DNA of 64,000 nt, from NCBI GenBank assembly GCA_964355675.1, contig CAYHEC010000017.1:4310-68309 (forward strand), written 5' to 3'. The notes beneath the pieces were generated by a model. That model saw nothing but the letters and a program-made list of their open reading frames with translations. It ran no database searches and was not told the origin of the DNA. The DNA is from an uncultured Caldithrix sp. (GTDB lineage: Bacteria > Electryoneota > AABM5-125-24 > Hatepunaeales > Hatepunaeaceae). The position numbers were made by a program, and so were the translations under genes. Of this stretch, positions 1 to 64,000 are shown piece after piece. The first letter of the stretch is position 1. Every line of letters begins with the position of its first letter.

Positions 1-104
1 ACGATGGCCTTTAAATTCAAGAAGCAGAAATGTGTAGTCACGTTCATCGACGATAATCGTTTCTTCTTCATCACTCCAGGCGGCATTGCATTCATCTTCA
101 GAGT

Positions 105-1256
105 TCATGATTGGAATACTCGTTTTAGTTTGATGGCAAGTGCAGTTAAAGCTAATGATTGCATAGCGTTGGCGTCTATTGCTAATTTAGCCTCTTCGAG
201 TTCGCGCAGAGCTTCGAGGAGTTGTTCGGCGCTGTATCGTTCTGCCATTCTGGCAACGCTTGGTCCACTGTTCGAAATACGAAGGTTCGGCTGTTCGCCA
301 CCTGTTTTGGCGGCGATTGAATTCAGAGCGTCAAGAATCCAAAGGCTGGTGATGTCGAGTCGATCTTTGATCTCAGACCGCGTGGCATCCTCACCAACCC
401 AATTCTCTACCGTTTCGGTGATCTTGGCAACGTTTCCGACTGCCGCTGACCGGAGAAAATCAAGTCCCGCGGTGGTCATTTCATCAGTCTGACTATCAAG
501 AAGCTCCATAGCATGGGTGAAACTGCCATTGGCGAGTGAGGCGATAGTCCCTGCACGGTCTGCATTCACCCCGTTTCGGGCAATCAACGCACTGGCAATT
601 GTTTCCCGAGGCAGAGGTGAAAAGCGCACCTGCTGACAGCGGGACAAAATTGTTGGCAGGACATTGCGCGGGCTATCGGCTGTCAAAAGTAATAAACATC
701 TTTCCGGAGGTTCCTCAAGTAGTTTCAAGAGGGCATTCGCTGATTGTTCATTCATAGTCTCAGCCGGATGAATAAATAAAATCCGCATTCCAGAATTGTC
801 TGGAGCAAATGATATCTTGTCGCGGGCTTCGCGTATATGATCGATTAGGATTTGTCCGGTTCCTGTAAATCGTAGCGGAGAATAAGAACTAAGCCCTAAA
901 TTGGAAAGAATTTCATTATGTGCCGCATCACTCGCTACACCTTCGTCTTTGAGGTCCTTTTTGAGTGAAGGCAGAGGAAATACCGTCAAAAGATTAGGAT
1001 GATGCCATTTCAGCATGGAAACGCAGGAATGACATTGACAGCCGAGTGAGGCGATTTCTACCCCTTTCGGGCAGTTTAAGACTCGTGCCAGTTCTATGGC
1101 AAGGGCGCGTTTGCCGGTTCCTTCGGGACCAACGAATAGGTAAGCATGGGCAAGACGTCCGGACTTGAGTACCCGCATCAACAGATCGCGCGGTTCGATT
1201 TGCCCTATCACAGAAGGGAATGGCTGGTTTTCGAGATTGGTCAATGCTTCAACCAT
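105..1256 (-). CDS. holB: DNA polymerase III delta-prime subunit (AAA+ clamp-loader)
   Basis: Walker A GPEGTGKRA, clamp-loader-like layout, C4 zinc module CQCHSC; 383 aa. Confidence 0.8.
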   Translation of the reverse strand: MVEALTNLENQPFPSVIGQIEPRDLLMRVLKSGRLAHAYLFVGPEGTGKRALAIELARVLNCPKGVEIASLGCQCHSCVSMLKWHHPNLLTVFPLPSLKKDLKDEGVASDAAHNEILSNLGLSSYSPLRFTGTGQILIDHIREARDKISFAPDNSGMRILFIHPAETMNEQSANALLKLLEEPPERCLLLLTADSPRNVLPTILSRCQQVRFSPLPRETIASALIARNGVNADRAGTIASLANGSFTHAMELLDSQTDEMTTAGLDFLRSAAVGNVAKITETVENWVGEDATRSEIKDRLDITSLWILDALNSIAAKTGGEQPNLRISNSGPSVARMAERYSAEQLLEALRELEEAKLAIDANAMQSLALTALAIKLKRVFQS

Positions 1257-2494
1257 TTCAGCGGATCCTGTTTTTCGCGCTTCGACCAGACTTCAAAATG
1301 AAATTCACTCGCGCTCCCCGCATCAGCAACAAGGCCGAGCGGCTGTCCGGATCTGACTATTTGCCCTTCACCGGGGAAGACTTGCTCAAGTTTTGAGTAC
1401 ACCGTATAGTAACCTTGCCCGTGGGAGATGATAATGGTATTACTAAATCCTCTTAGCCAGGCAACTCTGGTTACCTGGCCGCTTGCGGCGGCATAAACCT
1501 GTTCGCCCGGATGCGCCTTAAAATCGACGCCGGGATTTATCGTAGTAGTGCCAAGCTTTGGATGGCGTGTTGGTCCAAACGGCTGTGCAACTGAAAGATT
1601 CTTCAGTGGTGGCGTCAGTCTTCCTGTGAGTTCACTAAAGGGTGTATCCGGGACAAATCCGGGCATTGCCTTCTTATTGTTTGCCTGTTCCTGGCGTGTA
1701 ATTTCTCGTTCGATTTCTTCGAGTGCCTGGCGACGTTCATCGAGCAATGACCTAAGGAGATTATTGTCATTTTCAATACTTGTGAGAAGCTTAGATTTTT
1801 CCGCTCGTTCAGCAAGTTGGGTCGATTCTTCTTGACGTTTGTCTTTTAAAAGAAGACGATAACGTTCGAGTTCGCTCAATCTTCTTGTCTGATCGCTGGA
1901 AAGATTTTGACGAAGACCTTCGCGCTGTTTTGTTTCTGTCTCTATTATGGCGAGCTGTGAAGCGATTTTTTCGAGGCTTCGTCGATCAAAACCTTCTATA
2001 GAAGCAAAGTACTTTCGGCGGCGAGCCAAATCGTTGAGATCCTGTACACCGGAAAGCAGAGCCAACCTCACACCCGTTATTCTTTTATAGAAATATACCA
2101 TGCGTTTCGACGCTCCAGCACGGAGTTCATCAAGATAGGACTCCGCGACTGAGAGATCGCTGGAAAGGGATTGAAGCTCGGCGCTGACATTTTCGATCTT
2201 CATTCCTAATTGCGCGACCTTCCGATTGGAAATTTCAGCATTACGTTCGAGTTCTATGATCAATCTTCTTCTAAGTTCGATCTTTCGGTCGATGTCTTGG
2301 AGCTGATCGATGGCGCTTCTTTGTCCAGCCTCTCCTTCCTTAATTCGCACTTCGAGATTTTCTATCTCAGCACGCAATTTCCGAGCAACTTGACCTTCGA
2401 CTTCCTCACATGGAGTAGTTATGGCTACGGTAAACAACAGGATAATTGTTGATAATCCTGAAGTCACGGGTTTGTTAAGCCGGTATGATCTCAA
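1241..2494 (-). CDS. M23 family metallopeptidase with N-terminal coiled coil (EnvC-like murein hydrolase activator)
   Basis: Signal/lipobox N-terminus, long heptad-rich coiled coil, C-terminal M23 motifs HPG...HFEV. Confidence 0.8.
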   Translation of the reverse strand: MRSYRLNKPVTSGLSTIILLFTVAITTPCEEVEGQVARKLRAEIENLEVRIKEGEAGQRSAIDQLQDIDRKIELRRRLIIELERNAEISNRKVAQLGMKIENVSAELQSLSSDLSVAESYLDELRAGASKRMVYFYKRITGVRLALLSGVQDLNDLARRRKYFASIEGFDRRSLEKIASQLAIIETETKQREGLRQNLSSDQTRRLSELERYRLLLKDKRQEESTQLAERAEKSKLLTSIENDNNLLRSLLDERRQALEEIEREITRQEQANNKKAMPGFVPDTPFSELTGRLTPPLKNLSVAQPFGPTRHPKLGTTTINPGVDFKAHPGEQVYAAASGQVTRVAWLRGFSNTIIISHGQGYYTVYSKLEQVFPGEGQIVRSGQPLGLVADAGSASEFHFEVWSKREKQDPLKWLKH

Positions 2495-2765
2495 CTAAGT
2501 CTCACTTGGACGGTCGGATCGTCAGGTGTTCCATGTTTGGCATATAACTTTCGGAGCAAGGGATAATTTATCTAACAGCGCTTGATAATAGGTTATCAAC
2601 TAAGTAAAATAGTCACTGCGGAGCAAAGATGCAAATATTCATTCATTATTGTTGGAATTAGCAGATGTCATAATTCCTCCCAAAAGTAATTTAAGTATTC
2701 ATCTTACCTTGACAGTTGAACGCCGAAGGATTATATTTACTGTTTCAATTTCGTTTGGAGTTTTT

Positions 2766-3188
2766 GTGAAAACATTTATACCAAGAGACCACGACATACA
2801 GCCTGAATGGTTGCTCATCGATGCGACAGGCGTACCTCTTGGGAGATTGGCAAGTCGCGTTGCCATATATTTACGCGGCAAACATCGGCCTATTTATACG
2901 CCTCACCTTGATACTGGTGATTTCGTTGTGATCGTAAATGCCGACAAGGTTGGTGTAAGCGGTAACAAATTGGATCAAAAATCTTATTTCCGGCATTCAA
3001 CACATCCAGGCGGCTGGACGATGGTTCCTATGCGCAAAGCGTTGAACGAAAAACCGGAATGGGTGGTGCGTAAGGCGATATGGGGAATGTTGCCTCATAA
3101 TCCGCTTGGTCGCAAAATGATAAAAAAGCTGAAAATATACAGCGGCACGGTTCACCCCCACGCCGCACAGAATCCAAAGACCGTCTGA
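2766..3188 (+). CDS. rplM: 50S ribosomal protein L13
   Basis: VKTFIPRDHDIQPEWLLIDATG...GKHRPIYTPH; the GTG at 2766 fits a conserved L13 N-terminus (the ORF-track start at 2649 is probably too long). Confidence 0.9.
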   Translation: MKTFIPRDHDIQPEWLLIDATGVPLGRLASRVAIYLRGKHRPIYTPHLDTGDFVVIVNADKVGVSGNKLDQKSYFRHSTHPGGWTMVPMRKALNEKPEWVVRKAIWGMLPHNPLGRKMIKKLKIYSGTVHPHAAQNPKTV

Positions 3189-3228
3189 TGACTCAAGGCG
3201 CTTTAAGTCAAGGAAGTGGGAGACAGGT

Positions 3229-3621
3229 TTGAAAGGTGAAAGTTTCTACGCGACCGGACGTCGGAAGACATCTGTTGCGCGAGTCTGGCTGCGACCTGGG
3301 AGTGGTCTGATTCTTGTCAATAAAGTTGACATGACCACATATTTCCACCGCGACAGTCTGACAATGATAATCGAACAGCCGCTTGCAGTTGCAGGTGGCG
3401 CGACCGTCTTTGACGTCGAAGTTTACGTTCATGGCGGTGGGAAAGCGGCTCAGGCCGGGGCGATGCGTTTGGGAATGTCTCGAGCGCTCATCAATTTCAA
3501 TCCCGAACTGAAGTCGGTGTTAAGGCAAGGCGGGTTTTTAACCCGAGATCCTCGTGAAAAAGAACGGAAGAAGTATGGACAACCCGGCGCCCGCAAGCGT
3601 TTCCAATACTCCAAGCGATAG
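3229..3621 (+). CDS. rpsI: 30S ribosomal protein S9
   Basis: YATGRRKTSVARVWL...GARKRFQYSKR, typical S9 ends. Confidence 0.9.
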   Translation: MKGESFYATGRRKTSVARVWLRPGSGLILVNKVDMTTYFHRDSLTMIIEQPLAVAGGATVFDVEVYVHGGGKAAQAGAMRLGMSRALINFNPELKSVLRQGGFLTRDPREKERKKYGQPGARKRFQYSKR

Positions 3622-3628
3622 TCTGAGT

Positions 3629-4819
3629 ATGAGCCAGGCACTCCCGATGAATGTCGGGCCGCGTGTCTCGGTCGATCAGCTACTGCTCGCTGGAGCCCAT
3701 TTCGGACATCTGACTCAACGTTGGAATCCGAAAATGAAGCGCTTTATTTTTATGGCGCGTAACGGTATCTACCTGATTGATCTTCAGAAAACACAGGTCA
3801 TGCTTGAGGCGGCCTGTGCTGCCATTGCCAAAATCGCCGCTACTGGTGAAGAAATTCTTTTCATCGGAACCAAGAAGCAGGCGAGAGATGTTATCGAAAC
3901 GGAAGCGAAGAGAGCTCGCTGCCCTTACATGACTTATCGATGGCTTGGCGGTACTCTGACGAATTATTCAACTATTCGCAAGTCACTCAAAACCTTAGAA
4001 GGTCACGAGAAGATGGGAACGGATGGTACCTACGAAAAGTTGAATAAGAAAGAACAGCTTACAATAGAGAAAGAGAAAGGCAAGCTGAACATGACGCTTG
4101 GTGGCATTCGCGAAATGCGGAGACTGCCGGGAGCGGTGTTTATTGTCGATACCAAACGAGAATCTATTGCAGTAGCCGAAGCACGCAAGCTAAAAATCCC
4201 AATTTTTGCCATCGTTGATACAAATGTAGATCCGGACCTGATCGATCACCCTGTACCGGCTAATGATGACGCCTTCAAATCAATCTGGTTGATCACACAC
4301 GCGATCACAGATGCGATTCTTGAGGGAAAACGTGCGGTGAGAGATGTGGCTCCGTCGTCGATGGATCACGAGGAACGCGATCGAGAACGGGACAATCAAC
4401 GCGGCGACCGAAATCAGCGTCGTCGTCGTCCCGCTGGGACAGGTCCAGGCGGATCAGCTGGTGGTCGCGAGCCTCAACAAGTCGATGGGGTCAGGAATGA
4501 AGGCGGCGACCGGGGGCGGAGCGAACACTCTGATCGTGGTGGCCAGTCCGGCGGTGGTGGTAGTCGGCCCGGTGGCGGCGGTGGTCGTCCAGGTGGCGGT
4601 GGCGGCGGTCGCCCAGGTGGCGGAGGTGGTGGTGGTAGTCGGCCCGGTGGCGGTGGTGGCGGCGGTCGCCCAGGCGGCAGTGGCGGTCGGCCTGCTGGCG
4701 GCGGTGGTAGCCGACCTGCTGGTGCGGGAAATAGTCGGCCGGGAGACAGCGCTAAGACCGGCGGAGAGACAAAGAAAGCTCCTCTCGAAAAAACTGAAAA
4801 GACGGGGTCATCAAATTGA
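3629..4819 (+). CDS. rpsB: 30S ribosomal protein S2 with ~150-aa Gly/Arg/Pro-rich C-terminal low-complexity tail
   Basis: LLAGAHFGHLTQRWNPKMKRFIF... S2 core; tail holds about ten GGGG(S)RPGG repeats; start taken at ATG 3629 (alternative 3647). Confidence 0.85.
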   Translation: MSQALPMNVGPRVSVDQLLLAGAHFGHLTQRWNPKMKRFIFMARNGIYLIDLQKTQVMLEAACAAIAKIAATGEEILFIGTKKQARDVIETEAKRARCPYMTYRWLGGTLTNYSTIRKSLKTLEGHEKMGTDGTYEKLNKKEQLTIEKEKGKLNMTLGGIREMRRLPGAVFIVDTKRESIAVAEARKLKIPIFAIVDTNVDPDLIDHPVPANDDAFKSIWLITHAITDAILEGKRAVRDVAPSSMDHEERDRERDNQRGDRNQRRRRPAGTGPGGSAGGREPQQVDGVRNEGGDRGRSEHSDRGGQSGGGGSRPGGGGGRPGGGGGGRPGGGGGGGSRPGGGGGGGRPGGSGGRPAGGGGSRPAGAGNSRPGDSAKTGGETKKAPLEKTEKTGSSN

Positions 4820-5421
4820 GTACGGTAACAAGCCAAGATGTAGCTACTCTGCGTGAAAAGACCGGCCTTGGAATGATGGATTGCAAACGGGCTCTTGAAG
4901 CGACGAATGGTGATTTTGAGCAAGCCATCGATTATCTTCGTAAAAAAGGTATTTCTAAAGGCGAAGCTCGTTCAGGAAGAACCGCCGGCCAAGGTGTGGT
5001 CGAGTCGTATATCCATCCTGGCGGGAGGATCGGCGTATTGATCGAAGTTTCCTGCGAGACCGATTTCGTTGCGCGAAATGAAGAATTTCTCGCGACGGTG
5101 CGTGATTTGGCGATGCAAGTTGCCGCGGCGGTGCCGACGGTTGCTTTAGCCCTGACCAAAGATGGAATACCGGCAGAAAAGGTTGCAAAGGAACTCGAAA
5201 TTTACAGAGCCCAGATCGAAGCTGAAGGCAAACCTGCGGCTATTGCAGATAAGATTGCTCAAGGAAAACTCGATAAGTTTTATCAGGATGTTTGCTTGCT
5301 GGAACAGCCCTTCATCAAGGATCCGAAAGTCAAGGTAGGGGATGTCGTTCTTATGCTTGCTGGAAAATTGAAGGAAAACATCCGAATTCGCCGTTTTTCC
5401 CGTTTCGCGCTTGGCGAGTAA
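4816..5421 (+). CDS. tsf: Elongation factor Ts
   Basis: LREKTGLGMMDCKRALEATNGDFEQAIDYLRKKG N-terminal UBA-like signature; short-form EF-Ts. Confidence 0.9.
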   Translation: MSTVTSQDVATLREKTGLGMMDCKRALEATNGDFEQAIDYLRKKGISKGEARSGRTAGQGVVESYIHPGGRIGVLIEVSCETDFVARNEEFLATVRDLAMQVAAAVPTVALALTKDGIPAEKVAKELEIYRAQIEAEGKPAAIADKIAQGKLDKFYQDVCLLEQPFIKDPKVKVGDVVLMLAGKLKENIRIRRFSRFALGE

Positions 5422-6150
5422 GTGTCTTCAGAACATAGATATAAACGAGTACTCCTTAAGTTGTCGGGCGATATCTTAAAGGGTCAGGAATCCAACGGGA
5501 TAGATTTTAATGTTGTGGGACGGATCGCCGGTGAAATAAAGGAAGTAATGAATGAGGGGTTGGAGCTTGCCATAGTTGTCGGGGGTGGAAACTTATTTCG
5601 TGGTTCTGAGGCAGAGAAAACCGGGTACGATCGGATCACTGCGGACAGTATGGGTATGTTGTCAACGGTGATCAACGCACTCGCATTACAAAATGCACTT
5701 GAAAAAATTCGAGTAGAAACAAGGGTTCAATCTGCTGTTTCGATTAACGAACTTGTTGAACCTTTTATTCGAAGACGAGCAATCCGGCACATCCTAAAGG
5801 GCCGGGTTGTTATTTTTGCGGCAGGAACAGGCAATCCACTATTCACGACAGATACTGCTGCGGCATTACGCGCCAGTCAGATCGATGCTGAGGTAATTCT
5901 CAAAGGTACCAAAGTCGATGGCATCTTTGACCGAGATCCCAAGTTATATCGTGACGCCATCAAATTTGATGAAGTCACCTATCTCGAAATTATCAAACGT
6001 GGGCTGAAAGTAATGGATATGACTGCCATTACATTTTGCCGCGATTATAAAATTCCTATCGCCGTTTTCAATATTCTCGGTCACGGTAATTTCCGGCACA
6101 TCATTTGCGGAAAACCAATCGGGACACTTGTTACAGAGGGAGAACATTGA
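5422..6150 (+). CDS. pyrH: Uridylate (UMP) kinase
   Basis: KRVLLKLSGDIL...VVGGGNLFRG; GTG start immediately after the tsf stop. Confidence 0.9.
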   Translation: MSSEHRYKRVLLKLSGDILKGQESNGIDFNVVGRIAGEIKEVMNEGLELAIVVGGGNLFRGSEAEKTGYDRITADSMGMLSTVINALALQNALEKIRVETRVQSAVSINELVEPFIRRRAIRHILKGRVVIFAAGTGNPLFTTDTAAALRASQIDAEVILKGTKVDGIFDRDPKLYRDAIKFDEVTYLEIIKRGLKVMDMTAITFCRDYKIPIAVFNILGHGNFRHIICGKPIGTLVTEGEH

Positions 6151-6704
6151 ACTCAGATATTGTCCGGGCAACCAAAGAGAAGATGAATAAATCGGTTGCC
6201 TTTACCCGGGATGAGATGTCGCACATTCGCACCGGAAAAGCTTCGCCGACGTTGCTGGATGTGGTCAAGGTCGATTATTATGGCAATCATGTGCCTTTGA
6301 AACAGATTGCCACGATTACCGCTCCTGAATCAAGACTTCTTTCGATTCAGCCCTTCGATAAAAATTCATTGCACGCCATCGAAAAGGCTATCATGGCGAG
6401 CGATCTGGGATTAACACCTCAAAACGACGGGCGGATCATCAGGTTGCCGATTCCAATTTTAACCGCCAATCGACGGGAGGAATTGGTGAAGGTTGTTCGT
6501 AAATTCGCCGAAGAAGGACGGATCTCGATTCGTAACTTGCGGCGTGACGCAAACGACCATATAAAGAAGATTGAGAAGTCACGCGAGATTTCCGAAGACG
6601 ACAGTAAGATAATGCTCGAACAAATTCAAAAAGATACCGATCACCATATTGCCGAGATTGATCAGCTCCTGAAAACACGGGAAGCCGACATCCGGGACGA
6701 ATAA
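6148..6704 (+). CDS. frr: Ribosome recycling factor
   Basis: HIRTGKASPTLLD...RIIRLPIPILT; start uncertain (TTG 6148 or ATG 6181). Confidence 0.85.
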
Positions 6705-6798
6705 TAAAAAGCAATGAATTTCACAGAGAAAATTCGAATTATCAGGTCAAAGTTCGACTTTCTTAATTGTGAATTCCTAAATAGTTTGGAGGATAATT

Positions 6799-6990
6799 TT
6801 GGCCCTTTACATTAATGAAGACTGTATCAATTGCGGTGCCTGCGAGCCCGAGTGTCCCACAACCTCAATCACTGAAGGTGAAGAAATCTATTTAATCGAT
6901 GCTGTCACCTGCATTGAGTGTGAAGGGCATTTCGATAAGCCGCGCTGTATTGAAGTTTGCCCGGTAGATTGTATTTTTAAAGTCGAATAA
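6799..6990 (+). CDS. 4Fe-4S ferredoxin (small, two-cluster)
   Basis: CINCGACEPECP and CIECEGHFDKPRCIEVCP motifs; 63 aa. Confidence 0.8.
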   Translation: MALYINEDCINCGACEPECPTTSITEGEEIYLIDAVTCIECEGHFDKPRCIEVCPVDCIFKVE

Positions 6991-7038
6991 ATAGCTTCGT
7001 TTTATCGACTTTTCTGAATGGCATGATTGCGAGATAAG

Positions 7039-7084
7039 CCGTCAACCTTAATAGTTTTGACGGCTTATTCTTTTTTGTGGATTT
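7039..7084 (+). terminator. Rho-independent terminator after ferredoxin (GTCAACC-hairpin family)
   Basis: ataagccgtcaacc...ggttgacggcttat stem followed by tctttttt. Confidence 0.7.
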
Positions 7085-7388
7085 GATCGAACGCGTATGC
7101 ATAAAACGAGTCTAATGGTATGGGTGTCAGCTTGTCTCACCGGTCACCATTAAAAACACTTAGCGGTCACGTGAGAGCACGCCGAGAGCACATCAGCTAT
7201 TACGTCCTGCTTTGTCGCACAACTCGATTTGACGACGACTTTAGTCGACGCACAGTAGGGTGAATGTCTCTGTTAGTTTACCGAGACACTGCAATAAATT
7301 TGTTGAAAATTAATAAGGGATTAAACAAGAAGATCGTCCGACCTGGCAGCCGGACGATCTTGTGAGGTAGGCAACCCGCATGAAGAAT

Positions 7389-8930
7389 CTATGGCAGAAA
7401 ATTAACAGATTTAGTCTGAATCGTACCCGGTAACTCGAAGCGAATTAAGTATTCGCCGGCTGGAAATCCCTCGGCAGACCAAACGAGGCGATTATTACCT
7501 GCACCCAATGGTCCGTTCCAAAGAGTGGCGAGTTGGCGGCCATTTACATCGAAGACGAATACGCTTGCCAGCCCGGGTGAGGCAAGGTTGAAAGAAAGCG
7601 TCGTCGAACGATTAAATGGATTTGGGAAAGCATTGACAATATTGTAAGTTATTGGAGCGGTTGCTCTCTCGTTTACAAAGACAGCCGGATTATAGATATG
7701 GGGGATTTTCCCAATATCCGATGGTGTATTGTATTGAGCATCATCACGTATGCTCGGGCTCCCGGCATCGATGCAAGGTGATTTTAATCGTTCGTCAGGG
7801 AAACCCTCCCAATTCAAACGATAGTCGCTACCGCCGATTGTTTCATCATGTGCGACGAATAGCGGATCGGCGTCGATTTCTCGATAGCCACGCCAGTCGC
7901 CTACGTGGTTGACTGAGTGCATATAATAGTCATTATATCCACTTGTCGCCAAATCAATTTGAGATGAATCAGCGCTGACGCCAACGCTCACTCCATTACC
8001 ATACAAAATGTTATTGGTTATTTGTGCGTCAGACGCTTGGTCAACATGAATGCAGATAGCCAAATGACTCGTAGTCATCAACAATAGATTGTTGCTGATA
8101 ATGCTGACGTTAGTCGCGTAGGTGAGCCAAATGTTTCGCATCTCGTATGTTGAACGGACGCGAATAATATTTTTTTCAATAACAATTTTAATTGTATGAA
8201 TTGCGTAAATACCCACAGCGTTGCCGCTTGGGGCAGTAACTTCGATCCAATTGTTTTGGACAAACGGTGTACTTTGATCAATCCACACGCCATAGGCGTT
8301 TCTTGTTTCACCGACCGCCTCAATCAGTTGATTGCCGGTAATCATCGGACTTGAGCCGCTTAGGAGACCAATTGCCCAAACGTCACCGATAATACCGGTT
8401 CCGGAAACGCGGATCAGTTTATTGTTAGATATGATCGGGCTGGATTGGGTGCATTTGATTCCGACTTTTTTCGCATTGATGGAACACGAGCGGATATTAA
8501 GGAACGCATTTAGACATTCGACGCCGATGTAGGCATTCTCAATCGTGCAATTTTCAAGCAGTGAATTTGCATTCGTTTCGGGATAGAAATAGATTCCGCG
8601 CCATTGATTCACACCATAGAAAGTTATCGGTTGGTCGATATCTCCCTGTGCGTGCAGAAGACCATGAACTCCGAACGAGAATTGGCCTTCGAATCGCACG
8701 ATAACTCCGGGATTTATTACAAGCGATTGGTGTTCATCAATGAATATGTTACCAATCACTGAATAAACGGAATCTTCCCATTCACCCGATACCGAGCCTT
8801 GCACGAAGGTTTGGGATTGTGCCGACGGAGCGGACAATACCAGACCACAAGCGAAGAGCGCAAGAAGGCAACTCTTGAGCAATCTACGCTTGAGTGTAGG
8901 CGAGGTAGTTAATAAAAGATGCGATGGCAT
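7389..8930 (-). CDS. Secreted right-handed beta-helix repeat protein with T9SS C-terminal sorting domain
   Basis: Signal peptide; repeated NxxIxxxG beta-helix-like units; C-terminal NPFNRSTTLSFNL...GEYLIRFE por-secretion CTD. Confidence 0.7.
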   Translation of the reverse strand: MPSHLLLTTSPTLKRRLLKSCLLALFACGLVLSAPSAQSQTFVQGSVSGEWEDSVYSVIGNIFIDEHQSLVINPGVIVRFEGQFSFGVHGLLHAQGDIDQPITFYGVNQWRGIYFYPETNANSLLENCTIENAYIGVECLNAFLNIRSCSINAKKVGIKCTQSSPIISNNKLIRVSGTGIIGDVWAIGLLSGSSPMITGNQLIEAVGETRNAYGVWIDQSTPFVQNNWIEVTAPSGNAVGIYAIHTIKIVIEKNIIRVRSTYEMRNIWLTYATNVSIISNNLLLMTTSHLAICIHVDQASDAQITNNILYGNGVSVGVSADSSQIDLATSGYNDYYMHSVNHVGDWRGYREIDADPLFVAHDETIGGSDYRLNWEGFPDERLKSPCIDAGSPSIRDDAQYNTPSDIGKIPHIYNPAVFVNERATAPITYNIVNAFPNPFNRSTTLSFNLASPGLASVFVFDVNGRQLATLWNGPLGAGNNRLVWSAEGFPAGEYLIRFELPGTIQTKSVNFLP

Positions 8931-9309
8931 GGTTAGGCTTTATTAAGTCTTGTTATGACCTATAGATTCGCATCAAAGTAAGCTCGGCAAGAAATTGCGA
9001 CATTGGTTGGAAGATGGTTGATGAGCACACACCATTCTTCGCTTGAACTAAGATAAGCAGGGCGAACCTGAATGTCAAGTGATTTATATCAATAATTTGA
9101 AAATTAATGCATGTATTGCAGATGGAGTGCAAATTCGGCATTATTCCTTGATAATCACTTCAATTCGAAATGGATTAGCTCTACAGTAAAGCCGTAATAA
9201 ACAGAAACCGTCAACCACACAGGGCTGACGGCTTCTGTTTATTAAATCTGAAAATTCACATCGTCAGATCCAAACATTGAACCTACTTGATTGAGGGTAG
9301 CAGTAACGA

Positions 9310-11418
9310 TCATAGATCGTTGGTTTCGGAATTGGTCTGCAAAGTAGGAACCTCTTGTTCCGTGGATGGTTCCGCGATGACAGAGTTATTTTCCACATCG
9401 ACCGGTTTGGCGACAGGCTTATTCGATTCCTTTGATTCAGTTGACTCCGCTGTTGACTCAGCACTTTCGGTTTCGATTTTCTTCTCTTTACGAGGGCGAC
9501 GGGGTTTCTTCGGAGCAGTCTCGGTCGTTTCCTCAGTTTCAGTTCCTTCAGTCGGAAGGAAATCACCCAAGGTGGTTTTGACTTCTTCGACTCCGTCCTG
9601 ATATGCACGATAGGCGGCTCGTTCCTTGGCTCGTTCAGGTAGCAAATGCGACAGAACAATTCGATGGTTTCCCTTATCGAATTCAATAACTTCCAGTTCG
9701 AGGTTATCGCCTTCCTTCATGTTCTTTTTATTGTCGCCGGAAACAGCTTTGCCGAGTTGTGAATTTGGAATGAATCCTTCGACTCCCAGCGGAAGCATCA
9801 CAACGATGCCTTTTTCCAACACCCGGATCACTGTTCCATCAGTGCGTGCACGAATTGGATATTCTTTTTCAAAGCGATCCCAGGGGTCATCCTCGATCTG
9901 CTTAAGTCCCAAAGCGATCCGTCGTTCATTCCTGTCGAAGCTCAGAACAACAACCTCGATCTCTTGTCCTTTCTTTACGATTTCGCCGGGATGACGAACT
10001 TTGCGGGTCCATGAAAGGTCAGAAATATGGATCAGTCCATCGATGCCGGGTTCAAGTTCAACAAAAGCGCCGAACGGAACTAAGTCGCGGACAGTTCCGG
10101 TTTGGCGGGTTCCAGGGGTGTAAGTCGATTCCAGGCGTTCCCACGGATCCTCCTCGACTTGCTTCATGCCGAGGCTGATTTTTCTTGTTTCACGGTCGAT
10201 GTTCAGAACGACAATTTCTACTTCGTCACCGACGGTAACCATTTGAGATGGGTGTTTGATGTGCTGAGTCCAGGACATCTCTGAAATATGGACAAGACCC
10301 TCAACTCCAGCTTCAAGTTCAATGAATGCACCATACTTGACTATCGAAACAACGCGACCTTTGACTCGGGCGTTGAGAGGATATTTGGCCTCGATTTCTT
10401 CCCAATGGTGTTCCTTGAGTTGTTTCAGACCGAGGCTGATGCGTTGACGTTCCTTGTCGTAGTGGAGCACCTTAACTTTGATCTTCTCGTCGAGTTTGAC
10501 GATGTCGGACGGGTGGGAAACTCTGCCCCAGGAGAGGTCAGTGATATGCAGAAGTCCATCGACTCCGCCGAGATCCACGAATACGCCGAAGTCGGTGATG
10601 TTTTTGACGGTACCTTCGACAATTTGGCCAACTTCCAATTCCGATAGAACCTTTTGGCGGATTTCACGAAGGGACTCTTCGACGAGAACCTTATGCGAGA
10701 GAACCACATTCTTGCGGGCGTGATTGACCTTGATGATGCGGAAGTCCATCATTGCACCGACGATTGCGTCAAAATCACGAACCGGATGAACATCGATCTG
10801 CGAACCGGGGAGGAAAGCTTCGATACCAAAGAGATCGACAACCATACCACCCTTGATGCGGCGAGAAATGCGGGCTTCGATCATCTCGCCAGAAGCGTAT
10901 AGGCTATTTATCTTCTCCCAAACGCGCATGAATTCGGCCTTATCCTTAGATAGGATAAGCGTGCCTTCGGTGTTTTCGATAGAGTCAATATAGACTTCAA
11001 TATCGTCGCCGATTCTAAGTTCAGAAAAATTAAGGAACTCAACTTTTTGGATTGAGCCTTCTGATTTGAAGCCGATGTCAACTTGTACGTCGCTGTCAGT
11101 AATAGCAACAATTCGACCCTTGACAATTTCTCCGGTACGGAAGACCTTCATCGTCTCGGTATAGCGTACTTCCCAAGCCGAGCGTTCCGCCGGGCTATAC
11201 TCATCAATCGCGGCGGCTTCAGAAATGTCGATAATCGTTTCTTCCTCTTCAGGACGCATTAAAGGCGTTTCTGGATGGAAGAGTTTGGATATAATAGGCT
11301 TGTCCGGTTCAATAACTGGCGTAGAGGCTATTTCTTCGATGATTTCCGGTGTTGTTTCTGCCGGATCTGTTTGGGTAGGTTCTGATAATTCAGGAGTAAG
11401 AATTTGATCGTCGCTCAA
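9310..11418 (-). CDS. rpsA: 30S ribosomal protein S1 with N- and C-terminal low-complexity acidic extensions
   Basis: Six S1-domain repeats (e.g. GEIVKGRIVAITDSDVQVDIG, GQIVEGTVKNITDFGVFVDLG); 702 aa. Confidence 0.85.
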   Translation of the reverse strand: MSDDQILTPELSEPTQTDPAETTPEIIEEIASTPVIEPDKPIISKLFHPETPLMRPEEEETIIDISEAAAIDEYSPAERSAWEVRYTETMKVFRTGEIVKGRIVAITDSDVQVDIGFKSEGSIQKVEFLNFSELRIGDDIEVYIDSIENTEGTLILSKDKAEFMRVWEKINSLYASGEMIEARISRRIKGGMVVDLFGIEAFLPGSQIDVHPVRDFDAIVGAMMDFRIIKVNHARKNVVLSHKVLVEESLREIRQKVLSELEVGQIVEGTVKNITDFGVFVDLGGVDGLLHITDLSWGRVSHPSDIVKLDEKIKVKVLHYDKERQRISLGLKQLKEHHWEEIEAKYPLNARVKGRVVSIVKYGAFIELEAGVEGLVHISEMSWTQHIKHPSQMVTVGDEVEIVVLNIDRETRKISLGMKQVEEDPWERLESTYTPGTRQTGTVRDLVPFGAFVELEPGIDGLIHISDLSWTRKVRHPGEIVKKGQEIEVVVLSFDRNERRIALGLKQIEDDPWDRFEKEYPIRARTDGTVIRVLEKGIVVMLPLGVEGFIPNSQLGKAVSGDNKKNMKEGDNLELEVIEFDKGNHRIVLSHLLPERAKERAAYRAYQDGVEEVKTTLGDFLPTEGTETEETTETAPKKPRRPRKEKKIETESAESTAESTESKESNKPVAKPVDVENNSVIAEPSTEQEVPTLQTNSETNDL

Positions 11419-11611
11419 AGCGGTCCTTTCGGAATGGGAGAGCCCGCAAAAGGAATTACGGGGTTAGATTAATAAATTTGGATTTTGTAACCCCATAATA
11501 TACGACGAATGGTAAAGGAAGGAAAGAAGAGAATGCGGATTATTTCTGTTAAGCCTCAATAAGTTGCGATGGTTCGAAAAAGCTGACTAACTTGATACCT
11601 ACCCAGGCGGA

Positions 11612-11667
11612 CGCCCTCATCCGCCGACTATATGTGCCTGCAAAAAAGCGGACGAGGGCGTCCGCCG
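11612..11667. repeat. Double-hairpin intergenic element (family B: GGCGGACGCCCTCGTCCGCC ... GGCGGACGAGGGCGTCCGCC)
   Basis: Two self-complementary 20-mers about 12 nt apart, downstream of plsC. Confidence 0.7.
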
Positions 11668-11672
11668 ATACT

Positions 11673-12344
11673 CTAAAGGGCTTTTTCAATAGACTCAAGT
11701 TGCGATGGTTCGATGCCTCCGACTTCGGCAATTCGCTTCATGACGTTATTAGCGACCATCTGGTAGCCATCCTTACCGGCGGGCAACTCGCCCAAGTCAC
11801 TTATAGTAAACGACTTGCCGTAGATGACTGTCAGATTTCGTTTGAATAGTTGGCGTCTTATCGAAGCGCTTCCAGAAATGTAAACAGGAACGATCGGTAC
11901 ATTGAACTTAATCGCCATCAAGCCAACGCCTGCCTTAGGCGGATGGAGCTTGTCATCGACGTAGCGGGTGCCTTCGGGGAAGATGATAATACCGCCTCCT
12001 TTCTCCAGAACTTCACCTAATCTGACAATAGCTTCACGCTCGAAACCCTTTCGTTTGACAGGAACCGAGTTGAGGTAGCGGATCAGCCTTCCAATCAAGG
12101 GAATCGCGAAGAGCTCCTTTTTTGCGGCAAAATGAATCTCACGCGGAGAGGTTGAACCAACGATAGGCGGATCGACAAATGATTTGTGATTGGAGGCGTA
12201 AATGAAGGGACCAGTTTCAGGTACATTCTCGCGCCCGTAGGCACGGAGCCCAAAGAGGAGCTTCAATAATCCTCGTGCAAACGCCTGTGTCCGCCGGAAA
12301 CCGGGGCGGATCTCACGGTAAGGGAATTGTGGAATTTCGGTCAA
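11673..12344 (-). CDS. plsC: 1-acyl-sn-glycerol-3-phosphate acyltransferase
   Basis: NHKSFVDP (HX4D) and PEGTR motifs. Confidence 0.8.
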   Translation of the reverse strand: MTEIPQFPYREIRPGFRRTQAFARGLLKLLFGLRAYGRENVPETGPFIYASNHKSFVDPPIVGSTSPREIHFAAKKELFAIPLIGRLIRYLNSVPVKRKGFEREAIVRLGEVLEKGGGIIIFPEGTRYVDDKLHPPKAGVGLMAIKFNVPIVPVYISGSASIRRQLFKRNLTVIYGKSFTISDLGELPAGKDGYQMVANNVMKRIAEVGGIEPSQLESIEKAL

Positions 12345-12442
12345 AATGCGTTGGGTTTTGTGGTGAAATGGACAAAATAGACAAAATGGACGAAATGGAC
12401 AAGTGGATGGTATTAAGCCAGATTTAGCTTAGATTCAGTGCT

Positions 12443-13255
12443 TTATTGGATCCACTCTCGCAGGAGTGCAATGTAATTGGCTTCCCCTAACTTCTGTGGT
12501 AGATCATTGTGATCGCCATTTTCAACCAGAACAAGTCGTTTGGGTCTGGGAGCATTCTCAAATATGACGCGTCCGTTATCCCGCCAGCGAACAAATTCGT
12601 CCTTTGCGCCGTGGATGAGTAGCAACGGAGTGGCAATGCGTTTGATATTTTCGGCATTATCGAATCCCCCGGTTGTGAGCCATCCGGCAGGGAGGTCAAG
12701 ACCGATACTGCCTTGGGTTAACGAATTTGATGATGCAAAAGGGGCTTCGCAAATCAAGCGGTATGGGTTTAATCGTTTGGCGGTAAGGTATATCGCCGGG
12801 ACATTTCCCAGCGAGTAGCCCATCACTACAATCGAATCTGAAACAAAGCCTCTTGTGAAGATAAAATCAAGAGCCGCATCCGCGTCACGGTAGATTCCCT
12901 GCTCGCTCGATTCTCCCTCAGATTTCCCATATCCACGGTAGTCAAAGATAAGAATATTTGCGCCCAGTTGATGCATCATCATTACACGATCCCAATATTC
13001 ATCAAGATTATGCTTGTTTCCATGACAGAAAATCAGGACCAACCCCGGTCGGGAGCCATCCGAAGCGATCCAGTATCCATACAATCGATTTGACTCGCTA
13101 AGGAACGAGACCTCATCCAAAAGAGAGTCGGGAATAGTGTTGTCAGGAAGTTGATAAGCCTCGATCTGCTTGGAGTTGAAGAGAAAGTTATCTAGATCGC
13201 ATCCGGTGAAGATCACCGAAACAGAGCAGATCATGAGGAGAATAATAATCTTCAT
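12443..13255 (-). CDS. Alpha/beta hydrolase lipoprotein
   Basis: Lipobox FTGC; nucleophile elbow GYSLGN; 270 aa. Confidence 0.65.
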   Translation of the reverse strand: MKIIILLMICSVSVIFTGCDLDNFLFNSKQIEAYQLPDNTIPDSLLDEVSFLSESNRLYGYWIASDGSRPGLVLIFCHGNKHNLDEYWDRVMMMHQLGANILIFDYRGYGKSEGESSEQGIYRDADAALDFIFTRGFVSDSIVVMGYSLGNVPAIYLTAKRLNPYRLICEAPFASSNSLTQGSIGLDLPAGWLTTGGFDNAENIKRIATPLLLIHGAKDEFVRWRDNGRVIFENAPRPKRLVLVENGDHNDLPQKLGEANYIALLREWIQ

Positions 13256-13920
13256 TGGAATTTTTCCAACGTGAAGAGCGGCGCCAATGCGCCACGGTTC
13301 CCGATCCCGGTGTATTCGACGGCGGTTTTGTGGCTTTCCAGATTAGCTCCCTGCCATTTCAGCTCGAATCCGAATGTGTAGTTTTTACCGAGCTTCCACT
13401 TGCATCCGACAAAGGGCGAAAAGATCGCGCCGCTTCTTTCAGGATCGTAATTCATCCCTGTCAAAGGAAGCGTGAGATCATTCCCGAGATAGTACTGACG
13501 GTTCCCCTGCCGCCAAGCAGATGTAAAGGATACAATGGGATAGATACGAAAACGATCGTTCACGCCCGATCTAAAACTGCCCATCATCAACAATCGTCCA
13601 CCGATTCCGACTGTTGGTACGCAACAATATTGGCTTATTGGGTACCAAGTAGCGCCTGCCTCTGCACCGGCGATCTTGTAGAAAATCGGCAATACGTGGA
13701 GGTCGCCACCAATATTCACCTTTTCGCTGACGCCGAACTCACTACCAACCACAGCGTATGGGACAGGAACATGCGTCCCGAAGGCGGCGACAATCGGCCC
13801 ACCGAGCGCGACACGGCTGGCTCTGTTTCCTTTACCGAGCGGCTCAAGGAAGGAATGGGCCGTGCATCCGGTGAGGAAGAGAAAGGATAGGACGATTACT
13901 AAAACGAATTTCTCATTCAA
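13252..13920 (-). CDS. Hypothetical lipoprotein / outer-membrane protein
   Basis: Probable TTG start at 13920 giving MNEKFVLVIVLSFLFLTGC lipoprotein signal; no recognisable family; the ORF track extends to 13977. Confidence 0.45.
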   Translation of the reverse strand: MNEKFVLVIVLSFLFLTGCTAHSFLEPLGKGNRASRVALGGPIVAAFGTHVPVPYAVVGSEFGVSEKVNIGGDLHVLPIFYKIAGAEAGATWYPISQYCCVPTVGIGGRLLMMGSFRSGVNDRFRIYPIVSFTSAWRQGNRQYYLGNDLTLPLTGMNYDPERSGAIFSPFVGCKWKLGKNYTFGFELKWQGANLESHKTAVEYTGIGNRGALAPLFTLEKFQ

Positions 13921-14434
13921 TCTGGATAACAATGTCTTGGTAGAAGAATTTCCAGCCGAGCGCAATACCTGCCGCACTGCCTATAATCGCGGCGACCGTC
14001 ACCTTACCGGGGTCAGCGTTAGTCGAAAGCGACACCGCCGCCGAAAGAAGACCTGCCCCCCCTAATCCCATTAATCCCACCAACATCAAATCCTGGGATT
14101 GTTTTTTTAGGGTGACGCTCTTCACATTGTGCGACGAGATATTCTTAATGCCTTCGGAAGTTTTCAATCTGAACTCACCCTGCTCGAAGATCATAAGACG
14201 ACCGCTTTCAACTTCTCCTGTATGGAGATAAACATCCATAGGCTGTTGGTACCACGTTACGGCAATCCGTTGGAGCTTAATTTCGCGAGCCTTCTGGATG
14301 TCAGTTTTGTTGGCGTTCGCTGGCGTCTCTTCCGATAATGCCGAAAGAGGCAGGCAAAAGATCCAAGCAATCAACAAGATGAATAACGTCTTCATCCAGC
14401 GAGGCTTTCTTCGAAGGTAAGTAGTATATATCAT
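13913..14434 (-). CDS. Hypothetical membrane-anchored protein
   Basis: N-terminal signal/TM and C-terminal glycine-rich TM helix; no family recognised. Confidence 0.4.
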   Translation of the reverse strand: MIYTTYLRRKPRWMKTLFILLIAWIFCLPLSALSEETPANANKTDIQKAREIKLQRIAVTWYQQPMDVYLHTGEVESGRLMIFEQGEFRLKTSEGIKNISSHNVKSVTLKKQSQDLMLVGLMGLGGAGLLSAAVSLSTNADPGKVTVAAIIGSAAGIALGWKFFYQDIVIQIE

Positions 14435-14456
14435 GGTTTCCTCGTATAGTGTAACA

Positions 14457-14488
14457 CTTGGAGGGTGGGATTAATCCCGCCCTCCAAG
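14457..14488. repeat. Palindromic element family A (cttGGAGGGYGGGATTAATCCCGCCCTCCaag)
   Basis: Near-perfect 13-bp inverted repeat around an ATTAAT core. Confidence 0.8.
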
Positions 14489-14527
14489 GTGGGATAACGG
14501 TACGGAATTGTGCAACTAAACACCGGC

Positions 14528-15913
14528 TCACCACCGCCAATAAAATGCGAGGTATGGCGACTGCCAATGGAAGCCGACACGGAACGTTTCACTCATCGTC
14601 CAAAGGAAACCGAAGTCAAAGTCAACCGGCTTATAGGTTCCCTCACCACTATCTAAGGTGAAAGGAGTGTCATCGAAATAGGTCCGGCGAGCCTGACTCA
14701 GGGTTAAAGCCTCGTAGCCATTGTCAGCGAAAATTTCCATCATGAATTTGATGCGCTTGCTCAGATCGTAGTCCCAAGCGCCCCAGATTCGGTAGGGTAT
14801 CGTGAAGTTCTTATCCCATATCCAACTGTTATTTGGGTCGTTGGGGTTGGATTTGAGTTCAGGTTTCTTGGCGCTGAGACCATTGGTTTCGACGCCGAGA
14901 TGAATCCCCCATTTCCCCCGGCCGTTGGCAAGGCTTGCCCGGCGGGTTAGAACGGCATAAGTCGCCCAGTGGAATGTCTTTTCGTCCGGATCTACAAGAA
15001 TATTTTTGGTTTCGATACCTTTTTCAATGATTTCCTCTTTAGAATAATCATCACGACGCACATTTGTATTCTTGTTGATAATCCAGTGACTGTATTTTTC
15101 AGCTTCATTCAGCGATTTGTGGTCACTAAAGAGACGCAGACCAAGGGCGAGACTCAGATCGGTCGAACCGATGGCGCGATGATAAAGGCGAAGATGAGGC
15201 TCAAGATTGAGATCTCCGCTGAAGTTACTCCCGAATCTTGTGGTGAGCGTGAAGTCCTCAGTAAAACCGTAGCCGAGCGAAAAGCCACTCACATAGAAAG
15301 AGTACGCAGGCAGAGGCGTAGCCGTCGGATCGAGGAAAATGCTGGTAAGTTCCTCGCCAGTAAAGAACCGCTGGCGCTCCTCCTGCCACGAGACTTTCGT
15401 GTCGCCGAAGTATCTATCCATTTTCTGGATGTCCTTCTTCAGAACAACTACGACTCCATAAGGCGTCTTCAAGGATACTGAGTACTCATCTTCGGAGAGC
15501 AACGGGCCTGAGTACTGTGTCTCGTCTATCTTGGAAATTTCAACGATTTCGGCAAGAATGTCTCTCGCCTGAATTTTGAGCTTTCCATCCACCGTTTCGA
15601 TGATGGCGATACTATCGCCGCGCAGTTCGAGAATTTTACCACTGATCACGTTTTTGTCACGCAAATGGAAAAGGCGTGACATCCCGACTTCGAGAACTGC
15701 CTCTTGCGGGGCGTGAGTGGAGCCTTGCTCCACAACAGGTGCAACCGGGATGCCCGGTTTTGGAAGTGTTGCACCACATTTAGTGCAATACTTGTAGCGT
15801 GCTTCGTTGGTGTAATTACATTTCAGGCAGACGATCGAGGAGCCGTCCGCAGCCTGAAGGATTACTGCTGTGCAAAGCAATACCAAAAGCGAGAGAATAA
15901 CGGAAGTTCTCAT
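14528..15913 (-). CDS. Predicted outer-membrane protein with N-terminal secreted zinc-ribbon module
   Basis: Signal peptide; CLKCN...CTKCG double CxxC; aromatic-rich C-terminus ending ...FYWRW typical of beta-barrel OMPs. Confidence 0.45.
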   Translation of the reverse strand: MRTSVILSLLVLLCTAVILQAADGSSIVCLKCNYTNEARYKYCTKCGATLPKPGIPVAPVVEQGSTHAPQEAVLEVGMSRLFHLRDKNVISGKILELRGDSIAIIETVDGKLKIQARDILAEIVEISKIDETQYSGPLLSEDEYSVSLKTPYGVVVVLKKDIQKMDRYFGDTKVSWQEERQRFFTGEELTSIFLDPTATPLPAYSFYVSGFSLGYGFTEDFTLTTRFGSNFSGDLNLEPHLRLYHRAIGSTDLSLALGLRLFSDHKSLNEAEKYSHWIINKNTNVRRDDYSKEEIIEKGIETKNILVDPDEKTFHWATYAVLTRRASLANGRGKWGIHLGVETNGLSAKKPELKSNPNDPNNSWIWDKNFTIPYRIWGAWDYDLSKRIKFMMEIFADNGYEALTLSQARRTYFDDTPFTLDSGEGTYKPVDFDFGFLWTMSETFRVGFHWQSPYLAFYWRW

Positions 15914-15931
15914 TGTTGTTTCTGCCTTTTC

Positions 15932-16432
15932 TTATAAACTGACGATGATTGAAATTGCAAGAATTATCAGCACTGTTCCGCCGACAAATTGGAGAAATCC
16001 AGCAAAACTGGAGGTCTTGGGAGCAATAGGTTTATTTGTGCTGTACCGTTGCAATAGATCCTCTAAATCTTGGCGCGACATCATTGCCACAGAGTTTGGG
16101 TCGGGAGCAAATCGATCCTGGCGAGCTTCGATCCGCTGAAGCATCAATGCGACAATCCGGCGCAAATCTTGATCTGAGAGCTGGCCGATTAGCTGTTGAA
16201 CCGATGGATCCAGAGCGCCTAAAGGGGGAATTTCAGTCTGGGCGTCCAATACCCGGAGATTTCGGGGAGGTTGAGTCTCCATTTGAAGCGTGCCTCCGCA
16301 CTGGCCGCAGAAGGCACCGCCCGATTCTTCGATTGCGCCGCACCTTGGGCAGGTGACTCCCGCCGCGTTTGCAAGGATGGGGATGATGAGAATAGTAAGG
16401 AAGATGATCCAGACAGCTGGTTTCAAGTTCAT
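15932..16432 (-). CDS. Small membrane-anchored protein with N-terminal zinc-ribbon module (paralogous module to the downstream gene)
   Basis: Signal peptide; CPRCG...CGQCG; C-terminal TM helix. Confidence 0.45.
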   Translation of the reverse strand: MNLKPAVWIIFLTILIIPILANAAGVTCPRCGAIEESGGAFCGQCGGTLQMETQPPRNLRVLDAQTEIPPLGALDPSVQQLIGQLSDQDLRRIVALMLQRIEARQDRFAPDPNSVAMMSRQDLEDLLQRYSTNKPIAPKTSSFAGFLQFVGGTVLIILAISIIVSL

Positions 16433-16604
16433 GATTCTGCCTTTCTGTTTCGATCTGTTTAATTCAGAATATCACAATTTTTATGCCAACTGGCATGTAT
16501 TTACAAATAGTATAATTAAGAATCAGCTTCGTCTCACACACTGTGACAAAAATGTTACAGGCTGTACGATTAGGTGAACATGCCTATCCTCCCCGCCACA
16601 GAAC

Positions 16605-19049
16605 TCAAATCTTTTCAGAAAGAATGCTCGGAATAAAAAATTCAAAACGCGCTCCGGATCCAGGCACGGACACGATCTTTAGAGTCCCTTGATGTAACTC
16701 AATGATCTGTTTGACAATGGCGAGCCCCAGCCCTGTTCCCTTGCCTTTGATTTTGGTGGTAAAGTACGGTTGAAGAATGCGATCCTGAATTTCAACAGGA
16801 ATACCCGGCCCATCATCGGCAACAAATCCAATAGCTCCTTGTCCGTTTTCGGCCTCGCGAACACCAACAATTATCGTACCTGAGCCGTGCTCTTCCAAAG
16901 CGTCTGCGGCATTCACTATGAGATTGAGATAGACTTGACCAAGTTGTTGACGGTCTCCCCAGACCAAAGTCCCTTTCTTTGAAAGGTCGCGTTTCAATTT
17001 GAAATTGGCGTTGGGATTGGATTCTGAGAAGTGCTTTATTCTACCGGCAGTTTCGCGGATTAAAACCAATGCTTCCTCTGCAATCGACTCGAGTGTCAAA
17101 CGTTCCGGTTCGAGAGTTGGAGGCTGAGACAACCTACTGAGATTGCTGGCGATGCGTTTAATGCGTTCGCTCATCTGGATAACAATATCGAGAGCGGGTA
17201 GAATAAGAGCGGAGCTGGTGAACTCGTTAGAGCGCACCTTCATCTCGGTCAATTGCGCCTGCCCCATCAGCGGGGCAAGTGAGTTATTGATCTCATGAGC
17301 AATTCCCCCTGCCATATCGATGACGAACGCTCGCTTTTCTTGTTCGACAAGCTGTCTTGTAAGTGAGATATTGGCAAGAGCCGAGGCGGTATGGTTTGAG
17401 AGCGCATTTAATAACACGAAGTCTTTTTCGCTGAAAACTGCACCGCTCTTCTTTCTGCCGATCAACAGCGCGCCTACCGGAAGACCTCCTTGACGGAGAG
17501 GTAGAAGCAGGTCGAATCCAAGATTGGGTGGGAGTGAATCGGAATTATTCGAATAAGATTTTCCTTGAACTTGATAGTTTCCTTCTAATGCAACATGCAC
17601 GAACTCCAATATCTCTTTATTTCTCGCCTGATCGTCACCCTCCGACTGTCCGGATACCTTCAGTCTGCCTTCGCTCCCATGAACGAGAGCAACTCTTTGA
17701 ACATGCAATATTTCTGGTAATTTGACTGTCAATATCTCGATTAACTCGCCATCGACCAACGCCTTCGAGAGTTCTTCCCCTAACTGCCTGACCGCTTCCT
17801 GCTCGTCAAACCAGTCACGATAATAAAGCCGGTCAATCACCCAGCGTATCGGCGCTGAAAGTCCTGAAGCGGTGACGAGGAGGAAAACAATACCGGTGAT
17901 GATTTGGGTCTTCAAGGTCAAGGTTCGTATTTCGGTGAAAGGCTCACCGAATATCAGGAGTAAAGTGAGAAGAAAAAACGATGAGAAAATGATAGCAATA
18001 GTGTATATGATAGTGCGTGAAAGCACCCATTCGACGTTGAGCATTCTAAATGAAGCGACCGCCATACCCCATCCGGTAGGGACGATTAGCATCAAGCTAA
18101 ACACCGTCCATAATGGAACCAAAGGTTCATACCCAAAGACCGGGGGCAAACGATAATAGAAAAAATAGGGTAGCAAACCCACAACTGTCACGATCAACAA
18201 CCACCGCATCTGGTCACGGTGGGCAGGCTCCTCGAGACCCAAATAATGCTTTATGACGAAAAAGAGAGCAATGACAAAATATATCGCCATAAATGCGCCG
18301 AGTAAGGCGCTGAACGTCCAAAGGAAAAGGGCTATTGACCCGGGCGATCCAGTTGTTTCTGAAAAAGTATAAGTTACGAGCAACATCCCGATGATGATGA
18401 TCGAAGGCAGATAGAGAATAACGCGTTTGATGGATCGCAGTCGCAGGTTACAAAATCGAAATAAAAAATCGACCAGCAACGGGGGGATAAGTCCTATAAA
18501 AGCGAGTCTCGAGAAGGCATGAAGAAAGTGAACAAAACCGTTTTGCCATGGATTTTCAAAGATGGAGAGTAAAATCGAACATCCGGCTACAAACGTCAGC
18601 CGGTAGTATGCCCGCCCGGTTGGGTCGCGACGTTTGCCCCAGCCGACAAGTATTCCGACAAAAATGAAGAGTAAACCGAGCAGGGTGTTGAGGAGAATGA
18701 AGAAAATTGTGCGTGAAGGCGTCGAATTGACGAGAATCGCTAAAGTGTGATCCGACCTTTTTACTACCAGTTTAAGTGGATTCCTGTGGAATAGATCGGT
18801 AGTAAGCTTAGTCGCCTGATAGTGATTGACGATCAGAATATCTCCAATGGAGAGAAGCGTATCGCCAACATGCAAGTTTGAAGGTAATGCGAGGTTGTCG
18901 CTGTCAATCCCGGAAATGACCACTCGGCCGTTTCGGTCAGCGAATGTCAGGTCGAGGTCATTTGACTTGTGGAGAGATAGTATGCCGCTCACGCATGAGG
19001 CCACTACAATCAGTATTAGTCCAATTCGCCCCAACCAGAGATTATTCAT
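16605..19049 (-). CDS. Multi-pass membrane sensor histidine kinase
   Basis: About 8 TM helices N-terminal; H-box HEINNSLAPL; HATPase G-boxes GTGLGLAIVKQ; 814 aa. Confidence 0.8.
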   Translation of the reverse strand: MNNLWLGRIGLILIVVASCVSGILSLHKSNDLDLTFADRNGRVVISGIDSDNLALPSNLHVGDTLLSIGDILIVNHYQATKLTTDLFHRNPLKLVVKRSDHTLAILVNSTPSRTIFFILLNTLLGLLFIFVGILVGWGKRRDPTGRAYYRLTFVAGCSILLSIFENPWQNGFVHFLHAFSRLAFIGLIPPLLVDFLFRFCNLRLRSIKRVILYLPSIIIIGMLLVTYTFSETTGSPGSIALFLWTFSALLGAFMAIYFVIALFFVIKHYLGLEEPAHRDQMRWLLIVTVVGLLPYFFYYRLPPVFGYEPLVPLWTVFSLMLIVPTGWGMAVASFRMLNVEWVLSRTIIYTIAIIFSSFFLLTLLLIFGEPFTEIRTLTLKTQIITGIVFLLVTASGLSAPIRWVIDRLYYRDWFDEQEAVRQLGEELSKALVDGELIEILTVKLPEILHVQRVALVHGSEGRLKVSGQSEGDDQARNKEILEFVHVALEGNYQVQGKSYSNNSDSLPPNLGFDLLLPLRQGGLPVGALLIGRKKSGAVFSEKDFVLLNALSNHTASALANISLTRQLVEQEKRAFVIDMAGGIAHEINNSLAPLMGQAQLTEMKVRSNEFTSSALILPALDIVIQMSERIKRIASNLSRLSQPPTLEPERLTLESIAEEALVLIRETAGRIKHFSESNPNANFKLKRDLSKKGTLVWGDRQQLGQVYLNLIVNAADALEEHGSGTIIVGVREAENGQGAIGFVADDGPGIPVEIQDRILQPYFTTKIKGKGTGLGLAIVKQIIELHQGTLKIVSVPGSGARFEFFIPSILSEKI

Positions 19050-20515
19050 TCGATGCTTCCACGGATTTTGACATTCAATATACGATTGAGATGACTGCGG
19101 CCAATGCCCAGCCGCTCAGCGGCGGCGGTCTGGTTGTCCACACACTCGCGGAGAACACGGAGGATGTGTTGCTGTTTGAATTGCTCAGTTGCTTGATGGA
19201 GGTCGTCAGTTTTGCCTGCTTCGACGTTCGAAGACGGTGAATTGACCGAGAGACCAGTTAACCACTGGTAGCGTGAGATGACCAGACTATCTGAAAGCAA
19301 CGCCGCCCTCTCAGTATGGAATTGAAGCTCTCTGACATTACCCGGCCAAGGGTATTTCTTCAATTCTTCAATGATCGATTCATCAGGCTGGGCGTAGTCG
19401 CGCCCGTGCCGTCTCCGGCAAGCTATGATCGCACGTTCAATATATATAGGGATGTCTTCAGGACGTTCGCATAGTGGGGGGATTTTTAGTCGCAGGCCCT
19501 TAAGACGATAGTAGAGATCGCGACGGAATCGCCCTTCTTCAACTTCTTTTTCGAGATCGCGATTGGTTGCGGCGATAATCCGACCGGAAAACTTGAGGGG
19601 ACGGTCGCCTCCGACACGTTCGTAGATGCGATCCTCAACCGCAGTAAGCAATTTCGCCTGAACCTGAAGTGGCAACTCACCGACTTCATCGAGGAAGAGC
19701 GTCCCTTTACCGACCAGCTCCAATTTGCCGGTGCGTCGCTGTTGCGCTCCGGTAAATGAACCACGCTCATGACCGAAAATCTCAGACTCGAAGAGTGTCG
19801 GGACAACAGCGGCGCAGTTCATCGCCACGAATGGTTCTCCGTCCCTGCCTGAACGATCAAGGATATGATGAGCCAGGACTTGCTTGCCTGTACCAGTCGC
19901 ACCCTCAAGCAGAATCGGCAAATCGCTTGGCGCGATGCGGTCAGCAGTGGCGATAAGATTGCGAATGGCTTGCGAATTGCCCAAAAACTCAGACTGTGGC
20001 TCTTTTGTTAATAGACGAAGCCTTCGATTTTCGTCTTTAAGACTGGCGATCTGGCAGGCTCGACGGTAAGCGGATTCGAGTTGAGCAATGCTTGCAGGCT
20101 TGACAAGGAAATCGATGGCGCCGAGCTGGATGGCAGTTACGGCGTCTTGAATTGTTGCTAAGCCTGAAATCATTACCACTGGGATTGTGATTTCAGCGGC
20201 TTGCATCTCACGAAGGAGGGTCAGCCCGTCACCATCCGGCAAACGCAGGTCGAGAAATGCCATATCGGGTGATTGGTGTTGGGCAAGCCTAAGACCTTCC
20301 TTGATGGTGTCCGTGGAAATCACCTTAGCGCCAAACGATTCCAGAAAATCGGTTTCTGTTTGACGTATTAGGGGATCGTCCTCGACCAGAAGAACCCGCT
20401 GACGGTCCAAAGATTGACTCCAATTGAAAGATTTCCAAATACTATTTGAGAAACGCTCGGTTAGCGAGTATGCAAGTGCGTGCATATAAGAATCGCGAGG
20501 CAAGAGACTACCCAC
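19046..20515 (-). CDS. Sigma-54-dependent response regulator (NtrC family)
   Basis: REC domain (VLLVEDDP), AAA+ Walker A GATGTGKQ, GAFTGA-like ESEIFGHERGSFTGA, C-terminal HTH; 4-bp overlap with the kinase. Confidence 0.85.
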   Translation of the reverse strand: MGSLLPRDSYMHALAYSLTERFSNSIWKSFNWSQSLDRQRVLLVEDDPLIRQTETDFLESFGAKVISTDTIKEGLRLAQHQSPDMAFLDLRLPDGDGLTLLREMQAAEITIPVVMISGLATIQDAVTAIQLGAIDFLVKPASIAQLESAYRRACQIASLKDENRRLRLLTKEPQSEFLGNSQAIRNLIATADRIAPSDLPILLEGATGTGKQVLAHHILDRSGRDGEPFVAMNCAAVVPTLFESEIFGHERGSFTGAQQRRTGKLELVGKGTLFLDEVGELPLQVQAKLLTAVEDRIYERVGGDRPLKFSGRIIAATNRDLEKEVEEGRFRRDLYYRLKGLRLKIPPLCERPEDIPIYIERAIIACRRRHGRDYAQPDESIIEELKKYPWPGNVRELQFHTERAALLSDSLVISRYQWLTGLSVNSPSSNVEAGKTDDLHQATEQFKQQHILRVLRECVDNQTAAAERLGIGRSHLNRILNVKIRGSIE

Positions 20516-20649
20516 GAATGTAATTTATAAACTTGAAGAGTGGGAAGCAAATCCAATACGCAAATTGTTCAAGGTATGATGAGGAGATTGTCCTTGCCAT
20601 TGTCAATTCACTTTCAGCGGAACAAAAGTAATTACAAAAACAGAGAAGC

Positions 20650-20681
20650 TGTCAACCCTCTGTGGTTGACAGCTTCTCTGC
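20650..20681. terminator. GTCAACC-family terminator hairpin downstream of gcvPB
   Basis: agctgtcaaccctctgtggttgacagct. Confidence 0.6.
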
Positions 20682-20696
20682 GAAGCAATTATCGCA

Positions 20697-20727
20697 CTTG
20701 AGGGCGGGTTAAAACCACGCCCTCCAT
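20697..20727. repeat. Palindromic element family A (variant copy)
   Basis: cttgagggcgggttaaaaccacgccctccatg. Confidence 0.6.
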
Positions 20728-20733
20728 GAGTTT

Positions 20734-22119
20734 TTAGGATTTATAGCAGATGTCGAGCGTCCGTGCCGCGGCCGCTTCATTGAAACGCGAAACTGGCGTT
20801 GTGATCGGAGCTTCGTGGAGCATTTCAGGATTCTCACGAGATTCACGATCAATCTGTAGCATGACGTCACAAAACGAGTCGAGTGTCTCAATCGTTTCTG
20901 TCTCGGTTGGTTCGATCATCAGTGCTTCATGTATAATATGGGGAAAGTTGATCGTAGGAGCATGAAATCCAAAGTCGAGAAGCCTTTTGGCGATATCGAC
21001 AGCTTTAATGCCACGTTCGACCTGATTGTCAGCCGAAAATACGACTTCGTGCGTACAGAATTGGTCGAATGGAAGTCGATACGCGCCCTTGAGCCGAGCC
21101 AGCAGGTAGTTGGCGTTGAGTATCGCCGTTTCTGTCATGTTCTTAAGACCATCTGATCCAAGAGATTTCATGTATGCCAAAGCCCGAATGAACATCCCAT
21201 AATTGCCGTACCAGCCATGCATCCTTCCTACCGAGTTGGGTCGATTGTAATCCCAGTCTAATGATCCGTCTGGCAATTCTTTGATACGGGGCACGGGCAG
21301 GAACTGTTCGAGATCACTGCGAACGGCGACAGGGCCAGAACCGGGACCGCCACCGCCGTGAGGCGTGGAAAATGTTTTGTGAAGGTTGATATGAAGGATG
21401 TCGAATCCCATTTCGCCAGGCTTGGCAAGACCGACAAGGCTGTTAAGGTTTGCGCCATCCATATAGAGCAGAGCCCCAGCGTCATGGACTGCTTTGGCCA
21501 CAAGGTCGATCTCATCTTCGAAGACGCCTGCGGTATTGGGATTGGTAACCATTAGGGCGGCGACGTCAGGTCCCAGCGCTTCTTTCAAGGTTTCGACATT
21601 AATTCTGCCACGGCTGTTCGAGGGAATCGAAACGACTTCATAACCTGCCATAGCAATCGATGCCGGGTTTGTTCCGTGCGCTGAGTCCGGGATGATAACT
21701 TTAGTACGCAGGTCATTGCGTGACTTGTGATAGTTTCGGACAATAAAAATACCGGTCAACTCACCATGCGATCCAGCCGCTGGTTGGAGCGTAACGGCTC
21801 CGAGCCCCGAAATTTCCATCAGCCAATATTCCAGCTCCTTCATGAGCCTCAAGGCTCCCTGAACCGTTGATACGGGTTGGGATGGATGAAGTCCGGCAAG
21901 TCCGGGGAGCGAAGCGAGGTTTTCGTTGACTTTCGGATTGTACTTCATCGTGCACGAGCCGAGAGGATAAAAACCTTTATCGACGTGGTGATTTAGTACC
22001 GATAGGTTTATGAAATGCCGAATGACCTCCGGTTCGGCAACCTGAGGAAGCGGTAGATCATTGCGAAGAAGATCGGGCGAAGGTCCGGGGATGTCGTCCG
22101 GGACATCTGAGACAGGCAT
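20734..22119 (-). CDS. gcvPB: Glycine dehydrogenase (decarboxylating) subunit 2
   Basis: FYPLGSCTMKYNP and PLP-region motifs; the ORF-track N-terminal extension to 22305 reads through a family A repeat and is rejected; start taken at MPVSDVPDD. Confidence 0.8.
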   Translation of the reverse strand: MPVSDVPDDIPGPSPDLLRNDLPLPQVAEPEVIRHFINLSVLNHHVDKGFYPLGSCTMKYNPKVNENLASLPGLAGLHPSQPVSTVQGALRLMKELEYWLMEISGLGAVTLQPAAGSHGELTGIFIVRNYHKSRNDLRTKVIIPDSAHGTNPASIAMAGYEVVSIPSNSRGRINVETLKEALGPDVAALMVTNPNTAGVFEDEIDLVAKAVHDAGALLYMDGANLNSLVGLAKPGEMGFDILHINLHKTFSTPHGGGGPGSGPVAVRSDLEQFLPVPRIKELPDGSLDWDYNRPNSVGRMHGWYGNYGMFIRALAYMKSLGSDGLKNMTETAILNANYLLARLKGAYRLPFDQFCTHEVVFSADNQVERGIKAVDIAKRLLDFGFHAPTINFPHIIHEALMIEPTETETIETLDSFCDVMLQIDRESRENPEMLHEAPITTPVSRFNEAAAARTLDICYKS

Positions 22120-22209
22120 ATAGCCGCAACGAATCGAGGGGCGACTTAGTTCAAAAATCAAAGGCGGTAGCGCCAAGAGAGACTCCAAAGAATATGTTAA
22201 TTGCTGGTG

Positions 22210-22240
22210 CTTGGAGGGCGGGATTAATCCCGCCCTCCAG
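22210..22240. repeat. Palindromic element family A
   Basis: cttggagggcgggattaatcccgccctccag. Confidence 0.8.
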
Positions 22241-22301
22241 AACGATATAATAGATTGGGTGATTATGGGATTGAACACTAAATAGTGCCCGATGAAAACT
22301 C

Positions 22302-22367
22302 TCAAAGAGCCCAGGCAGACGCCCTCGTCTGCCTATTTACGGTACTTAATCTAACGGCGGACAAGGG
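22302..22367. repeat. Double-hairpin element family B
   Basis: caggcagacgccctcgtctgcct ... ggcggacaagggcgtccgc. Confidence 0.7.
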
Positions 22368-22403
22368 CGTCCGCATGTACTTGGAAGGACTCTTCAGCAG
22401 ACC

Positions 22404-23354
22404 TTACTTCTCTCCGACCATCATGATCGAAAGTGCGAACGAATGGAGTATGTTTTCCGGGTTCTCACTCCGACTGGTAAGAATGATTGGAAATGGAGCT
22501 CCCACGACCACCGAGGCGGATTGTGCGCCGCAAAGAGTAATCAGCGATTTGAACAGCAGGTTGCCCACTTGAATCGAATCCATCACCAATACATCTGCTA
22601 CACCGGCGACAGCGCTATTCATTTTCTTCTTTTTGACGGCCGCCGGTGAAAGGCTCAGATCAAGTGATAACGGACCATCGACCGAGACTCCTTTGGGGAA
22701 CTGCCCTCGTTCGCTCATCTTGGCGATAACGGCTTCTTCCAGTGATACCGGCATACCGGGCGTTACAGTCTCGACTGCGGCAAGAAGAGATATTTTGGGT
22801 TCAGTCACACCAAGGAATTTCACAAATTCGGTAGCGTTCTGGATAAGTTTCAATCGTCCCGGCAGGTCGAGATCAACAGAAAGAGCGCAGTCGGTCAGAA
22901 GTACCAGTCGGTCAATTCCCTTAAGTTGTGTTACGACGATATTTGTCCAAAGTTCGCCAGAATCTCGCAGGCTGAGGTCACGCTCAAAAAGTGTGGCAAA
23001 AAAATCTCTTGCCAGCAATCTTCCACGCATCAGAACATCTGCCTCGTGATTCATTACCATCTTAGCCGCCAGACGCGTCGCGTCACGAGGGTCGCGTTCT
23101 TCGATAATGTCCCATCCGACAACAGATTCACCAGCTATTTCCAACTCATATCGCATGTGTCGAGAACGACCGATGAGTATTGGCGAAACCAGTCCCATCG
23201 CCTTGGCAAGAGCCAACCCTTTTATTGAAAGGACATCCTCCCCGACGGCAAGTGCAACTTTGTATGGTCCACACCGATTGGCGAGTCTATGGGCATTTTC
23301 ACGAATATCGTCGAATGATCTCTGAGGTTTATCAACTTTGTATTTGAAACGCAT
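22404..23354 (-). CDS. Phosphate acetyl/butyryl-transferase family protein (paralog 1)
   Basis: DGPLSLDLSLSPAAVKKKK...VAGVADVLVMDSIQVGNLLFK, typical PTA_PTB C-terminal motifs. Confidence 0.7.
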   Translation of the reverse strand: MRFKYKVDKPQRSFDDIRENAHRLANRCGPYKVALAVGEDVLSIKGLALAKAMGLVSPILIGRSRHMRYELEIAGESVVGWDIIEERDPRDATRLAAKMVMNHEADVLMRGRLLARDFFATLFERDLSLRDSGELWTNIVVTQLKGIDRLVLLTDCALSVDLDLPGRLKLIQNATEFVKFLGVTEPKISLLAAVETVTPGMPVSLEEAVIAKMSERGQFPKGVSVDGPLSLDLSLSPAAVKKKKMNSAVAGVADVLVMDSIQVGNLLFKSLITLCGAQSASVVVGAPFPIILTSRSENPENILHSFALSIMMVGEK

Positions 23355-23357
23355 GAC

Positions 23358-24308
23358 TTACCGCTCCTTCAGGAAATGCGCAAGAACGACAGCCAGTGCG
23401 ATTGAAGCGAGCTTGTTGAAAGCGTTATCGGCACGCGAAACGAGGCTGATTGGCGCTCCGGCTCCGACGATAACTCCCGCAAATGATGCACCACCGAAAA
23501 GAACCAACGATTTTGCCATCACGTTGGCTTCTTCGATGGATCCGGCAACGACTATGTCAGCCTGCCCTGCCACTTCGCTCTTCAACTTCTGGTACTCGAC
23601 TGCTTCAGGCCGAATGGCAGTATCGAAACCCATCGGGCCGTCGATGTGACAGTGTTTGATCTGACCTCGCTGAGCCATTTTTGAAAGAGCCGCCGCCTCG
23701 AACGTGTCCTTGAACGCTTCGACGATATAATCGATGGTGCTGAGGACTGCTACGCGGGGTACTTCTACGCCAAGCGCCCTAAGGACGAGCACGCTGTTGC
23801 GGATCATCTCGATCTTTTGCTCGAAATTGGGTTTTATAACCATTCCGCCATCGGTTACCCCTAACAATTTTGGATATCGTTCCGGTGAGAGTATTGCAGT
23901 ATGCGAGAGAAGACCTCGCCGACGAAGTCCGTATTGCTGTTTAAGGACGCACTTCAATAATTTGCCGGTAGGAAGAATTCCTTTCATTATAATATGTGCT
24001 TCTCCTGCTCCGACAGCTTGAGCTGTCAGATCGGCAGATTCGTCGTCGCTTTCGGTACCAACGACTCGAAAGTCAGCAGGGTTTCCGCCATGAGCTTCGA
24101 TGAGCGAGTTTATCTTGTTGGCGTCTCCGAAAAGAACACCCATGGCAATCCCTTCGGCTTGAGATCTGACGACTGCTTCTACGGCGGCATCGTCATGCGC
24201 CGCCGCAACGGCAACTTTGTGAGGCTCTCCTTCGCTCGAAATTTCCCGCGCCCTTCTGATGATATCCTCCATACTGGTGAGGAGCGGAATTTTTGGTCTT
24301 TGGGTCAT
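23358..24308 (-). CDS. Phosphate acetyl/butyryl-transferase family protein (paralog 2)
   Basis: IDGPMGFDTAIRPEAV...VAGQADIVVAGSIEEANVMAK; start probably at internal MTQRPK rather than the ORF-track start at 24362. Confidence 0.7.
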   Translation of the reverse strand: MTQRPKIPLLTSMEDIIRRAREISSEGEPHKVAVAAAHDDAAVEAVVRSQAEGIAMGVLFGDANKINSLIEAHGGNPADFRVVGTESDDESADLTAQAVGAGEAHIIMKGILPTGKLLKCVLKQQYGLRRRGLLSHTAILSPERYPKLLGVTDGGMVIKPNFEQKIEMIRNSVLVLRALGVEVPRVAVLSTIDYIVEAFKDTFEAAALSKMAQRGQIKHCHIDGPMGFDTAIRPEAVEYQKLKSEVAGQADIVVAGSIEEANVMAKSLVLFGGASFAGVIVGAGAPISLVSRADNAFNKLASIALAVVLAHFLKER

Positions 24309-24470
24309 ATTTGGTTGAATAATTTGATGAAAGCATATCCGCACATGTGCGAAATTACACAAATATAACGAGAATTAGTGAACATTGACAATCCTCGAGT
24401 GACAAGAGCGCGGCAGTCGGTAAAGATTCTCGTTTTGAGCCGAGACGTAGAACAAAGAAAAGAGAGTTGT

Positions 24471-24545
24471 GTAGTAGTGCCGATTTAAATCGGCGCTACC
24501 GGGAAAGAAATCAGATAGTAGGGTGGATTTAAATCCGCCCTACTA
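24471..24545. repeat. Two related ATTTAAAT-core palindromes followed by a T-run (family A variants)
   Basis: gtagtagtgccgatttaaatcggcgctac and tagtagggtggatttaaatccgccctacta, then aaattttttt. Confidence 0.6.
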
Positions 24546-24712
24546 TCAACAAATTTTTTTCACTATACCACAACTCCGCAGTGAACTCATGCGTTTGTTC
24601 CTAACAGATCGTCAGACGCTTGTAATTGATGATTGCAGGGATTATTTTCTAAAATGATTCAATACGGACTCCTAACATTCATTAAGGCAGACTTGACAGG
24701 GCTAATAATTTT

Positions 24713-27100
24713 ATGAACACGAAAAGGGCTACTGCGGGGATTTTTCTTCTTAGCGCATCTCTGCTGACTTTCGAATTGACTCTGATTAGAGTTTATTCAG
24801 CTACACTATTTTACCACTTTGCCTTCATGGCGATCTCGGTTGCAATGCTTGGCCTTTCAGCCGCGGCGCTGACCGTACATCGGCTTCCGCACAAGTTCCG
24901 TGCCGAAGACCTCCCGCGTTGGGGTTCGTTCTGGAGCGCCTGCTACGCAGTCTCTTTGATCGTGATACTCGAGATCACTTTCAGGATACCTGTCAATGCT
25001 TACCTGCCACCTGATGCGATTGCTGACAAGCTGGCGATCATCTACATACTGAGTGCGATACCGTTCTACTTTGCGGGATTGGTTTTCAGTGGATTATTTG
25101 CCGCCTTCACCAGTTATATTGGGAAACTTTATGCTTGGGATCTTATTGGCGCCGGTCTGGGTGCGGTGTTGATCATTCCTTTACTCAACTGGTCCGGGGG
25201 GGAGTCTGGCCCTTTTATCATTTCGGCGGCTGGTTTCGGTGCGGCGGCGATTTTTGGCTTGAGGAAACGCCAAAATCTCTTTATTGGACTTACCGTCGCG
25301 GCACTGATCTTAGCCTTAACCAATCATTCCTTCAACTGGCTGATGGTTAAATATAGCAAGGGGGCGCGGCTTGACCAGTTAGATATCAGGTACAACCGTT
25401 GGAACTCGATTTCTCGTATAATGGCGATTCCTTTCAGACCGGGTACTGACGCCGCCTACACCTGGTGTCCTTCGCCCAATTACCCGCTTCCGATCATGCC
25501 TCATTTAAGTTTATTGATCGATGATGGCGCCGCGACGCCGGTTTTGCCATTCGATGGCAGGAATCTCGAGCCGATCAATTACCTGAAGAACGACTTGACG
25601 TCGCTGTCACATCGATTGCATGGCAACGGCACTACTATGGTAATTGGCTGTGGAGGCGGGCGGGATGTTCTTACCGGACTTCTCTTTAATGCAGAAAGAG
25701 TCGATGCGGTCGATATAAATCCGTTGATGTTCGATGCAATGAATGGAAAACTTGCCGATTTCAATGGACATCTCTACACTCATCCCAAAGTGAGAGGCAT
25801 CGTGTCGGAGGGGCGTGCATTTGCGCGAAGAAATCCCGGCAAGTATGATTTACTGCAAGTTGCGATGATCGATACCTGGGCGGCAACGACAGCGGGTGCA
25901 TACAGCCTTTCAGAAAACAGTCTTTATACAGTTGAGGCTTTCGAGAATTACATCCGGGCATTGAAGCCCGGAGGAATATTCAGTTTTACCAGATTCTATT
26001 TTGAGCCTCCACAACAGGCATTGAGGCTCATCTCTCTTTATCTTGAAGCCGCCAAACGGATGGGGATTTCGGAACCGGACAAGTGTATTCTGGTTGCCTA
26101 TTATGAAAGCCTCGCCACAATTATCTTTAAAGCCGAGCCTTTTACCGCGCAGGAAATAGCAAAATTTAAGGGCGATGTTGCTGATCTCGGCTTCTACATC
26201 GTTTACACTCCAACCGATAGAGTAAACTCGTATTTTCGATCATTGATCGAATCGACAAACCGAGACGCATTTTACGCCCAGTATCCGTTTGACCTCCGAC
26301 CAAATACCGATGAGCGTCCATTCTTTTTCAATATGTTGAAAATGAAGGACTTCTTGCGTGTCTTTGAGATTCAGGAAGGGCAGAAATTTAATTTCTATGC
26401 GACTTATACCTTACTTGTGTTGCTTGGACTTTCTATCGTTGCGGTCGTTGTCGTACTGATTCTGCCGCAAATGTTCTGGGGAGAGAAGTTACTTCGCTTC
26501 CCAGGCCGCAAGGCTTTACTGCTATACTTTGTTGGATTGGGATTAGCGTATATTATGATTGAGACCGCGCTTTTGCAGAGATTTGTACTGCTCTTAGAGA
26601 ACCCGACCGTTTCTGCCAGTGCGGTGGTTGCCGGAATGTTGATCTCGAGTGGATTAGGGAGCTGGTTTTATGGGAGTCTTGCCGAAGAAGCGAAGCCGAC
26701 CTGGTTGCGGAGAGCGTTTGTCGTAATTGGGATCGGGCTGATGTTCCATATAATATTGGGTTATCAAATAATTCACTTGATGTTTGGACTACCTTTGCCG
26801 GTAAAAATCATCGCAACCGCTTTGCTTCTTTTGCCGCTTGGTTTCGCAATGGGAATGCCCCTTCCTGCCGGTTTGACTGCCGCCGGACTCAGGAGCGAGG
26901 GAACCGTTGCATGGTGTTGGGCCATCAACGGTGCGGCAAGCGTTGTCGCGTCGCCTTTGGCAGTGACTCTGGCGATGGCGAAGGGATTTAATTCGGTATT
27001 GGTTGTCTCATTATTGATCTATGCGAGTTCGTATGGATTTTTATTCATCTGGAAGCGCGGTGAATCATCAGGACTGGAAGCTATGGGAAAGGATTGTTGA
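24713..27100 (+). CDS. Polytopic membrane protein fused to a spermidine/spermine synthase-like methyltransferase-fold domain
   Basis: About 7 N-terminal TM helices, central VIGCGGGRD...DLLQVAMID aminopropyltransferase-like core, about 6 C-terminal TM helices; 795 aa. Confidence 0.65.
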   Translation: MNTKRATAGIFLLSASLLTFELTLIRVYSATLFYHFAFMAISVAMLGLSAAALTVHRLPHKFRAEDLPRWGSFWSACYAVSLIVILEITFRIPVNAYLPPDAIADKLAIIYILSAIPFYFAGLVFSGLFAAFTSYIGKLYAWDLIGAGLGAVLIIPLLNWSGGESGPFIISAAGFGAAAIFGLRKRQNLFIGLTVAALILALTNHSFNWLMVKYSKGARLDQLDIRYNRWNSISRIMAIPFRPGTDAAYTWCPSPNYPLPIMPHLSLLIDDGAATPVLPFDGRNLEPINYLKNDLTSLSHRLHGNGTTMVIGCGGGRDVLTGLLFNAERVDAVDINPLMFDAMNGKLADFNGHLYTHPKVRGIVSEGRAFARRNPGKYDLLQVAMIDTWAATTAGAYSLSENSLYTVEAFENYIRALKPGGIFSFTRFYFEPPQQALRLISLYLEAAKRMGISEPDKCILVAYYESLATIIFKAEPFTAQEIAKFKGDVADLGFYIVYTPTDRVNSYFRSLIESTNRDAFYAQYPFDLRPNTDERPFFFNMLKMKDFLRVFEIQEGQKFNFYATYTLLVLLGLSIVAVVVVLILPQMFWGEKLLRFPGRKALLLYFVGLGLAYIMIETALLQRFVLLLENPTVSASAVVAGMLISSGLGSWFYGSLAEEAKPTWLRRAFVVIGIGLMFHIILGYQIIHLMFGLPLPVKIIATALLLLPLGFAMGMPLPAGLTAAGLRSEGTVAWCWAINGAASVVASPLAVTLAMAKGFNSVLVVSLLIYASSYGFLFIWKRGESSGLEAMGKDC

Positions 27101-27249
27101 TCAGATGCAAAAAGCGTGTAGCACGCACAGCTTTGCTGGGCGGGTTCAGTCATTAATAATCAATACTATCCGCACGGATGAGCTCAGCGGACTCACGCTA
27201 CTATTCCAATCACAGCGGTATTTGAACGCCCGCTCGGAAAGGTAATATA

Positions 27250-28719
27250 ATGCTTCGAACATTGCGCAGTAAGATATTGACATCTTTAGCGCTTGCCTCT
27301 GTTGTCTCAATCGTCATTTCGACTCTCAGCATAAACTATCTCTTCATTCGTCAGGAAAAAAAATATATCGAACAACGTTTGAAGTTGGTCGCCGAGATGG
27401 CACATGCGACCTTACGCCACCAAATGATCCATTATCATCAGGGAGAACTTGGTGATATTATTAATCGAATTGCCGATCAACCTCCCATTGTCAGCATCAA
27501 AATCATGAATGCTGACGGAATAATCAAAATATCCAGCCTACCGGCAGAGAATAATGAGCCGTTTACAGAAAGCAAATTCCTAATACCGGACAGCATTTTA
27601 TCTCATTATAATCGAATTTTAAACGGACAGCGGGTTATTTCTTCGATTTCACCGATCTACCGCACACCCGACTGTGCATCATGCCATGCCGGACAAGAAA
27701 AGATCTTGGGCTATTTCGACGTCGATGTTACCGCAGAGGAAATCGATAGTGGCATAAGGAACGCTCAGACCTGGATGGTGGTATCTCTGATCTTCATAGT
27801 CATTATATTCTTGGGGACGGCATTCGGTGTTCACTTTCGATTTGTAAAGACCCGAACTCATCAGCTTGCGGTTGGGATTTCTCAGCTTGCCGAAGGGAAT
27901 TTCAACTATCGCATTGAATCAAACCAGCACGATGAGCTTGACGCTCTTGCTGTTCAAATTAACCGCCTCGGCGACCACCTGAACCAAATGAAACAAGAGC
28001 TTCAAAAATCGCACCGCTCAGAGCTTGAGAGAGCTGAGCGTATGGCTTCAGTGGGAGAACTTGCGGCATCGATAGCCCATGAAATCCGTAATCCTGTAGC
28101 AGGTATCTCGAGCGCCATGCAAGTTCTTTCTTCCGAACTTCCGGAAGGTGATGAACGGGCGGTGATTTTCGATGAAATTGTTAATCAAACTCAACGAGTC
28201 AATCGTGCCGTGAACGATCTGCTCAGTTACGCAAGACCATCGACGCCAGAATTGGCGGTTGGATCGATAAATGATCCGTTGACAAGAGCCCTGACATTGA
28301 TGGAGGCTCAGCAACATGCGGTAAAAGTTGTATTTATCAAGCAAATAGAACCGAATTTGCCTCCGGTGTTGTTGGATGTTGAGCAAATTAAACAGGTGTT
28401 TGTCAATCTTGTTATGAACGCTTTGCAGGCGATGAACCACGGCGGAACACTCACGCTTAAGACCTTTTCTGAAAATGAGGAAGTCATTGTTGAAATATCT
28501 GATACAGGACCGGGTGTAGCAGAAAATGTTCTTCAAGACATATTTAAGCCTTTCTTTACCACCAAGCATCAGGGGACAGGCCTGGGGCTTTCCATCTGTC
28601 GTTCGATTATCGAGAGTCACTGCGGAAGAATTGAAGTCGATTCTGTTCGCGGTTCGGGAGCAACTTTTCGCATTAGATTACCCATTCACCGTTTAGAGGA
28701 GGCAAACGAACCAATTTGA
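27250..28719 (+). CDS. Sensor histidine kinase with periplasmic CxxCH (c-type heme) motif and HAMP domain
   Basis: TM1, periplasmic domain containing DCASCHAG, TM2, HAMP, H-box SIAHEIRNP, HATPase GTGLGLSICR. Confidence 0.8.
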   Translation: MLRTLRSKILTSLALASVVSIVISTLSINYLFIRQEKKYIEQRLKLVAEMAHATLRHQMIHYHQGELGDIINRIADQPPIVSIKIMNADGIIKISSLPAENNEPFTESKFLIPDSILSHYNRILNGQRVISSISPIYRTPDCASCHAGQEKILGYFDVDVTAEEIDSGIRNAQTWMVVSLIFIVIIFLGTAFGVHFRFVKTRTHQLAVGISQLAEGNFNYRIESNQHDELDALAVQINRLGDHLNQMKQELQKSHRSELERAERMASVGELAASIAHEIRNPVAGISSAMQVLSSELPEGDERAVIFDEIVNQTQRVNRAVNDLLSYARPSTPELAVGSINDPLTRALTLMEAQQHAVKVVFIKQIEPNLPPVLLDVEQIKQVFVNLVMNALQAMNHGGTLTLKTFSENEEVIVEISDTGPGVAENVLQDIFKPFFTTKHQGTGLGLSICRSIIESHCGRIEVDSVRGSGATFRIRLPIHRLEEANEPI

Positions 28720-30107
28720 CAGGCGCAAAAATACTCATCGTAGATGATGAAAAGCTGATACGTTGGGCTTTGGAAAAAGGCCTGAAACAGATCGGTTTTC
28801 AAGTTGAAACTGCCGCAACCGGTGAGGAGGGACTTCAAAAATATGAGTCCTTCCTGCCCGACGCAGTTATTCTCGACAATAAGCTTCCCGGCATACAGGG
28901 TTTGGAGATTCTCAACGAGTTGAAGAGTCGTGACGCCCGGCTGATTATACTCTTTATGACCGCCTTCGGTACTATCGAAACTGCCGTCGAAGCAATGAAG
29001 CGCGGAGCTTATGATTATATCAATAAACCGTTTGTCTTCGAAGAAATTAGGCAACTGCTTGAAAAAGCCCTCTATGTTCAGCGATTGGATACTGAGGTCC
29101 AGACACTCAAGGCAGTGGTTCAGAAGCAGTTCGACACTGAGAATGTTATCTCACTTTCGCCAGCAATGCGCAATATACTGCAAATGGTGGATAAAATCGC
29201 GCGAAGTGAGGCTCCTACAGTATTGCTGACCGGCGAATCGGGAACAGGCAAGGACTTAATGGCGAGAGTCATCCATGAACGAGGTCCCCGCCGTCAACGT
29301 CCATTCGTTACTATCAATTGTTCAGCGCTTCCCGAGTCTCTTCTTGAAAGTGAATTGTTTGGCTACGAGAAAGGCGCCTTTACCGACGCAAAGCAGATGA
29401 AACGCGGTCAATTCGAACTCGCGTCTGGCGGGACGATCTACCTCGACGAAATTGGGGAAATCGCACTCGGACTTCAGGTCAAGCTCCTGCAGGTAATAGA
29501 AAACCGCATGTTCCGCCGGGTCGGAGGCGTTAAGGACATCCTTGTCGATTCTCTGATCATTGCCGCGACCAATATCAATCTGGCAAGCGCTGTCGAAGCC
29601 GGGATGTTCCGCCGCGATCTGTACTATAGACTTAACTTGATTCCAATTGAATTGCCGCCGTTAAAGTCGCGGCGGGAAGACATTGTTCCCATCGCTCTCT
29701 ATTTTGTGCGGAAATTCAACGATGAGTTTCATCGACATTTCAAGGGTATTACTGATGAAGTGAAGAAGATTCTCACCGAATATGATTGGCCTGGAAACAT
29801 TCGTGAATTACGCAACGTGGTCGAGCGAATTGTGATTCTCGAGAATGACGAAATGATCGAAGCCAACCATCTGCCCATCGAGTTGCGCCAATATGCGGAG
29901 GTTTCCTTGGATCAATCCCATTTCCTTTCAACCCAAGAATTGGGCATTGAAATTCCAGTAGAAGGACTCTCAATGGAAGCTGTCGAAAGGGAATTAGTAG
30001 TGAAAGCGCTGAACAAAACTGCCCAAAATCAAACCAAGGCAGCCAAGATGCTCGACATCACGCGAGACTCGCTTCGCTATAAGATGAAAAAGTTCGGGTT
30101 GCTGTAG
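28716..30107 (+). CDS. Sigma-54-dependent response regulator (NtrC family)
   Basis: REC (ILIVDDEK), AAA+ GESGTGKDL, ESELFGYEKGAFTDA, C-terminal Fis-type HTH. Confidence 0.85.
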   Translation: MTGAKILIVDDEKLIRWALEKGLKQIGFQVETAATGEEGLQKYESFLPDAVILDNKLPGIQGLEILNELKSRDARLIILFMTAFGTIETAVEAMKRGAYDYINKPFVFEEIRQLLEKALYVQRLDTEVQTLKAVVQKQFDTENVISLSPAMRNILQMVDKIARSEAPTVLLTGESGTGKDLMARVIHERGPRRQRPFVTINCSALPESLLESELFGYEKGAFTDAKQMKRGQFELASGGTIYLDEIGEIALGLQVKLLQVIENRMFRRVGGVKDILVDSLIIAATNINLASAVEAGMFRRDLYYRLNLIPIELPPLKSRREDIVPIALYFVRKFNDEFHRHFKGITDEVKKILTEYDWPGNIRELRNVVERIVILENDEMIEANHLPIELRQYAEVSLDQSHFLSTQELGIEIPVEGLSMEAVERELVVKALNKTAQNQTKAAKMLDITRDSLRYKMKKFGLL

Positions 30108-30115
30108 AACACCGT

Positions 30116-30355
30116 CTTGGAGGGCGGACTTCTCGCGTAGGATAAGCGTCCCGCTTGTCAAGAGCGGACTAAAAGAGTTCGTTGATTTATTCGTTCGAGT
30201 AGAGATTTGATCCTCTTGGAGGGGGGGCTTCAGCCCCCCCTAAAGGACGATCAAGCACAAACAAGGGCGGGCTGAAGCCCCCCCTCCAAGAGAATCTTGT
30301 CCGAATTGGCGTCTCAAGCGAATAAATCAACGAACTCTAAAAGTCCGCCCTCCAT
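30116..30355. repeat. Composite nested-palindrome element (~240 bp, MITE-like) built on family A ends
   Basis: Outer arms cttggagggcggact / agtccgccctccatg; inner perfect IR aaaagagttcgttgatttattcg / cgaataaatcaacgaactctaaaag; two central G8C/C8 hairpins. Confidence 0.75.
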
Positions 30356-30356
30356 G

Positions 30357-32102
30357 AATGAAATAACAAATTTAAATCACACCGTACCGGAGTTTCCAAT
30401 GGAAATTAAAGGCAAAAACATTCTCATCCTCGGAGGCTGGGGACTGGTCGGAACCGCGATTTGCCGTAAACTAATAGAATATGGACCTAAAAGTATAACA
30501 ATTGCCTCACTCACCAAAGCTCAAGCCGAAGAAGCCGTTGCCGAGTTAAAACCTATCGCCGCGAAGGTAAAACTGGCGGCGGAGTGGGGGAACATCTTCG
30601 TCCGAAACGAATTCAAAGATCTCTCACGCGATGAAATTCTTGGTAGCCGCGAACGGCGACTGATCCTTGCCGCAGATGTGCTTGAGAGAACGACTGCCAC
30701 CTCGTTCGGGCACTTTTTCCTCTACGACATGATCACCCGTTGCCAGCCCCACATCGTCATCGACTGCGTCAATACAGCAACCGGCGTAGCTTATCAAGAC
30801 ATCTACTCAGCAGGACTGCGCGTCCTTGAATTAGTAAAAGGAGTACAAGCCAACGAACCTGCCGAAGATTTCATTGTCGAAGTTGAGAAACTGCTCGATA
30901 CTCTTTATATACCGCAGATTGTGCGCCATGTGCAGGTGATCTATGCCGCAATGAAGGAAGCAAAAACGCACACATACGTCAAGGTTGGCACGTCTGGCAC
31001 TGGCGGGATGGGACTAAACATTCCTTACACTCACTCCGAAGACAAGCCGTCCCGAGTCTTACTATCTAAAAACTGTATTGCCGGAGCGCATTCGCTGTTG
31101 CTTTTCCTGATGGGAAGGACTCCGGATGCACCTTATGTCAAAGAGGTAAAACCTGCAACTGCCATAGCCTGGAAACGCATCGAGCGGGGAGACATCCTCA
31201 AAGGCGGCAAGCCGATCCCACTTTATGGCTGTCCGGCAGATAAATGTGTCAAGCTCGAGGGAACACTTGACACCGCCGCGAAACCTGCCGACTGCGAACC
31301 CCTCGGCAAGAACTTGCAAGGCGTCTTCATCGACACCGGTGAAAATGGGACATTTTCGCCCGGCGAGTTCACCGCCATTACTACTATTGGCCAGATGGAA
31401 TACATCACTCCTGAAGAGATCGCCAAGACAATCGCCTGGGAGATTGAAGGCGGTAACTCCGGGCACGACATCATCGGAGCCTTGGACGGCGCGGTGCTGA
31501 GTTCGACCTACCGTGCCGGTGTCATGCGGACTCTGGCCATCGACAAGATGAAAGCGATGCTAAAGGAAGAGTCAACCGACCCGGTGGCGTTTGAACTGCT
31601 TGGCCCGCCCCGCCTTTCCAAGCTACTGTACGAGGCGAACCTGTTGAAGCAGACATTCGGCTCAATCGACGCGGTGCTGAAAACAACTCCAAAGAAGCTC
31701 TCCGACGCCTGTATAAAATTGATCCAAAAAGATGACGGATTGCGGAGCAGAATAGTCTCCATCGGCATACCGATCCTGCTTGCCGACGGTAAATCTCTGT
31801 TGAAGGGACCCTTAGTCAAAGTCCCCGCCGATCCCCGTCGCACGAAGTTCACGATCACTCCCGATTCGATTGAGAACTGGTCACACAACGGCTGGGTTGA
31901 CTTAAGGGTTGCCAATATGGTGAAGTGGCAGGAAAGACTGATGTTGTTGAAGAATCAAGCCCTTGCCGTCACCACCGACGACACATCCTCGCATACGATC
32001 CGCGATGCGGCGTTTTGGAGCTTCGACAAACCTCTCGATGAAGGCGAGCTTGTCGGCTGGATCTTCATCGAAGAGGAAAAGGGTTTAAGGATGAAGAGTT
32101 AG
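30357..32102 (+). CDS. Hypothetical Rossmann-fold (NAD(P)-binding) protein, about 580 aa
   Basis: KNILILGGWGLVGTAI GxGxxG motif near the N-terminus; start set at ATG 30357 just outside the repeat (the ORF track starts inside the repeat at 30297). Confidence 0.5.
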   Translation, partial: NEITNLNHTVPEFPMEIKGKNILILGGWGLVGTAICRKLIEYGPKSITIASLTKAQAEEAVAELKPIAAKVKLAAEWGNIFVRNEFKDLSRDEILGSRERRLILAADVLERTTATSFGHFFLYDMITRCQPHIVIDCVNTATGVAYQDIYSAGLRVLELVKGVQANEPAEDFIVEVEKLLDTLYIPQIVRHVQVIYAAMKEAKTHTYVKVGTSGTGGMGLNIPYTHSEDKPSRVLLSKNCIAGAHSLLLFLMGRTPDAPYVKEVKPATAIAWKRIERGDILKGGKPIPLYGCPADKCVKLEGTLDTAAKPADCEPLGKNLQGVFIDTGENGTFSPGEFTAITTIGQMEYITPEEIAKTIAWEIEGGNSGHDIIGALDGAVLSSTYRAGVMRTLAIDKMKAMLKEESTDPVAFELLGPPRLSKLLYEANLLKQTFGSIDAVLKTTPKKLSDACIKLIQKDDGLRSRIVSIGIPILLADGKSLLKGPLVKVPADPRRTKFTITPDSIENWSHNGWVDLRVANMVKWQERLMLLKNQALAVTTDDTSSHTIRDAAFWSFDKPLDEGELVGWIFIEEEKGLRMKS

Positions 32103-32138
32103 GGAAGTGGGAAAGTGCGAAAGTAGGAAAGTGCGAAA

Positions 32139-32165
32139 GTGGGGCGGATTGCAATCCGCCCTACC
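32139..32165. repeat. Family A variant palindrome (ggggcggattgcaatccgcccta)
   Basis: Inverted repeat around a TTGCAA core. Confidence 0.55.
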
Positions 32166-32191
32166 GAATCGCCGCTGACGAAAAGCAAGGA

Positions 32192-32221
32192 CAGCCGTCA
32201 ATCCTCTGGGGTTGACGGTAT
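32192..32221 (+). terminator. GTCAACC-family terminator hairpin
   Basis: agccgtcaatcctctggggttgacggtatc. Confidence 0.6.
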
Positions 32222-32289
32222 CCGAAATGTCCTTCCAGCTTGTTTATCGGAGGATATTATATTAAATTGTAACAATCGCGGCAATTGAG

Positions 32290-32604
32290 ATGAACCTATT
32301 TCCGACTCCGCATCTTCTTGGTAACGCGTTACTTGATGAAGAACGAGAGAAGCATATTCTGATTCGTCATCCTGAATTATCCCGTGATCATCTTGAATTG
32401 ATTGGTGATGTACTTCTTAGACCAGACAACGTGAGAAGTAGCTCCCGCGATCATACAGCCTTGCTATTCTCAAGGTATTTCCCGGATTTTATGGGTGGCA
32501 AGCACATTGTTGTTGTCGTTGTTTCCAATTCCCTGACAGCCGCACATCGAATAATAACAGCCTATGTCACGAGGCGAATAATTGAAGGACACAAAAATGT
32601 CTAA
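32290..32604 (+). CDS. Small hypothetical protein, upstream partner of a DUF2283-like gene (possible toxin-like component)
   Basis: 104 aa; 8-bp overlap with the next small gene; no confident family. Confidence 0.4.
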   Translation: MNLFPTPHLLGNALLDEEREKHILIRHPELSRDHLELIGDVLLRPDNVRSSSRDHTALLFSRYFPDFMGGKHIVVVVVSNSLTAAHRIITAYVTRRIIEGHKNV

Positions 32605-32830
32605 CAGACTTACGATTACATACGACCGTGAAGGGGACATTCTTTACATAAATCGGATGGAACCTTATCCTGAGCAGGATTCAGAGGAAGTTGGCGACGA
32701 AGTCGTCGCACGATTGAATCCAATCACCCATGAAATTGAGAACCTTGAGTTGCTTTTCTTTTCGACGCGTCTCCTTAGAAAGGACGTCTTGGAATTGCCT
32801 ATTGAGGCAGAAATGCGGATGGCAGGATAA
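32597..32830 (+). CDS. DUF2283-like small protein (possible antitoxin-like partner)
   Basis: MSNRLTITYDREGDILYI...ITHEIENLELLF pattern typical of the DUF2283 family. Confidence 0.5.
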   Translation: MSNRLTITYDREGDILYINRMEPYPEQDSEEVGDEVVARLNPITHEIENLELLFFSTRLLRKDVLELPIEAEMRMAG

Positions 32831-32835
32831 GAAAG

Positions 32836-32863
32836 AGCCGTCAACCCTCCGGGGTTGACAGCG
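32836..32863 (+). terminator. GTCAACC-family terminator hairpin
   Basis: agccgtcaaccctccggggttgacagcgg. Confidence 0.6.
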
Positions 32864-32898
32864 GATCACTGGCTATTACTGATCGGTATCGGAGAAAG

Positions 32899-33783
32899 AT
32901 GAAACTTACATTGAAAAGCTTGGCTCAAAAAGTTCTTGAGGAAGCGAAAACCCCACTATCAGCAAATGAGATCTGGGAGGTTGCCAAAGAAAAAGGTTAT
33001 GATGGGGAATTACAGTCGATTGGGAAAACCCCATGGATGTCGATCTCAGCGCAAATCTATCGAGAACTCGTTTTGAAGCCTGAAAGTTCAATATTTGAAT
33101 TATTTGGAGAAAACCCTCGTCGCATCAAGCTTCGATCTTCCACAATTGTAACATCCAATGTACTTACTGAAACCTTCTCTACACCTGATTCAGTCAGTGA
33201 ACGAGACTCTTATCCCGAAGTCGCGAGGTTCATTCGGCGTCAATTCGGCGCATACTCAAAGATTATTGATGATCGAAAATCAAAGAAGGGTAAAAAAGGT
33301 GAGAATGAGTGGATGCATCCCGATATAGTTGCGTGTTACTTTCCATTCGAAGATTGGAATACTGAAGTGTATGATTTAGCACGACAACTTACAGGAACTC
33401 CTCAGAGGCTTTATGCATTCGAAGTTAAAAAGGAGATTCGATACGGGGATTTACGACAATCCTATTTTCAAGCTGTCTCAAACTCTTCATGGGCTAATGA
33501 AGCATACTTAGTAGCAGCCAATTTTCCAGATAAAGATGAGGATTTTATCGAAGAACTAAGAAGATTATCTGCTGCGTTTGGTATCGGAATTATCGAGCTT
33601 GATAAGAAAGACCCAGAAGCATCCTTGATTATTGTTGGTGCTCGCTACAACGAACAGCTTGACTGGATTACGATCAACAAAATTGCTGGATTGAATCCTG
33701 ATTTTAAGGACTTTATTACAAAAGTTGGGAAGGATTCTTCAACCAAAAACGTTAGCAAAGAGTGGTACCAGAAGGTTGAGTAG
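32899..33783 (+). CDS. HARE-HTH domain fused to a PD-(D/E)xK restriction-endonuclease-like domain
   Basis: N-terminus KVLEEAKTPLSANEIWEVAKEKGY...GKTPWMSISAQIYREL (HARE-HTH-like); C-terminus HPDIVACYF ... YAFEVKKE (D...ExK). Confidence 0.55.
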   Translation: MKLTLKSLAQKVLEEAKTPLSANEIWEVAKEKGYDGELQSIGKTPWMSISAQIYRELVLKPESSIFELFGENPRRIKLRSSTIVTSNVLTETFSTPDSVSERDSYPEVARFIRRQFGAYSKIIDDRKSKKGKKGENEWMHPDIVACYFPFEDWNTEVYDLARQLTGTPQRLYAFEVKKEIRYGDLRQSYFQAVSNSSWANEAYLVAANFPDKDEDFIEELRRLSAAFGIGIIELDKKDPEASLIIVGARYNEQLDWITINKIAGLNPDFKDFITKVGKDSSTKNVSKEWYQKVE

Positions 33784-33940
33784 TTGACGTTGCTTATTCC
33801 CACTTGACTTTTGCCTTCCATTTGCTTAGATTAGTGCTCACGAGGGTGGGCTTGCCTCAAGGGCAAACCTCCAACTTTGCGGGGACGGAATTAGGGGTGC
33901 GCAACTCTGAGTTTACCGTCCCCGCTTCTTTTGTAGGACA

Positions 33941-34018
33941 GCACCCCGGTAGCTCAATAGGATAGAGTCCCACCCTCGTAAGTTGGAGGTTGCGGGTTCG
34001 AATCCAACGTGGGGTGCG
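33941..34018 (+). tRNA. tRNA-like gene (candidate tRNA-Thr, anticodon CGT), irregular
   Basis: 7-bp acceptor GCACCCC/GGGGTGC, D-arm GCTCAATAGGATAGAGT, T-loop GGTTCGAATCC, anticodon loop CTCGTAA; spacing irregular (4 nt between acceptor and D-stem, weak T-stem). Confidence 0.5.
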
Positions 34019-34069
34019 ACCTTTTGATTGTGCGTTATTGAAAATATCTTTCCAAAATCCAAAATCTAT

Positions 34070-34766
34070 GTTACCACTAATCGCCATCGACGGCCCCGCC
34101 GGGGCCGGAAAATCATCCACTGCTCGTCAGGTCGCCTGGCGGCTCGGACTGCCTTATCTCGACACCGGAGGTCTCTACCGCGCCGCCGCTTGGGCGGTGC
34201 TGAAACAGCGAGTCGATCTCAAGGACCCGACCGCTATCTTCCACACTGTCGATAAAGCTGTCATCACTTTTGCCCAAGCCCAACGTGGCGTAAAATTTTG
34301 GGTCGATGGCGTTGACGTCACTATAGCCATCCGTCAGCCCGATGTGAATGTCGCTGTTTCGCCGGTCTGCGAAGTAGGAAATGTTCGTAAGAAACTCGTC
34401 GCCATGCAGAGAGGCTGGGCGGCGAGAGGTTTCGGTGTCCTTGAAGGTCGCGACATCGGTACGGTCGTCTGTCCCGAAGCAGGACTTAAGGTCTTTATGA
34501 CGGCACGACCCGAAATTCGCTCCATGCGTCGTGGAAAAGAGCTCGGCATCGATCAAGACCCCGAGTCCCTGACTCGTCTTACGACCGAGATTGCGGAACG
34601 CGACCGCCGGGATACAGAACGCACAGATTCCCCACTGAGACCTGGTGACGAGGCGGTTATTCTCGACACATCAGACATGACTTTTAACGAACAGGTGGAT
34701 ACTATTGTCAGGCTGGCGGCGGAGCGATTCGGTACGCGGCTCTACGCGGCTTCGACAAGACCTTGA
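34070..34766 (+). CDS. cmk: Cytidylate kinase
   Basis: IAIDGPAGAGKSSTARQVA...LDTGGLYR; start set at ATG 34070 (the ORF-track start at 33990 overlaps the tRNA). Confidence 0.85.
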
Positions 34767-34785
34767 TGGCTGTTAACTAAATAAT

Positions 34786-34940
34786 TTGGTAGCGCGTAGG
34801 GGCCGAAGCCACCGAAGGTGGCTTCGTGCCTGCCTCGGCCAGAAAAGCACGATCCCGACAAGTCGGGATCGGCTTCTACGCGGTTGTTAGCTTCTCGACA
34901 TGAACAAAGCTGTCAACCCTCCGGGATTGACAGCTTTGTC
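34786..34940. repeat. Structured intergenic element: nested palindromes plus a GTCAACC-family terminator
   Basis: gcgtaggggccgaagccaccgaaggtggcttcg..., cgatcccgacaagtcgggatcg, then agctgtcaaccctccgggattgacagctt. Confidence 0.6.
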
Positions 34941-35152
34941 ACTTAAAGAAATCCATTATTTTTGATTAACCTGCAAACAATTCACTTTCAATCTATAGAA
35001 CCATTGACTAATCCATAAAGGTATATTAATATGAAAGACTGAAGGTTTAAAACCAGAAGTCTCAAAATAACCGCAAAGATCGGAATGCCGTATGTTGAAT
35101 AGCGCCGGCGTTCTGTATCGACTCCATCCATTTAGGTATAACTGAGGTCGCT

Positions 35153-37252
35153 GTGAAGGAAGCACACCCCGAAAATATCCGCAATATTGCCTTGATTTCG
35201 CATCAAGGAGCCGGAAAAACAACTCTGACCGAGACCATGCTTCATCGCATGGGCGTCATCACACGTATGGGTTCTATCGAAGAAGGAAACACCCAGAGTG
35301 ACTATCATCATGACGAAATTACTCGAAAAATCTCGATTACTACGACTCTACTCGTCGGATACCATAACGGTATTAAATTGAATATACTTGACACGCCGGG
35401 ATTTACAGACTTTCAAGGTGACGTCATCAGTGCGGTTCGCGCCGCTGATTGTGCCTGTCTGCTGATAAATGCCACGTCAGGTATCGAGGTTGGGACCGAG
35501 TTGGTTTGGGGGATTGCTTCTGAAGTAAAATTACCGAAATTTTTCTTCGTAAATCATCTCGACAAAGAGCATGTCAATTTCGAGAAAATCTTCAATGAGT
35601 TGATCGAAGAATTTAGTGGCGCTGTACTTACTCAATTCCCAGTCAATCCGGGATCAGACGCCTTCAACCAGATCGTCGATTTGATCTCAATGAAGCTGAT
35701 CACTTATAATCCCGACGGGACAGAAAAATCACGCACCGATATTCCAGCGGAACTAAAGTCAAAAGCTGACGAATTACATCTTAAGCTGATTGAGCGATCC
35801 GCCGAAGCTGACGACGCGTTAATGGAGAAGTTCTTCGAGGAAGATACCCTTTCCCACGAGGACATGCTCGCCGGTTTAAGAAAAGGTCTTCGGGAAGGGA
35901 CATTGAATCCGGTTCTCTGCGGATCTGCCAAGAAACAGGTTGGTACCTCACTTCTTCTTGAATTCGTAAATTCTGCGGTCCCTTCACCGGCAGATATACC
36001 GTCATTCAAAGCGACTTTAGAAGGAAGCGAAAAGACGGTTATGCTGTCTTGTAACCCCACCGGCCTGCTGGCGGCATTGGTATTTAAGACTATCTCGGAA
36101 CAGCATGTTGGTGATCTTTCATTTTTTCGGGTTTTTTCCGGCACGATTGCCGCCGCATCGGAAGCCAGGAATTCGAAAAGAGCGTCATCCGAAAAAATCG
36201 GGCAAATTTTTACCGTCTCCTCGAAGACACGCAAATCAGCCGACGAAGTATCGGCCGGAGACATTGGCGCACTGGTAAAACTCCATAATACCCACTCTGG
36301 CGATACATTAACAGCAACCAAAGATGGAGTCATTCTTCCGACCATTCATTATCCTGATCCGGTCACTCGTACAGCGATGGTTCCGCGCCATCGAGGCGAG
36401 GAAGAGAAAATTTCGAACGGGTTGCACATACTCACCGAAGAAGATCCGACGATCAAATTCCATTATGACTCGGAGCTTGCACAACTAATCGTGGAAGCCC
36501 AGGGCGAACTCCATCTGAATAGCATGATCGACAAACTTAAAGACCGATTTGGAGTAGATGTAGATCAAGTTGAACCCCATATACCTTATCGCGAAGCTAT
36601 ACGCGGTCATGCCGAAGGTCAAGGAAAGTACAAAAAACAGTCTGGAGGCCGCGGACAGTTCGGTGACTGCTGGTTAAAGCTTGAGTCCATTCCCCGCGAT
36701 CACGAATTTGAATTCGTTGACGCCATCGTCGGCGGAGTCATTCCGGGCAAGTTTATCCCGGCTATCGAAAAAGGCGTAAAATCCGCGATGGTTGACGGCG
36801 TGATCGCTGGATTTACGGTTGTAGGTGTACGTTGCACGGTTTACGATGGGTCTTACCATACTGTTGACTCCTCAGAAAACTCCTTCAAAATTGCCGCCTC
36901 TATGGGATTTAAGAAAATATTCAAAGAGGCCAAACCGGTTGTTCTGGAACCAATCTACAACCTTGAATTGCGAGTCCCCGAGGAGTTCATGGGTGACGTC
37001 ATGGGGGACATATCTTCAAAACGAGGCAAGATCAGCGGAATGGATCGAGAGGGCAGATTCCAATTGATCAAAGCAAAAATTCCACTGGCCGAGTTGCACA
37101 AATACTCAAGTACGTTACGTTCGCTTACCGGCGGTCGAGGTAATCATCGCCAAAGCTTCTCTCATTATGAAGAAACGCCTGGAGACATTCAACAGAAACT
37201 GATGACCGCCTATGAAGAACGTCGTGCCAAAGGCGGCGCTGAAGAGGAGTAA
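35153..37252 (+). CDS. EF-G-family translational GTPase paralog with degenerate G motifs
   Basis: G1 SHQGAGKTT (canonical AHIDAGKTT), switch II DTPGFTDF (canonical DTPGHVDF), EF-G domains II-V present; 699 aa. Confidence 0.75.
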   Translation: MKEAHPENIRNIALISHQGAGKTTLTETMLHRMGVITRMGSIEEGNTQSDYHHDEITRKISITTTLLVGYHNGIKLNILDTPGFTDFQGDVISAVRAADCACLLINATSGIEVGTELVWGIASEVKLPKFFFVNHLDKEHVNFEKIFNELIEEFSGAVLTQFPVNPGSDAFNQIVDLISMKLITYNPDGTEKSRTDIPAELKSKADELHLKLIERSAEADDALMEKFFEEDTLSHEDMLAGLRKGLREGTLNPVLCGSAKKQVGTSLLLEFVNSAVPSPADIPSFKATLEGSEKTVMLSCNPTGLLAALVFKTISEQHVGDLSFFRVFSGTIAAASEARNSKRASSEKIGQIFTVSSKTRKSADEVSAGDIGALVKLHNTHSGDTLTATKDGVILPTIHYPDPVTRTAMVPRHRGEEEKISNGLHILTEEDPTIKFHYDSELAQLIVEAQGELHLNSMIDKLKDRFGVDVDQVEPHIPYREAIRGHAEGQGKYKKQSGGRGQFGDCWLKLESIPRDHEFEFVDAIVGGVIPGKFIPAIEKGVKSAMVDGVIAGFTVVGVRCTVYDGSYHTVDSSENSFKIAASMGFKKIFKEAKPVVLEPIYNLELRVPEEFMGDVMGDISSKRGKISGMDREGRFQLIKAKIPLAELHKYSSTLRSLTGGRGNHRQSFSHYEETPGDIQQKLMTAYEERRAKGGAEEE

Positions 37253-37253
37253 T

Positions 37254-37760
37254 TTGGAACGAATTTGGGCGCCTTGGAGACTTAAATACATCGAATCGAC
37301 ACTGATACCATCATCTGACTGCTTTCTCTGTGACGCTTCGCTTCAAGAAGTATGCTATGAGACGCTGACAGTCTGGCAAGACGAGACCACGCTCGTTATT
37401 ATGAACAGGTTCCCCTATAATAACGGGCACTTACTCATCGCTCCCAGGAAGCATGTCGGCGACATCTCAGATCTTACCATCTTAGAAGGCTCGGCATTGT
37501 TTGCATCATTGCAACGGGCAACCGGTTGGTTAACCGCGGTATATTCGCCGCATGGTTTCAATATCGGGATGAACCTTGGACGCGTTGCCGGAGCCGGCCT
37601 GCCGGGACATCTCCATATCCATCTCGTGCCAAGGTGGAGCGGAGATGTCAACTTTATGACAGTTGTTGGCGAAGTAAAGGTGATTTCGGAAAGTCTTGAG
37701 GTCGGGTGGGAGCGTATCCGGGCGGTGGTAGTGAAAAATAATGATCCGGTCGGTTCATAA
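37254..37760 (+). CDS. HIT-family nucleotide hydrolase/transferase
   Basis: Histidine triad GHLHIHLVPR; probable TTG start right after the EF-G stop. Confidence 0.65.
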   Translation: MERIWAPWRLKYIESTLIPSSDCFLCDASLQEVCYETLTVWQDETTLVIMNRFPYNNGHLLIAPRKHVGDISDLTILEGSALFASLQRATGWLTAVYSPHGFNIGMNLGRVAGAGLPGHLHIHLVPRWSGDVNFMTVVGEVKVISESLEVGWERIRAVVVKNNDPVGS

Positions 37761-37767
37761 TGTTCTT

Positions 37768-37860
37768 GGAGGGCGGACTTTCAGTCCGCTCTCGTCCGGG
37801 CAGGACAGGTTTCCAAACCTGTCAGAGCGGACTAAAAGTCCGCCCTCCAAGTATCAATTG
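37768..37860. repeat. Composite nested-palindrome element (family A ends, ~93 bp)
   Basis: cttggagggcggact...gacaggtttccaaacctgtc...agagcggactaaaagtccgccctccaag. Confidence 0.75.
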
Positions 37861-37934
37861 TTTCTACAAAATAATACTCTTATCATTACAACTTATCTCC
37901 ACAAAATATCAATATCATTCAAACCGAGATCGAA

Positions 37935-38498
37935 ATGCGGAACGAAACTATTGAAATCAAGTTACCTATCACAGATGATACAGCGCGAGCCCTCGTAGCT
38001 GGAGATGCAGTCAGCCTAAGTGGCGTTATGTTCTCAGCGCGTGACGCCGCTCATAAAAAGCTGGTCGATCTGCTCGACGCCGGAGAGCCTTTGCCAATCG
38101 AGATTGCCGGGCAGACTATCTATTATATGGGGCCTTCACCCGCCAAACCGGGATCCGTTATTGGATCAGCCGGCCCAACTACCAGTTACCGGATGGACGC
38201 TTATGCTCCGACTTTGATCGCTATCGGATTGAGGGGGATGGTCGGCAAAGGTGAGCGAGGTTCCAATGTTGTTGAGGCTATGAAACAACATGGTGCAGTT
38301 TACTTCGCCGCAACTGGTGGAGCCGCGGCTCTGATCTCTCAGTCCATTATCGAAGCCGAGGTCGTAGCTTTTCCAGAGCTTGGGCCGGAAGCGGTACGTA
38401 GGCTCGTCGTTAAAGGCTTTCAAGTCATTGTCGCACAAGATTCGCACGGCGGGAATCTCTATAAGGACGGGGTGGAACGATATCGTGATGCATCGTGA
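37935..38498 (+). CDS. Fe-S hydro-lyase beta subunit (class I fumarate hydratase / tartrate dehydratase C-terminal domain)
   Basis: GQTIYYMGPSPAKPG...GLRGMVGKGERG...VYFAATGGAAAL; 187 aa; no alpha subunit adjacent. Confidence 0.7.
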   Translation: MRNETIEIKLPITDDTARALVAGDAVSLSGVMFSARDAAHKKLVDLLDAGEPLPIEIAGQTIYYMGPSPAKPGSVIGSAGPTTSYRMDAYAPTLIAIGLRGMVGKGERGSNVVEAMKQHGAVYFAATGGAAALISQSIIEAEVVAFPELGPEAVRRLVVKGFQVIVAQDSHGGNLYKDGVERYRDAS

Positions 38499-38517
38499 AG
38501 GAAATTAAGGAGTTGAA

Positions 38518-39585
38518 ATGATTGAATATATTCGACTTAAAAACCTGACAGCATTCAAAAACTTTGAATGGAAGGCCACCGGCGCTTTGAATGGTAAAGA
38601 CGCAGGTGCGTTGAATGTTATTGTTGGGATAAATGATACAGGCAAAACCCACCTTCTAAAATTCCTCTATGCTTTTGCAAAAAGTTATGAGGGACATTCG
38701 AAGGGTGGGATTGGCTCAGGCTCATGGGCGAAACTTCTTGCAGACAAGCTTCTAAAGGTATTTTTGCCTCACGCGGACGCATTGAATTCCTTGATAAGTA
38801 ATGGTGCACCTCGTTTGGATTCATATATCCGTTTCAATGATGAAAATTTGCATTTTTCCTTTGGCAAAGATACGACCTCGACTATTACTGATTGCGAGAG
38901 TTATATCAAACCTGATAAAGAGCTACGGGTTCTTTTCTTTCCTCCAAAAGAAGTGCTTACAACACATCAGGCACTCACGGCGCTATTGCAAGACTCCGAT
39001 TATCAATCATGGGGATTCGATGCAACCTATTACGACTTGATTGATGCACTTAGGAGACCAGGGGCGAAAGGTAATGTTAATAAGAGTCTTACAGATTCTA
39101 AAGTTAAGCTTGAAGAGTTATTGAACGGACACTTCGAGTACATAAATGACAATGAGTTCCTGTTCTATCGAACTGGAGCTAAAGAGCCATCAAGGATGTG
39201 GCAAACTGCAGAAGGATATAAGCGTATCGGTATTCTTACTCTCCTCGTGAATAGCCGTTGGATTCGTAAGGGTTCAATCCTATTTTTCGATGAACCGGAA
39301 GCCAACCTACATCCGATGGCAGCGAGGGTAATGGCACAAATTCTATTCAATTTTGCACAAGCGGGCGTTCAGATCTTCCTTTCAACGCATAGCTATTTCA
39401 TTCTCAAACAACTTGAGTTGTTGGCACGTAAAGAGGATTTCAGTATCCCCACATGTTCGCTTGTCAAAGGAGCTTCAGGTATTGAGGCAATTTTCGCTAA
39501 CCTCAAGAATGGAATGCCTGAGAATTCTATTGTAGATGAATCGGTTGCTATGTTCGAGGAAGATCTTCAACTTGAATTGGAGTAA
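38518..39585 (+). CDS. ABC/AAA_21-type ATPase (defence-system-like)
   Basis: Walker A GINDTGKT, Walker B ILFFDEPEANLHP, H-loop LSTHS; 355 aa; AT-rich relative to flanks. Confidence 0.7.
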   Translation: MIEYIRLKNLTAFKNFEWKATGALNGKDAGALNVIVGINDTGKTHLLKFLYAFAKSYEGHSKGGIGSGSWAKLLADKLLKVFLPHADALNSLISNGAPRLDSYIRFNDENLHFSFGKDTTSTITDCESYIKPDKELRVLFFPPKEVLTTHQALTALLQDSDYQSWGFDATYYDLIDALRRPGAKGNVNKSLTDSKVKLEELLNGHFEYINDNEFLFYRTGAKEPSRMWQTAEGYKRIGILTLLVNSRWIRKGSILFFDEPEANLHPMAARVMAQILFNFAQAGVQIFLSTHSYFILKQLELLARKEDFSIPTCSLVKGASGIEAIFANLKNGMPENSIVDESVAMFEEDLQLELE

Positions 39586-39590
39586 CAACT

Positions 39591-40127
39591 TTGAATCTTA
39601 AATGGCACGACGATGAGTCAGGTGTAGAATTAGGTCTCCCCGACAAGGATCATTTTCGATTTCAGGACTGTGAAGCCTATAATAAGGTGAAAGGAATGGG
39701 AATCAAGGAGATGGATTTCTGCTGGTGGAATCAAACGAAGGATTCTATCTATTTACTAGAAGCATTAGACACCAAGAAGGATTCATCTCAGGAAATATTA
39801 CTCAAAATTGTTGTAAAGGGTTTGGACAGCTTACTGTTATTGTTAGCTGTTTGGATGGATACAAGGTTCGGTGAAAGTTTGGGTTCGGAATTACCCAAAT
39901 CCTTTCCAACAGCAATTCCAACGAAATTCATATTTATTTTCATTTTACGGACTCGATCAGGCCATGCGGTAAGTTCGGATAAAAAAGGGCAATTTGCACC
40001 TTATCAAGATAAAGCAAGGTCCAGACTCCGTAGTCGATTAGGTCTCTTTTCTGGGAATCCAAGATTAGTAATTGATGATAAAGAATCAATTATAAGAATC
40101 GCTCTTGGTGATGCTGTGATTAGATGA
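39591..40127 (+). CDS. Hypothetical 178-aa protein, partner of the ATPase
   Basis: 5-nt gap after the ATPase gene; same AT-rich composition; no recognisable family. Confidence 0.45.
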   Translation: MNLKWHDDESGVELGLPDKDHFRFQDCEAYNKVKGMGIKEMDFCWWNQTKDSIYLLEALDTKKDSSQEILLKIVVKGLDSLLLLLAVWMDTRFGESLGSELPKSFPTAIPTKFIFIFILRTRSGHAVSSDKKGQFAPYQDKARSRLRSRLGLFSGNPRLVIDDKESIIRIALGDAVIR

Positions 40128-41197
40128 CTAATAAGACACCCGTTCGCGCCCTCGCCCTCCTTTCCGGCGGTCTCGACTCGACTCTTGCCCTTCGCTTGAT
40201 CCACGATCAGGGGATCGAGGTGACAGCCCTGAATTTTCACACCGGATTCTGCTTCACCGACGCACGGCGCGCCACCCGAAAACCCACCCAGTCAGCCACC
40301 GATGGTGATACTCGCGAATCTGGTGGACCATCCGACGCGCTCTCCGCCGCGGCGAAATTAGGCATTCCCATCGAGGTGATCGACATCTCGAAGGGTTACC
40401 TCGAAGTCCTTCACCACCCACAATATGGCTATGGAAAGAACGTCAACCCCTGTGTCGATTGCCGTATTCACATGTTCAAGCAGGCGCGGGAGCTTATGTT
40501 GGAGGTCGGCGCCGAGTTCATTTTCACCGGTGAAGTGCTCGGTCAGCGCCCAAAATCACAACATCTTCAAGCATTACATCTAATTTCCGACCAATCAGGT
40601 CTTTCAGATAGGCTTCTGCGACCGCTTTCGGCTCTACTTTTGCCACCGACACTCCCCGAACGGGAGGGATGGATCGATCGCTCCAAGCTGATGGGCTTTC
40701 ACGGCCGGACGCGCAAACCGCAGATGGCGCTTGCCGCTGAGCTTGGCATCGAGGGTTATCCGCAACCTGCGGGCGGATGTTGTTTTCTCACCGATCCTCA
40801 GTACGGTCGAAAAGTCCGGGATATGTGGGAGCATTCGATTAAGGATGAAATGGAGTGGGAGGATTACCTCATGCTTAAGGTTGGCAGGCACATTCGGTTG
40901 AGCGACGCCGCTAAAGTCGTCGTCGGTCGTGATGAAGGCGAGAATCTGTTTCTCGAACAATTCCCGGGCAATAATATCCGCCTCGAAGTAGCCGATTTTC
41001 CCGGTCCGGTAGCGCTCTTTGTCGGCGAACATTCTGATGATCTTCTCTTTAAGGCGGCAAGAGTAGTCGGAAGGTATTCTGATGGCCGAGACAAGGGAGT
41101 CGATCTAAACGTTTTGGTACAGAACGGAAAAGACTTGAAAAAGATAGTTGTCAGGCCTTTTCAAGCTGAGGAGGTACAGGATTGGGTGATAAGTTAG
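40124..41197 (+). CDS. PP-loop tRNA thiolase, MnmA/ThiI superfamily
   Basis: PP-loop LLSGGLDST; NPCVDCRIHMFK (compare MnmA NPDILCNKEIKFK); TGEVLGQRPKSQ (ThiI-like); CCFLTD; 357 aa. Confidence 0.6.
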   Translation: MTNKTPVRALALLSGGLDSTLALRLIHDQGIEVTALNFHTGFCFTDARRATRKPTQSATDGDTRESGGPSDALSAAAKLGIPIEVIDISKGYLEVLHHPQYGYGKNVNPCVDCRIHMFKQARELMLEVGAEFIFTGEVLGQRPKSQHLQALHLISDQSGLSDRLLRPLSALLLPPTLPEREGWIDRSKLMGFHGRTRKPQMALAAELGIEGYPQPAGGCCFLTDPQYGRKVRDMWEHSIKDEMEWEDYLMLKVGRHIRLSDAAKVVVGRDEGENLFLEQFPGNNIRLEVADFPGPVALFVGEHSDDLLFKAARVVGRYSDGRDKGVDLNVLVQNGKDLKKIVVRPFQAEEVQDWVIS

Positions 41198-41472
41198 GGC
41201 GCTTGAATCGTGATCGAGCGCTATTTGAGCCAAATGCCCGCCGGAAATTGGTGGAGACTCTTTCTCAAGCCAATCCGGAAATTATTGCCAGAGTTATCAT
41301 CAAGGCATTGGAGATGCAAATTCTAACTGAGGATTATAGTCGAGACTGCGGCGTCGATTTTTCCCCTGAAAGTCTGTCCCGCTTCCAGAGAGAGAATTTT
41401 GCAGAAATCGAACAACACCTTGAAAGAGCTATCGGTGGTTTTGTTGGGGGTATCGTCTCGCAAGAGGGTTAA
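41182..41472 (+). CDS. Small hypothetical protein (96 aa)
   Basis: TTG start with upstream GAGGAGG; overlaps the PP-loop gene end; no family. Confidence 0.35.
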   Translation: MGDKLGRLNRDRALFEPNARRKLVETLSQANPEIIARVIIKALEMQILTEDYSRDCGVDFSPESLSRFQRENFAEIEQHLERAIGGFVGGIVSQEG

Positions 41473-41564
41473 TTCCAAGTCTCCGAATACCCGCTACCGC
41501 CCCGCCATAGTCGGCAGAGAAAAAAGCCCACTGCCGACCCGCCGTGGTCGGCAGGAAGCTTAAG

Positions 41565-41660
41565 AGAGCCGCTGTCACACGTCCCGGGTTAATAAAGTGC
41601 TGCTGTCACACGTCCCGGGTTAATAAAGTGTTGCTGTCACACGTCCCGTGTGACAGCCCT
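41565..41660. repeat. Tandem ~31-bp direct repeats (2.6 copies) ending in a palindrome
   Basis: (c)tgctgtcacacgtcccgggttaataaagtg x2, then gctgtcacacgtcccgtgtgacagc. Confidence 0.8.
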
Positions 41661-41700
41661 AATAGCAGGCAGACGAAGGCGTCTGCCTGCAGGCTGATTA

Positions 41701-42282
41701 TTGCAAAAGTTATTATTACATATCTGCTGCGCGCCAGATGCGTCGGTTGCCGTCGAAAGACTGCGCGACCGCTATGATCTGACCGGTTATTTCTATAATC
41801 CCAATATAGAGCCACTTACCGAATATGCTCTTCGGGAAGCAGAGGCTCGACTGCTCTCAGCAGTACTCCATTTCAAGTACCTTGAGACTCAACCACTTCG
41901 TGACGAGTGGTTTGAACTCTGCTCTCCCTTTTCCTCCGAACCCGAACGAGGTGAGCGTTGCCGCGTTTGCATTTCTCACCGTCTTAAAACAACAGCCCAA
42001 TGCGCTGTTGTTCATGGAATTACCCATTTCACAACAACTCTTACTACTTCTCCACATAAAGACGTTGACTTCATCCACGAAACTGGCGAAATTTTGGCAA
42101 ATGAATTCGGACTGATCTATCTTCCCGAGACATTTCGCGCGCGCGATGGATTTCGGCGCAGTCTCGAGCTTTGTCGGGAATACAATTTATACCGCCAGAA
42201 CTACTGCGGATGTCGCTGGAGTCAGAGAAATGGCGAACGTGTACTGCCCAAAGAGTCTGATATCATCGTTCGCAGATCATGA
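41701..42282 (+). CDS. queH: Epoxyqueuosine reductase QueH-like (DUF208)
   Basis: LLLHICCAP...YFYNPNIEP...QNYCGC; TTG start. Confidence 0.65.
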   Translation: MQKLLLHICCAPDASVAVERLRDRYDLTGYFYNPNIEPLTEYALREAEARLLSAVLHFKYLETQPLRDEWFELCSPFSSEPERGERCRVCISHRLKTTAQCAVVHGITHFTTTLTTSPHKDVDFIHETGEILANEFGLIYLPETFRARDGFRRSLELCREYNLYRQNYCGCRWSQRNGERVLPKESDIIVRRS

Positions 42283-43508
42283 ATTCGCTTCCGATCATCC
42301 TCGACGGCAGACCGGAGACATACTCCGATCTAGTTAACAAGGCCATCGCGGGGGCAATGGAAATCACTCGCGCCTGGCGTGAGGGCCGGGGGGATGAGGA
42401 AGCGGTCAACCAGATTGAGTCCGACGCTCGCCAAGCTGTCCGTCGAGCGTTCGATCTGCCGAATGATTGCCGGATTATATTCACTTCTTCAATTGAGGAA
42501 GCTCGGAATAGTGCCATCAAGGGGCTTGCATGGGGAGCCGGAACCAGCAGGAACGGGATAATTACCGTCGAAGGCGATCCAGCGGGGTTTGAGGAGTCGG
42601 CGATCTGGCTGGAGCGGTTTGGCTTCCGTTCGATACGGCTTCCAGTCGGAAAAGCCGGAGGGATACCTTTTCCATTGCTTGACAAGTCGGTCGATGACCG
42701 GACGGCTGTGGTGGCGTTACTCTCCACGACTCCCGAAATGTACCGCTGGCGGATACCTGAGATTCGCAAGCTGATAGCCTCGTGCGAAAGGCATGGGGCT
42801 GAATTAGTTATCGACGTTTCGGTTGAAGTGCAAGTGAAACGAATGGAATACGACTCCTCAAAAATGACACTGCTTTGCGATGGAGTTACTCTTGGCGCGC
42901 CGATTGGCGTGGCGTTTGTGGCGCTGAGACCCGGAGCCCGTTTCGGCCCATTGGTCAGCGGAGGCCTTGAGCAGGACGGTTTGCGAGCTGGAAGACTTAA
43001 CCCAGCGCTGGTTGCGGGACTTGCCGCCGCGGTGATGGAGAACGTTTCTTCTGCCGACCCCCTGCGGTCGGCAGCCAGTGGCGTTTCTTCTGCCACCCCC
43101 CCGTGGGTGGCAGCGAGTGGCGGTTCTTCTGCCACCCCCCCGTGGGTGGCAGCACTTTCCACCCTCCGCCAAACCGCCCTTCGTGAGCTTCGCCGCCGTA
43201 TTCCCTCCGCGAGGCTTGTCCATGGCGAAGCCCCCCTGCCGGTCGGGATCACCTTCGTCGTCCCCGGCGTCGAAGGCGAGGCGGTAGTGATGCTCTGCGC
43301 ACAAGAGAACGTCTTCGTCTCGACGGGATCGACCTGTTCGAAGAAGGCGGGCAAACCCTCGCCGGTACTCCTCGCCGCAGGTTTCACGACCGAGGAGGCT
43401 TCCGGGGCGATAGGGTTGACATTCCGCGCCGGGCAGACGGTTGAAGATGTGAAAATGGCGATGGAAGTTATTGGGAAGGCGGTATTAAAACTGATGGAAA
43501 TAGGATGA
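42279..43508 (+). CDS. Cysteine desulfurase-like (class V aminotransferase fold) paralog lacking the PLP lysine, with in-frame hairpin-repeat insertion
   Basis: C-terminal VSTGSTCS active-Cys loop present, but the SxHK PLP motif is replaced by LLCDGV; two 39-bp tandem palindromic units encode SGVSSATPPWVAA x2. Confidence 0.6.
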   Translation: MNSLPIILDGRPETYSDLVNKAIAGAMEITRAWREGRGDEEAVNQIESDARQAVRRAFDLPNDCRIIFTSSIEEARNSAIKGLAWGAGTSRNGIITVEGDPAGFEESAIWLERFGFRSIRLPVGKAGGIPFPLLDKSVDDRTAVVALLSTTPEMYRWRIPEIRKLIASCERHGAELVIDVSVEVQVKRMEYDSSKMTLLCDGVTLGAPIGVAFVALRPGARFGPLVSGGLEQDGLRAGRLNPALVAGLAAAVMENVSSADPLRSAASGVSSATPPWVAASGGSSATPPWVAALSTLRQTALRELRRRIPSARLVHGEAPLPVGITFVVPGVEGEAVVMLCAQENVFVSTGSTCSKKAGKPSPVLLAAGFTTEEASGAIGLTFRAGQTVEDVKMAMEVIGKAVLKLMEIG

Positions 43509-43525
43509 CTGAAATAGATTTTTCA

Positions 43526-43590
43526 GGCGGGCGTCCTCGTCCGCCGAAGACTAAAGCACGAATTAGACGCAGACGAAGACGTCCGCGTGA
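43526..43590. repeat. Family B element (first hairpin intact, second degenerate)
   Basis: ggcgggcgtcctcgtccgcc ... gacgaagacgtccgcg. Confidence 0.55.
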
Positions 43591-43760
43591 ATTATTCAAA
43601 GAAATCTTGTGGTGACTGAAGCAATCGGTCACTATATACGATCACAAATCGATCACGCCTGAATCCCTTGTCTGTCAGGCTTTCCCGGGCTTCGGTGACT
43701 CAGTGATCGATTTTTGACCCCTCCGTCCTCTCATTAATCATCAATCATTAGTCATTATAA

Positions 43761-45029
43761 ATGATCTACTTCGACAATAACGACACTACGCCTCTCCACC
43801 CTGAGGCACTCGCGGCGATGATGCCCTACTTCACCGACAAATTCGGCAACCCCTCATCACTGCACACACTCGGTCTTGAAGCTGAGACCGCTCTCGACGA
43901 GGCGCGCGAGACCATTGCCTCCGCAATCAGCGCTTCGCCCAAAGAGATTGTCTTCACATCCGGCGCGACCGAAGCTAACAACCTTGCCATCCTCGGCGCG
44001 GCTCGCGCTCGCCCTGACCGCAAGCACCTCATCATCTCTGCCGTCGAGCACGCCTCTGTCCTGCAGATCGCCAAACGGCTCGAAGGCGAGGGCATCCGCG
44101 TTACGAAGTTGCCCGTCGATGGGCAGGGGTTCGTTTCGTCAGACACACTCCGCGATGCGCTTGACGACGACACCTTCCTCGTCAGTATAATTTACGCCAA
44201 TCACGAGATTGGCACGATTCAGGACTTAAAAACCCTCGCGGCGATTGCTCACGAAAAGGGAGCCTGGGTCCACACCGACGCCGCGCAAGCGCTTGGCAAG
44301 ATCCCTTGCGACGTGAAGGAGCTTGGCGTTGACCTTGCTTCGTTCAATGGGCACAAACTGCACGGGCCTAAAGGAGTCGGAGCGCTATACTTCAGTCGCA
44401 AATGCCGCCCGAAACGGCTGATGGAAGGCGCGGCTCAGGAGAACGACCTCCGCCCGGGGACTGAGAACGTCCCGGCGATTATAGGATTTGCCAAGGCCGC
44501 TGAAATCGCCGTTCGGGACAGGGAAGAAGTGACCAATCACGTCAATCGGCTGGTGAAACGGCTGGCAGATGGACTTTCGGAGTTGCCACACACGCGTCTT
44601 AATGGGCCACCGCCGGGGACACCCCCCGACACCTTGGAGGGCGGACTTCAGTCCGCCCCACTGCATGTTCCTCAAATGACTCGTCTTCCCGGTAATCTCA
44701 ATGTCACCTACCTTTACATCGAGGGCGAAGCAATACTAATGCACCTCTCTAACCGTGAGATAGCCGTCTCTTCGGGGAGCGCCTGCTCGTCGAAGTCGCT
44801 CGTGCCGTCATCAGTGTTGACGTCCATCGGCTTGATCCATGAGGAAGCTCATGGCGCGATACGGTATTCCCTCTCAAGGTTCAATACGATAGAAGAAGTC
44901 GAGACGGTCATCGTGAAATCTCGTGAGGTGGTGGAACTGCTTAGAGCGATGACGGCATTCGTGCCAGAGCTTCACTCTGAGCGTGAGGGGGGGGAAGGCT
45001 TCTATCGCAGTCGCGATAAAACGACTTGA
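43761..45029 (+). CDS. nifS: Cysteine desulfurase (NifS/IscS family) with an in-frame family A palindrome insertion
   Basis: SFNGHKLHGPKGVGALY (PLP Lys) and SSGSACSS (active Cys); insertion at 44633-44660 encodes DTLEGGLQSAPL. Confidence 0.8.
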   Translation: MIYFDNNDTTPLHPEALAAMMPYFTDKFGNPSSLHTLGLEAETALDEARETIASAISASPKEIVFTSGATEANNLAILGAARARPDRKHLIISAVEHASVLQIAKRLEGEGIRVTKLPVDGQGFVSSDTLRDALDDDTFLVSIIYANHEIGTIQDLKTLAAIAHEKGAWVHTDAAQALGKIPCDVKELGVDLASFNGHKLHGPKGVGALYFSRKCRPKRLMEGAAQENDLRPGTENVPAIIGFAKAAEIAVRDREEVTNHVNRLVKRLADGLSELPHTRLNGPPPGTPPDTLEGGLQSAPLHVPQMTRLPGNLNVTYLYIEGEAILMHLSNREIAVSSGSACSSKSLVPSSVLTSIGLIHEEAHGAIRYSLSRFNTIEEVETVIVKSREVVELLRAMTAFVPELHSEREGGEGFYRSRDKTT

Positions 45030-45096
45030 AATTTCGATTAGTTTTTTGTAAATTAATATTAACATTCGAAAGTGCTGAACATTACCGGAGACAATA

Positions 45097-47067
45097 ATGA
45101 ATTTTTACTGGAGTTCTCGGTTCCATTTTGCAGTACTGATCGTGTCGTCGAATCTCGGCGCCGCTCTACTGCAGGATGGCCATGCAACAATCCCTGCCAA
45201 TCTTCCGGAACACCCCTTTATTAGAGAGCTCAGACCGGTCAATTGCCAAGGATCGAGCCTTCCTTCCCAGAGCCTGATCCGGACTAACCCTGCCCGTCTT
45301 CCTGCCAGAGATGATTCCGATGAAGATATTTCCTACTGCAACGAAGAGGATATCGAATATCTATGGACTCTTCCCGATGCATTTGGCGACCATAGTTATT
45401 TCGAACGATTCACGCCAGCGGAAGCTCCTTTTCGCCTCATCGGCTTAAGAATCGTCCTGCATAATTTATTCGGTAATGCGGGGCATCCTGACATGCGCGT
45501 TTCTATTGCTACCAGTGACCGCAATCTGCCTGATGATGAGATCGAATCATTTGTAGTGCCAACCGAGGACCTCGTCTTAAGTCCGAATGGAGATTGGTTT
45601 TGGAATGAATATCTTTTCGACGAATATGGTGTCGGTGCGATAAGGTTTGAGGAAGCGGTGGATTTCCATCTGATTATCAACATTGCACCTAATAATGACG
45701 AAGACACTCTCGCTCTCGTCACCGATGATGGTCGCCGTCGTATCGACAGGAGCGGCCTTTTCGATGGGATGGACTCAACGTATGTGCTATTCAGAAATCT
45801 TCAGGGCGTTCGTATTTCGGTGAATTTTGCGCTGGTCGCCATCGTAGAGTACGGAGACGCTCCGGTAAGACAGGTGATTTCACTCCGGGAAGGCTGGAAC
45901 ACAATCTCGCTCAATGTTTCTCCTACTGCCATCGACTGGATAGAAGATTTAGGTCCCGACCCAAGAGGTATGATACAGCAATTCCGTATCGATGATGAAC
46001 ACCACCATGTGATTATGTTGAAGGACAGATTCGGGCAATTTTGCTCTCCTCAAGACGATGTGTGGGACATTCCGTATTGGAATTTATCAGACGGTTACCA
46101 GATCAAGGTCGATGAACCCCTCCGGGGTTCGTGGACTGGAACAGCCATAGATCCACAAAGTCCGCTTCCGCTTGCCCCGGGATGGAACATGGTTCCTTAT
46201 TACCCTGAATACGAGCTATCCGCGGCTTCGCCGGAATTTGAGGTTGTGAGTTCTATTCTCGACCAACTAATCGTTGTTAAAGACGATGCTGGAAACTTCA
46301 TGCTCCCTTCGCTGAACTTTTCTAACATGGCTGATTGGCAGCCGGGGAAGGGCTACCAGATCAAAGTTGACGCCGATTGCGATCTTACCTATCCAGGCGA
46401 CGAGGGCCGGACAAATTCCCCAAGATCTGCTGACGCCCCCAAGCCAATTCATTGGTCATTAGAAGCCCCGAGTTCTGACAATATGTTGCTTTTGATAAAC
46501 TCATTCGGGGAGTCACTATTCGTGGACGGTGATGAGATTGGCGCATTTGACTCACAGGGGAGTCTCGTTGGATCTGGCGTTATTGTTGAGGGGAGGTGCG
46601 GGCTTGCTTTATGGGGCGAAGATCCATCAGGAACCGTTAAGGATGGACTTACAGTAGGCGAAGAGCCATCATTCAGGCTTTGGCGCTCAGAGAGGTCGGA
46701 AGAATCTTCACTGCTGATAAAAGATTCGCAACATGGTAAGCCTATCCGGTATGCTCGCAATGATGTTGTTGTTGGTAGCGCTGTCATCGTCGAAGCACTT
46801 CCTGAGAGGTCATCGCTTACTTCTGTTCATCCAAATCCGTTCAACAGTTTTACCCTTATTGAATATTTACTTGCCGAGTCTGGCATTGTTACTATTGTTC
46901 TCTGCGATACGCAAGGGAGAATTGTCGCCCAAATATTCGAGGGGAACAGAGAAGCTGGCAGATACATGGAAAGAGTCGATGGCGGTGAGCTTGCGGCAGG
47001 TCTCTATTTCCTTAGGATGAATGCGGGAAAATATTTAAGTATGACGAGGATTGTATTGTTGAAATGA
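45097..47067 (+). CDS. Large secreted hypothetical protein with T9SS C-terminal sorting domain
   Basis: C-terminus VHPNPFNSFTLIEYLL...GLYFLRMNAGKYLSMTRIVLLK; 656 aa. Confidence 0.65.
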   Translation: MNFYWSSRFHFAVLIVSSNLGAALLQDGHATIPANLPEHPFIRELRPVNCQGSSLPSQSLIRTNPARLPARDDSDEDISYCNEEDIEYLWTLPDAFGDHSYFERFTPAEAPFRLIGLRIVLHNLFGNAGHPDMRVSIATSDRNLPDDEIESFVVPTEDLVLSPNGDWFWNEYLFDEYGVGAIRFEEAVDFHLIINIAPNNDEDTLALVTDDGRRRIDRSGLFDGMDSTYVLFRNLQGVRISVNFALVAIVEYGDAPVRQVISLREGWNTISLNVSPTAIDWIEDLGPDPRGMIQQFRIDDEHHHVIMLKDRFGQFCSPQDDVWDIPYWNLSDGYQIKVDEPLRGSWTGTAIDPQSPLPLAPGWNMVPYYPEYELSAASPEFEVVSSILDQLIVVKDDAGNFMLPSLNFSNMADWQPGKGYQIKVDADCDLTYPGDEGRTNSPRSADAPKPIHWSLEAPSSDNMLLLINSFGESLFVDGDEIGAFDSQGSLVGSGVIVEGRCGLALWGEDPSGTVKDGLTVGEEPSFRLWRSERSEESSLLIKDSQHGKPIRYARNDVVVGSAVIVEALPERSSLTSVHPNPFNSFTLIEYLLAESGIVTIVLCDTQGRIVAQIFEGNREAGRYMERVDGGELAAGLYFLRMNAGKYLSMTRIVLLK

Positions 47068-47111
47068 TCCCACTTTGAATTAGAACCTATTCTAAGCTTG
47101 CCTGAACTTCG

Positions 47112-47160
47112 AGACCAAGCTGTCATTTCTGCCGGAATGACAGCTTGGTCTTGATTTTAA
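47112..47160 (+). terminator. Rho-independent terminator
   Basis: gagaccaagctgtcatttctgccggaatgacagcttggtcttgatttt. Confidence 0.75.
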
Positions 47161-47293
47161 CACCCCTGATAGCCTAAGCAATCAGGGCTTTCTCGCTATA
47201 TACATTCACTAAAGTGGGTTATTTTACGCAAGAGGTTATGAAAAGATGAAATAATTAACACGAAATACCTCGCCTGGTGTGTCAACAAAGGAA

Positions 47294-47308
47294 TGGCACG
47301 CCGATTGC
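47294..47308 (+). promoter_or_regulatory. Candidate sigma-54 (-24/-12) promoter TGGCAC-N5-TTGC
   Basis: Exact match tggcacgccgattgc about 300 bp upstream of the multiheme cytochrome operon, oriented toward it. Confidence 0.5.
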
Positions 47309-47615
47309 GAAAGGTTTCAAGAGAAATTGTTTCAAATATGAAATCTATTTCAATATAGACCGCACTGCTTCCTTTAAAATATTCCTTCACTTTCGTCTAT
47401 TATACTGAAATTTGTCCCTTATAAGACAAATCACATCTTCGAACAAATTACAGTGAAATCCTCCCAATAGTTGGAGTCACATTATTTTGTGCCATGTTCG
47501 TAAGGCATTTCTCAGCTGGTTTCCTGCCCAATTCTGCCAGCTAATCTTACTGTCAGACAAGGGAGCCCGGTTGGCGGGTATTATTTGCTCTTCTCAGTCA
47601 ATAGAATGAAAGCAT

Positions 47616-48350
47616 ATGCCAGATCAAATTAAACGTCTGTTGGTAGTAATCGCGATCATAGCGGTTTGCTTCCTGGTTGTTCGAACCTTCTTCATTCCGG
47701 ATAGTTTTGGTAAGTTCGGTCATTACCGTGCCGTGTCGCTTGATTCGGTTGCGGCTCTCCCGACCAGCTATGCCGGTCACAATGCCTGTCTCGAATGTCA
47801 CGATGATATCGATCAGATCAAGAAAGCGTCTTATCATCGTACTGTAAGCTGTGAAGCATGTCATGGACCGGGTCGCGGGCATATAGAAAGTATGGGAGAC
47901 AGCGTACTGGCGGCTCCTCGCGACCGTGATTACTGCGTTTTATGTCATGGTTACAGCTCCGCCAAACCGACCGGTTTCCCACAGATAGATCCGATAGTTC
48001 ACAATCCAGTGAAACCTTGCATCACGTGTCACAATCCGCACGCCCCGGATCCACCAAGAATTCCGGGTGATTGCAGTGCCTGTCACGCCGTTATTGCACG
48101 AACCAAGGCGGTATCTCCTCACGCCCTGCTTGAATGCACTCAATGCCACATGACGCCGGAAGAACATAAGGTAAATCCCCGCATGGTCAAACCCGGGAAG
48201 CCTATCGTGCGAGCCGACTGCGGGACATGCCATGCAAAAGAGGCCGCGAGTGACAAATCGATTCCGAGGATCGATATCGAACGCCATGGTGACGGCTTCC
48301 TATGTTGGAATTGCCACTACCCCCATAATCCGGAGTCAAATAAGAAATGA
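47616..48350 (+). CDS. Membrane-anchored octaheme c-type cytochrome (NrfB/DsrJ-position electron carrier)
   Basis: N-terminal TM helix; eight CxxCH motifs in 244 aa. Confidence 0.8.
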   Translation: MPDQIKRLLVVIAIIAVCFLVVRTFFIPDSFGKFGHYRAVSLDSVAALPTSYAGHNACLECHDDIDQIKKASYHRTVSCEACHGPGRGHIESMGDSVLAAPRDRDYCVLCHGYSSAKPTGFPQIDPIVHNPVKPCITCHNPHAPDPPRIPGDCSACHAVIARTKAVSPHALLECTQCHMTPEEHKVNPRMVKPGKPIVRADCGTCHAKEAASDKSIPRIDIERHGDGFLCWNCHYPHNPESNKK

Positions 48351-49117
48351 TTGAAAATATAGATGAACGAAGGAAATTCGTAAAGACGCTTGTCGGGCTT
48401 GTCGCGACGGCAGGAGCCATCCCTTTACTTTCGACCTTCGATAAAATATATGCCAACGCCAACGATACTGAGAATGAGTTGATCGGTGGAAAAAAGTATG
48501 GTATGGGCATTAATATCAAGTCGTGTATCGGTTGCGGTAGGTGCGTCGAAGCCTGCAAGAACGAAAATCAAGTCCCCAAGGATCCCTATCACTTCCGAAC
48601 GTGGGTCGAGCGGTATGCGATTTTAATGACTGGCGAGACCAAGGTCGATAGTCCCAATGGCGGAATGGAAGGATTTCCGGTCGATGCAAGCGAAGGCGAA
48701 ATCTTGCGTAGTTTTTTTGCTCCAAAGCTCTGCAACCATTGCAGTAATGCGCCTTGCGTTCAGGTCTGCCCAGTCGGCGCTACCTACACCACTCCTGATG
48801 GTGTTGTATTAGTCGATAAAGACTACTGCATAGGCTGTCGATATTGCATTCAGGCATGTCCTTACGGTGCGAGGTTTTTCGATCCTGCCACCAGAGTTGC
48901 GTCCAAATGCACGTTCTGTTATCATCGGTTAGCCAAGGGTCTGTTGCCAGCTTGTGTCGAAGTTTGCCCAACTCAGGCGAGAATATTTGGCGATACGCTT
49001 GCACGAGCCAGCCAATTGACGCGATTCTTCCGTTTCAATGAAATACAGGTTCTAAAACCGGACCTAAATACCAGACCACAAGTCTTCTATGCCGGTCTTG
49101 ATGGGGTGGTTCGATAA
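48347..49117 (+). CDS. Tat-exported 4x[4Fe-4S] ferredoxin-type subunit (NrfC/DsrO/PsrB-like)
   Basis: RRKFVK Tat-like N-terminus; four Cys clusters CIGCGRCVEAC, CNHCSNAPCVQVCP, CIGCRYCIQACP, CTFC...CVEVCP. Confidence 0.8.
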   Translation: MIENIDERRKFVKTLVGLVATAGAIPLLSTFDKIYANANDTENELIGGKKYGMGINIKSCIGCGRCVEACKNENQVPKDPYHFRTWVERYAILMTGETKVDSPNGGMEGFPVDASEGEILRSFFAPKLCNHCSNAPCVQVCPVGATYTTPDGVVLVDKDYCIGCRYCIQACPYGARFFDPATRVASKCTFCYHRLAKGLLPACVEVCPTQARIFGDTLARASQLTRFFRFNEIQVLKPDLNTRPQVFYAGLDGVVR

Positions 49118-50325
49118 TGGATAGACTAACCGAACAATTAGCACATGCCCTTAAAAGCATCACTGGATATATCTATCCCAACGAGATTGAACTGCATTGG
49201 GGTATTCTGATCGTTATTTACCCCTACCTCACCGGACTCGTTGCGGGAGCGTTTATCCTTGCGTCTCTGGTTAAGGTATTCAAAGTCAAAGCCCTCGAAC
49301 CGACATACAGACTGTCATTACTGACAGCTCTCTCCTTTCTTATCATTGCCCCTGTACCGCTTCTTTCGCACTTGGGTCACCCGGAACGATTTTACGAAAT
49401 ATTGTTCACGCCTAATTCCAAGTCAGCGATGGCAATGTTCGGATTTGTGTACGCTTGGTATTTGATGATGGTGTTACTACTCGAAATCTGGTTTGATTAC
49501 CGTGCGGAGTTTGTAAGATGGGCTTCGGAATCCACTGGGATTAAAAAACTTGCCTACCGAGCGTTTGCGTTGTGGTCATCAGATATCTCAGAAAAAGCAA
49601 TAGCTTTCGATAAACGGGCTGTCCGATATATCACACTTATCGGTATCCCTTCAGCATTTCTACTGCATGGGTATGTCGGCTTTATCTTCGGTTCGATCAA
49701 AGCCAATCCTTGGTGGAGCAGTGTGCTGATCCCCGTAGTGTTTCTGTTTTCTGCTATCGTTTCCGGAATTGCACTGATGTTGGTCATCTACCTTGTGACG
49801 ACACTGTGGCGTGGGAAAAAACTTGATATGCCGTGTCTTGACAAAATGTCAGAGTTTCTTCTATACGCGTTGATTATCGATTTCTCGCTTGAGCTTCTCG
49901 ATTTTGTCCATCGACTGTACCAGTCAGAGGAGTCGATAGAGATTCTTGGGAATATGATTTCAAGCCGACTTTTCATAAGCTTGATCATCGTGCAGATGTT
50001 GATGGGGACGATACTTCCGTTAATCGCACTGGGAATTACAAGAGTGCGTCGTCGAGTTTTGCCTGAGGAACTCAGAAGAATGATCTACCTGCTCGCGGCG
50101 ATCTTAATTCAGGCGGGAATCTTCAGCACTCGTTGGAATGTCGTGATTGGTGGGCAGTTATTTTCGAAGAGCCTTCGTGGGCTGACCATTTACAAAATGG
50201 AAGTTCTCGGGATTGAGGGCTTGCTGGTATCAATCGTGTTGCTGGTTCTGCCATTCATAGTACTGGGTATTATCGTGAAAATTCTACCGCCGTGGGAAGA
50301 AGAAGTTCACACTCCAGCCGCTTGA
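49117..50325 (+). CDS. NrfD/PsrC-family integral membrane quinol-interacting subunit
   Basis: About 10 TM helices; 402 aa; operon position after the NrfC-like gene. Confidence 0.7.
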   Translation: MDRLTEQLAHALKSITGYIYPNEIELHWGILIVIYPYLTGLVAGAFILASLVKVFKVKALEPTYRLSLLTALSFLIIAPVPLLSHLGHPERFYEILFTPNSKSAMAMFGFVYAWYLMMVLLLEIWFDYRAEFVRWASESTGIKKLAYRAFALWSSDISEKAIAFDKRAVRYITLIGIPSAFLLHGYVGFIFGSIKANPWWSSVLIPVVFLFSAIVSGIALMLVIYLVTTLWRGKKLDMPCLDKMSEFLLYALIIDFSLELLDFVHRLYQSEESIEILGNMISSRLFISLIIVQMLMGTILPLIALGITRVRRRVLPEELRRMIYLLAAILIQAGIFSTRWNVVIGGQLFSKSLRGLTIYKMEVLGIEGLLVSIVLLVLPFIVLGIIVKILPPWEEEVHTPAA

Positions 50326-50450
50326 TCGGAAAGGGTGGGGATAGTTCCGTTTAACTGCGTATTCTAATTTGTGTTCGAGTAGTCACTTAGGTGGCGAAAG
50401 ACTTATATCTGTCGCAACTAACAACACTTCGAGGTTATTAGAGGAATAAA

Positions 50451-50708
50451 ATGACGGAAAACAGTGAACAAAGGTCAAATTGGCAGGCTCATCTGACTGG
50501 GATACTCGCTTGGCTAATTCTGGTAGGAGGAATTCTCTACGGAGTAATCGAGATGATATTTGTTGGATTTTGGTCTGGATTTCTGCTTGCGGCGGGAGTA
50601 TCTACGGTCTGCGTTTTATTTGCGGTTGGTTTGCTGACTTTAAGCCATGTTTTATTTAGAATTGGCGCGGTCGAAGATGAACTTAACAAATTGCAGAAGA
50701 AGGAATGA
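50451..50708 (+). CDS. Small 2-TM membrane protein
   Basis: Good RBS (gaggaataaaATG); two hydrophobic helices. Confidence 0.45.
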   Translation: MTENSEQRSNWQAHLTGILAWLILVGGILYGVIEMIFVGFWSGFLLAAGVSTVCVLFAVGLLTLSHVLFRIGAVEDELNKLQKKE

Positions 50709-50752
50709 CGGGAAGAATCAAACTGTCAACCACCTGATGCAAAAGATATTGA

Positions 50753-50800
50753 AACAGAAAGAAGTCAGCCATCACGGCTGACTTCTTTCTGTTTTGAATT
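50753..50800. terminator. Bidirectional terminator between convergent genes
   Basis: cagaaagaagtcagccatcacggctgacttctttctg followed by ttttg. Confidence 0.75.
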
Positions 50801-50830
50801 AAACTATCTGATTGAGCTTAGGCGCCCGGA

Positions 50831-52228
50831 CTAATGCGCATACCGTTTCTTAAATTCTTCAGTAGCTTTTGCGCGCTTAACCTTTTCGTCATCCGGCATT
50901 TTGCCGATAAACCAGCGGTGATCTGGAGAGGAGAGAATTTCATCGATCTTCTTGTTGACTTTCTCTGCCGAGTTCTTGTTGCCTGCCAGGTCTGCCTTAT
51001 GCGCCAGCTCTTTTGCCTGCGGGATCAACTCGGTGTAAAAGCGATGGCTGACTTCGAAGAATCCGTGCCATTGTGTATAGTCGGGTGCAAACATAGCGGC
51101 TCCCATACGGGCACGACGACCTTCGTGATGCCAGAGGAAGTACCATGTCCACTCGATCTCATCGTCGAATTGAATATCGGTTGTGATTAACTTCTCGTTA
51201 GTTAAGACACCCATCAACTCACGACCAGGGATGGCGAATTTGGTGTTGTACAATTCAACAACGTTATCGAACTGGTGGTAAAAGGATTGAACATAGTCCG
51301 GCGTGTGACAGACTCCACAGACCTGTTTCATATCGTTCCGGCGAGCCTCCCAAGATTTCACCTGCTTTCCCGCCTTCTTTGCCGATTCATCCACTTTTTC
51401 CGATACTGCGGGTCGTAACGTCCAACTGATTCGCGCTCCGACGTCATGCGTCAGCGGGAGCGCGGGCGTGGCGGACATGTGGCATGTCGCGCATGTCGGA
51501 GCGGCGCTATAGTCTTCTCCCAATACCCATTTGGAGGAGTTGAGATTCATCTTGTCTTTATTGCCGTAATAGGCGATTCCGTGCTTTGACTCCTCGTAAA
51601 TTTCCTTCTGAGGATGGTCGGGGCCAAGATGGCAGCGTCCGCAGTTCTCCGGCTGACGTGCCTGCGCAACCGAAAAGCTATGTCGGGTGTGGCACGCTGA
51701 ACAAGACCCTGTCGATCCGTCCGGATTAATACGTCCCATACCGGTATTGGGCCAGGTGTCAGGATCAAGCTTTCCCGGACCGGTCACCTTTACTTCAGAT
51801 CCGTGGCATTGGCGACAACCAGAGACGGCGGCGGCGGGACCTTCGACAATTTCGCCAAGAATATTGTCAAGTGAGCCGAGTATTTGTGCCGCTCGTGAAT
51901 GATGGCTATTAAGGAATTCAGTAGTTTCTTCCTTATGGCATTTTGCGCAATCGAGCGGCGAGACGATAATGCTGATTGTGTAGCCGTTGTGGTCGAAAGC
52001 GTCGGGATCGCCCTTGGTTGCCTGGTGGCATTCGTAACAGCCGACGTTGGCGCCATAATGCTTTGAACTGCCCCACTGATCGTAAATGCCGGGATTATCG
52101 ACTCTATGGCATTCGATACAGGCTTGGGTTTCGTCTGATAGTTTGGTGATGTACGTTTGATTTTGAATTGCTTGCGGTGGTGACGCTGAAATCAGACAGG
52201 CGGTAATAACGGCAAGGACATCTGTCAT
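50831..52228 (-). CDS. Periplasmic octaheme c-type cytochrome, HAO/ONR-like
   Basis: Signal peptide; eight CxxCH motifs in 465 aa, consistent in size and heme count with the hydroxylamine-oxidoreductase/octaheme reductase family. Confidence 0.65.
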   Translation of the reverse strand: MTDVLAVITACLISASPPQAIQNQTYITKLSDETQACIECHRVDNPGIYDQWGSSKHYGANVGCYECHQATKGDPDAFDHNGYTISIIVSPLDCAKCHKEETTEFLNSHHSRAAQILGSLDNILGEIVEGPAAAVSGCRQCHGSEVKVTGPGKLDPDTWPNTGMGRINPDGSTGSCSACHTRHSFSVAQARQPENCGRCHLGPDHPQKEIYEESKHGIAYYGNKDKMNLNSSKWVLGEDYSAAPTCATCHMSATPALPLTHDVGARISWTLRPAVSEKVDESAKKAGKQVKSWEARRNDMKQVCGVCHTPDYVQSFYHQFDNVVELYNTKFAIPGRELMGVLTNEKLITTDIQFDDEIEWTWYFLWHHEGRRARMGAAMFAPDYTQWHGFFEVSHRFYTELIPQAKELAHKADLAGNKNSAEKVNKKIDEILSSPDHRWFIGKMPDDEKVKRAKATEEFKKRYAH

Positions 52229-52512
52229 TTTGGTTCCTTATAATTATTGAGTGTTTGAGGTGCCTCAACTATATTTGAATATATAAATATGAAACAGATC
52301 GAGCAATTTCTTTTTGATATTAAATTCTAACTCATAAAAGATGGCTGAAACCTGCCTCCGAGTAAATCATTGTCAGGTTACCACACTACAAGGGAATTTG
52401 GGACAAGTTAATTCTCTATACCTGAACGAGTCTCGTTTTTACTTGCAAGAAGGGGGAGTTTGGAGTTAAAATTATAGGTTATAAACAAAACTAACCATGA
52501 CTGATTCAATAT

Positions 52513-53913
52513 ATGACACAAAACCAAAAAACAATAAAGCAAGCAGGCACGATCTCCGGGATAGGTCTTCATACTGGCAACGAATGCAAGCTGACTTTCG
52601 TGCCCGCGCCTGCTAATTACGGCTATAAATTCGTTCGTACCGACGTTGATTTATCTCCGGAAATACCTGCGTTATTGGAAAACGTCGTCGATGTTATGCG
52701 TGGCACAACCATCGGTATCGGCGGAGTCCGGGTGCATACGGTTGAGCACGTTTTGTCGGCGATGGCAGGGCTGGGAATCGACAATGTGCGCATCGAGCTT
52801 ACTGCTGACGAACCGCCAGTTATGGATGGTTCCTCAAAGCCATTCGTCGATATATTACTGGATTGCGGCATCGAAGAGCAGTCCGAAACCAGACAGGTTT
52901 TGATAATCGATGAAGTGATTTCCTACCGAGATGAAGCAAAGTCGATCGACATCGTTGTTATGCCATCCGATCGGTTCCGGGTGACATATCTGATCGACTA
53001 CGATCATCCGGGAATCGGCACCCAATATACATCGATGTACAGCCTCGAAGATGAATACGTTTCAGAATTTTCTTCAGCCAGAACCTTCTGTCTCTTGTCA
53101 GAACTTCAGCATCTTCACCACGCGGGACTCATCAAAGGAGGATCGCTCAGCACGGCGCTGGTGGTCATCGATCATAAGATGACTTTGGATGAGCAGAATG
53201 AACTGCGCGAGATGCTGAACTTTAGGGATGAGATTCCGCCTTCCACAACTGGAATACTGGGCAATGTTGAGCAACGTTTTCCAAATGAGCTGGTAAGGCA
53301 TAAAACACTCGATCTTGTTGGCGACCTTGCTTTGTTAGGTGTGCCTTTGAAGGCGCATGTCTTATGCGCTCGTGCCGGTCATGGAGCGCATGTCGAATTA
53401 GTGAAATTATTGCGCAAGGAATTGACCAAACAGCAGTTGAAGAAGAAGTACCAAGGAAAGAGTAAAGAGAACTTCGTCTTCGACATTAACGCCATCCAGA
53501 GAATATTGCCGCACCGTTTTCCATTTCTTTTCGTTGACAGGATCACCGAATTGGTTCCCGGTGAACGAGTTGTCGGGATTAAAAATGTCACCGGCGGAGA
53601 GCCTTTTTTTCAGGGACATTTCCCCGGACACCCAATCATGCCTGGAGTATTGGTTGTCGAAGCTCTTGGGCAGTGTGGGGGGGTATTGTTGTTGAACACT
53701 CAAGCCAAGCCCGAAGAAAAACTCGTTTTCTTCACCGGTCTCGACGGAGTAAAATTCCGTAAGCCTGTTCTGCCAGGAGATCAGCTTCGTCTCGAGGTTG
53801 AAATGATATTTTTCAAACGAGGTATCTGCCGAATGCGCGGCCGTGCGTTCGTAGGCGATCAGTTGGCTGTTGAGGCAGATTTGCAGGCGGCGGTAATTGA
53901 CCGGGAAAGATAG
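52513..53913 (+). CDS. lpxC-fabZ: Bifunctional UDP-3-O-acyl-GlcNAc deacetylase / 3-hydroxyacyl-ACP dehydratase (LpxC-FabZ fusion)
   Basis: N-terminus GIGLHTGNECKLTF (LpxC); C-terminus FPFLFVDRI...GHFPGHPIMPGVL (FabZ hot-dog). Confidence 0.85.
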   Translation: MTQNQKTIKQAGTISGIGLHTGNECKLTFVPAPANYGYKFVRTDVDLSPEIPALLENVVDVMRGTTIGIGGVRVHTVEHVLSAMAGLGIDNVRIELTADEPPVMDGSSKPFVDILLDCGIEEQSETRQVLIIDEVISYRDEAKSIDIVVMPSDRFRVTYLIDYDHPGIGTQYTSMYSLEDEYVSEFSSARTFCLLSELQHLHHAGLIKGGSLSTALVVIDHKMTLDEQNELREMLNFRDEIPPSTTGILGNVEQRFPNELVRHKTLDLVGDLALLGVPLKAHVLCARAGHGAHVELVKLLRKELTKQQLKKKYQGKSKENFVFDINAIQRILPHRFPFLFVDRITELVPGERVVGIKNVTGGEPFFQGHFPGHPIMPGVLVVEALGQCGGVLLLNTQAKPEEKLVFFTGLDGVKFRKPVLPGDQLRLEVEMIFFKRGICRMRGRAFVGDQLAVEADLQAAVIDRER

Positions 53914-54730
53914 GTTAATTAGCAATAGTATATTGACAGATCATCAACAAATAGAACCGGATACAAAACTCATCCTCATCACCAATGATGACGGCATCAA
54001 CGCCCCCGGAATATGGGCGCTTGCTGAGGCTGTGAGAGATCTTGGCGAAGTCTGGATAGTTGCTCCTGATCGTGAAAGGTCGGGAGTAAGCAATGCGTTT
54101 ACCCTGATGACGCCCTTGCGCTATTTCCACCAGCCACGAAACGGATTTGAGAATGTCTATGCCGTGACTGGGACGCCAGTTGACGCGGCAAAATTTGCTC
54201 TGCATGGATTGATGCCTAAAATGCCGGATCTGGTTTTTTCAGGGATTAATCGTGGCGAGAATACCGGTATTAATCTGCTCTATTCCGGGACGGTCGCCGG
54301 CGCAATGGAGGGAGCAATCATTGGGATTCCTTCCATCGCCGTTTCTATTGTCTGGCCAAAGCATTCTGACAAAAGTACTGAGTATTCCCTTGCTTCAAGC
54401 TTTGCGCGGCGTTTGGCGGAAAGAGTATTGGAGGAGGGGCTTCCCTTTGGGACAATGTTGAACGTCAATGTTCCGAATATTCCTGAAAGCGATCTGAAGG
54501 GAATACTGATAACGCCCCAAGCTGAATCTCATTACGAGGAGATCATCGATAAACGAAGCGATCCCCGTGGTAACGAGTACTTCTGGATCAGTGGAGTCAA
54601 CAAATTAATCGATGAGAATGCCGATAGCGATATGAAGGCAGTTCGTGAGAAATATATCGCCGTGACGCCAGTCTGCGCGCGACTAACCAATGAAGGATTT
54701 TTAAAAGAACTGAAAGGTTGGAACCTTTGA
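53897..54730 (+). CDS. surE: 5'/3'-nucleotidase SurE
   Basis: ILITNDDGINAPGI...APDRERSG; exact start uncertain (overlaps the fabZ end). Confidence 0.8.
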   Translation: MTGKDRLISNSILTDHQQIEPDTKLILITNDDGINAPGIWALAEAVRDLGEVWIVAPDRERSGVSNAFTLMTPLRYFHQPRNGFENVYAVTGTPVDAAKFALHGLMPKMPDLVFSGINRGENTGINLLYSGTVAGAMEGAIIGIPSIAVSIVWPKHSDKSTEYSLASSFARRLAERVLEEGLPFGTMLNVNVPNIPESDLKGILITPQAESHYEEIIDKRSDPRGNEYFWISGVNKLIDENADSDMKAVREKYIAVTPVCARLTNEGFLKELKGWNL

Positions 54731-56268
54731 GTAGCCGTGAGACCATACTGATCCTTGATTTTGGATCACAATATACCCAACTCATTGCCAGGCGCTGTCG
54801 GGAAGAAGGGGTCTTCAGTCGTATCGAGTCGTGGGATTGGGCGCTTGAAGAGATCAAGAACCTGAAGCCTGTAGGGATAATCCTTTCGGGAGGCCCCAAC
54901 AGTGTCTATGAAGAAGGATCGCCGGTCAGGTGGGATGATCTTATCGGGCTCGGCATCCCGATTCTCGGTATCTGCTATGGCCTGCAGGTGATGATGTTGC
55001 GGGAAGGAGGGGTCATCGAAGCGGCTCACAAGCGGGAATATGGTCGCGCCCGAATCACCATACATTCTCAATCACGTTTGTTTCAGGGCGTCGAAGCGCT
55101 TCAACCGGTCTGGATGAGTCATGGCGATCATACCACAAAACTTGCCGACGGTTGGGTTCAGCTCGCCACCAGCGATTCCGGGATTATTGCCGCGGTCGAA
55201 GACGCCAAAAGGAACTTCTATGGAGTTCAATTCCACCCTGAGGTCAGCCACACTCCTGCGGGTGATAAAATTCTCCGCAACTTTCTCTACGATATCTGTC
55301 AAGCCAAAGGCGGATGGAGTATGCGCTCCTACAGTGATGAGGCAACCGACCAGATCGCTCGCAGTATCGGTTCCAATGGCGTTATTTGCGCCTTATCCGG
55401 AGGAGTTGATTCTTCGGTAGCCGCAACTCTGGTGCATAAGGTCGCCGGAGATCGCTTGCGCTGTGTTTTTGTCAATAACGGCGTTCTACGCAAGAATGAA
55501 GCCGCTGAAGTGGAGTCGATTTTCAAGCCCCGTTTCAACGACTCATTGATCACGATTGACGCCTCCGACGACTTTTTCGCCGATCTTGCTGGAATAACTG
55601 ATCCTGAGCTGAAACGGAAGACGATCGGCGGAAGATTCATCCAGGTGTTTGAGAAAGAGGCAAAACAATTTGCAGATGCTAAATTCCTCGTTCAAGGCAC
55701 TATTTACCCCGACGTAGTTGAATCTTCCTCTTCAAAAGGTCCGGCAAAAATCATAAAAACTCATCATAATGTTGGGGGTCTGCCTGAGAAGCTGGGGTTG
55801 AAACTGGTCGAGCCGTTGCGTGACCTTTTCAAGGATGAGGTGCGCCAGCTTGGGCGCGAATTGGGCTTGCCAGAGTCTATGCTGATGCGGCATCCTTTCC
55901 CGGGGCCCGGGCTTGCCGTGCGTATTCTTGGCGAGGTTACTCGCGAGTCAGTTCACATACTACAACAGGCAGACGCAATTTTTATCGAAGAGCTTCGAGA
56001 AGCGGACTGGTATTCAAAGGTTTCGCAGGCATTCGCTGTACTTTTACCGATCAAGGCGGTCGGGGTAATGGGCGATAATCGAACCTACGAACAGGTCATT
56101 GCGCTCAGATCCGTCGATACTCGCGATTTCATGACCGCAGACTTCTCGCCTTTGCCACACGAACTTCTTGCCAGAGTAGCTTCGCGGATTGCCAACACGG
56201 TGCGGGGCGTCAACCGCGTCGTCTATGACGTGACGTCGAAACCGCCCGCCACGGTGGAGTGGGAGTAA
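54718..56268 (+). CDS. guaA: GMP synthase (glutamine-hydrolysing)
   Basis: GATase ILILDFGSQYTQLIARR, PP-loop SGGVDSSV, C-terminal dimerisation domain. Confidence 0.9.
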   Translation: MEPLSSRETILILDFGSQYTQLIARRCREEGVFSRIESWDWALEEIKNLKPVGIILSGGPNSVYEEGSPVRWDDLIGLGIPILGICYGLQVMMLREGGVIEAAHKREYGRARITIHSQSRLFQGVEALQPVWMSHGDHTTKLADGWVQLATSDSGIIAAVEDAKRNFYGVQFHPEVSHTPAGDKILRNFLYDICQAKGGWSMRSYSDEATDQIARSIGSNGVICALSGGVDSSVAATLVHKVAGDRLRCVFVNNGVLRKNEAAEVESIFKPRFNDSLITIDASDDFFADLAGITDPELKRKTIGGRFIQVFEKEAKQFADAKFLVQGTIYPDVVESSSSKGPAKIIKTHHNVGGLPEKLGLKLVEPLRDLFKDEVRQLGRELGLPESMLMRHPFPGPGLAVRILGEVTRESVHILQQADAIFIEELREADWYSKVSQAFAVLLPIKAVGVMGDNRTYEQVIALRSVDTRDFMTADFSPLPHELLARVASRIANTVRGVNRVVYDVTSKPPATVEWE

Positions 56269-56289
56269 TTTTGAAAAGAGGCAAAGGTT

Positions 56290-56406
56290 TTCAGCAGGGT
56301 GAGGACACCCTGCCGCATCACGAAAGACAACCTGTTGCAGGGTGTCTTCACCATGCAAAAATTCCAATCAATCGACTGGTTGCAGGGTGTCTTCACCCTG
56401 CAACAG
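56290..56406. repeat. Array of three related palindromes (GCAGGGTG-N-CACCCTGC)
   Basis: cagggtgaggacaccctg; ttgcagggtgtcttcaccatgcaa; ttgcagggtgtcttcaccctgcaa. Confidence 0.75.
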
Positions 56407-56420
56407 TTGCAATTCTAATT

Positions 56421-58172
56421 GTGATTCTTTCAGCTAGTTCTCTCACTGTTTTTGCCGCCAAACCCGATCCAGAACGAGAAGCCGCATTCGATTTGGTAGT
56501 CAAATCCTATGAAGCCAAAAACTGGGAAGAGACGACATTATTGATCGACCGGTTTCTGAACAAATACCCTCACTCAGATCACGAAGCAAGTCTTTTAATG
56601 TTGTCTGCTGAAAGTAATGTCAAGTTGCGTAAGTTAGAGAAAGCAGACGCGCTGGCTTCTCAAGTTATTCTTCAGTTTCCTGAAATGAAACATATCGGTC
56701 GGGCAAGACTGACTCTTGGCGAGAGCGCGCTTTTGGCAGGTGATTGGGAAAAGGGAGAACTCAATCTTTCTTGGGTAGTAAGTTTCAGCGATGACCAGAG
56801 CGCTATCGCCGTCGCTCGTGAACGATTGGGCGAACTTCATGCTTTCCTGAAGATGCAAGAGAAAGCCAGTCAACCATTCGGTGTGGCGGACAGCTGTCCC
56901 CCTAACCTGAAGGTAGCGCTAATTTTGCCGATGACAGGCGCGTTGGCGAACGATGCACAGAATTTTTTAACCGGATTTCGCTCTTGTTGGAATACATCAT
57001 CGCTTCCTGATCCACTTCTATTTGATAGCGAAAATAATTCGGTAAAAGCGGTCAGACTTTTTGGCGAAGTCGCGCGTGAGTACCATCCTTGGGTAGTAGT
57101 GGGGGGATTTTCTGTTTCTGATGCTACCGGACTCGCGGCATACTCGCAATCTATCCGGGTACCGTTCCTGACAACAACCTGCGGCGATGACGGGCTGGCA
57201 TCGGTAAGTTCATTTGCCATACAAGGTCGAGCGGATTATGGCGGCTTGGGAGCGGCGCTGGGGAGATTTGCAGCATTGAATATGGGACTGCATAACCTTG
57301 CCATATTCTACGTCGATAATATTAGCGGTCGTCGGATGGCAGTAGAGTTTCGTGAGCAAGCTGAATTGAATGGAAGCAAGATTCAGGCGGAAGTTGCGTT
57401 TTATCCGGGCACGATTGACTATTCGAAGAATCTTCTTCAGCTTAAAAGCTCTTTTCTTCGACAAAATTTTGATGATTCTTTAAATGCCGAATATACAACT
57501 TACGGACGACTCTTCTTGAGTGACGCAATTTATGTTCCGCAAGGGAAGGATGTTAATCGTCAGGAAATTCCATCGAATGACGATGGTGCAATGGCAGGAG
57601 GCGTCAGTCTATCCAGTAAATTCCTTGATTCTCTTTGGTTTTCTGATCATCGGACGCGCCGCTGGACAAATGAGAGCTCGCAAGATATTGACTCAGCGGC
57701 GATTGAGCTACCAAACCTTGATGGGATTTTCGTGGTTATCGAGCCGGGGACAATCGAAATGATTGCGCCACAGCTTACCCGTTACAGGCTTAACCATCAG
57801 TTATTTGGCAACGAATGTTGGGATGATCGTGATGCTCTTAGGAAAGTTCAATCTTACATCAATGGCATCGTATTTGTCAATCCTCTTGCCTCGGCGAACG
57901 ATTCCGCGCTTTTGACTATGACTTCGATTGCCATATCTCAAGGTGAGAAAAGTGCCAGCCGGTACCACTTTGCAGGCGAGCGCGCCGCAAGGATCGTGGA
58001 GGAGGCTGTAAAACGATCAAAATCTCCTGAGGGATTTCGTGATGCTATCACCACGTTGAATGCGATTCCTACTATGTCGGGCAAGGTGACATTTGTGAAG
58101 GAAGAGAGAGTTGCGCGCTCTCAATCGCTTATATTATTTAAAGATGGCAGTTTCATCACGGTCGGAGAGTGA
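56421..58172 (+). CDS. Periplasmic substrate-binding protein (type I PBP / Leu-Ile-Val-binding-like) with N-terminal TPR-like region
   Basis: VALILPMTGALANDAQNFLTGF typical of Peripla_BP_6; start ambiguous (GTG 56421 versus ATG 56259, which would read through the palindrome array). Confidence 0.55.
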   Translation: MILSASSLTVFAAKPDPEREAAFDLVVKSYEAKNWEETTLLIDRFLNKYPHSDHEASLLMLSAESNVKLRKLEKADALASQVILQFPEMKHIGRARLTLGESALLAGDWEKGELNLSWVVSFSDDQSAIAVARERLGELHAFLKMQEKASQPFGVADSCPPNLKVALILPMTGALANDAQNFLTGFRSCWNTSSLPDPLLFDSENNSVKAVRLFGEVAREYHPWVVVGGFSVSDATGLAAYSQSIRVPFLTTTCGDDGLASVSSFAIQGRADYGGLGAALGRFAALNMGLHNLAIFYVDNISGRRMAVEFREQAELNGSKIQAEVAFYPGTIDYSKNLLQLKSSFLRQNFDDSLNAEYTTYGRLFLSDAIYVPQGKDVNRQEIPSNDDGAMAGGVSLSSKFLDSLWFSDHRTRRWTNESSQDIDSAAIELPNLDGIFVVIEPGTIEMIAPQLTRYRLNHQLFGNECWDDRDALRKVQSYINGIVFVNPLASANDSALLTMTSIAISQGEKSASRYHFAGERAARIVEEAVKRSKSPEGFRDAITTLNAIPTMSGKVTFVKEERVARSQSLILFKDGSFITVGE

Positions 58173-58249
58173 TTTCCTTTGCAATCGCATCTGATACCGA
58201 ATCGTTGCATGAGCCTATAATATGAGTCTGTTGAAAAAGTCCATGCGAG

Positions 58250-58316
58250 GCCAAGCGGACGCCCTCGTCCGCTCTTTCACTGTGCTTGATATAACGGCGG
58301 ACGAGGGCGTCCGCCT
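58250..58316. repeat. Double-hairpin element family B
   Basis: agcggacgccctcgtccgct ... ggcggacgagggcgtccgcc. Confidence 0.75.
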
Positions 58317-58358
58317 GGACATTTTCGCATATTATTTGACTTTTTCAACAGACTCAAT

Positions 58359-59187
58359 ATGACAATTCTCCAGAGCGTTACACTGGGCATCGTCCAAGGT
58401 TTGACAGAGTTTCTGCCAATCAGCAGTACCGCTCATCTGCGAATTATGCCTGCCCTTTTCGGCTGGGACGATCCGGGCGCCGCATTTACTGCTGTGATCC
58501 AGCTCGGAACGCTTGTCGCAGTGTTACTTTACTTCTGGAGAGACATCGTTAGAATTTGCCTGAGCGTTGGTAAATGCCTTGTTTCTGGAAATCCTCTAAA
58601 GGAATTCGATGCCCGTCTGGGCTGGATGATAGCAGTCGGAACTGTGCCAATCGTAATTTTTGGCATAATGTTTAAGGATTTAATCTCAACCTCACTTCGT
58701 TCGCTGTACGTCATATCCGGTTCGATGATACTGTTGGCATTACTTCTTAATATTGCCGAGCTTGTGATGAAGAATCGACTGCGCAAGGGTGTTCCACTCA
58801 AAACGATGGAAGGCCTGTCCTGGTGGGATGCTATTTTGATCGGACTGGCGCAGGCGGTTGCATTAATACCTGGATCTTCAAGGTCTGGGACGACGATCAC
58901 CGGTGGGCTTTTTTTAGGAATGGATCGCGAGACAGCCGCTCGTTTTTCCTTTTTGCTCTCTTTGCCTTCAGTCTTTGCCGCAGGAATATATGAAATTATT
59001 AAAGAGCACGAGGCTTTGCTGTCGATGCAGATAGGATTGCCGAGTATTATTGTTGCGTCGCTGGTGTCCGGAATTGTTGGATATGCTTCAATTTCCTTTC
59101 TACTTAGCTATTTAAAAAAGCATTCTACTTATTTGTTTATAATTTACCGGATTGTTGCCGGGATCGTTTTACTCATTTTGTTGACTA

Positions 59188-59210
<23 letters not shown>
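58359..59210 (+). CDS. uppP: Undecaprenyl-diphosphate phosphatase
   Basis: GIVQGLTEFLPISSTAHL and 8-TM topology. Confidence 0.85.
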
Positions 59211-60336
<1,126 letters not shown>

Positions 60337-61756
60337 AAATGGGGAAGAGCCTGCTTTGGTTGGGAGCTTTTGCGATGGTCGTCGATGGAATTGCTCTTTT
60401 CGGTGGGACGATCATTGCCTATTACCTTCGATTCAACTCCCCGGTCACCGAGATAATTCCTATAGTAACAGCTCTTCCACCGTTTGGGTGGTATTTTCGA
60501 CTGGCCATAATATTTACTATATTAACTTTGATCCTCTTGACTTCGGCAGGGTTCTATCGGTTTCCTCGCGCGGAAAGTAACTTGGATGATCTGTTTGGGG
60601 TGGGGAAGAGATTTTTTGTCTCGTTTACGTTGTTACTTGCCGGGCTTTTCTTTTACCGCGGAGCCTCCTTTTCTCGATTAACAATGACGACACTGTTCTT
60701 GATCAGCGGTCTTGGCCTTATTCTATCAAGACTTTTAGGAAGATCGATTCGGGTTCGTCTTTATCAAAGCGGAAAGGTCTGCCGCCGGGCCGCGCTGGTG
60801 GGAACTGGAGGGCAGGTTGAAGGAATGATTCACCGGATCAAAACGCATCCCGAATATGGTTTGAAGATCACCGGTTTTATTGGTTCCAGACCAAATTCTG
60901 ATGGAAGCCACCAAATTGAGTTGCCAGATCTTGGATCATTGGAAAATGCTGGGCGTATAATAAATGATCACTCTCTCGACGTCCTTGTCATATCCAGTTC
61001 TGCGCAAGGTATAGACCCTCTACCGATCCTTGCTCGAGCATGTTACGGAGTAAATGTAGAATTTCTTTATCTTCCCGATCTTGAAGGAGATCGACCACTT
61101 CCCAGGCGGGTGGTCGATATTGGCGGCGTACCTCTCTGGTTACTTCGAGACGTTCCTTTCACCGGCTGGGAAGGGATGGTGAAAAGAACCTTCGACATTA
61201 TATTCTCAGGTGGGATGTTAGTAGTAATTTCTCCTGTCATGTTACTACTTGCTCTGATTGTCAAAATGAACAGCCACGGCCCAATATTTTACCGGCAAAG
61301 GCGGGTTGGTCTGGATGGAGCTGTTTTTGAATGCATTAAATTCCGTTCGATGCGCCTCGACGCCGAAAGCGCATCAGGTCCAATTTGGGCAAGTGAAGGC
61401 GACTCGCGAGTTACGAGCGTCGGAAAATTTCTGCGTCGCTGGAGCCTTGATGAACTGCCCCAGCTCTGGAACATCATCAAGGGCGATATGAGCCTTGTTG
61501 GACCAAGGCCTGAGCGCCCGGAATTTGTGAAACAGTTTGCCGAACGGATCGAAGGCTATCACGAGCGCCACAGGGTTCGATCCGGATTAACCGGCTGGGC
61601 GCAAGTGAATGGTTTGCGAGGAAATGTTCCGATTGAGGAGAGAACTCAATATGACCGACATTATGTCGAGAATTGGTCCTTGGGACTTGATCTGAAAATT
61701 TTGATTATGACCTTCGTGGCTGTGATCAAAGGCGAAAATTCCTATTAGATTGATAT

Positions 61757-61786
61757 CTTGGCGGGCGGGTTAAAGCCCCCTCCATG
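61757..61786. repeat. Family A palindrome (variant)
   Basis: cttggcgggcgggttaaagccccctccatg. Confidence 0.6.
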
Positions 61787-61817
61787 AACACAATAAAATG
61801 AATAACTTGATACTACT

Positions 61818-62609
61818 ATGAGACCAATTATTTCCGGGAAGGGATGGATAAGCATCTACCGAATTCTTTCCATTATTTTGACCATTACTATCATTCCACT
61901 CAACACCTTCGCCGAATCGGCGACTAAACTTCCGTTCAAGGTTGGCGAAAGACTGAAATTCAAGATATATTTTGAATTTGTTCTCGGTGGCGAAGCGAGA
62001 ATGGAAGTCGAGGGAGTTGAGAAAATCGACGGACATGATTGTCTTAGGATAGTTTCAGAAGCGAAATCAACCCGGACTGTCGATAATTTTTATAAGGTTC
62101 GCGACAAGATATCGTCTTGGCGGGACATAAAAAGTGGATTCTCGAGACTATACACCAAAACGACTCGCGAGGGAAAATACAAAGACGATAAGAAAGTCGA
62201 GTATTTTCCTGAAAAAAATCGTCTTGTCCTGACTCGAAAAGCCGATGCGCTTCCGGAAACTCTTGAGCTTGATCAACCTGTTTACGACGTACTTGCGGCA
62301 TTCTACCAGGTAAGGCTTCTTAATCTGGAGGTTGGCAAGTCTGTCTTTATCGAAATGCACGACATCGACAAACGCTATCCTTTGGAGGTTAAGGTAATTG
62401 GTCTGGAACATGTTGAAGTCCCTGCCGGGAATTTCGACTGTGTCGTGATTGAACCGATGTTACAATCATCTGGTATTTTTCGAAAGGAAGGATCATTGCA
62501 GATCTGGCTGACGGATGATGAATATCACATGCCCGTTCTGATGAAAAGCAAGCTGTACTTCGGACGGGTTTGGGCGAAGCTGTCTGATTATAAAAGGGGC
62601 GGCGAATGA
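61818..62609 (+). CDS. Secreted hypothetical protein (possibly DUF3108-like)
   Basis: Signal peptide; beta-rich; weak resemblance only. Confidence 0.4.
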   Translation: MRPIISGKGWISIYRILSIILTITIIPLNTFAESATKLPFKVGERLKFKIYFEFVLGGEARMEVEGVEKIDGHDCLRIVSEAKSTRTVDNFYKVRDKISSWRDIKSGFSRLYTKTTREGKYKDDKKVEYFPEKNRLVLTRKADALPETLELDQPVYDVLAAFYQVRLLNLEVGKSVFIEMHDIDKRYPLEVKVIGLEHVEVPAGNFDCVVIEPMLQSSGIFRKEGSLQIWLTDDEYHMPVLMKSKLYFGRVWAKLSDYKRGGE

Positions 62610-62637
62610 GAGAGATTTCCTTCAGGCTGATGGCAAA

Positions 62638-63609
62638 ATGAACGAACGATTCATTGTCACGGGAGGAGCCGGTTTTATCGGAAGCAATCTTGTTAAAGCG
62701 TTGAATGAACGGGGTTGCGAGGAGATAATTGTCGTCGATCATCTAAATCATCCGAAGAAACAACAAAACCTCGATCAACTCCGATATGGCGATTACTTCG
62801 ATAAGACAGAATTCATGGCGATGATTTGCTCGAATAAGGTTTCACCTGTGAGCGGCGTCTTTCACATGGGGGCATGTAGTTCGACTACCGAAACGGATTC
62901 TTCATATCTTGACAAAAATAACTTTCTCTATACGAAGGAGTTATGTGATTGGGCTCTGAAAGCCGGAGCTCGCTTTGTTTATGCTTCAAGTGCCGCAACT
63001 TATGGTGATGGTTCGAGGGGATATAGCGATGACGATAATCTTACACCTTCGCTCGAACCTCTAAACCTCTATGGTAAATCGAAGCAGAAATTCGATCTGT
63101 GGGCGCTGGAAACCGGTGTAGTGCGTCAAATCGCCGGGTTGAAGTATTTCAATGTATATGGGCCGGGTGAAGATCATAAAGGTGAGATGCGTTCACTGGT
63201 AAACAAAGCCTATGCGCAAGTTATAAGCGAAGGTAAAATCAAACTTTTCAAATCCTATCGCCCCAATTTCGGTAATGGTGAACAGACGCGCGATTTTGTG
63301 TATGTCGATGACGCCGTCGCCGCAACTCTCTATTTCTACTACAATCCTGGTCGCTCAGGCATTTTCAACTGCGGAACTGGGAAGGCTCGGAGCTGGATCG
63401 ACCTTGCCAAGGCGCTCTTTGATGCAATGAGGAAGCCTACCCGGATAGAATTTATTGATATGCCAGAGTATATTCGAGAGAAATACCAATACCATACTCA
63501 AGCAGACACCTCAAAACTTCGCAACTGCGGATTCACTACCCCATTTCAATCGATTGAGGCTGGCGTCAGAAAATATGTTGTTGATTATCTGAGTCACCAA
63601 GATATTTAG
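62638..63609 (+). CDS. hldD: ADP-L-glycero-D-manno-heptose 6-epimerase
   Basis: FIVTGGAGFIGSNLVKALNERG...VVDHL...DYFDK, characteristic of HldD/RfaD. Confidence 0.8.
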   Translation: MNERFIVTGGAGFIGSNLVKALNERGCEEIIVVDHLNHPKKQQNLDQLRYGDYFDKTEFMAMICSNKVSPVSGVFHMGACSSTTETDSSYLDKNNFLYTKELCDWALKAGARFVYASSAATYGDGSRGYSDDDNLTPSLEPLNLYGKSKQKFDLWALETGVVRQIAGLKYFNVYGPGEDHKGEMRSLVNKAYAQVISEGKIKLFKSYRPNFGNGEQTRDFVYVDDAVAATLYFYYNPGRSGIFNCGTGKARSWIDLAKALFDAMRKPTRIEFIDMPEYIREKYQYHTQADTSKLRNCGFTTPFQSIEAGVRKYVVDYLSHQDI

Positions 63610-63614
63610 ATATG

Positions 63615-63646
63615 CTTGGAGGGCGGGATTAATCCCGCCCTCCATG
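63615..63646. repeat. Family A palindrome
   Basis: cttggagggcgggattaatcccgccctccatg. Confidence 0.8.
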
Positions 63647-63782
63647 TACCATAATCTTAGCATACGCCTAAAAATTCAGTGTTCATTAGTTATATTATTC
63701 ACTTATTCACTCCGCTTGCTTTTTTGCCTATTCATGGCTACGTTATTATAATGAGAGATATTCCAAAACGGATCAATTCCCA

Positions 63783-64000
63783 ATGAAGAGTCCCCGCATC
63801 CTTTCGGCGGTCATTATCGCCGCCTTTTCGATAATTATTCCATTGTTTTCACAAGCTGATGAAGTGAACTCGATGCCCGAGATCAAGGACTTTACCGGAG
63901 AATCCAATCCCGGGGTTATGACTCAGGTCGAGTTAAAGTGGAACCTGTCCGGAATTGCTCCCGAGCGAGCCCAACTCAAGCTCTATCGCATCGGAGTTGT
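63783..64000 (+). CDS. Secreted hypothetical protein (5' partial, runs off the window)
   Basis: Signal peptide MKSPRILSAVIIAAFSIIIPLFSQA. Confidence 0.4.
   Translation, partial: MKSPRILSAVIIAAFSIIIPLFSQADEVNSMPEIKDFTGESNPGVMTQVELKWNLSGIAPERAQLKLYRIGV

Follow-up and report, generated by a model that had tools for sequence, protein, structure and literature searches.

Probable in-frame entry of dispersed REP-like palindromes into two neighbouring genes of the cysteine-desulfurase type

The window, our term for the whole 64,000-nucleotide stretch of DNA that was analysed, carries two neighbouring, paralogous genes of the cysteine-desulfurase type, each with a palindromic segment inside its reading frame (Table 1). 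Gene 2 has the Schiff-base HK motif and the Cys loop SSGSACSS, with H198, K199 and C342 invariant in alignment A1, and it matches Pfam Aminotran_5 at 1e-78 and solved desulfurases in the PDB at E=4e-96. From the letters alone it had been called a canonical nifS, a label that suits the HK and Cys-loop motifs but not the NCBIfam scores, which reach 445.5 bits for the NifS equivalog TIGR03402 (cut-off 530.75) and 367-371 bits for IscS (cut-offs 643 and 548).

Gene 1 matches Pfam Aminotran_5 over residues 42-229 only (E=1.4e-12), and its NCBIfam NifS score of 120 bits falls far under the cut-off. The Cys loop STGSTCS is retained, and the PLP-binding Schiff-base Lys is missing, the HK column reading VT in the gene 1 protein (P0121) and VA, AA, SA, SV or EA in six orthologs. 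The AF2 model (mean pLDDT 90.4) is predicted to adopt the desulfurase fold despite the missing Lys, and the best Foldseek matches are IscS/Nfs1, the first being A. fulgidus IscS. Because the PLP Lys is replaced, gene 1 falls outside the canonical desulfurases; the initial view of both genes as desulfurases fits gene 2, which has the class I motifs, but has to be qualified for gene 1.

Table 1. Genes, inserts and repeat elements located in the window.
Feature	Position	Strand	Basis or remark
Family A element, 32 nt	14457..14488	.	39 nt downstream of stop, minus-strand gene 14528-15913
Family A element CTTGGAGGGCGGGATTAATCCCGCCCTCCAG	22210..22241	.	Repeat scans
Family A composite, ~241 nt, ends CTTGGAGGGCGGAC... 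/ ...GTCCGCCCTCCATG, two family A hairpins inside	30116..30356	.	8 nt past stop of ORF 28716-30107
Family A composite, 87 nt, inverted CTTGGAGGGCGGAC ends	37765..37851	.	4 nt past stop of ORF 37212-37760
Family B intergenic copy CTGCCGACC-CGCCGT-GGTCGGCAG	41531..41554	.	Upstream of queH, outside genes
Gene 1, class-V aminotransferase/cysteine-desulfurase-like, divergent, 409 aa	42279..43508	+	ORF; hosts family B array
In-frame array of three 39-bp units, head to tail, each of 13 codons	43043..43159	+	TRF, repeat search, alignment A2
Unit 1 palindrome CTGCCGACC-CCCTGC-GGTCGGCAG	43051..43074	.	Canonical family B stem, sub-family B1
Unit 2 palindrome CTGCCACCC-CCCCGT-GGGTGGCAG	43090..43113	.	Perfect-hairpin scan
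Unit 3 palindrome CTGCCACCC-CCCCGT-GGGTGGCAG, same as unit 2	43129..43152	.	Perfect-hairpin scan
Gene 2, NifS/IscS-like class I cysteine desulfurase, 422 aa	43761..45029	+	ORF, Pfam, PDB; hosts family A insert
Lineage-specific insert, 60 nt (20 codons), G286-Q305 GTPPDTLEGGLQSAPLHVPQ	44616..44675	+	Alignment A1
Family A palindrome core CTTGGAGGGCGGAC-TTCA-GTCCGCCC, inside insert	44633..44658	.	Repeat scans
Family A element, imperfect	61757..61786	.	8 nt past stop of ORF 60300-61748
Family A element	63615..63646	.	5 nt past stop of ORF 62638-63609

The three consecutive in-frame hairpin units that the sequence-only reading had described in gene 1 were recovered by Tandem Repeats Finder (period 39 bp, 2.8 copies, 43043-43153, score 139), by the repeat search, which places 39-nt copies in register at 43043, 43082 and 43121, and by the hairpin scan. 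Every unit holds a perfect palindrome with a 9-bp stem and a loop of 6 nt, not the 4 nt first given. The stem of unit 1 is the same as that of the intergenic copy at 41531 and of copies in other genomes, while unit 2 differs from unit 1 at two stem positions, each compensated on the opposite arm, and the identity of unit 3 with unit 2 is consistent with a recent tandem duplication. The array, at about residues V256-L293, encodes VSSADPLRSAASG / VSSATPPWVAASG / GSSATPPWVAALS and adds 28-31 residues beyond the repeat-free orthologs (alignment A2); one peptide had been thought to be encoded twice identically, but its second copy, SGGSSATPPWVAA, differs from the first. The window holds 4 occurrences of the array's generic palindrome pattern, where shuffles give an expectation of 0.00, and the predicted RNA fold of the array reaches -61 kcal/mol (z = -5.1).

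In gene 2, a family A palindrome in frame, with the full sequence CTTGGAGGGCGGACTTCAGTCCGCCC, was found as initially reported. Its match to family A covers the left arm and, on the right arm, the inner 8 bp, the outer right arm being degenerate; the nearest match is the left end of the composite at 37765, with which it shares 24/25 nt (one indel). The perfect-hairpin scan resolves 44639-44658 into a 9-bp stem with a 2-nt loop, and the RNA fold predicts 8 pairs with a 4-nt loop (-19.7 kcal/mol, z -3.1). Relative to the nearest insert-free orthologs the protein gains 20 residues, where 12 had been counted. The left edge of the insert shows a weak GGGCCACCGCCG/GGGACACCCCCC similarity that is not common to the orthologs.

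Both segments belong to families dispersed elsewhere. Family A is a palindrome family of the form CTTGGAGGGCGG...CCGCCC, with a 32-nt unit that starts CTTGGAGG, and it occupies 9 loci in the 64 kb, 8 of them besides the gene 2 copy. Six of these eight extragenic loci lie at most 40 nt downstream of a stop codon. Half-sites with no more than one mismatch number 13 against 0.27 expected, and the exact left-arm 12-mer of the gene 2 copy recurs at other intergenic sites. A role of the family A hairpins as canonical intrinsic terminators was considered and rejected because no T-run stands behind them. In 34 kb of contigs of the closest relatives the family A 11-mer has no exact match, and one of the relatives that share the gene 2 insert (L006) has a GGGCGGGATTAATCCCGCCC variant ~80 nt upstream of its nifS.

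Family B, CTGCCGACC-N6-GGTCGGCAG, has a 24-nt core, or 31-39 nt including its flanks, which are CCA/TGG in sub-family B0 and TCTT/CA in B1. Among the 87 genome matches listed, at least 11 fall in CAMBDS01, a Calditrichota-labelled MAG, and at least 5 in VGIO01, a Calditrichaeota MAG in which most copies sit outside long ORFs; nearly all of the remaining matches listed are singletons in unrelated genomes. Variants with co-varying stems occur in two relatives (L003, L102). Sub-family B1, TCTT-CTGCCGACC-CCCTGY-GGTCGGCAG-CA, was found in five unrelated contexts, and the array's unit sub-family is also present in non-coding-looking contexts (L010, L095). Other copies lie in frame within genes: in three T9SS paralogs, directly before Por_Secre_tail; in an FG-GAP protein, as an inverted doublet; and within the sorting domain of a 607-aa protein. 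The frame is the same in all in-frame copies (A-D-x-x-x-S-A), perhaps because the peptide is under selection. A metagenome-wide scan for the coding-type family B unit returned three contigs only.

Alignment of orthologs, proposed at the outset as the way to establish lineage specificity, did so for gene 2, in which the insert is confined to P0001-P0004 (83-85% identity) and missing in all 35 other aligned homologs (35/35). P0001-P0004 form a clade, sister to the insert-free P0005-P0008, and the gene 2 insert is old, the product of one event in the ancestor of this four-member clade, and now decaying in the manner of ordinary coding sequence under weak constraint. In DNA alignment A3, the right arm is perfect in the window only, and L003 has a 12-nt deletion in the core; fold z-scores across the four insert carriers are -3.1, -2.9, -0.1 and -0.4, the hairpin having been lost in two of the three insert-sharing relatives (L006, L003). 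Between the window and the remaining relative (L007), the palindrome core is kept at 25/28, better than the insert flanks, which could hint at some constraint.

For gene 1, the alignment shows the array missing from P0122-P0125 and from every canonical desulfurase aligned. However, P0127, an ortholog of 46% identity, has two near-identical units where the window has the array, whereas closer orthologs do not. The units of the window and P0127 are identical at 31/33 nt, against ~46% for the flanking gene DNA (N-terminal two-thirds). Sharing of the extra segments by unrelated orthologs had been named in advance as the sign of an ancestral rather than repeat-derived origin; one distant ortholog does share units of the array, a partial instance of that sign, but the repeat origin stands, because the units so far exceed their flanks in identity and B1 also occurs in unrelated contexts, which argues against ordinary ancestral coding sequence. 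That these units, with homologous spacers, recur at an identical codon position in so divergent an ortholog would have to be explained by targeted re-insertion, by homogenisation over a long time or by selection. Gene 1 was also considered as a mosaic whose C-terminal part came from a P0127-like donor; the domain-wise identity matrices do not support this, since P0121 is closest to P0122 in both parts. With all its palindromes perfect and units 2 and 3 identical, the array is young or homogenised, and it probably grew by slipped-strand tandem duplication.

In the AF2 models, both inserts are predicted as low-confidence loops in otherwise confident desulfurase folds, and the structure mapping that had been suggested thus places each in low-pLDDT coil between confident elements. 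In gene 1, the low-confidence loop spans residues 259-287, between helices 242-258 and 288-307; in gene 2, strands 278-280 and 313-317 flank the insert, which is modelled as coil and has pLDDT <50 at 295-304.

A search for a RAYT/IS200-like transposase by tblastn, with an approximate E. coli YafM query against 837 kb of genome fragments, gave no match below E=0.2. Target-site duplications were not evident at any copy of either family, and no conserved GTAG or CGTC end tag was found on family A or B, the L025 copy alone ending ...CAGTAG. An Rfam scan of 40000-46000 (E<=1) returned two sub-threshold chance matches, none on the repeats. An assembly artefact was rejected because identical proteins are encoded on three independently assembled contigs.

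We consider it likely that dispersed REP-like palindromes entered both genes in frame and have been tolerated there as loops; the orthologs, the AF2 models and the extragenic copies agree with the sequence-only reading on this invasion of coding sequence by repeat families. Two short GC-rich REP-like palindrome families would populate this FCB-group (Calditrichota/Electryoneota-like) genome, mainly just 3' of genes; a family A copy would have entered the NifS-like gene, and family B copies the adjacent desulfurase-like gene. Both frames stayed open because the inserts are stop-free in the frame used and have lengths that are multiples of three (60 nt; 3 x 39 nt). The added 20 and roughly 30 residues would form flexible loops on the surface, close to where the large PLP domain meets the small C-terminal one; the enzyme fold would be undisturbed, and the inserts would persist as passengers. 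We infer that they are functionally neutral, and they may have been inserted by a RAYT/IS200-like enzyme that transposes single-strand hairpins, or through conversion from copies elsewhere.

The agreement in array site, frame and spacers between the window and L001 could instead mean that the array is ancient, present in the ancestor of P0121 and P0127, kept as a useful peptide or DNA/RNA hairpin (e.g. a flexible inter-domain linker) and lost in P0122-P0125. Such retention would suit the compensatory stem changes that preserve the palindromes of units 2 and 3, as well as the single frame shared by in-frame family B copies, three of which are linkers before T9SS sorting domains; besides, P0126 has a possible degenerate unit at the array site, with 16/23 nt aligned. 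Nevertheless, we regard it as unlikely. The contrast between units and N-terminal DNA is unlike inherited coding sequence, four orthologs of intermediate distance have no array, the unit sub-family is found in non-coding-looking contexts, and the array region is predicted to be disordered. Moreover, candidate decayed relics in P0122, P0123 and P0126 did not score above codon-shuffled controls. A related proposal, which we think doubtful, is that the family B unit homes in on a single codon position of this Lys-less gene, or keeps being renewed there, across lineages of 46% identity, with one preferred frame throughout Calditrichota-like genomes, (S/T)-A-D-P-x-x-S-A-A, that includes the T9SS linkers; the unit would then be a REP exapted as a portable, self-propagating flexible linker, or a case of site-specific single-strand insertion keyed to a TTCTT-like flank.

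The hairpins might also be selected regulatory structures in mRNA or DNA, acting in interdomain ribosome pausing, as internal attenuators or as RNase barriers. Their strong predicted folds would agree with this, as would the position of both inserts about two-thirds along the paralogous genes, near a domain boundary, and that of the intergenic family A copies just past stop codons, where mRNA 3'-end elements would be expected. Yet the decay of the gene 2 hairpin in two of three insert-sharing relatives speaks against selection for an RNA structure in that gene and disfavours, for gene 2, the regulatory alternative raised initially; the insert is missing altogether from most orthologs of both genes, no Rfam family matches, and the family A hairpins have no T-run after them, making this account quite improbable. 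It is more remote still that the segments were born within the genes through slippage or through template switching at quasi-palindromes, their likeness to intergenic copies being coincidental or reversed in direction. Local tandem duplication is clear for units 2 and 3, and quasi-palindrome correction, an established mutational mechanism, could yield perfect stems without selection. However, an exact 12-mer and palindrome fit a family with far more half-sites than expected, the identical family B stem recurs at many unrelated loci and genomes, and both segments are insertions relative to orthologs, so that an in situ origin is largely refuted.

If dispersed palindromes did enter both genes, families A and B would most plausibly work like REPIN/RAYT-BIME systems. 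REPINs and BIMEs are REP doublets mobilised by REP-associated tyrosine transposases (RAYT), and the families described here resemble them in their dispersed palindromes, conserved stems, orientation-defining loops and inverted doublet (in L048). The 87- and 241-nt family A composites, with inverted terminal CTTGGAGGGCGGAC ends, recall bacterial MITEs (Correia/NEMIS, ERIC, QMITE), for which in-frame intragenic copies are known; in contrast, the in-gene copies are far shorter, have no terminal-repeat-plus-core layout and no target-site duplication seen, and are GC-rich rather than AT-rich. PARCELs are likewise tandem intragenic repeats with DNA dyad symmetry and apparent mobility, but they are 25-residue amphipathic domains that build whole surface-protein ORFs, whereas here units of 12-13 residues interrupt an enzyme fold and most copies lie outside genes.

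In-frame insertions of REPs and RPEs are already documented (PMC10969869, PMC3733652). The intragenic REPs tagged with GTAG or CGTC (Di Nocera et al. 2013) are GC-rich palindromes of 20-40 nt that lie mainly just 3' of ORFs, a minority having entered genes of known function in frame, frequently as dimers or clusters that encode 20-80 residues, and in recB of two Xanthomonas species REPs are reported at about the same site (PMC3733652). Families A and B are similar in being short GC-rich palindromes 3' of ORFs, some of them in frame; they differ in having no 5' GTAG/CGTC tag, in sequence family and phylum, and in that no RAYT was found in the genome fragments, and in the gene 1 cluster three units follow one another head to tail in direct orientation at a constant 39-nt period, not as inverted dimers. 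Rickettsia palindromic elements (RPEs; Ogata et al. 2000, as summarised in PMC10969869) are selfish palindromes found in frame in unrelated housekeeping genes whose proteins survive with the added peptide. Genes 1 and 2 resemble RPE hosts in the in-frame palindrome insertion into functional-type protein genes, but RPEs are ~100-150 bp long and belong to Rickettsia, while the units here are 24-39 nt and the insert 60 nt, in a free-living FCB-group lineage and with no sequence relation. In Caldithrix abyssi, of the nearest cultivated phylum, an intergenic REP-like 18-nt palindrome, aAACCGTTgaAACGGTTt, prefers positions downstream of genes and is found in no genuine coding sequences (PMC5317091); the downstream preference is the same as here, and the sequence is unrelated to families A and B.

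Selfish palindromes in working genes have so far been known as Rickettsia RPEs and, in Proteobacteria and Verrucomicrobia, as intragenic REPs; the two genes would extend this range to an FCB-group lineage that has received little study and to REP-type units of very small size. They also set side by side a dated case, the gene 2 insert with four stages of decay, and a fresh one, the gene 1 array. Given complete genomes, the array site shared with the distant ortholog could help to decide whether conversion or re-insertion renews REP copies. The inserts account for the 20-30 residues by which the proteins exceed their orthologs in length and for the splitting of profile alignments in two; the PDB phmmer alignments of gene 2 are interrupted at residues 276-306.

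Both adjoining desulfurase-type genes of the window, here called gene 1 and gene 2, carry in-frame palindromic inserts, as the sequence-only reading had proposed and as tandem-repeat, hairpin and fold analyses confirmed. In gene 1, Tandem Repeats Finder identified a 39-bp period at 43043-43153 (2.8 copies), which a repeat search resolved into three 39-nt units in register, each with a perfect 9-bp stem and a 6-nt loop. Read directly, two stem positions separate unit 1 from units 2 and 3, and both are compensated in the opposite arm. Four matches to the generic stem-loop pattern lie in the window, where 0.00 were expected, and the array RNA folds at -61 kcal/mol (z = -5.1), while the gene 2 palindrome folds at -19.7 kcal/mol.

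Positions of the host genes, palindromes and other hairpins in the window
Feature	Position	Strand	Details
Gene 1	42279-43508	+	409 aa; start overlaps queH stop
Gene 2	43761-45029	+	422 aa; 252-nt spacer after gene 1
Unit 1 palindrome	43051		CTGCCGACC-CCCTGC-GGTCGGCAG
Unit 2 and unit 3 palindromes	43090 and 43129		CTGCCACCC-CCCCGT-GGGTGGCAG
Gene 2 palindrome	44633-44658		CTTGGAGGGCGGAC-TTCA-GTCCGCCC
Fourth window copy of family B palindrome	41531-41554		intergenic, upstream of queH
Eight further family A loci	14457, 22210, 24514 (variant), 30116-30356, 32142 (variant), 37765-37851, 61757, 63615		
Third hairpin family	58254-58273, 58296-58315, 22313-22334, 41665-41690, 43527-43546		all intergenic
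Long perfect hairpins	20641-20680, 47112-47151, 50752-50794		intergenic; 17-, 16-, 19-bp stems

Judged by its sequence, gene 2 qualifies as a genuine class I cysteine desulfurase, with a Pfam Aminotran_5 match of 1e-78, an HK motif and SSGSACSS loop invariant across 39 aligned homologs, and a phmmer match to solved desulfurases at E = 4e-96; its 445 bits do not reach the NCBI NifS equivalog cut-off of 531. Gene 1, which had also been called a desulfurase, fits that name only loosely and is a divergent paralog: its Aminotran_5 match is just 1.4e-12, the NifS model gives 120 bits, and the Schiff-base lysine column holds Thr, Ala or Val in gene 1 and all six orthologs, with the Cys loop retained. 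Yet its confident AlphaFold model (pLDDT 90.4) superposes best on IscS/Nfs1 structures, the first being the Lys-less A. fulgidus IscS. Across the gene 1 family (gene 1 and orthologs P0122-P0127; L099, L102, L101, L001), the HK column reads VT/VA/AA/SA/SV/EA, the PLP lysine being absent throughout, and the order EF-G, HIT, PP-loop ATPase with an NFACT-R_2 domain, 96-aa protein, QueH and gene 1 is kept. This family may serve tRNA modification as a sulfur-relay partner without catalytic activity of its own.

The inserts belong to two dispersed palindrome families, A in gene 2 and B in gene 1. The family A left-arm 12-mer CTTGGAGGGCGG has 13 half-sites in the window (at most one mismatch) against 0.27 expected. 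Six of the eight further loci follow a stop codon by no more than 40 nt, four of these at 4-8 nt, and the lack of a T-run after the hairpins makes them REP-like rather than canonical terminators. Two composite elements (87 and 241 nt) have inverted CTTGGAGGGCGGAC ends, and 24 of 25 nt of the gene 2 copy agree with the left end of the shorter one. These composites have nested hairpins and a MITE-like look; a stretch within them, TTCTCGCGTAGG(A/T)TAA(G/C)CGTC(C/T)CG(C/G)TTG(T/A)CAAG, recurs beside a family B copy in the Calditrichota-labelled MAG CAMBDS01 (L010). Tandem 8-mers AAGTGCGA/AAGTAGGA (32105-32141) directly adjoin a palindrome, and closely similar GAAGTAGG/GAAAGTGA runs adjoin family B palindromes in CAMBDS01 (L021 ~5995-6027, L071 ~5715-5745).

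Scanning 185,579 species genomes for the family B pattern CTGCCGACC-N6-GGTCGGCAG returned at least 87 matching stretches; among the matches listed, 11 come from CAMBDS01 and 5 from the Calditrichaeota MAG VGIO01, the others being nearly all singletons from unrelated genomes. Unbiased contigs of relatives (L003, L102) contain the co-varying stem variants CTGCCAACC, CTGTCAACC and CAGCCGACC around a conserved CGCCGY/RCGGCG loop. Sub-family B1 (TCTT-CTGCCGACC-CCCTGY-GGTCGGCAG-CA) turned up in five unrelated settings, namely gene 1, its L001 ortholog, L010, L095 and L097. Additionally, three CAMBDS01 paralogs (746-797 aa; L017/L032/L039) read family B as (S/T)ADPPRSAA directly before Por_Secre_tail, a 971-aa FG-GAP protein (L048 5850-5911) contains an in-frame inverted doublet, and a 607-aa protein of L097 (1403-1470) has a B1 copy and a second hairpin within its Por_Secre_tail sorting domain. 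All in-frame family B copies use one reading frame, A-D-x-x-x-S-A, which, over some 4-5 independent events, is suggestive only.

Ortholog alignment bore out the proposed lineage specificity for gene 2. The 20-residue segment G286-Q305 is restricted to P0001-P0004 (83-85% identity) in a 39-sequence alignment, and a neighbour-joining tree excluding the insert columns unites these four as a clade, with the insert-free P0005-P0008 as its sister group, so that a single event in their ancestor would be most parsimonious. For gene 1 the outcome was mixed. Neither P0122-P0125 (47-65% identity) nor any aligned canonical desulfurase has the array, but the ortholog P0127 (46% identity) has two units at the same site with a 36-nt period (TSADPLWSAAC / GASADPLWSAA) and a homologous inter-unit spacer. 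Its unit DNA is identical to window unit 1 at 31 of 33 positions, against ~46% DNA identity between the two genes over their N-terminal two-thirds, so the units are repeat-derived; the shared site would reflect either repeated insertion or one old insert homogenised by conversion. Domain-wise identity comparison did not support a mosaic gene 1 as source of the common array, and candidate array relics in P0126 and P0122 were not significant against shuffled controls.

In the AlphaFold models, both inserts fall in low-confidence loops, as predicted, and leave the Lys and Cys motifs untouched. The gene 2 insert (model mean pLDDT 84.5) is modelled as coil, flanked by strands 278-280 and 313-317, and its pLDDT drops below 50 at 295-304. 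Matches of phmmer with solved desulfurases break exactly at the insert, query residues 276-306 standing opposite ~11 chain residues. In the gene 1 model, helices 242-258 and 288-307 flank the array, which loops out with low confidence at residues 259-287 and interrupts a long inter-domain helix that is unbroken in the gene 2 model (237-273). Families, orthologs and models thus support repeat palindromes invading coding sequence and tolerated as loops.

The alternative first offered, a regulatory mRNA structure, fits the window's gene 2 hairpin less well once the insert DNA of three further insert-bearing orthologs is aligned with it. The left arm TGGAGGGCGG is retained, and the right arm is perfect in the window alone. 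L007, despite two mismatches, folds via an outer GUGGAG/CUCCAC stem, the L006 palindrome is degenerate, and in L003 a 12-nt part of the core is deleted. Fold z-scores weaken from -3.1 (window) and -2.9 (L007) to -0.1 (L006) and -0.4 (L003), and Rfam families gave no match over the repeat region. This uneven retention argues for a decaying relic rather than a conserved RNA element. In L006, the closest relative, a family A-type palindrome AAGGGCGGGATTAATCCCGCCCTT lies ~80 nt upstream of the nifS start (2613-2636), and the in-gene copy GGCGGGATACAATCAGCCC is nearer this GGGAT variant than the window's GGAC variant, which might point to conversion linking the in-gene copy with those nearby.

In-frame palindromic elements are known from Rickettsia, as its RPEs (PMC10969869), and GTAG/CGTC REPs of several phyla also lie in frame, their dimers or clusters encoding 20-82 residues, with REPs at the same site of recB in two Xanthomonas species (PMC3733652). 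For Caldithrix abyssi, the genome paper describes a REP-like palindrome of unrelated sequence that is absent from genuine genes (PMC5317091). By analogy, the window inserts would work like intragenic REPs. RAYT-mobilised REPs carry a GTAG or CGTC tag, whereas families A and B have neither, and tblastn with an approximate E. coli YafM query matched no RAYT gene in 837 kb of genome fragments, so membership of that class is not established. With in-frame inserts already known elsewhere, the only features that could yet prove more than this are the recurrence at one site in gene 1 and the bias in reading frame.

Other repeats accompany these families. Upstream of queH, an intergenic 31-bp tandem repeat (41571-41690; 2.5 copies, 97% identical) ends in an 11-bp-stem hairpin (41633-41657), followed by another; the sole Rfam match there was a sub-threshold Mg-II riboswitch (25 vs 40 bits). 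The latter hairpin belongs to a third family, GGC(G/A)GACG-NNNN-CGTC(C/T)GCC, with CCCT/AGGG/AAGG loops in either orientation and one copy just downstream of gene 1; containing CGTC, it may be a CGTC-type REP. Two hairpins with a common GCAGGGTG stem and opposite loop orientation (56294-56313 and 56379-56404, 85 nt apart) stand where ORFs 54718-56268 and 56259-58172 meet; they are either a further in-frame pair or precede a true start located later. A degenerate GGC/GGT-rich tandem repeat (4548-4722; periods 9, 21, 24 and 27) inside ORF 3554-4819 presumably encodes a low-complexity tract rich in Gly. Among the long perfect hairpins, the core of the 17-bp-stem one (20641-20680), CTGTCAACC-CTCTGT-GGTTGACAG, resembles family B.

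Follow-up and report, generated by a model that had tools for sequence, protein, structure and literature searches.

Organization of the locus

The 64-kb stretch of DNA analyzed here (the window) carries only two open reading frames (ORFs) with more than one CxxCH motif, one encoding a membrane-anchored octaheme cytochrome (c8) and the other an HAO-family octaheme cytochrome. Because these are the sole multi-CxxCH ORFs of the window, their presence is not attributable to chance. The c8 gene is followed by genes for an NrfC-like protein and an NrfD-like subunit, and the HAO-family gene is convergent with them (Table 1). An initial annotation of this DNA had named all of these genes, including an eight-heme transmembrane cytochrome, a Tat-type four-cluster protein, and an NrfD-family subunit, and each was confirmed at the stated coordinates; the list had omitted an 85-aa ORF and a 20-bp hairpin.

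Table 1. Features of the locus, with positions in the window
Feature	Position	Strand	Basis
Sigma-54 type -24/-12 promoter element, TGGCACGCCGATTGC	47294..47308	+	TGGCAC-N5-TTGC exact match
c8, membrane-anchored octaheme c-type cytochrome	47616..48350	+	ORF, 244 aa, eight CxxCH
NrfC/PsrB/CbcT-like protein, Tat-exported, four [4Fe-4S]	48347..49117	+	ORF, 256 aa, Pfam Fer4_11
NrfD-family integral membrane subunit	49117..50325	+	ORF, 402 aa, Pfam PF03916
85-aa ORF, two transmembrane helices	50451..50708	+	ORF and predicted hydrophobic helices
Hairpin, perfect 20-bp stem	50752..50794	none	Terminator scan and sequence inspection
HAO-family octaheme cytochrome	50831..52228	-	ORF, 465 aa, eight CxxCH, Pfam PF13447

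The stop codon of c8 overlaps the start of the NrfC-like gene by 4 nt (ATGA), and the stop of the latter overlaps the start of the NrfD-like gene by 1 nt. These three genes (hereafter, the trio) form one operon behind the sigma-54 element, to which the 85-aa ORF perhaps also belongs. Across the 64 kb of the window, TGGCAC-N5-TTGC is matched exactly only once, against 0.08 matches expected by chance, and the element also lies 5' of the orthologous cytochrome gene at three other loci (87 nt in L005 and L006; 145 nt in L007). Between the trio and the octaheme gene, it occurs on the trio side only. The hairpin, situated between the 85-aa ORF on the NrfD-like side and the convergent octaheme gene, is likely to be a bidirectional terminator of two convergent units; a shorter form has been kept at the equivalent site of L005, a locus lacking the HAO gene.

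Subunits of the trio and their known counterparts

The c8 protein has one N-terminal hydrophobic (transmembrane) helix at residues 9 to 27. Because all of its CxxCH motifs, together with another eight His residues, are invariant among 26 homologs, c8 is predicted to be a carrier rather than an enzyme, this pattern fitting eight bis-His hemes without an open catalytic site. The two halves of the protein can be aligned to each other gap-free over 88 residues, with 31% identity (E = 2e-13). In a profile comparison (hhalign), c8 matched a CbcS-like tetraheme family with a probability of 99.9% (E = 7e-33), its N-terminal half covering the whole tetraheme protein, including anchor and linker. We therefore infer that c8 arose when a tetraheme module of the CbcS-like kind, presumably that of CbcS itself, was duplicated in tandem; the CbcS-like clade is tied to true CbcS (GSU0068) by two short peptides read from primer sequences in the literature and not by the full sequence. 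The initial annotation was right in counting eight CxxCH motifs in 244 aa, but its description of this heme density as unusually high does not hold: c8 has approximately one heme per 24 to 30 residues, which is the normal density of c3/c7-type multiheme carriers.

In the NrfC-like protein, a Tat-type motif (RRKF) is accompanied by 16 Cys residues in four ferredoxin-type motifs (Fer4_11; 3e-28). Among solved structures, Thermus PsrB (2vpw_B; 4e-46) is closest to this protein, which did not reach the curated cut-offs of TtrB, DsrO, and NrfC. The NrfD-like subunit (PF03916; 6e-40), presumed to hold the quinol/quinone site, is the most conserved member of the trio across loci (61 to 91% identity). 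Its NCBIfam scores were 54 bits for NrfD (cut-off, 348) and 44 bits for DsrP (cut-off, 350), and a phmmer search against solved structures returned no match. None of the three trio subunits reached the curated cut-offs of NrfC, NrfD, DsrO, or DsrP. The 85-aa ORF, a possible lineage-specific accessory subunit, had no match among family models; outside the window, only L005, L006, and L007 have it behind the NrfD-like gene.

Judged by domains and by the CbcS-like homology, the trio has the architecture of a quinol dehydrogenase of the NrfBCD, Cbc4, or NetBCD kind, as had been proposed in general terms. Like Cbc4 of Geobacter sulfurreducens (CbcS, GSU0068; CbcT, GSU0069; CbcU, GSU0070), it is a three-part system comprising a bis-His cytochrome c with N-terminal anchor and linker, a periplasmic four-[4Fe-4S] protein, and a heme-free membrane subunit; in Cbc4, the anchored cytochrome is a tetraheme with four bis-His hemes (bioRxiv 10.1101/2025.04.14.648717). 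With the CbcS-like family as a stand-in for Cbc4 sequences, the N-terminal half of c8 is homologous to the tetraheme protein along its full length; identity to the CbcS-like clade is only about 30%. The trio differs from Cbc4 in the two tetraheme modules and eight hemes of c8, where CbcS has one module, and in its lineage-specific 85-aa ORF and sigma-54 promoter. Purified CbcS reduces PpcA (bioRxiv 10.1101/2025.04.14.648717); deletion of cbcS in Geobacter gave no phenotype, and the physiological role of Cbc4 is unknown.

NetBCD (Aeromonas/Vibrio) and NrfBCD (Escherichia coli) likewise combine a cytochrome c with NrfC-type and NrfD-type subunits and are quinol dehydrogenases for periplasmic acceptors: NetBCD, cited as a functionally characterized inner-membrane quinol dehydrogenase, feeds MtrCAB (PMC8805035), and NrfBCD feeds NrfA (PMC12285233). 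However, NrfB is a soluble pentaheme protein, whereas c8 is a membrane-anchored octaheme without an NrfB-like Pfam match, and, in contrast to the E. coli Nrf system, the NrfC/NrfD equivalog scores are far under the cut-offs and NrfA is not present. Among the cytochrome:quinone complexes of sulfate reducers, Nhc (NhcABCD) joins a multiheme cytochrome c and a four-[4Fe-4S] protein to an NrfD-like subunit and one small membrane protein, a composition reminiscent of the trio together with the 85-aa ORF, but NhcA is a nine-heme cytochrome, unlike c8, and Nhc is a TpIc3:quinone oxidoreductase (PMC8076601). For complexes of the HmcABC type, the scores against the curated HmcA and HmcB models were far under the cut-offs. 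Ohc was rejected as a counterpart, its OhcC subunit being of the heme b kind and not of the NrfD type (PMC4641369).

The HAO-family octaheme cytochrome

The 465-aa protein matches the HAO family (PF13447; 1e-27), and, among solved structures, the octaheme of Ignicoccus hospitalis (4qo5) is closest to it (1.5e-48 alone; 2e-64 with a profile). In three MAFFT modes, an invariant Trp387 stands opposite the cross-linking Tyr467 of Nitrosomonas HAO, a column in which the Tyr-less Ignicoccus enzyme has Phe, and the stretch with invariant Asp204-His205 is conserved. Because Trp occupies the cross-link site, the Asp-His pair is kept, and no CxxCK motif was found in the protein, it is a predicted reductase of the epsilon-Hao/IhOCC type, which most likely converts nitrite and/or hydroxylamine to ammonium. 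The HAO-like octaheme of the initial annotation can thus be placed in a catalytic-type, Tyr-less reductive class.

Epsilon-Hao proteins (Campylobacterota; Caldithrix abyssi Cabys_2556) and IhOCC (4qo5) share with this protein eight CxxCH motifs, the HAO fold family, a similar size, the Asp-His stretch, and the absence of Tyr at the cross-link position, the assignment being one by conserved residues and the nearest solved structure. The epsilon-Hao of C. abyssi has been proposed as a nitrite reductase (PMC5317091). A further likeness is found in Gynuella, a gammaproteobacterial relative that carries a NapC/NirT tetraheme gene directly behind its HAO ortholog. In contrast to epsilon-Hao, neither a nap cluster nor a NapC/NrfH-type gene was found near the octaheme gene in the window.

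Distribution and relationship of the two units

The trio occurs in the same gene order at 39 other loci, all from metagenome assemblies and belonging to many, mostly uncultured phyla; the c8 clade was found in FCB-group, Acidobacteriota, Gemmatimonadota, and other metagenome-assembled genomes, not in Geobacter. The trio therefore appears to be a common module of membrane electron transfer that has received little study. As in the NetBCD system, an MtrB/PioB porin gene (PF11854; about 1e-74) adjoins it at four loci (L018, L020, L029, and L055, the last with a tetraheme variant of the trio). A further ORF with at least five hemes lies nearby at 16 of the 31 other octaheme loci; since approximately half of the loci adjoin some multiheme cytochrome, the arrangement of a trio with a neighboring multiheme client is recurrent. 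Eight such neighboring cytochromes were scanned, and these were c3/c7/MtrA-like, none belonging to the HAO family. Such porins, and large cytochromes of the electron-carrier type, are frequent neighbors of the trio.

No HAO homolog was found in the trio flanks at any of the 39 other loci (18 with full 10-kb flanks), nor was the trio found at the six informative loci of HAO relatives (60 to 82% identity). Co-localization in relatives, which had been named beforehand as decisive for an Nrf system whose NrfA is replaced by an octaheme, is thus lacking, and such a dedicated system is not supported. In the nearest syntenic relative, the trio, the 85-aa ORF, and lpxC-fabZ are kept and the HAO gene is cleanly absent; L005 and L006 retain the whole neighborhood without it. 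Conversely, relatives of 75 to 82% identity place the HAO gene in at least four other contexts. These comparisons indicate two separate transcription units, probably adjacent in this genome only among the loci compared. The genome itself probably belongs to a Calditrichota-like member of the FCB group.

We consider it rather probable that unit 1 is a quinol:cytochrome c oxidoreductase and unit 2 an independent epsilon-Hao-type reductase, neighbors only here. Unit 1 would be a sigma-54-dependent operon for a periplasm-facing complex of the Cbc4 (CbcSTU), NetBCD, or NrfBCD kind, in which the heme-free NrfD-type subunit would oxidize menaquinol, the Tat-exported subunit would relay the electrons through its four [4Fe-4S] clusters, and the eight bis-His hemes of membrane-anchored c8 would receive them. 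From there, c8 might serve as a general outlet to any periplasmic multiheme acceptors of the cell. Unit 2 would be a monocistronic octaheme that forms ammonium from nitrite and/or hydroxylamine. The trio may opportunistically supply this octaheme with electrons, and the adjacency could still matter functionally because no NapC/NrfH-type gene lies near the octaheme gene and the window covers only 64 kb of the genome.

That the trio instead serves the octaheme as its dedicated quinol dehydrogenase, replacing HaoC/NrfH or NrfBCD in an Nrf-like nitrite/hydroxylamine respiration, appears unlikely. The adjacency of the units without a NapC/NrfH-type gene would suit this arrangement, as would the membrane quinol dehydrogenase encoded alongside the Gynuella relative, the frequency of multiheme cytochromes as trio neighbors, the existence of NrfH and NrfBCD as alternative NrfA donors (PMC12285233), and the unresolved donor of Caldithrix epsilon-Hao (PMC5317091). 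However, the lack of linkage at 39 trio and 6 HAO loci, the intact L005/L006 neighborhoods, the varied contexts of the HAO gene, and the convergent orientation with an intervening hairpin and a sigma-54 element at the trio only all argue against it.

We also doubt that the trio runs in reverse, carrying electrons from periplasmic or extracellular donors to the quinone pool as a Qrc/Nhc-like cytochrome c:quinone oxidoreductase or as the inner-membrane end of PioAB/MtoAB-type uptake. NrfD-based complexes do run both ways, Qrc and Nhc being cytochrome:quinone oxidoreductases (PMC8076601); porins of the MtrB/PioB family take part in Fe(II) oxidation as well as in metal reduction (PMC8805035); and the midpoint of CbcS, about -139 mV, permits either direction with menaquinone. 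Against this, Cbc4 and NetBCD, the most similar systems described, are regarded as quinol oxidases, no periplasmic donor (hydrogenase or formate dehydrogenase) was found in the window, and none of the features tested discriminates direction.

An oxidative P460-type hydroxylamine/hydrazine dehydrogenase feeding the quinone pool via the trio, as a counterpart of nitrifier HAO-c554-cM552, is highly improbable: although the octaheme has an invariant Tyr384 three residues before the Tyr467-aligned position (PDYTQW, resembling GGWTYTEGW) and keeps the Asp-His stretch, no amo, hzs, or haoB-like genes were found in the window, all three alignment modes set Trp387 and not Tyr384 opposite Tyr467, with the Ignicoccus Phe in the same column, the nearest solved relative is the Ignicoccus octaheme rather than a nitrifier or anammox HAO, Caldithrix epsilon-Hao is reported without the Tyr (PMC5317091), and HAOs lacking it act as reductases (PMC8042395).

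Gene content and transcription units of the interval

The interval 47616-52228 comprises five ORFs (listed in the table below), namely, a trio of genes encoding an octaheme cytochrome (c8), an NrfC-like iron-sulfur protein, and an NrfD-like membrane protein; an 85-aa ORF that was not in the initial annotation; and a convergent gene for a second octaheme protein of 465 aa. The components named in that annotation were identified correctly, as judged from ORF, Pfam, and CxxCH evidence, and because c8 and the 465-aa protein are the only ORFs with more than one CxxCH in the 64-kb window, its observation was confirmed. The trio genes overlap, at an ATGA (4 nt) between the first two and at a TAATG (1 nt) between the last two. 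A hairpin with a perfect 20-bp stem separates the 85-aa ORF from the stop codon of the opposing octaheme gene and is likely a bidirectional terminator; an Rfam scan of the region returned this hairpin alone, under every family threshold. The octaheme gene is thus monocistronic and set apart from the trio operon.

The sigma-54 consensus TGGCAC-N5-TTGC is matched exactly just once in the window (0.08 matches expected by chance), upstream of the c8 gene, and the same element precedes the c8 orthologs of related contigs, by 87 nt in L005 and L006 (the nearest syntenic relatives) and by 145 nt in L007. Compared with L005 and L007, the window carries approximately 235 additional bases between this element and the c8 ribosome-binding region, for which Rfam returned no match. 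A histidine kinase and a sigma-54-dependent response regulator are recurrent neighbors of the trio in other genomes. The window also encodes such a pair, homologs of which directly adjoin the trio in four loci (L018, L019, L028, and L035), and is for that reason a candidate to regulate the 47294 sigma-54 promoter. Downstream of the trio, the 85-aa ORF is confined to the window, L005, L006, and L007, all of them Calditrichota-like loci, and by analogy its product may be a lineage-specific small subunit, loosely resembling NhcD.

Features of the window and of two comparison loci
Feature	Position	Strand	Description
Histidine kinase and sigma-54-dependent response regulator	27250-30107		CxxCH (CASCH) in periplasmic sensor part of kinase
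EF-G-like, HIT, and fumarase genes	35153-38498
REP-like arrays	41523-41657, 43043-43159, 56332-56413, 58251-58318		Tandem short GC-rich palindromic units
Predicted ORF	42279-43508		Contains one REP-like array
656-aa protein	45097-47067		T9SS-type C-terminal sorting tail
Sigma-54 element	47294-47308		Upstream of c8 gene
Additional bases	~47340-47575		Relative to L005 and L007
c8, 244 aa	47616-48350	+	Eight CxxCH; single N-terminal hydrophobic helix, residues 9-27
ATGA overlap	48347-48350
NrfC-like protein, 256 aa	48347-49117	+	RRKF Tat-type motif; 16 Cys, four ferredoxin-type motifs; Pfam Fer4_11, 3e-28
TAATG overlap	49115-49119
NrfD-family membrane protein, 402 aa	49117-50325	+	PF03916, 6e-40
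85-aa ORF	50451-50708	+	Two hydrophobic (transmembrane) helices; no family match
Hairpin	50752-50794		Likely bidirectional terminator
HAO-family protein, 465 aa	50831-52228	-	Eight CxxCH, no CxxCK; PF13447, 1e-27
LpxC-FabZ fusion protein, 466 aa	52513-53913
REP-like array in L005	~1500-1600		Upstream of trio
Tetraheme trio in L041 (Archaeoglobus sp. MAG)	1527-3917

The 465-aa octaheme and its separation from the trio

The best solved relative of the 465-aa protein is the Ignicoccus hospitalis octaheme (IhOCC; 4qo5), with E values of 1.5e-48 for the protein alone and 2e-64 with a family profile, followed by Kuenenia HAOr (6h5l; 9e-25 with the profile) and then by nitrifier and anammox HAOs. In Nitrosomonas europaea HAO, Tyr467 forms a cross-link with the catalytic heme 4 of the adjacent subunit. 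The initial annotation had proposed aligning this residue and searching for a CxxCK; in the alignments a Trp stands at the Tyr position, and CxxCK is absent. With Tyr467 placed in GGWTY467TEGW residue by residue against 4fas/1fgj, three MAFFT modes set it opposite Trp387 of the window protein and a Phe of IhOCC; a HMMER alignment to 4qo5 also pairs Trp387 with that Phe, and Trp387 is invariant across 28 family members. An invariant Tyr384 (motif APDYTQWHG) lies three residues upstream of Trp387, whose own assignment is alignment based. A by-eye alignment had suggested Tyr384 as the cross-linking residue, a placement that the three alignment modes and the IhOCC alignment argue against. CHLGPDH of the window protein aligns with CHSGVDH of Nitrosomonas HAO and contains an invariant Asp204-His205, which we take to be the counterpart of the catalytic Asp267-His268 pair.

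Eight CxxCH motifs, the PF13447 fold family, the conserved distal Asp-His pair, and the missing cross-link Tyr together point to a reductive HAO of the epsilon-Hao/IhOCC type. The oxidative alternative, a P460-type HAO/HDH, would need the cross-link Tyr, and the alignments place Trp387 at that position. Octaheme nitrite reductase (ONR), MccA, and octaheme tetrathionate reductase were rejected, as the protein has neither a family match to ONR, MccA, or OTR (TIGR04315) nor an active-site CxxCK. HAOs without the Tyr act as reductases of nitrite, NO, and hydroxylamine, and hydroxylamine oxidation is not among their activities (PMC8042395); for Caldithrix abyssi, an epsilon-Hao encoded beside the nap cluster has been proposed as the nitrite reductase (PMC5317091). 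Annotated close homologs of the window protein come from Calditrichota, Zixibacteria, and several Gammaproteobacteria, with the closest in Calditrichota. Judged by its sequence, the octaheme reductase is a typical representative of a widespread family.

The initial annotation had treated the trio and this octaheme as one Nrf-like system in which the octaheme takes the place of NrfA. Using three look-ups of close c8 homologs and a survey covering one genome per species, followed by tblastn, we identified 39 other loci that share the gene order cytochrome, NrfC-like, NrfD-like. These loci belong to Calditrichota, Zixibacteria, Marinimicrobia, and Ignavibacteria; to Gemmatimonadota, Acidobacteriota, Methylomirabilota, and Rokubacteria; and to Myxococcales, Syntrophaceae, and others. 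A tblastn search with the 465-aa protein matched none of the 39, all of which are metagenome assemblies and 18 of which have full 10-kb flanks on both sides. Conversely, the trio is absent from the six informative loci carrying relatives of the HAO gene (L001 and L090, 82% identity each; L002, 77%; L091, 75%; L092, 61%; and L093, 60%). Colocalization in related genomes, the point on which the proposed link could fail, is therefore supported by no locus, and the single-system reading was not upheld. At the Gynuella locus (L093), the HAO gene is followed by a NapC/NirT tetraheme gene. A NapC/NrfH-type tetraheme gene beside epsilon-Hao is the HaoCA arrangement, reportedly described by Haase et al. 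in 2017; no NapC/NrfH-type partner gene was found in the window, L001, L002, L090, L091, or L092.

The two nearest syntenic relatives, L005 and L006, carry the closest c8 (84% identity) together with NrfC-like (89%), NrfD-like (91%), and LpxC-FabZ (90%) homologs. Their gene order (cysteine desulfurase, c8, NrfC-like, NrfD-like, 85-aa ORF, lpxC-fabZ, surE, and guaA) is that of the window minus the HAO gene. The L005 spacer from the 85-aa ORF to lpxC-fabZ consists of the window's hairpin region fused straight to its lpxC upstream region, which marks the HAO gene as a clean indel spanning approximately 1.5 kb. In L001, the HAO ortholog adjoins EF-G-like, HIT, and fumarase genes that are found elsewhere in the window, and the location of the HAO gene differs in each related genome examined. 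The neighborhood is prone to single-gene indels. The 656-aa protein with a T9SS-type tail, whose gene separates the cysteine desulfurase gene from the cytochrome operon, is absent from the corresponding place in L005, and a methyltransferase/restriction-like gene is present between lpxC-fabZ and surE in L005 and L006 and not in the window.

The trio as a probable relative of Geobacter Cbc4

In an alignment of 26 c8 homologs (52 to 84% identity), all eight CxxCH motifs are invariant, as are eight further His residues (H74, H89, H129, H142, H169, H184, H224, and H237), a set from which we infer eight bis-His hemes and no open catalytic site. The halves of c8 align gap-free over 88 residues (31% identity; E value, 2e-13), which identifies c8 as a tandemly duplicated tetraheme module. 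Its hemes are packed at a density normal for c3/c7-type carriers. AlphaFold modeled c8 with a mean pLDDT of 80 and a low-confidence linker at approximately residues 35 to 38. Foldseek gave no significant whole-protein match in the PDB; the best local match covers approximately 55 residues of the N-terminal triheme domain of ONR (E value, ~0.1). Among 1.84 billion cluster representatives, c8 has relatives at an E value of ≤1e-10 in 473 clusters at 50% identity, most of them ~150 aa long and covering only c8 residues 1 to 145, some ~250 aa long, and a few with three or four matched stretches. The family variants would have 4 or 8 hemes and, in representatives with three or four matched stretches, perhaps 12 or more. 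In Verrucomicrobiota and Acidobacteriota, and in one MAG each of Smithella and Archaeoglobus, the gene for a tetraheme version (~150 aa) precedes the same NrfC-like and NrfD-like pair (loci L038 to L043 and L055).

The tetraheme CbcS of the Geobacter sulfurreducens Cbc4 complex (CbcSTU; GSU0068-GSU0070) has an anchor (residues 1 to 29), a linker (residues 30 to 58), and four bis-His hemes; CbcT contains four [4Fe-4S] clusters, the third subunit, CbcU, is an integral membrane protein, and purified CbcS passes electrons to PpcA (bioRxiv 10.1101/2025.04.14.648717). Like CbcS, c8 combines an N-terminal anchor and a linker with a predicted all-bis-His tetraheme module, here present twice, and both systems have a periplasmic iron-sulfur subunit with four [4Fe-4S] clusters and a cofactor-free integral membrane subunit encoded right after the other two genes. 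The c8 family matched the CbcS-like family in hhalign with a probability of 99.9% (E value, 7e-33) over c8 residues 5 to 149, spanning the anchor, the linker, and all four hemes. CbcS itself was compared via peptides deduced from published primers, which place DFGVHE at residues 30 to 35 and make residue 64 the first heme Cys. In the Smithella tetraheme (L055), the motif reads DFGIHE and spans residues 28 to 33, and the distance to the first heme Cys is again 34 residues. The motif of the L055-type clade is DFG[IV]HE. Among the best 120 homologs of the Smithella protein, 24 have the exact DFGVHE, 25 are octahemes of ~250 aa, and none is a named Geobacter protein. Scanning metagenome contigs with the 19-mer of a cbcS primer gave 31 chance matches, none with the second primer site and none with a cytochrome, NrfC, or NrfD homolog. 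These comparisons suggest that the trio family is related to Geobacter Cbc4.

Membership in the better-known systems was assessed with curated equivalog cutoffs. TtrB scored 218 bits (cutoff, 416), below its threshold. NrfABCD was ruled out, with scores of 162 bits for NrfC (TIGR03149; cutoff, 378) and 54 bits for NrfD (TIGR03148; cutoff, 348), no pentaheme CxxCK NrfA (at most 16 bits for NrfA models; cutoff, 595), and no CxxCK in any cytochrome ORF of the window; NrfB, moreover, is a soluble pentaheme, whereas c8 is an anchored octaheme without an NrfB-like Pfam match. DsrMKJOP was also ruled out, since DsrO (185 bits; cutoff, 200) and DsrP (44 bits; cutoff, 350) fell short and DsrMK-like neighbors are absent. 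Alternative complex III has an ActB that joins a molybdopterin-like domain and the iron-sulfur domain in one chain, a pair of NrfD-like subunits, and the ActA/ActE cytochromes, whereas the trio has an iron-sulfur protein of just 256 aa and a single NrfD-like gene, which excludes it; similarity to ActA was weak (8k9e_A, E value of 0.007; 6f0k_A, E value of 0.2), and the ActB alignment was restricted to the ferredoxin part. The Desulfovibrio octaheme Ohc was rejected as the nearest analog because OhcC is a heme b protein and not of the NrfD type (PMC4641369). NetBCD of Aeromonas, cited as a functionally characterized inner-membrane quinol dehydrogenase (PMC8805035), and NrfBCD of Escherichia coli (PMC12285233) are, with Cbc4, analogs of the trio. 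With the NrfD-like subunit as the query, phmmer gave no match among solved structures at an E value of ≤0.01.

Proposed role of the module and other features of the window

The best explanation of the locus is a two-unit account, in which the trio would be a sigma-54-controlled quinol:cytochrome c oxidoreductase of the Cbc4/NetBCD/NrfBCD kind with a duplicated (octaheme) CbcS-type carrier, and a gene for an epsilon-Hao-type reductase would have been placed independently beside it. The module possibly supplies electrons to the reductase in this organism, of which conserved linkage gives no sign; we infer both the substrates of the module and the direction in which electrons pass through it. The donor side of epsilon-Hao-type nitrite reduction is unsettled outside Campylobacterota, with only guesses for Caldithrix (PMC5317091). 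The locus offers one candidate epsilon-Hao donor, and the comparative evidence indicates that the pairing is not conserved. A bolder proposal, which we consider improbable, is that the octaheme CbcS-type/NrfCD complex was recruited as the epsilon-Hao quinol dehydrogenase in the Calditrichota-like lineage and that the octaheme clade is a major unrecognized quinol outlet. If true, nitrite ammonification would have a third type of donor in addition to NrfH/HaoC and NrfBCD, and the quinol-outlet role would cover Acidobacteriota, Gemmatimonadota, Zixibacteria, and relatives; as NrfD-type subunits are proposed to translocate ions, the recruited complex could also be energy conserving.

The more durable result is that the cytochrome-NrfC-NrfD module belongs to a large modular family in many uncultured phyla, annotated as hypothetical almost everywhere and often wired to porin-cytochrome conduits. 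Its best-conserved component across loci is the NrfD-like subunit (61 to 91% identity). An MtrB/PioB porin gene (PF11854, ~1e-74) lies immediately upstream of the trio in L020, L029, and L055 and downstream in L018, and 9- or 10-heme cytochrome genes accompany these porin genes. Other ORFs with at least five hemes occur near the trio in 16 of 31 other octaheme loci; the eight neighboring cytochromes scanned were all c3/c7/MtrA-like, and none belonged to the HAO family. Further recurrent neighbors are Rieske/cytochrome b genes and DUF2339 membrane proteins; several apparent families of neighboring ORFs were discarded as wrong-frame ORFs from high-GC loci. The module is a reasonable candidate for a general inner-membrane entry/exit point for periplasmic and extracellular electron transfer in soil and sediment bacteria. 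Nothing in the region is categorically new.

The LpxC-FabZ fusion and the T9SS-tail protein point to an FCB-group organism. The window also contains tandem arrays of short GC-rich palindromic units that are REP-like (e.g., CTGCCGACCCCCTGCGGTCGGCAG), one of them inside a predicted ORF, and the related contig L005 carries the same unit upstream of its trio.
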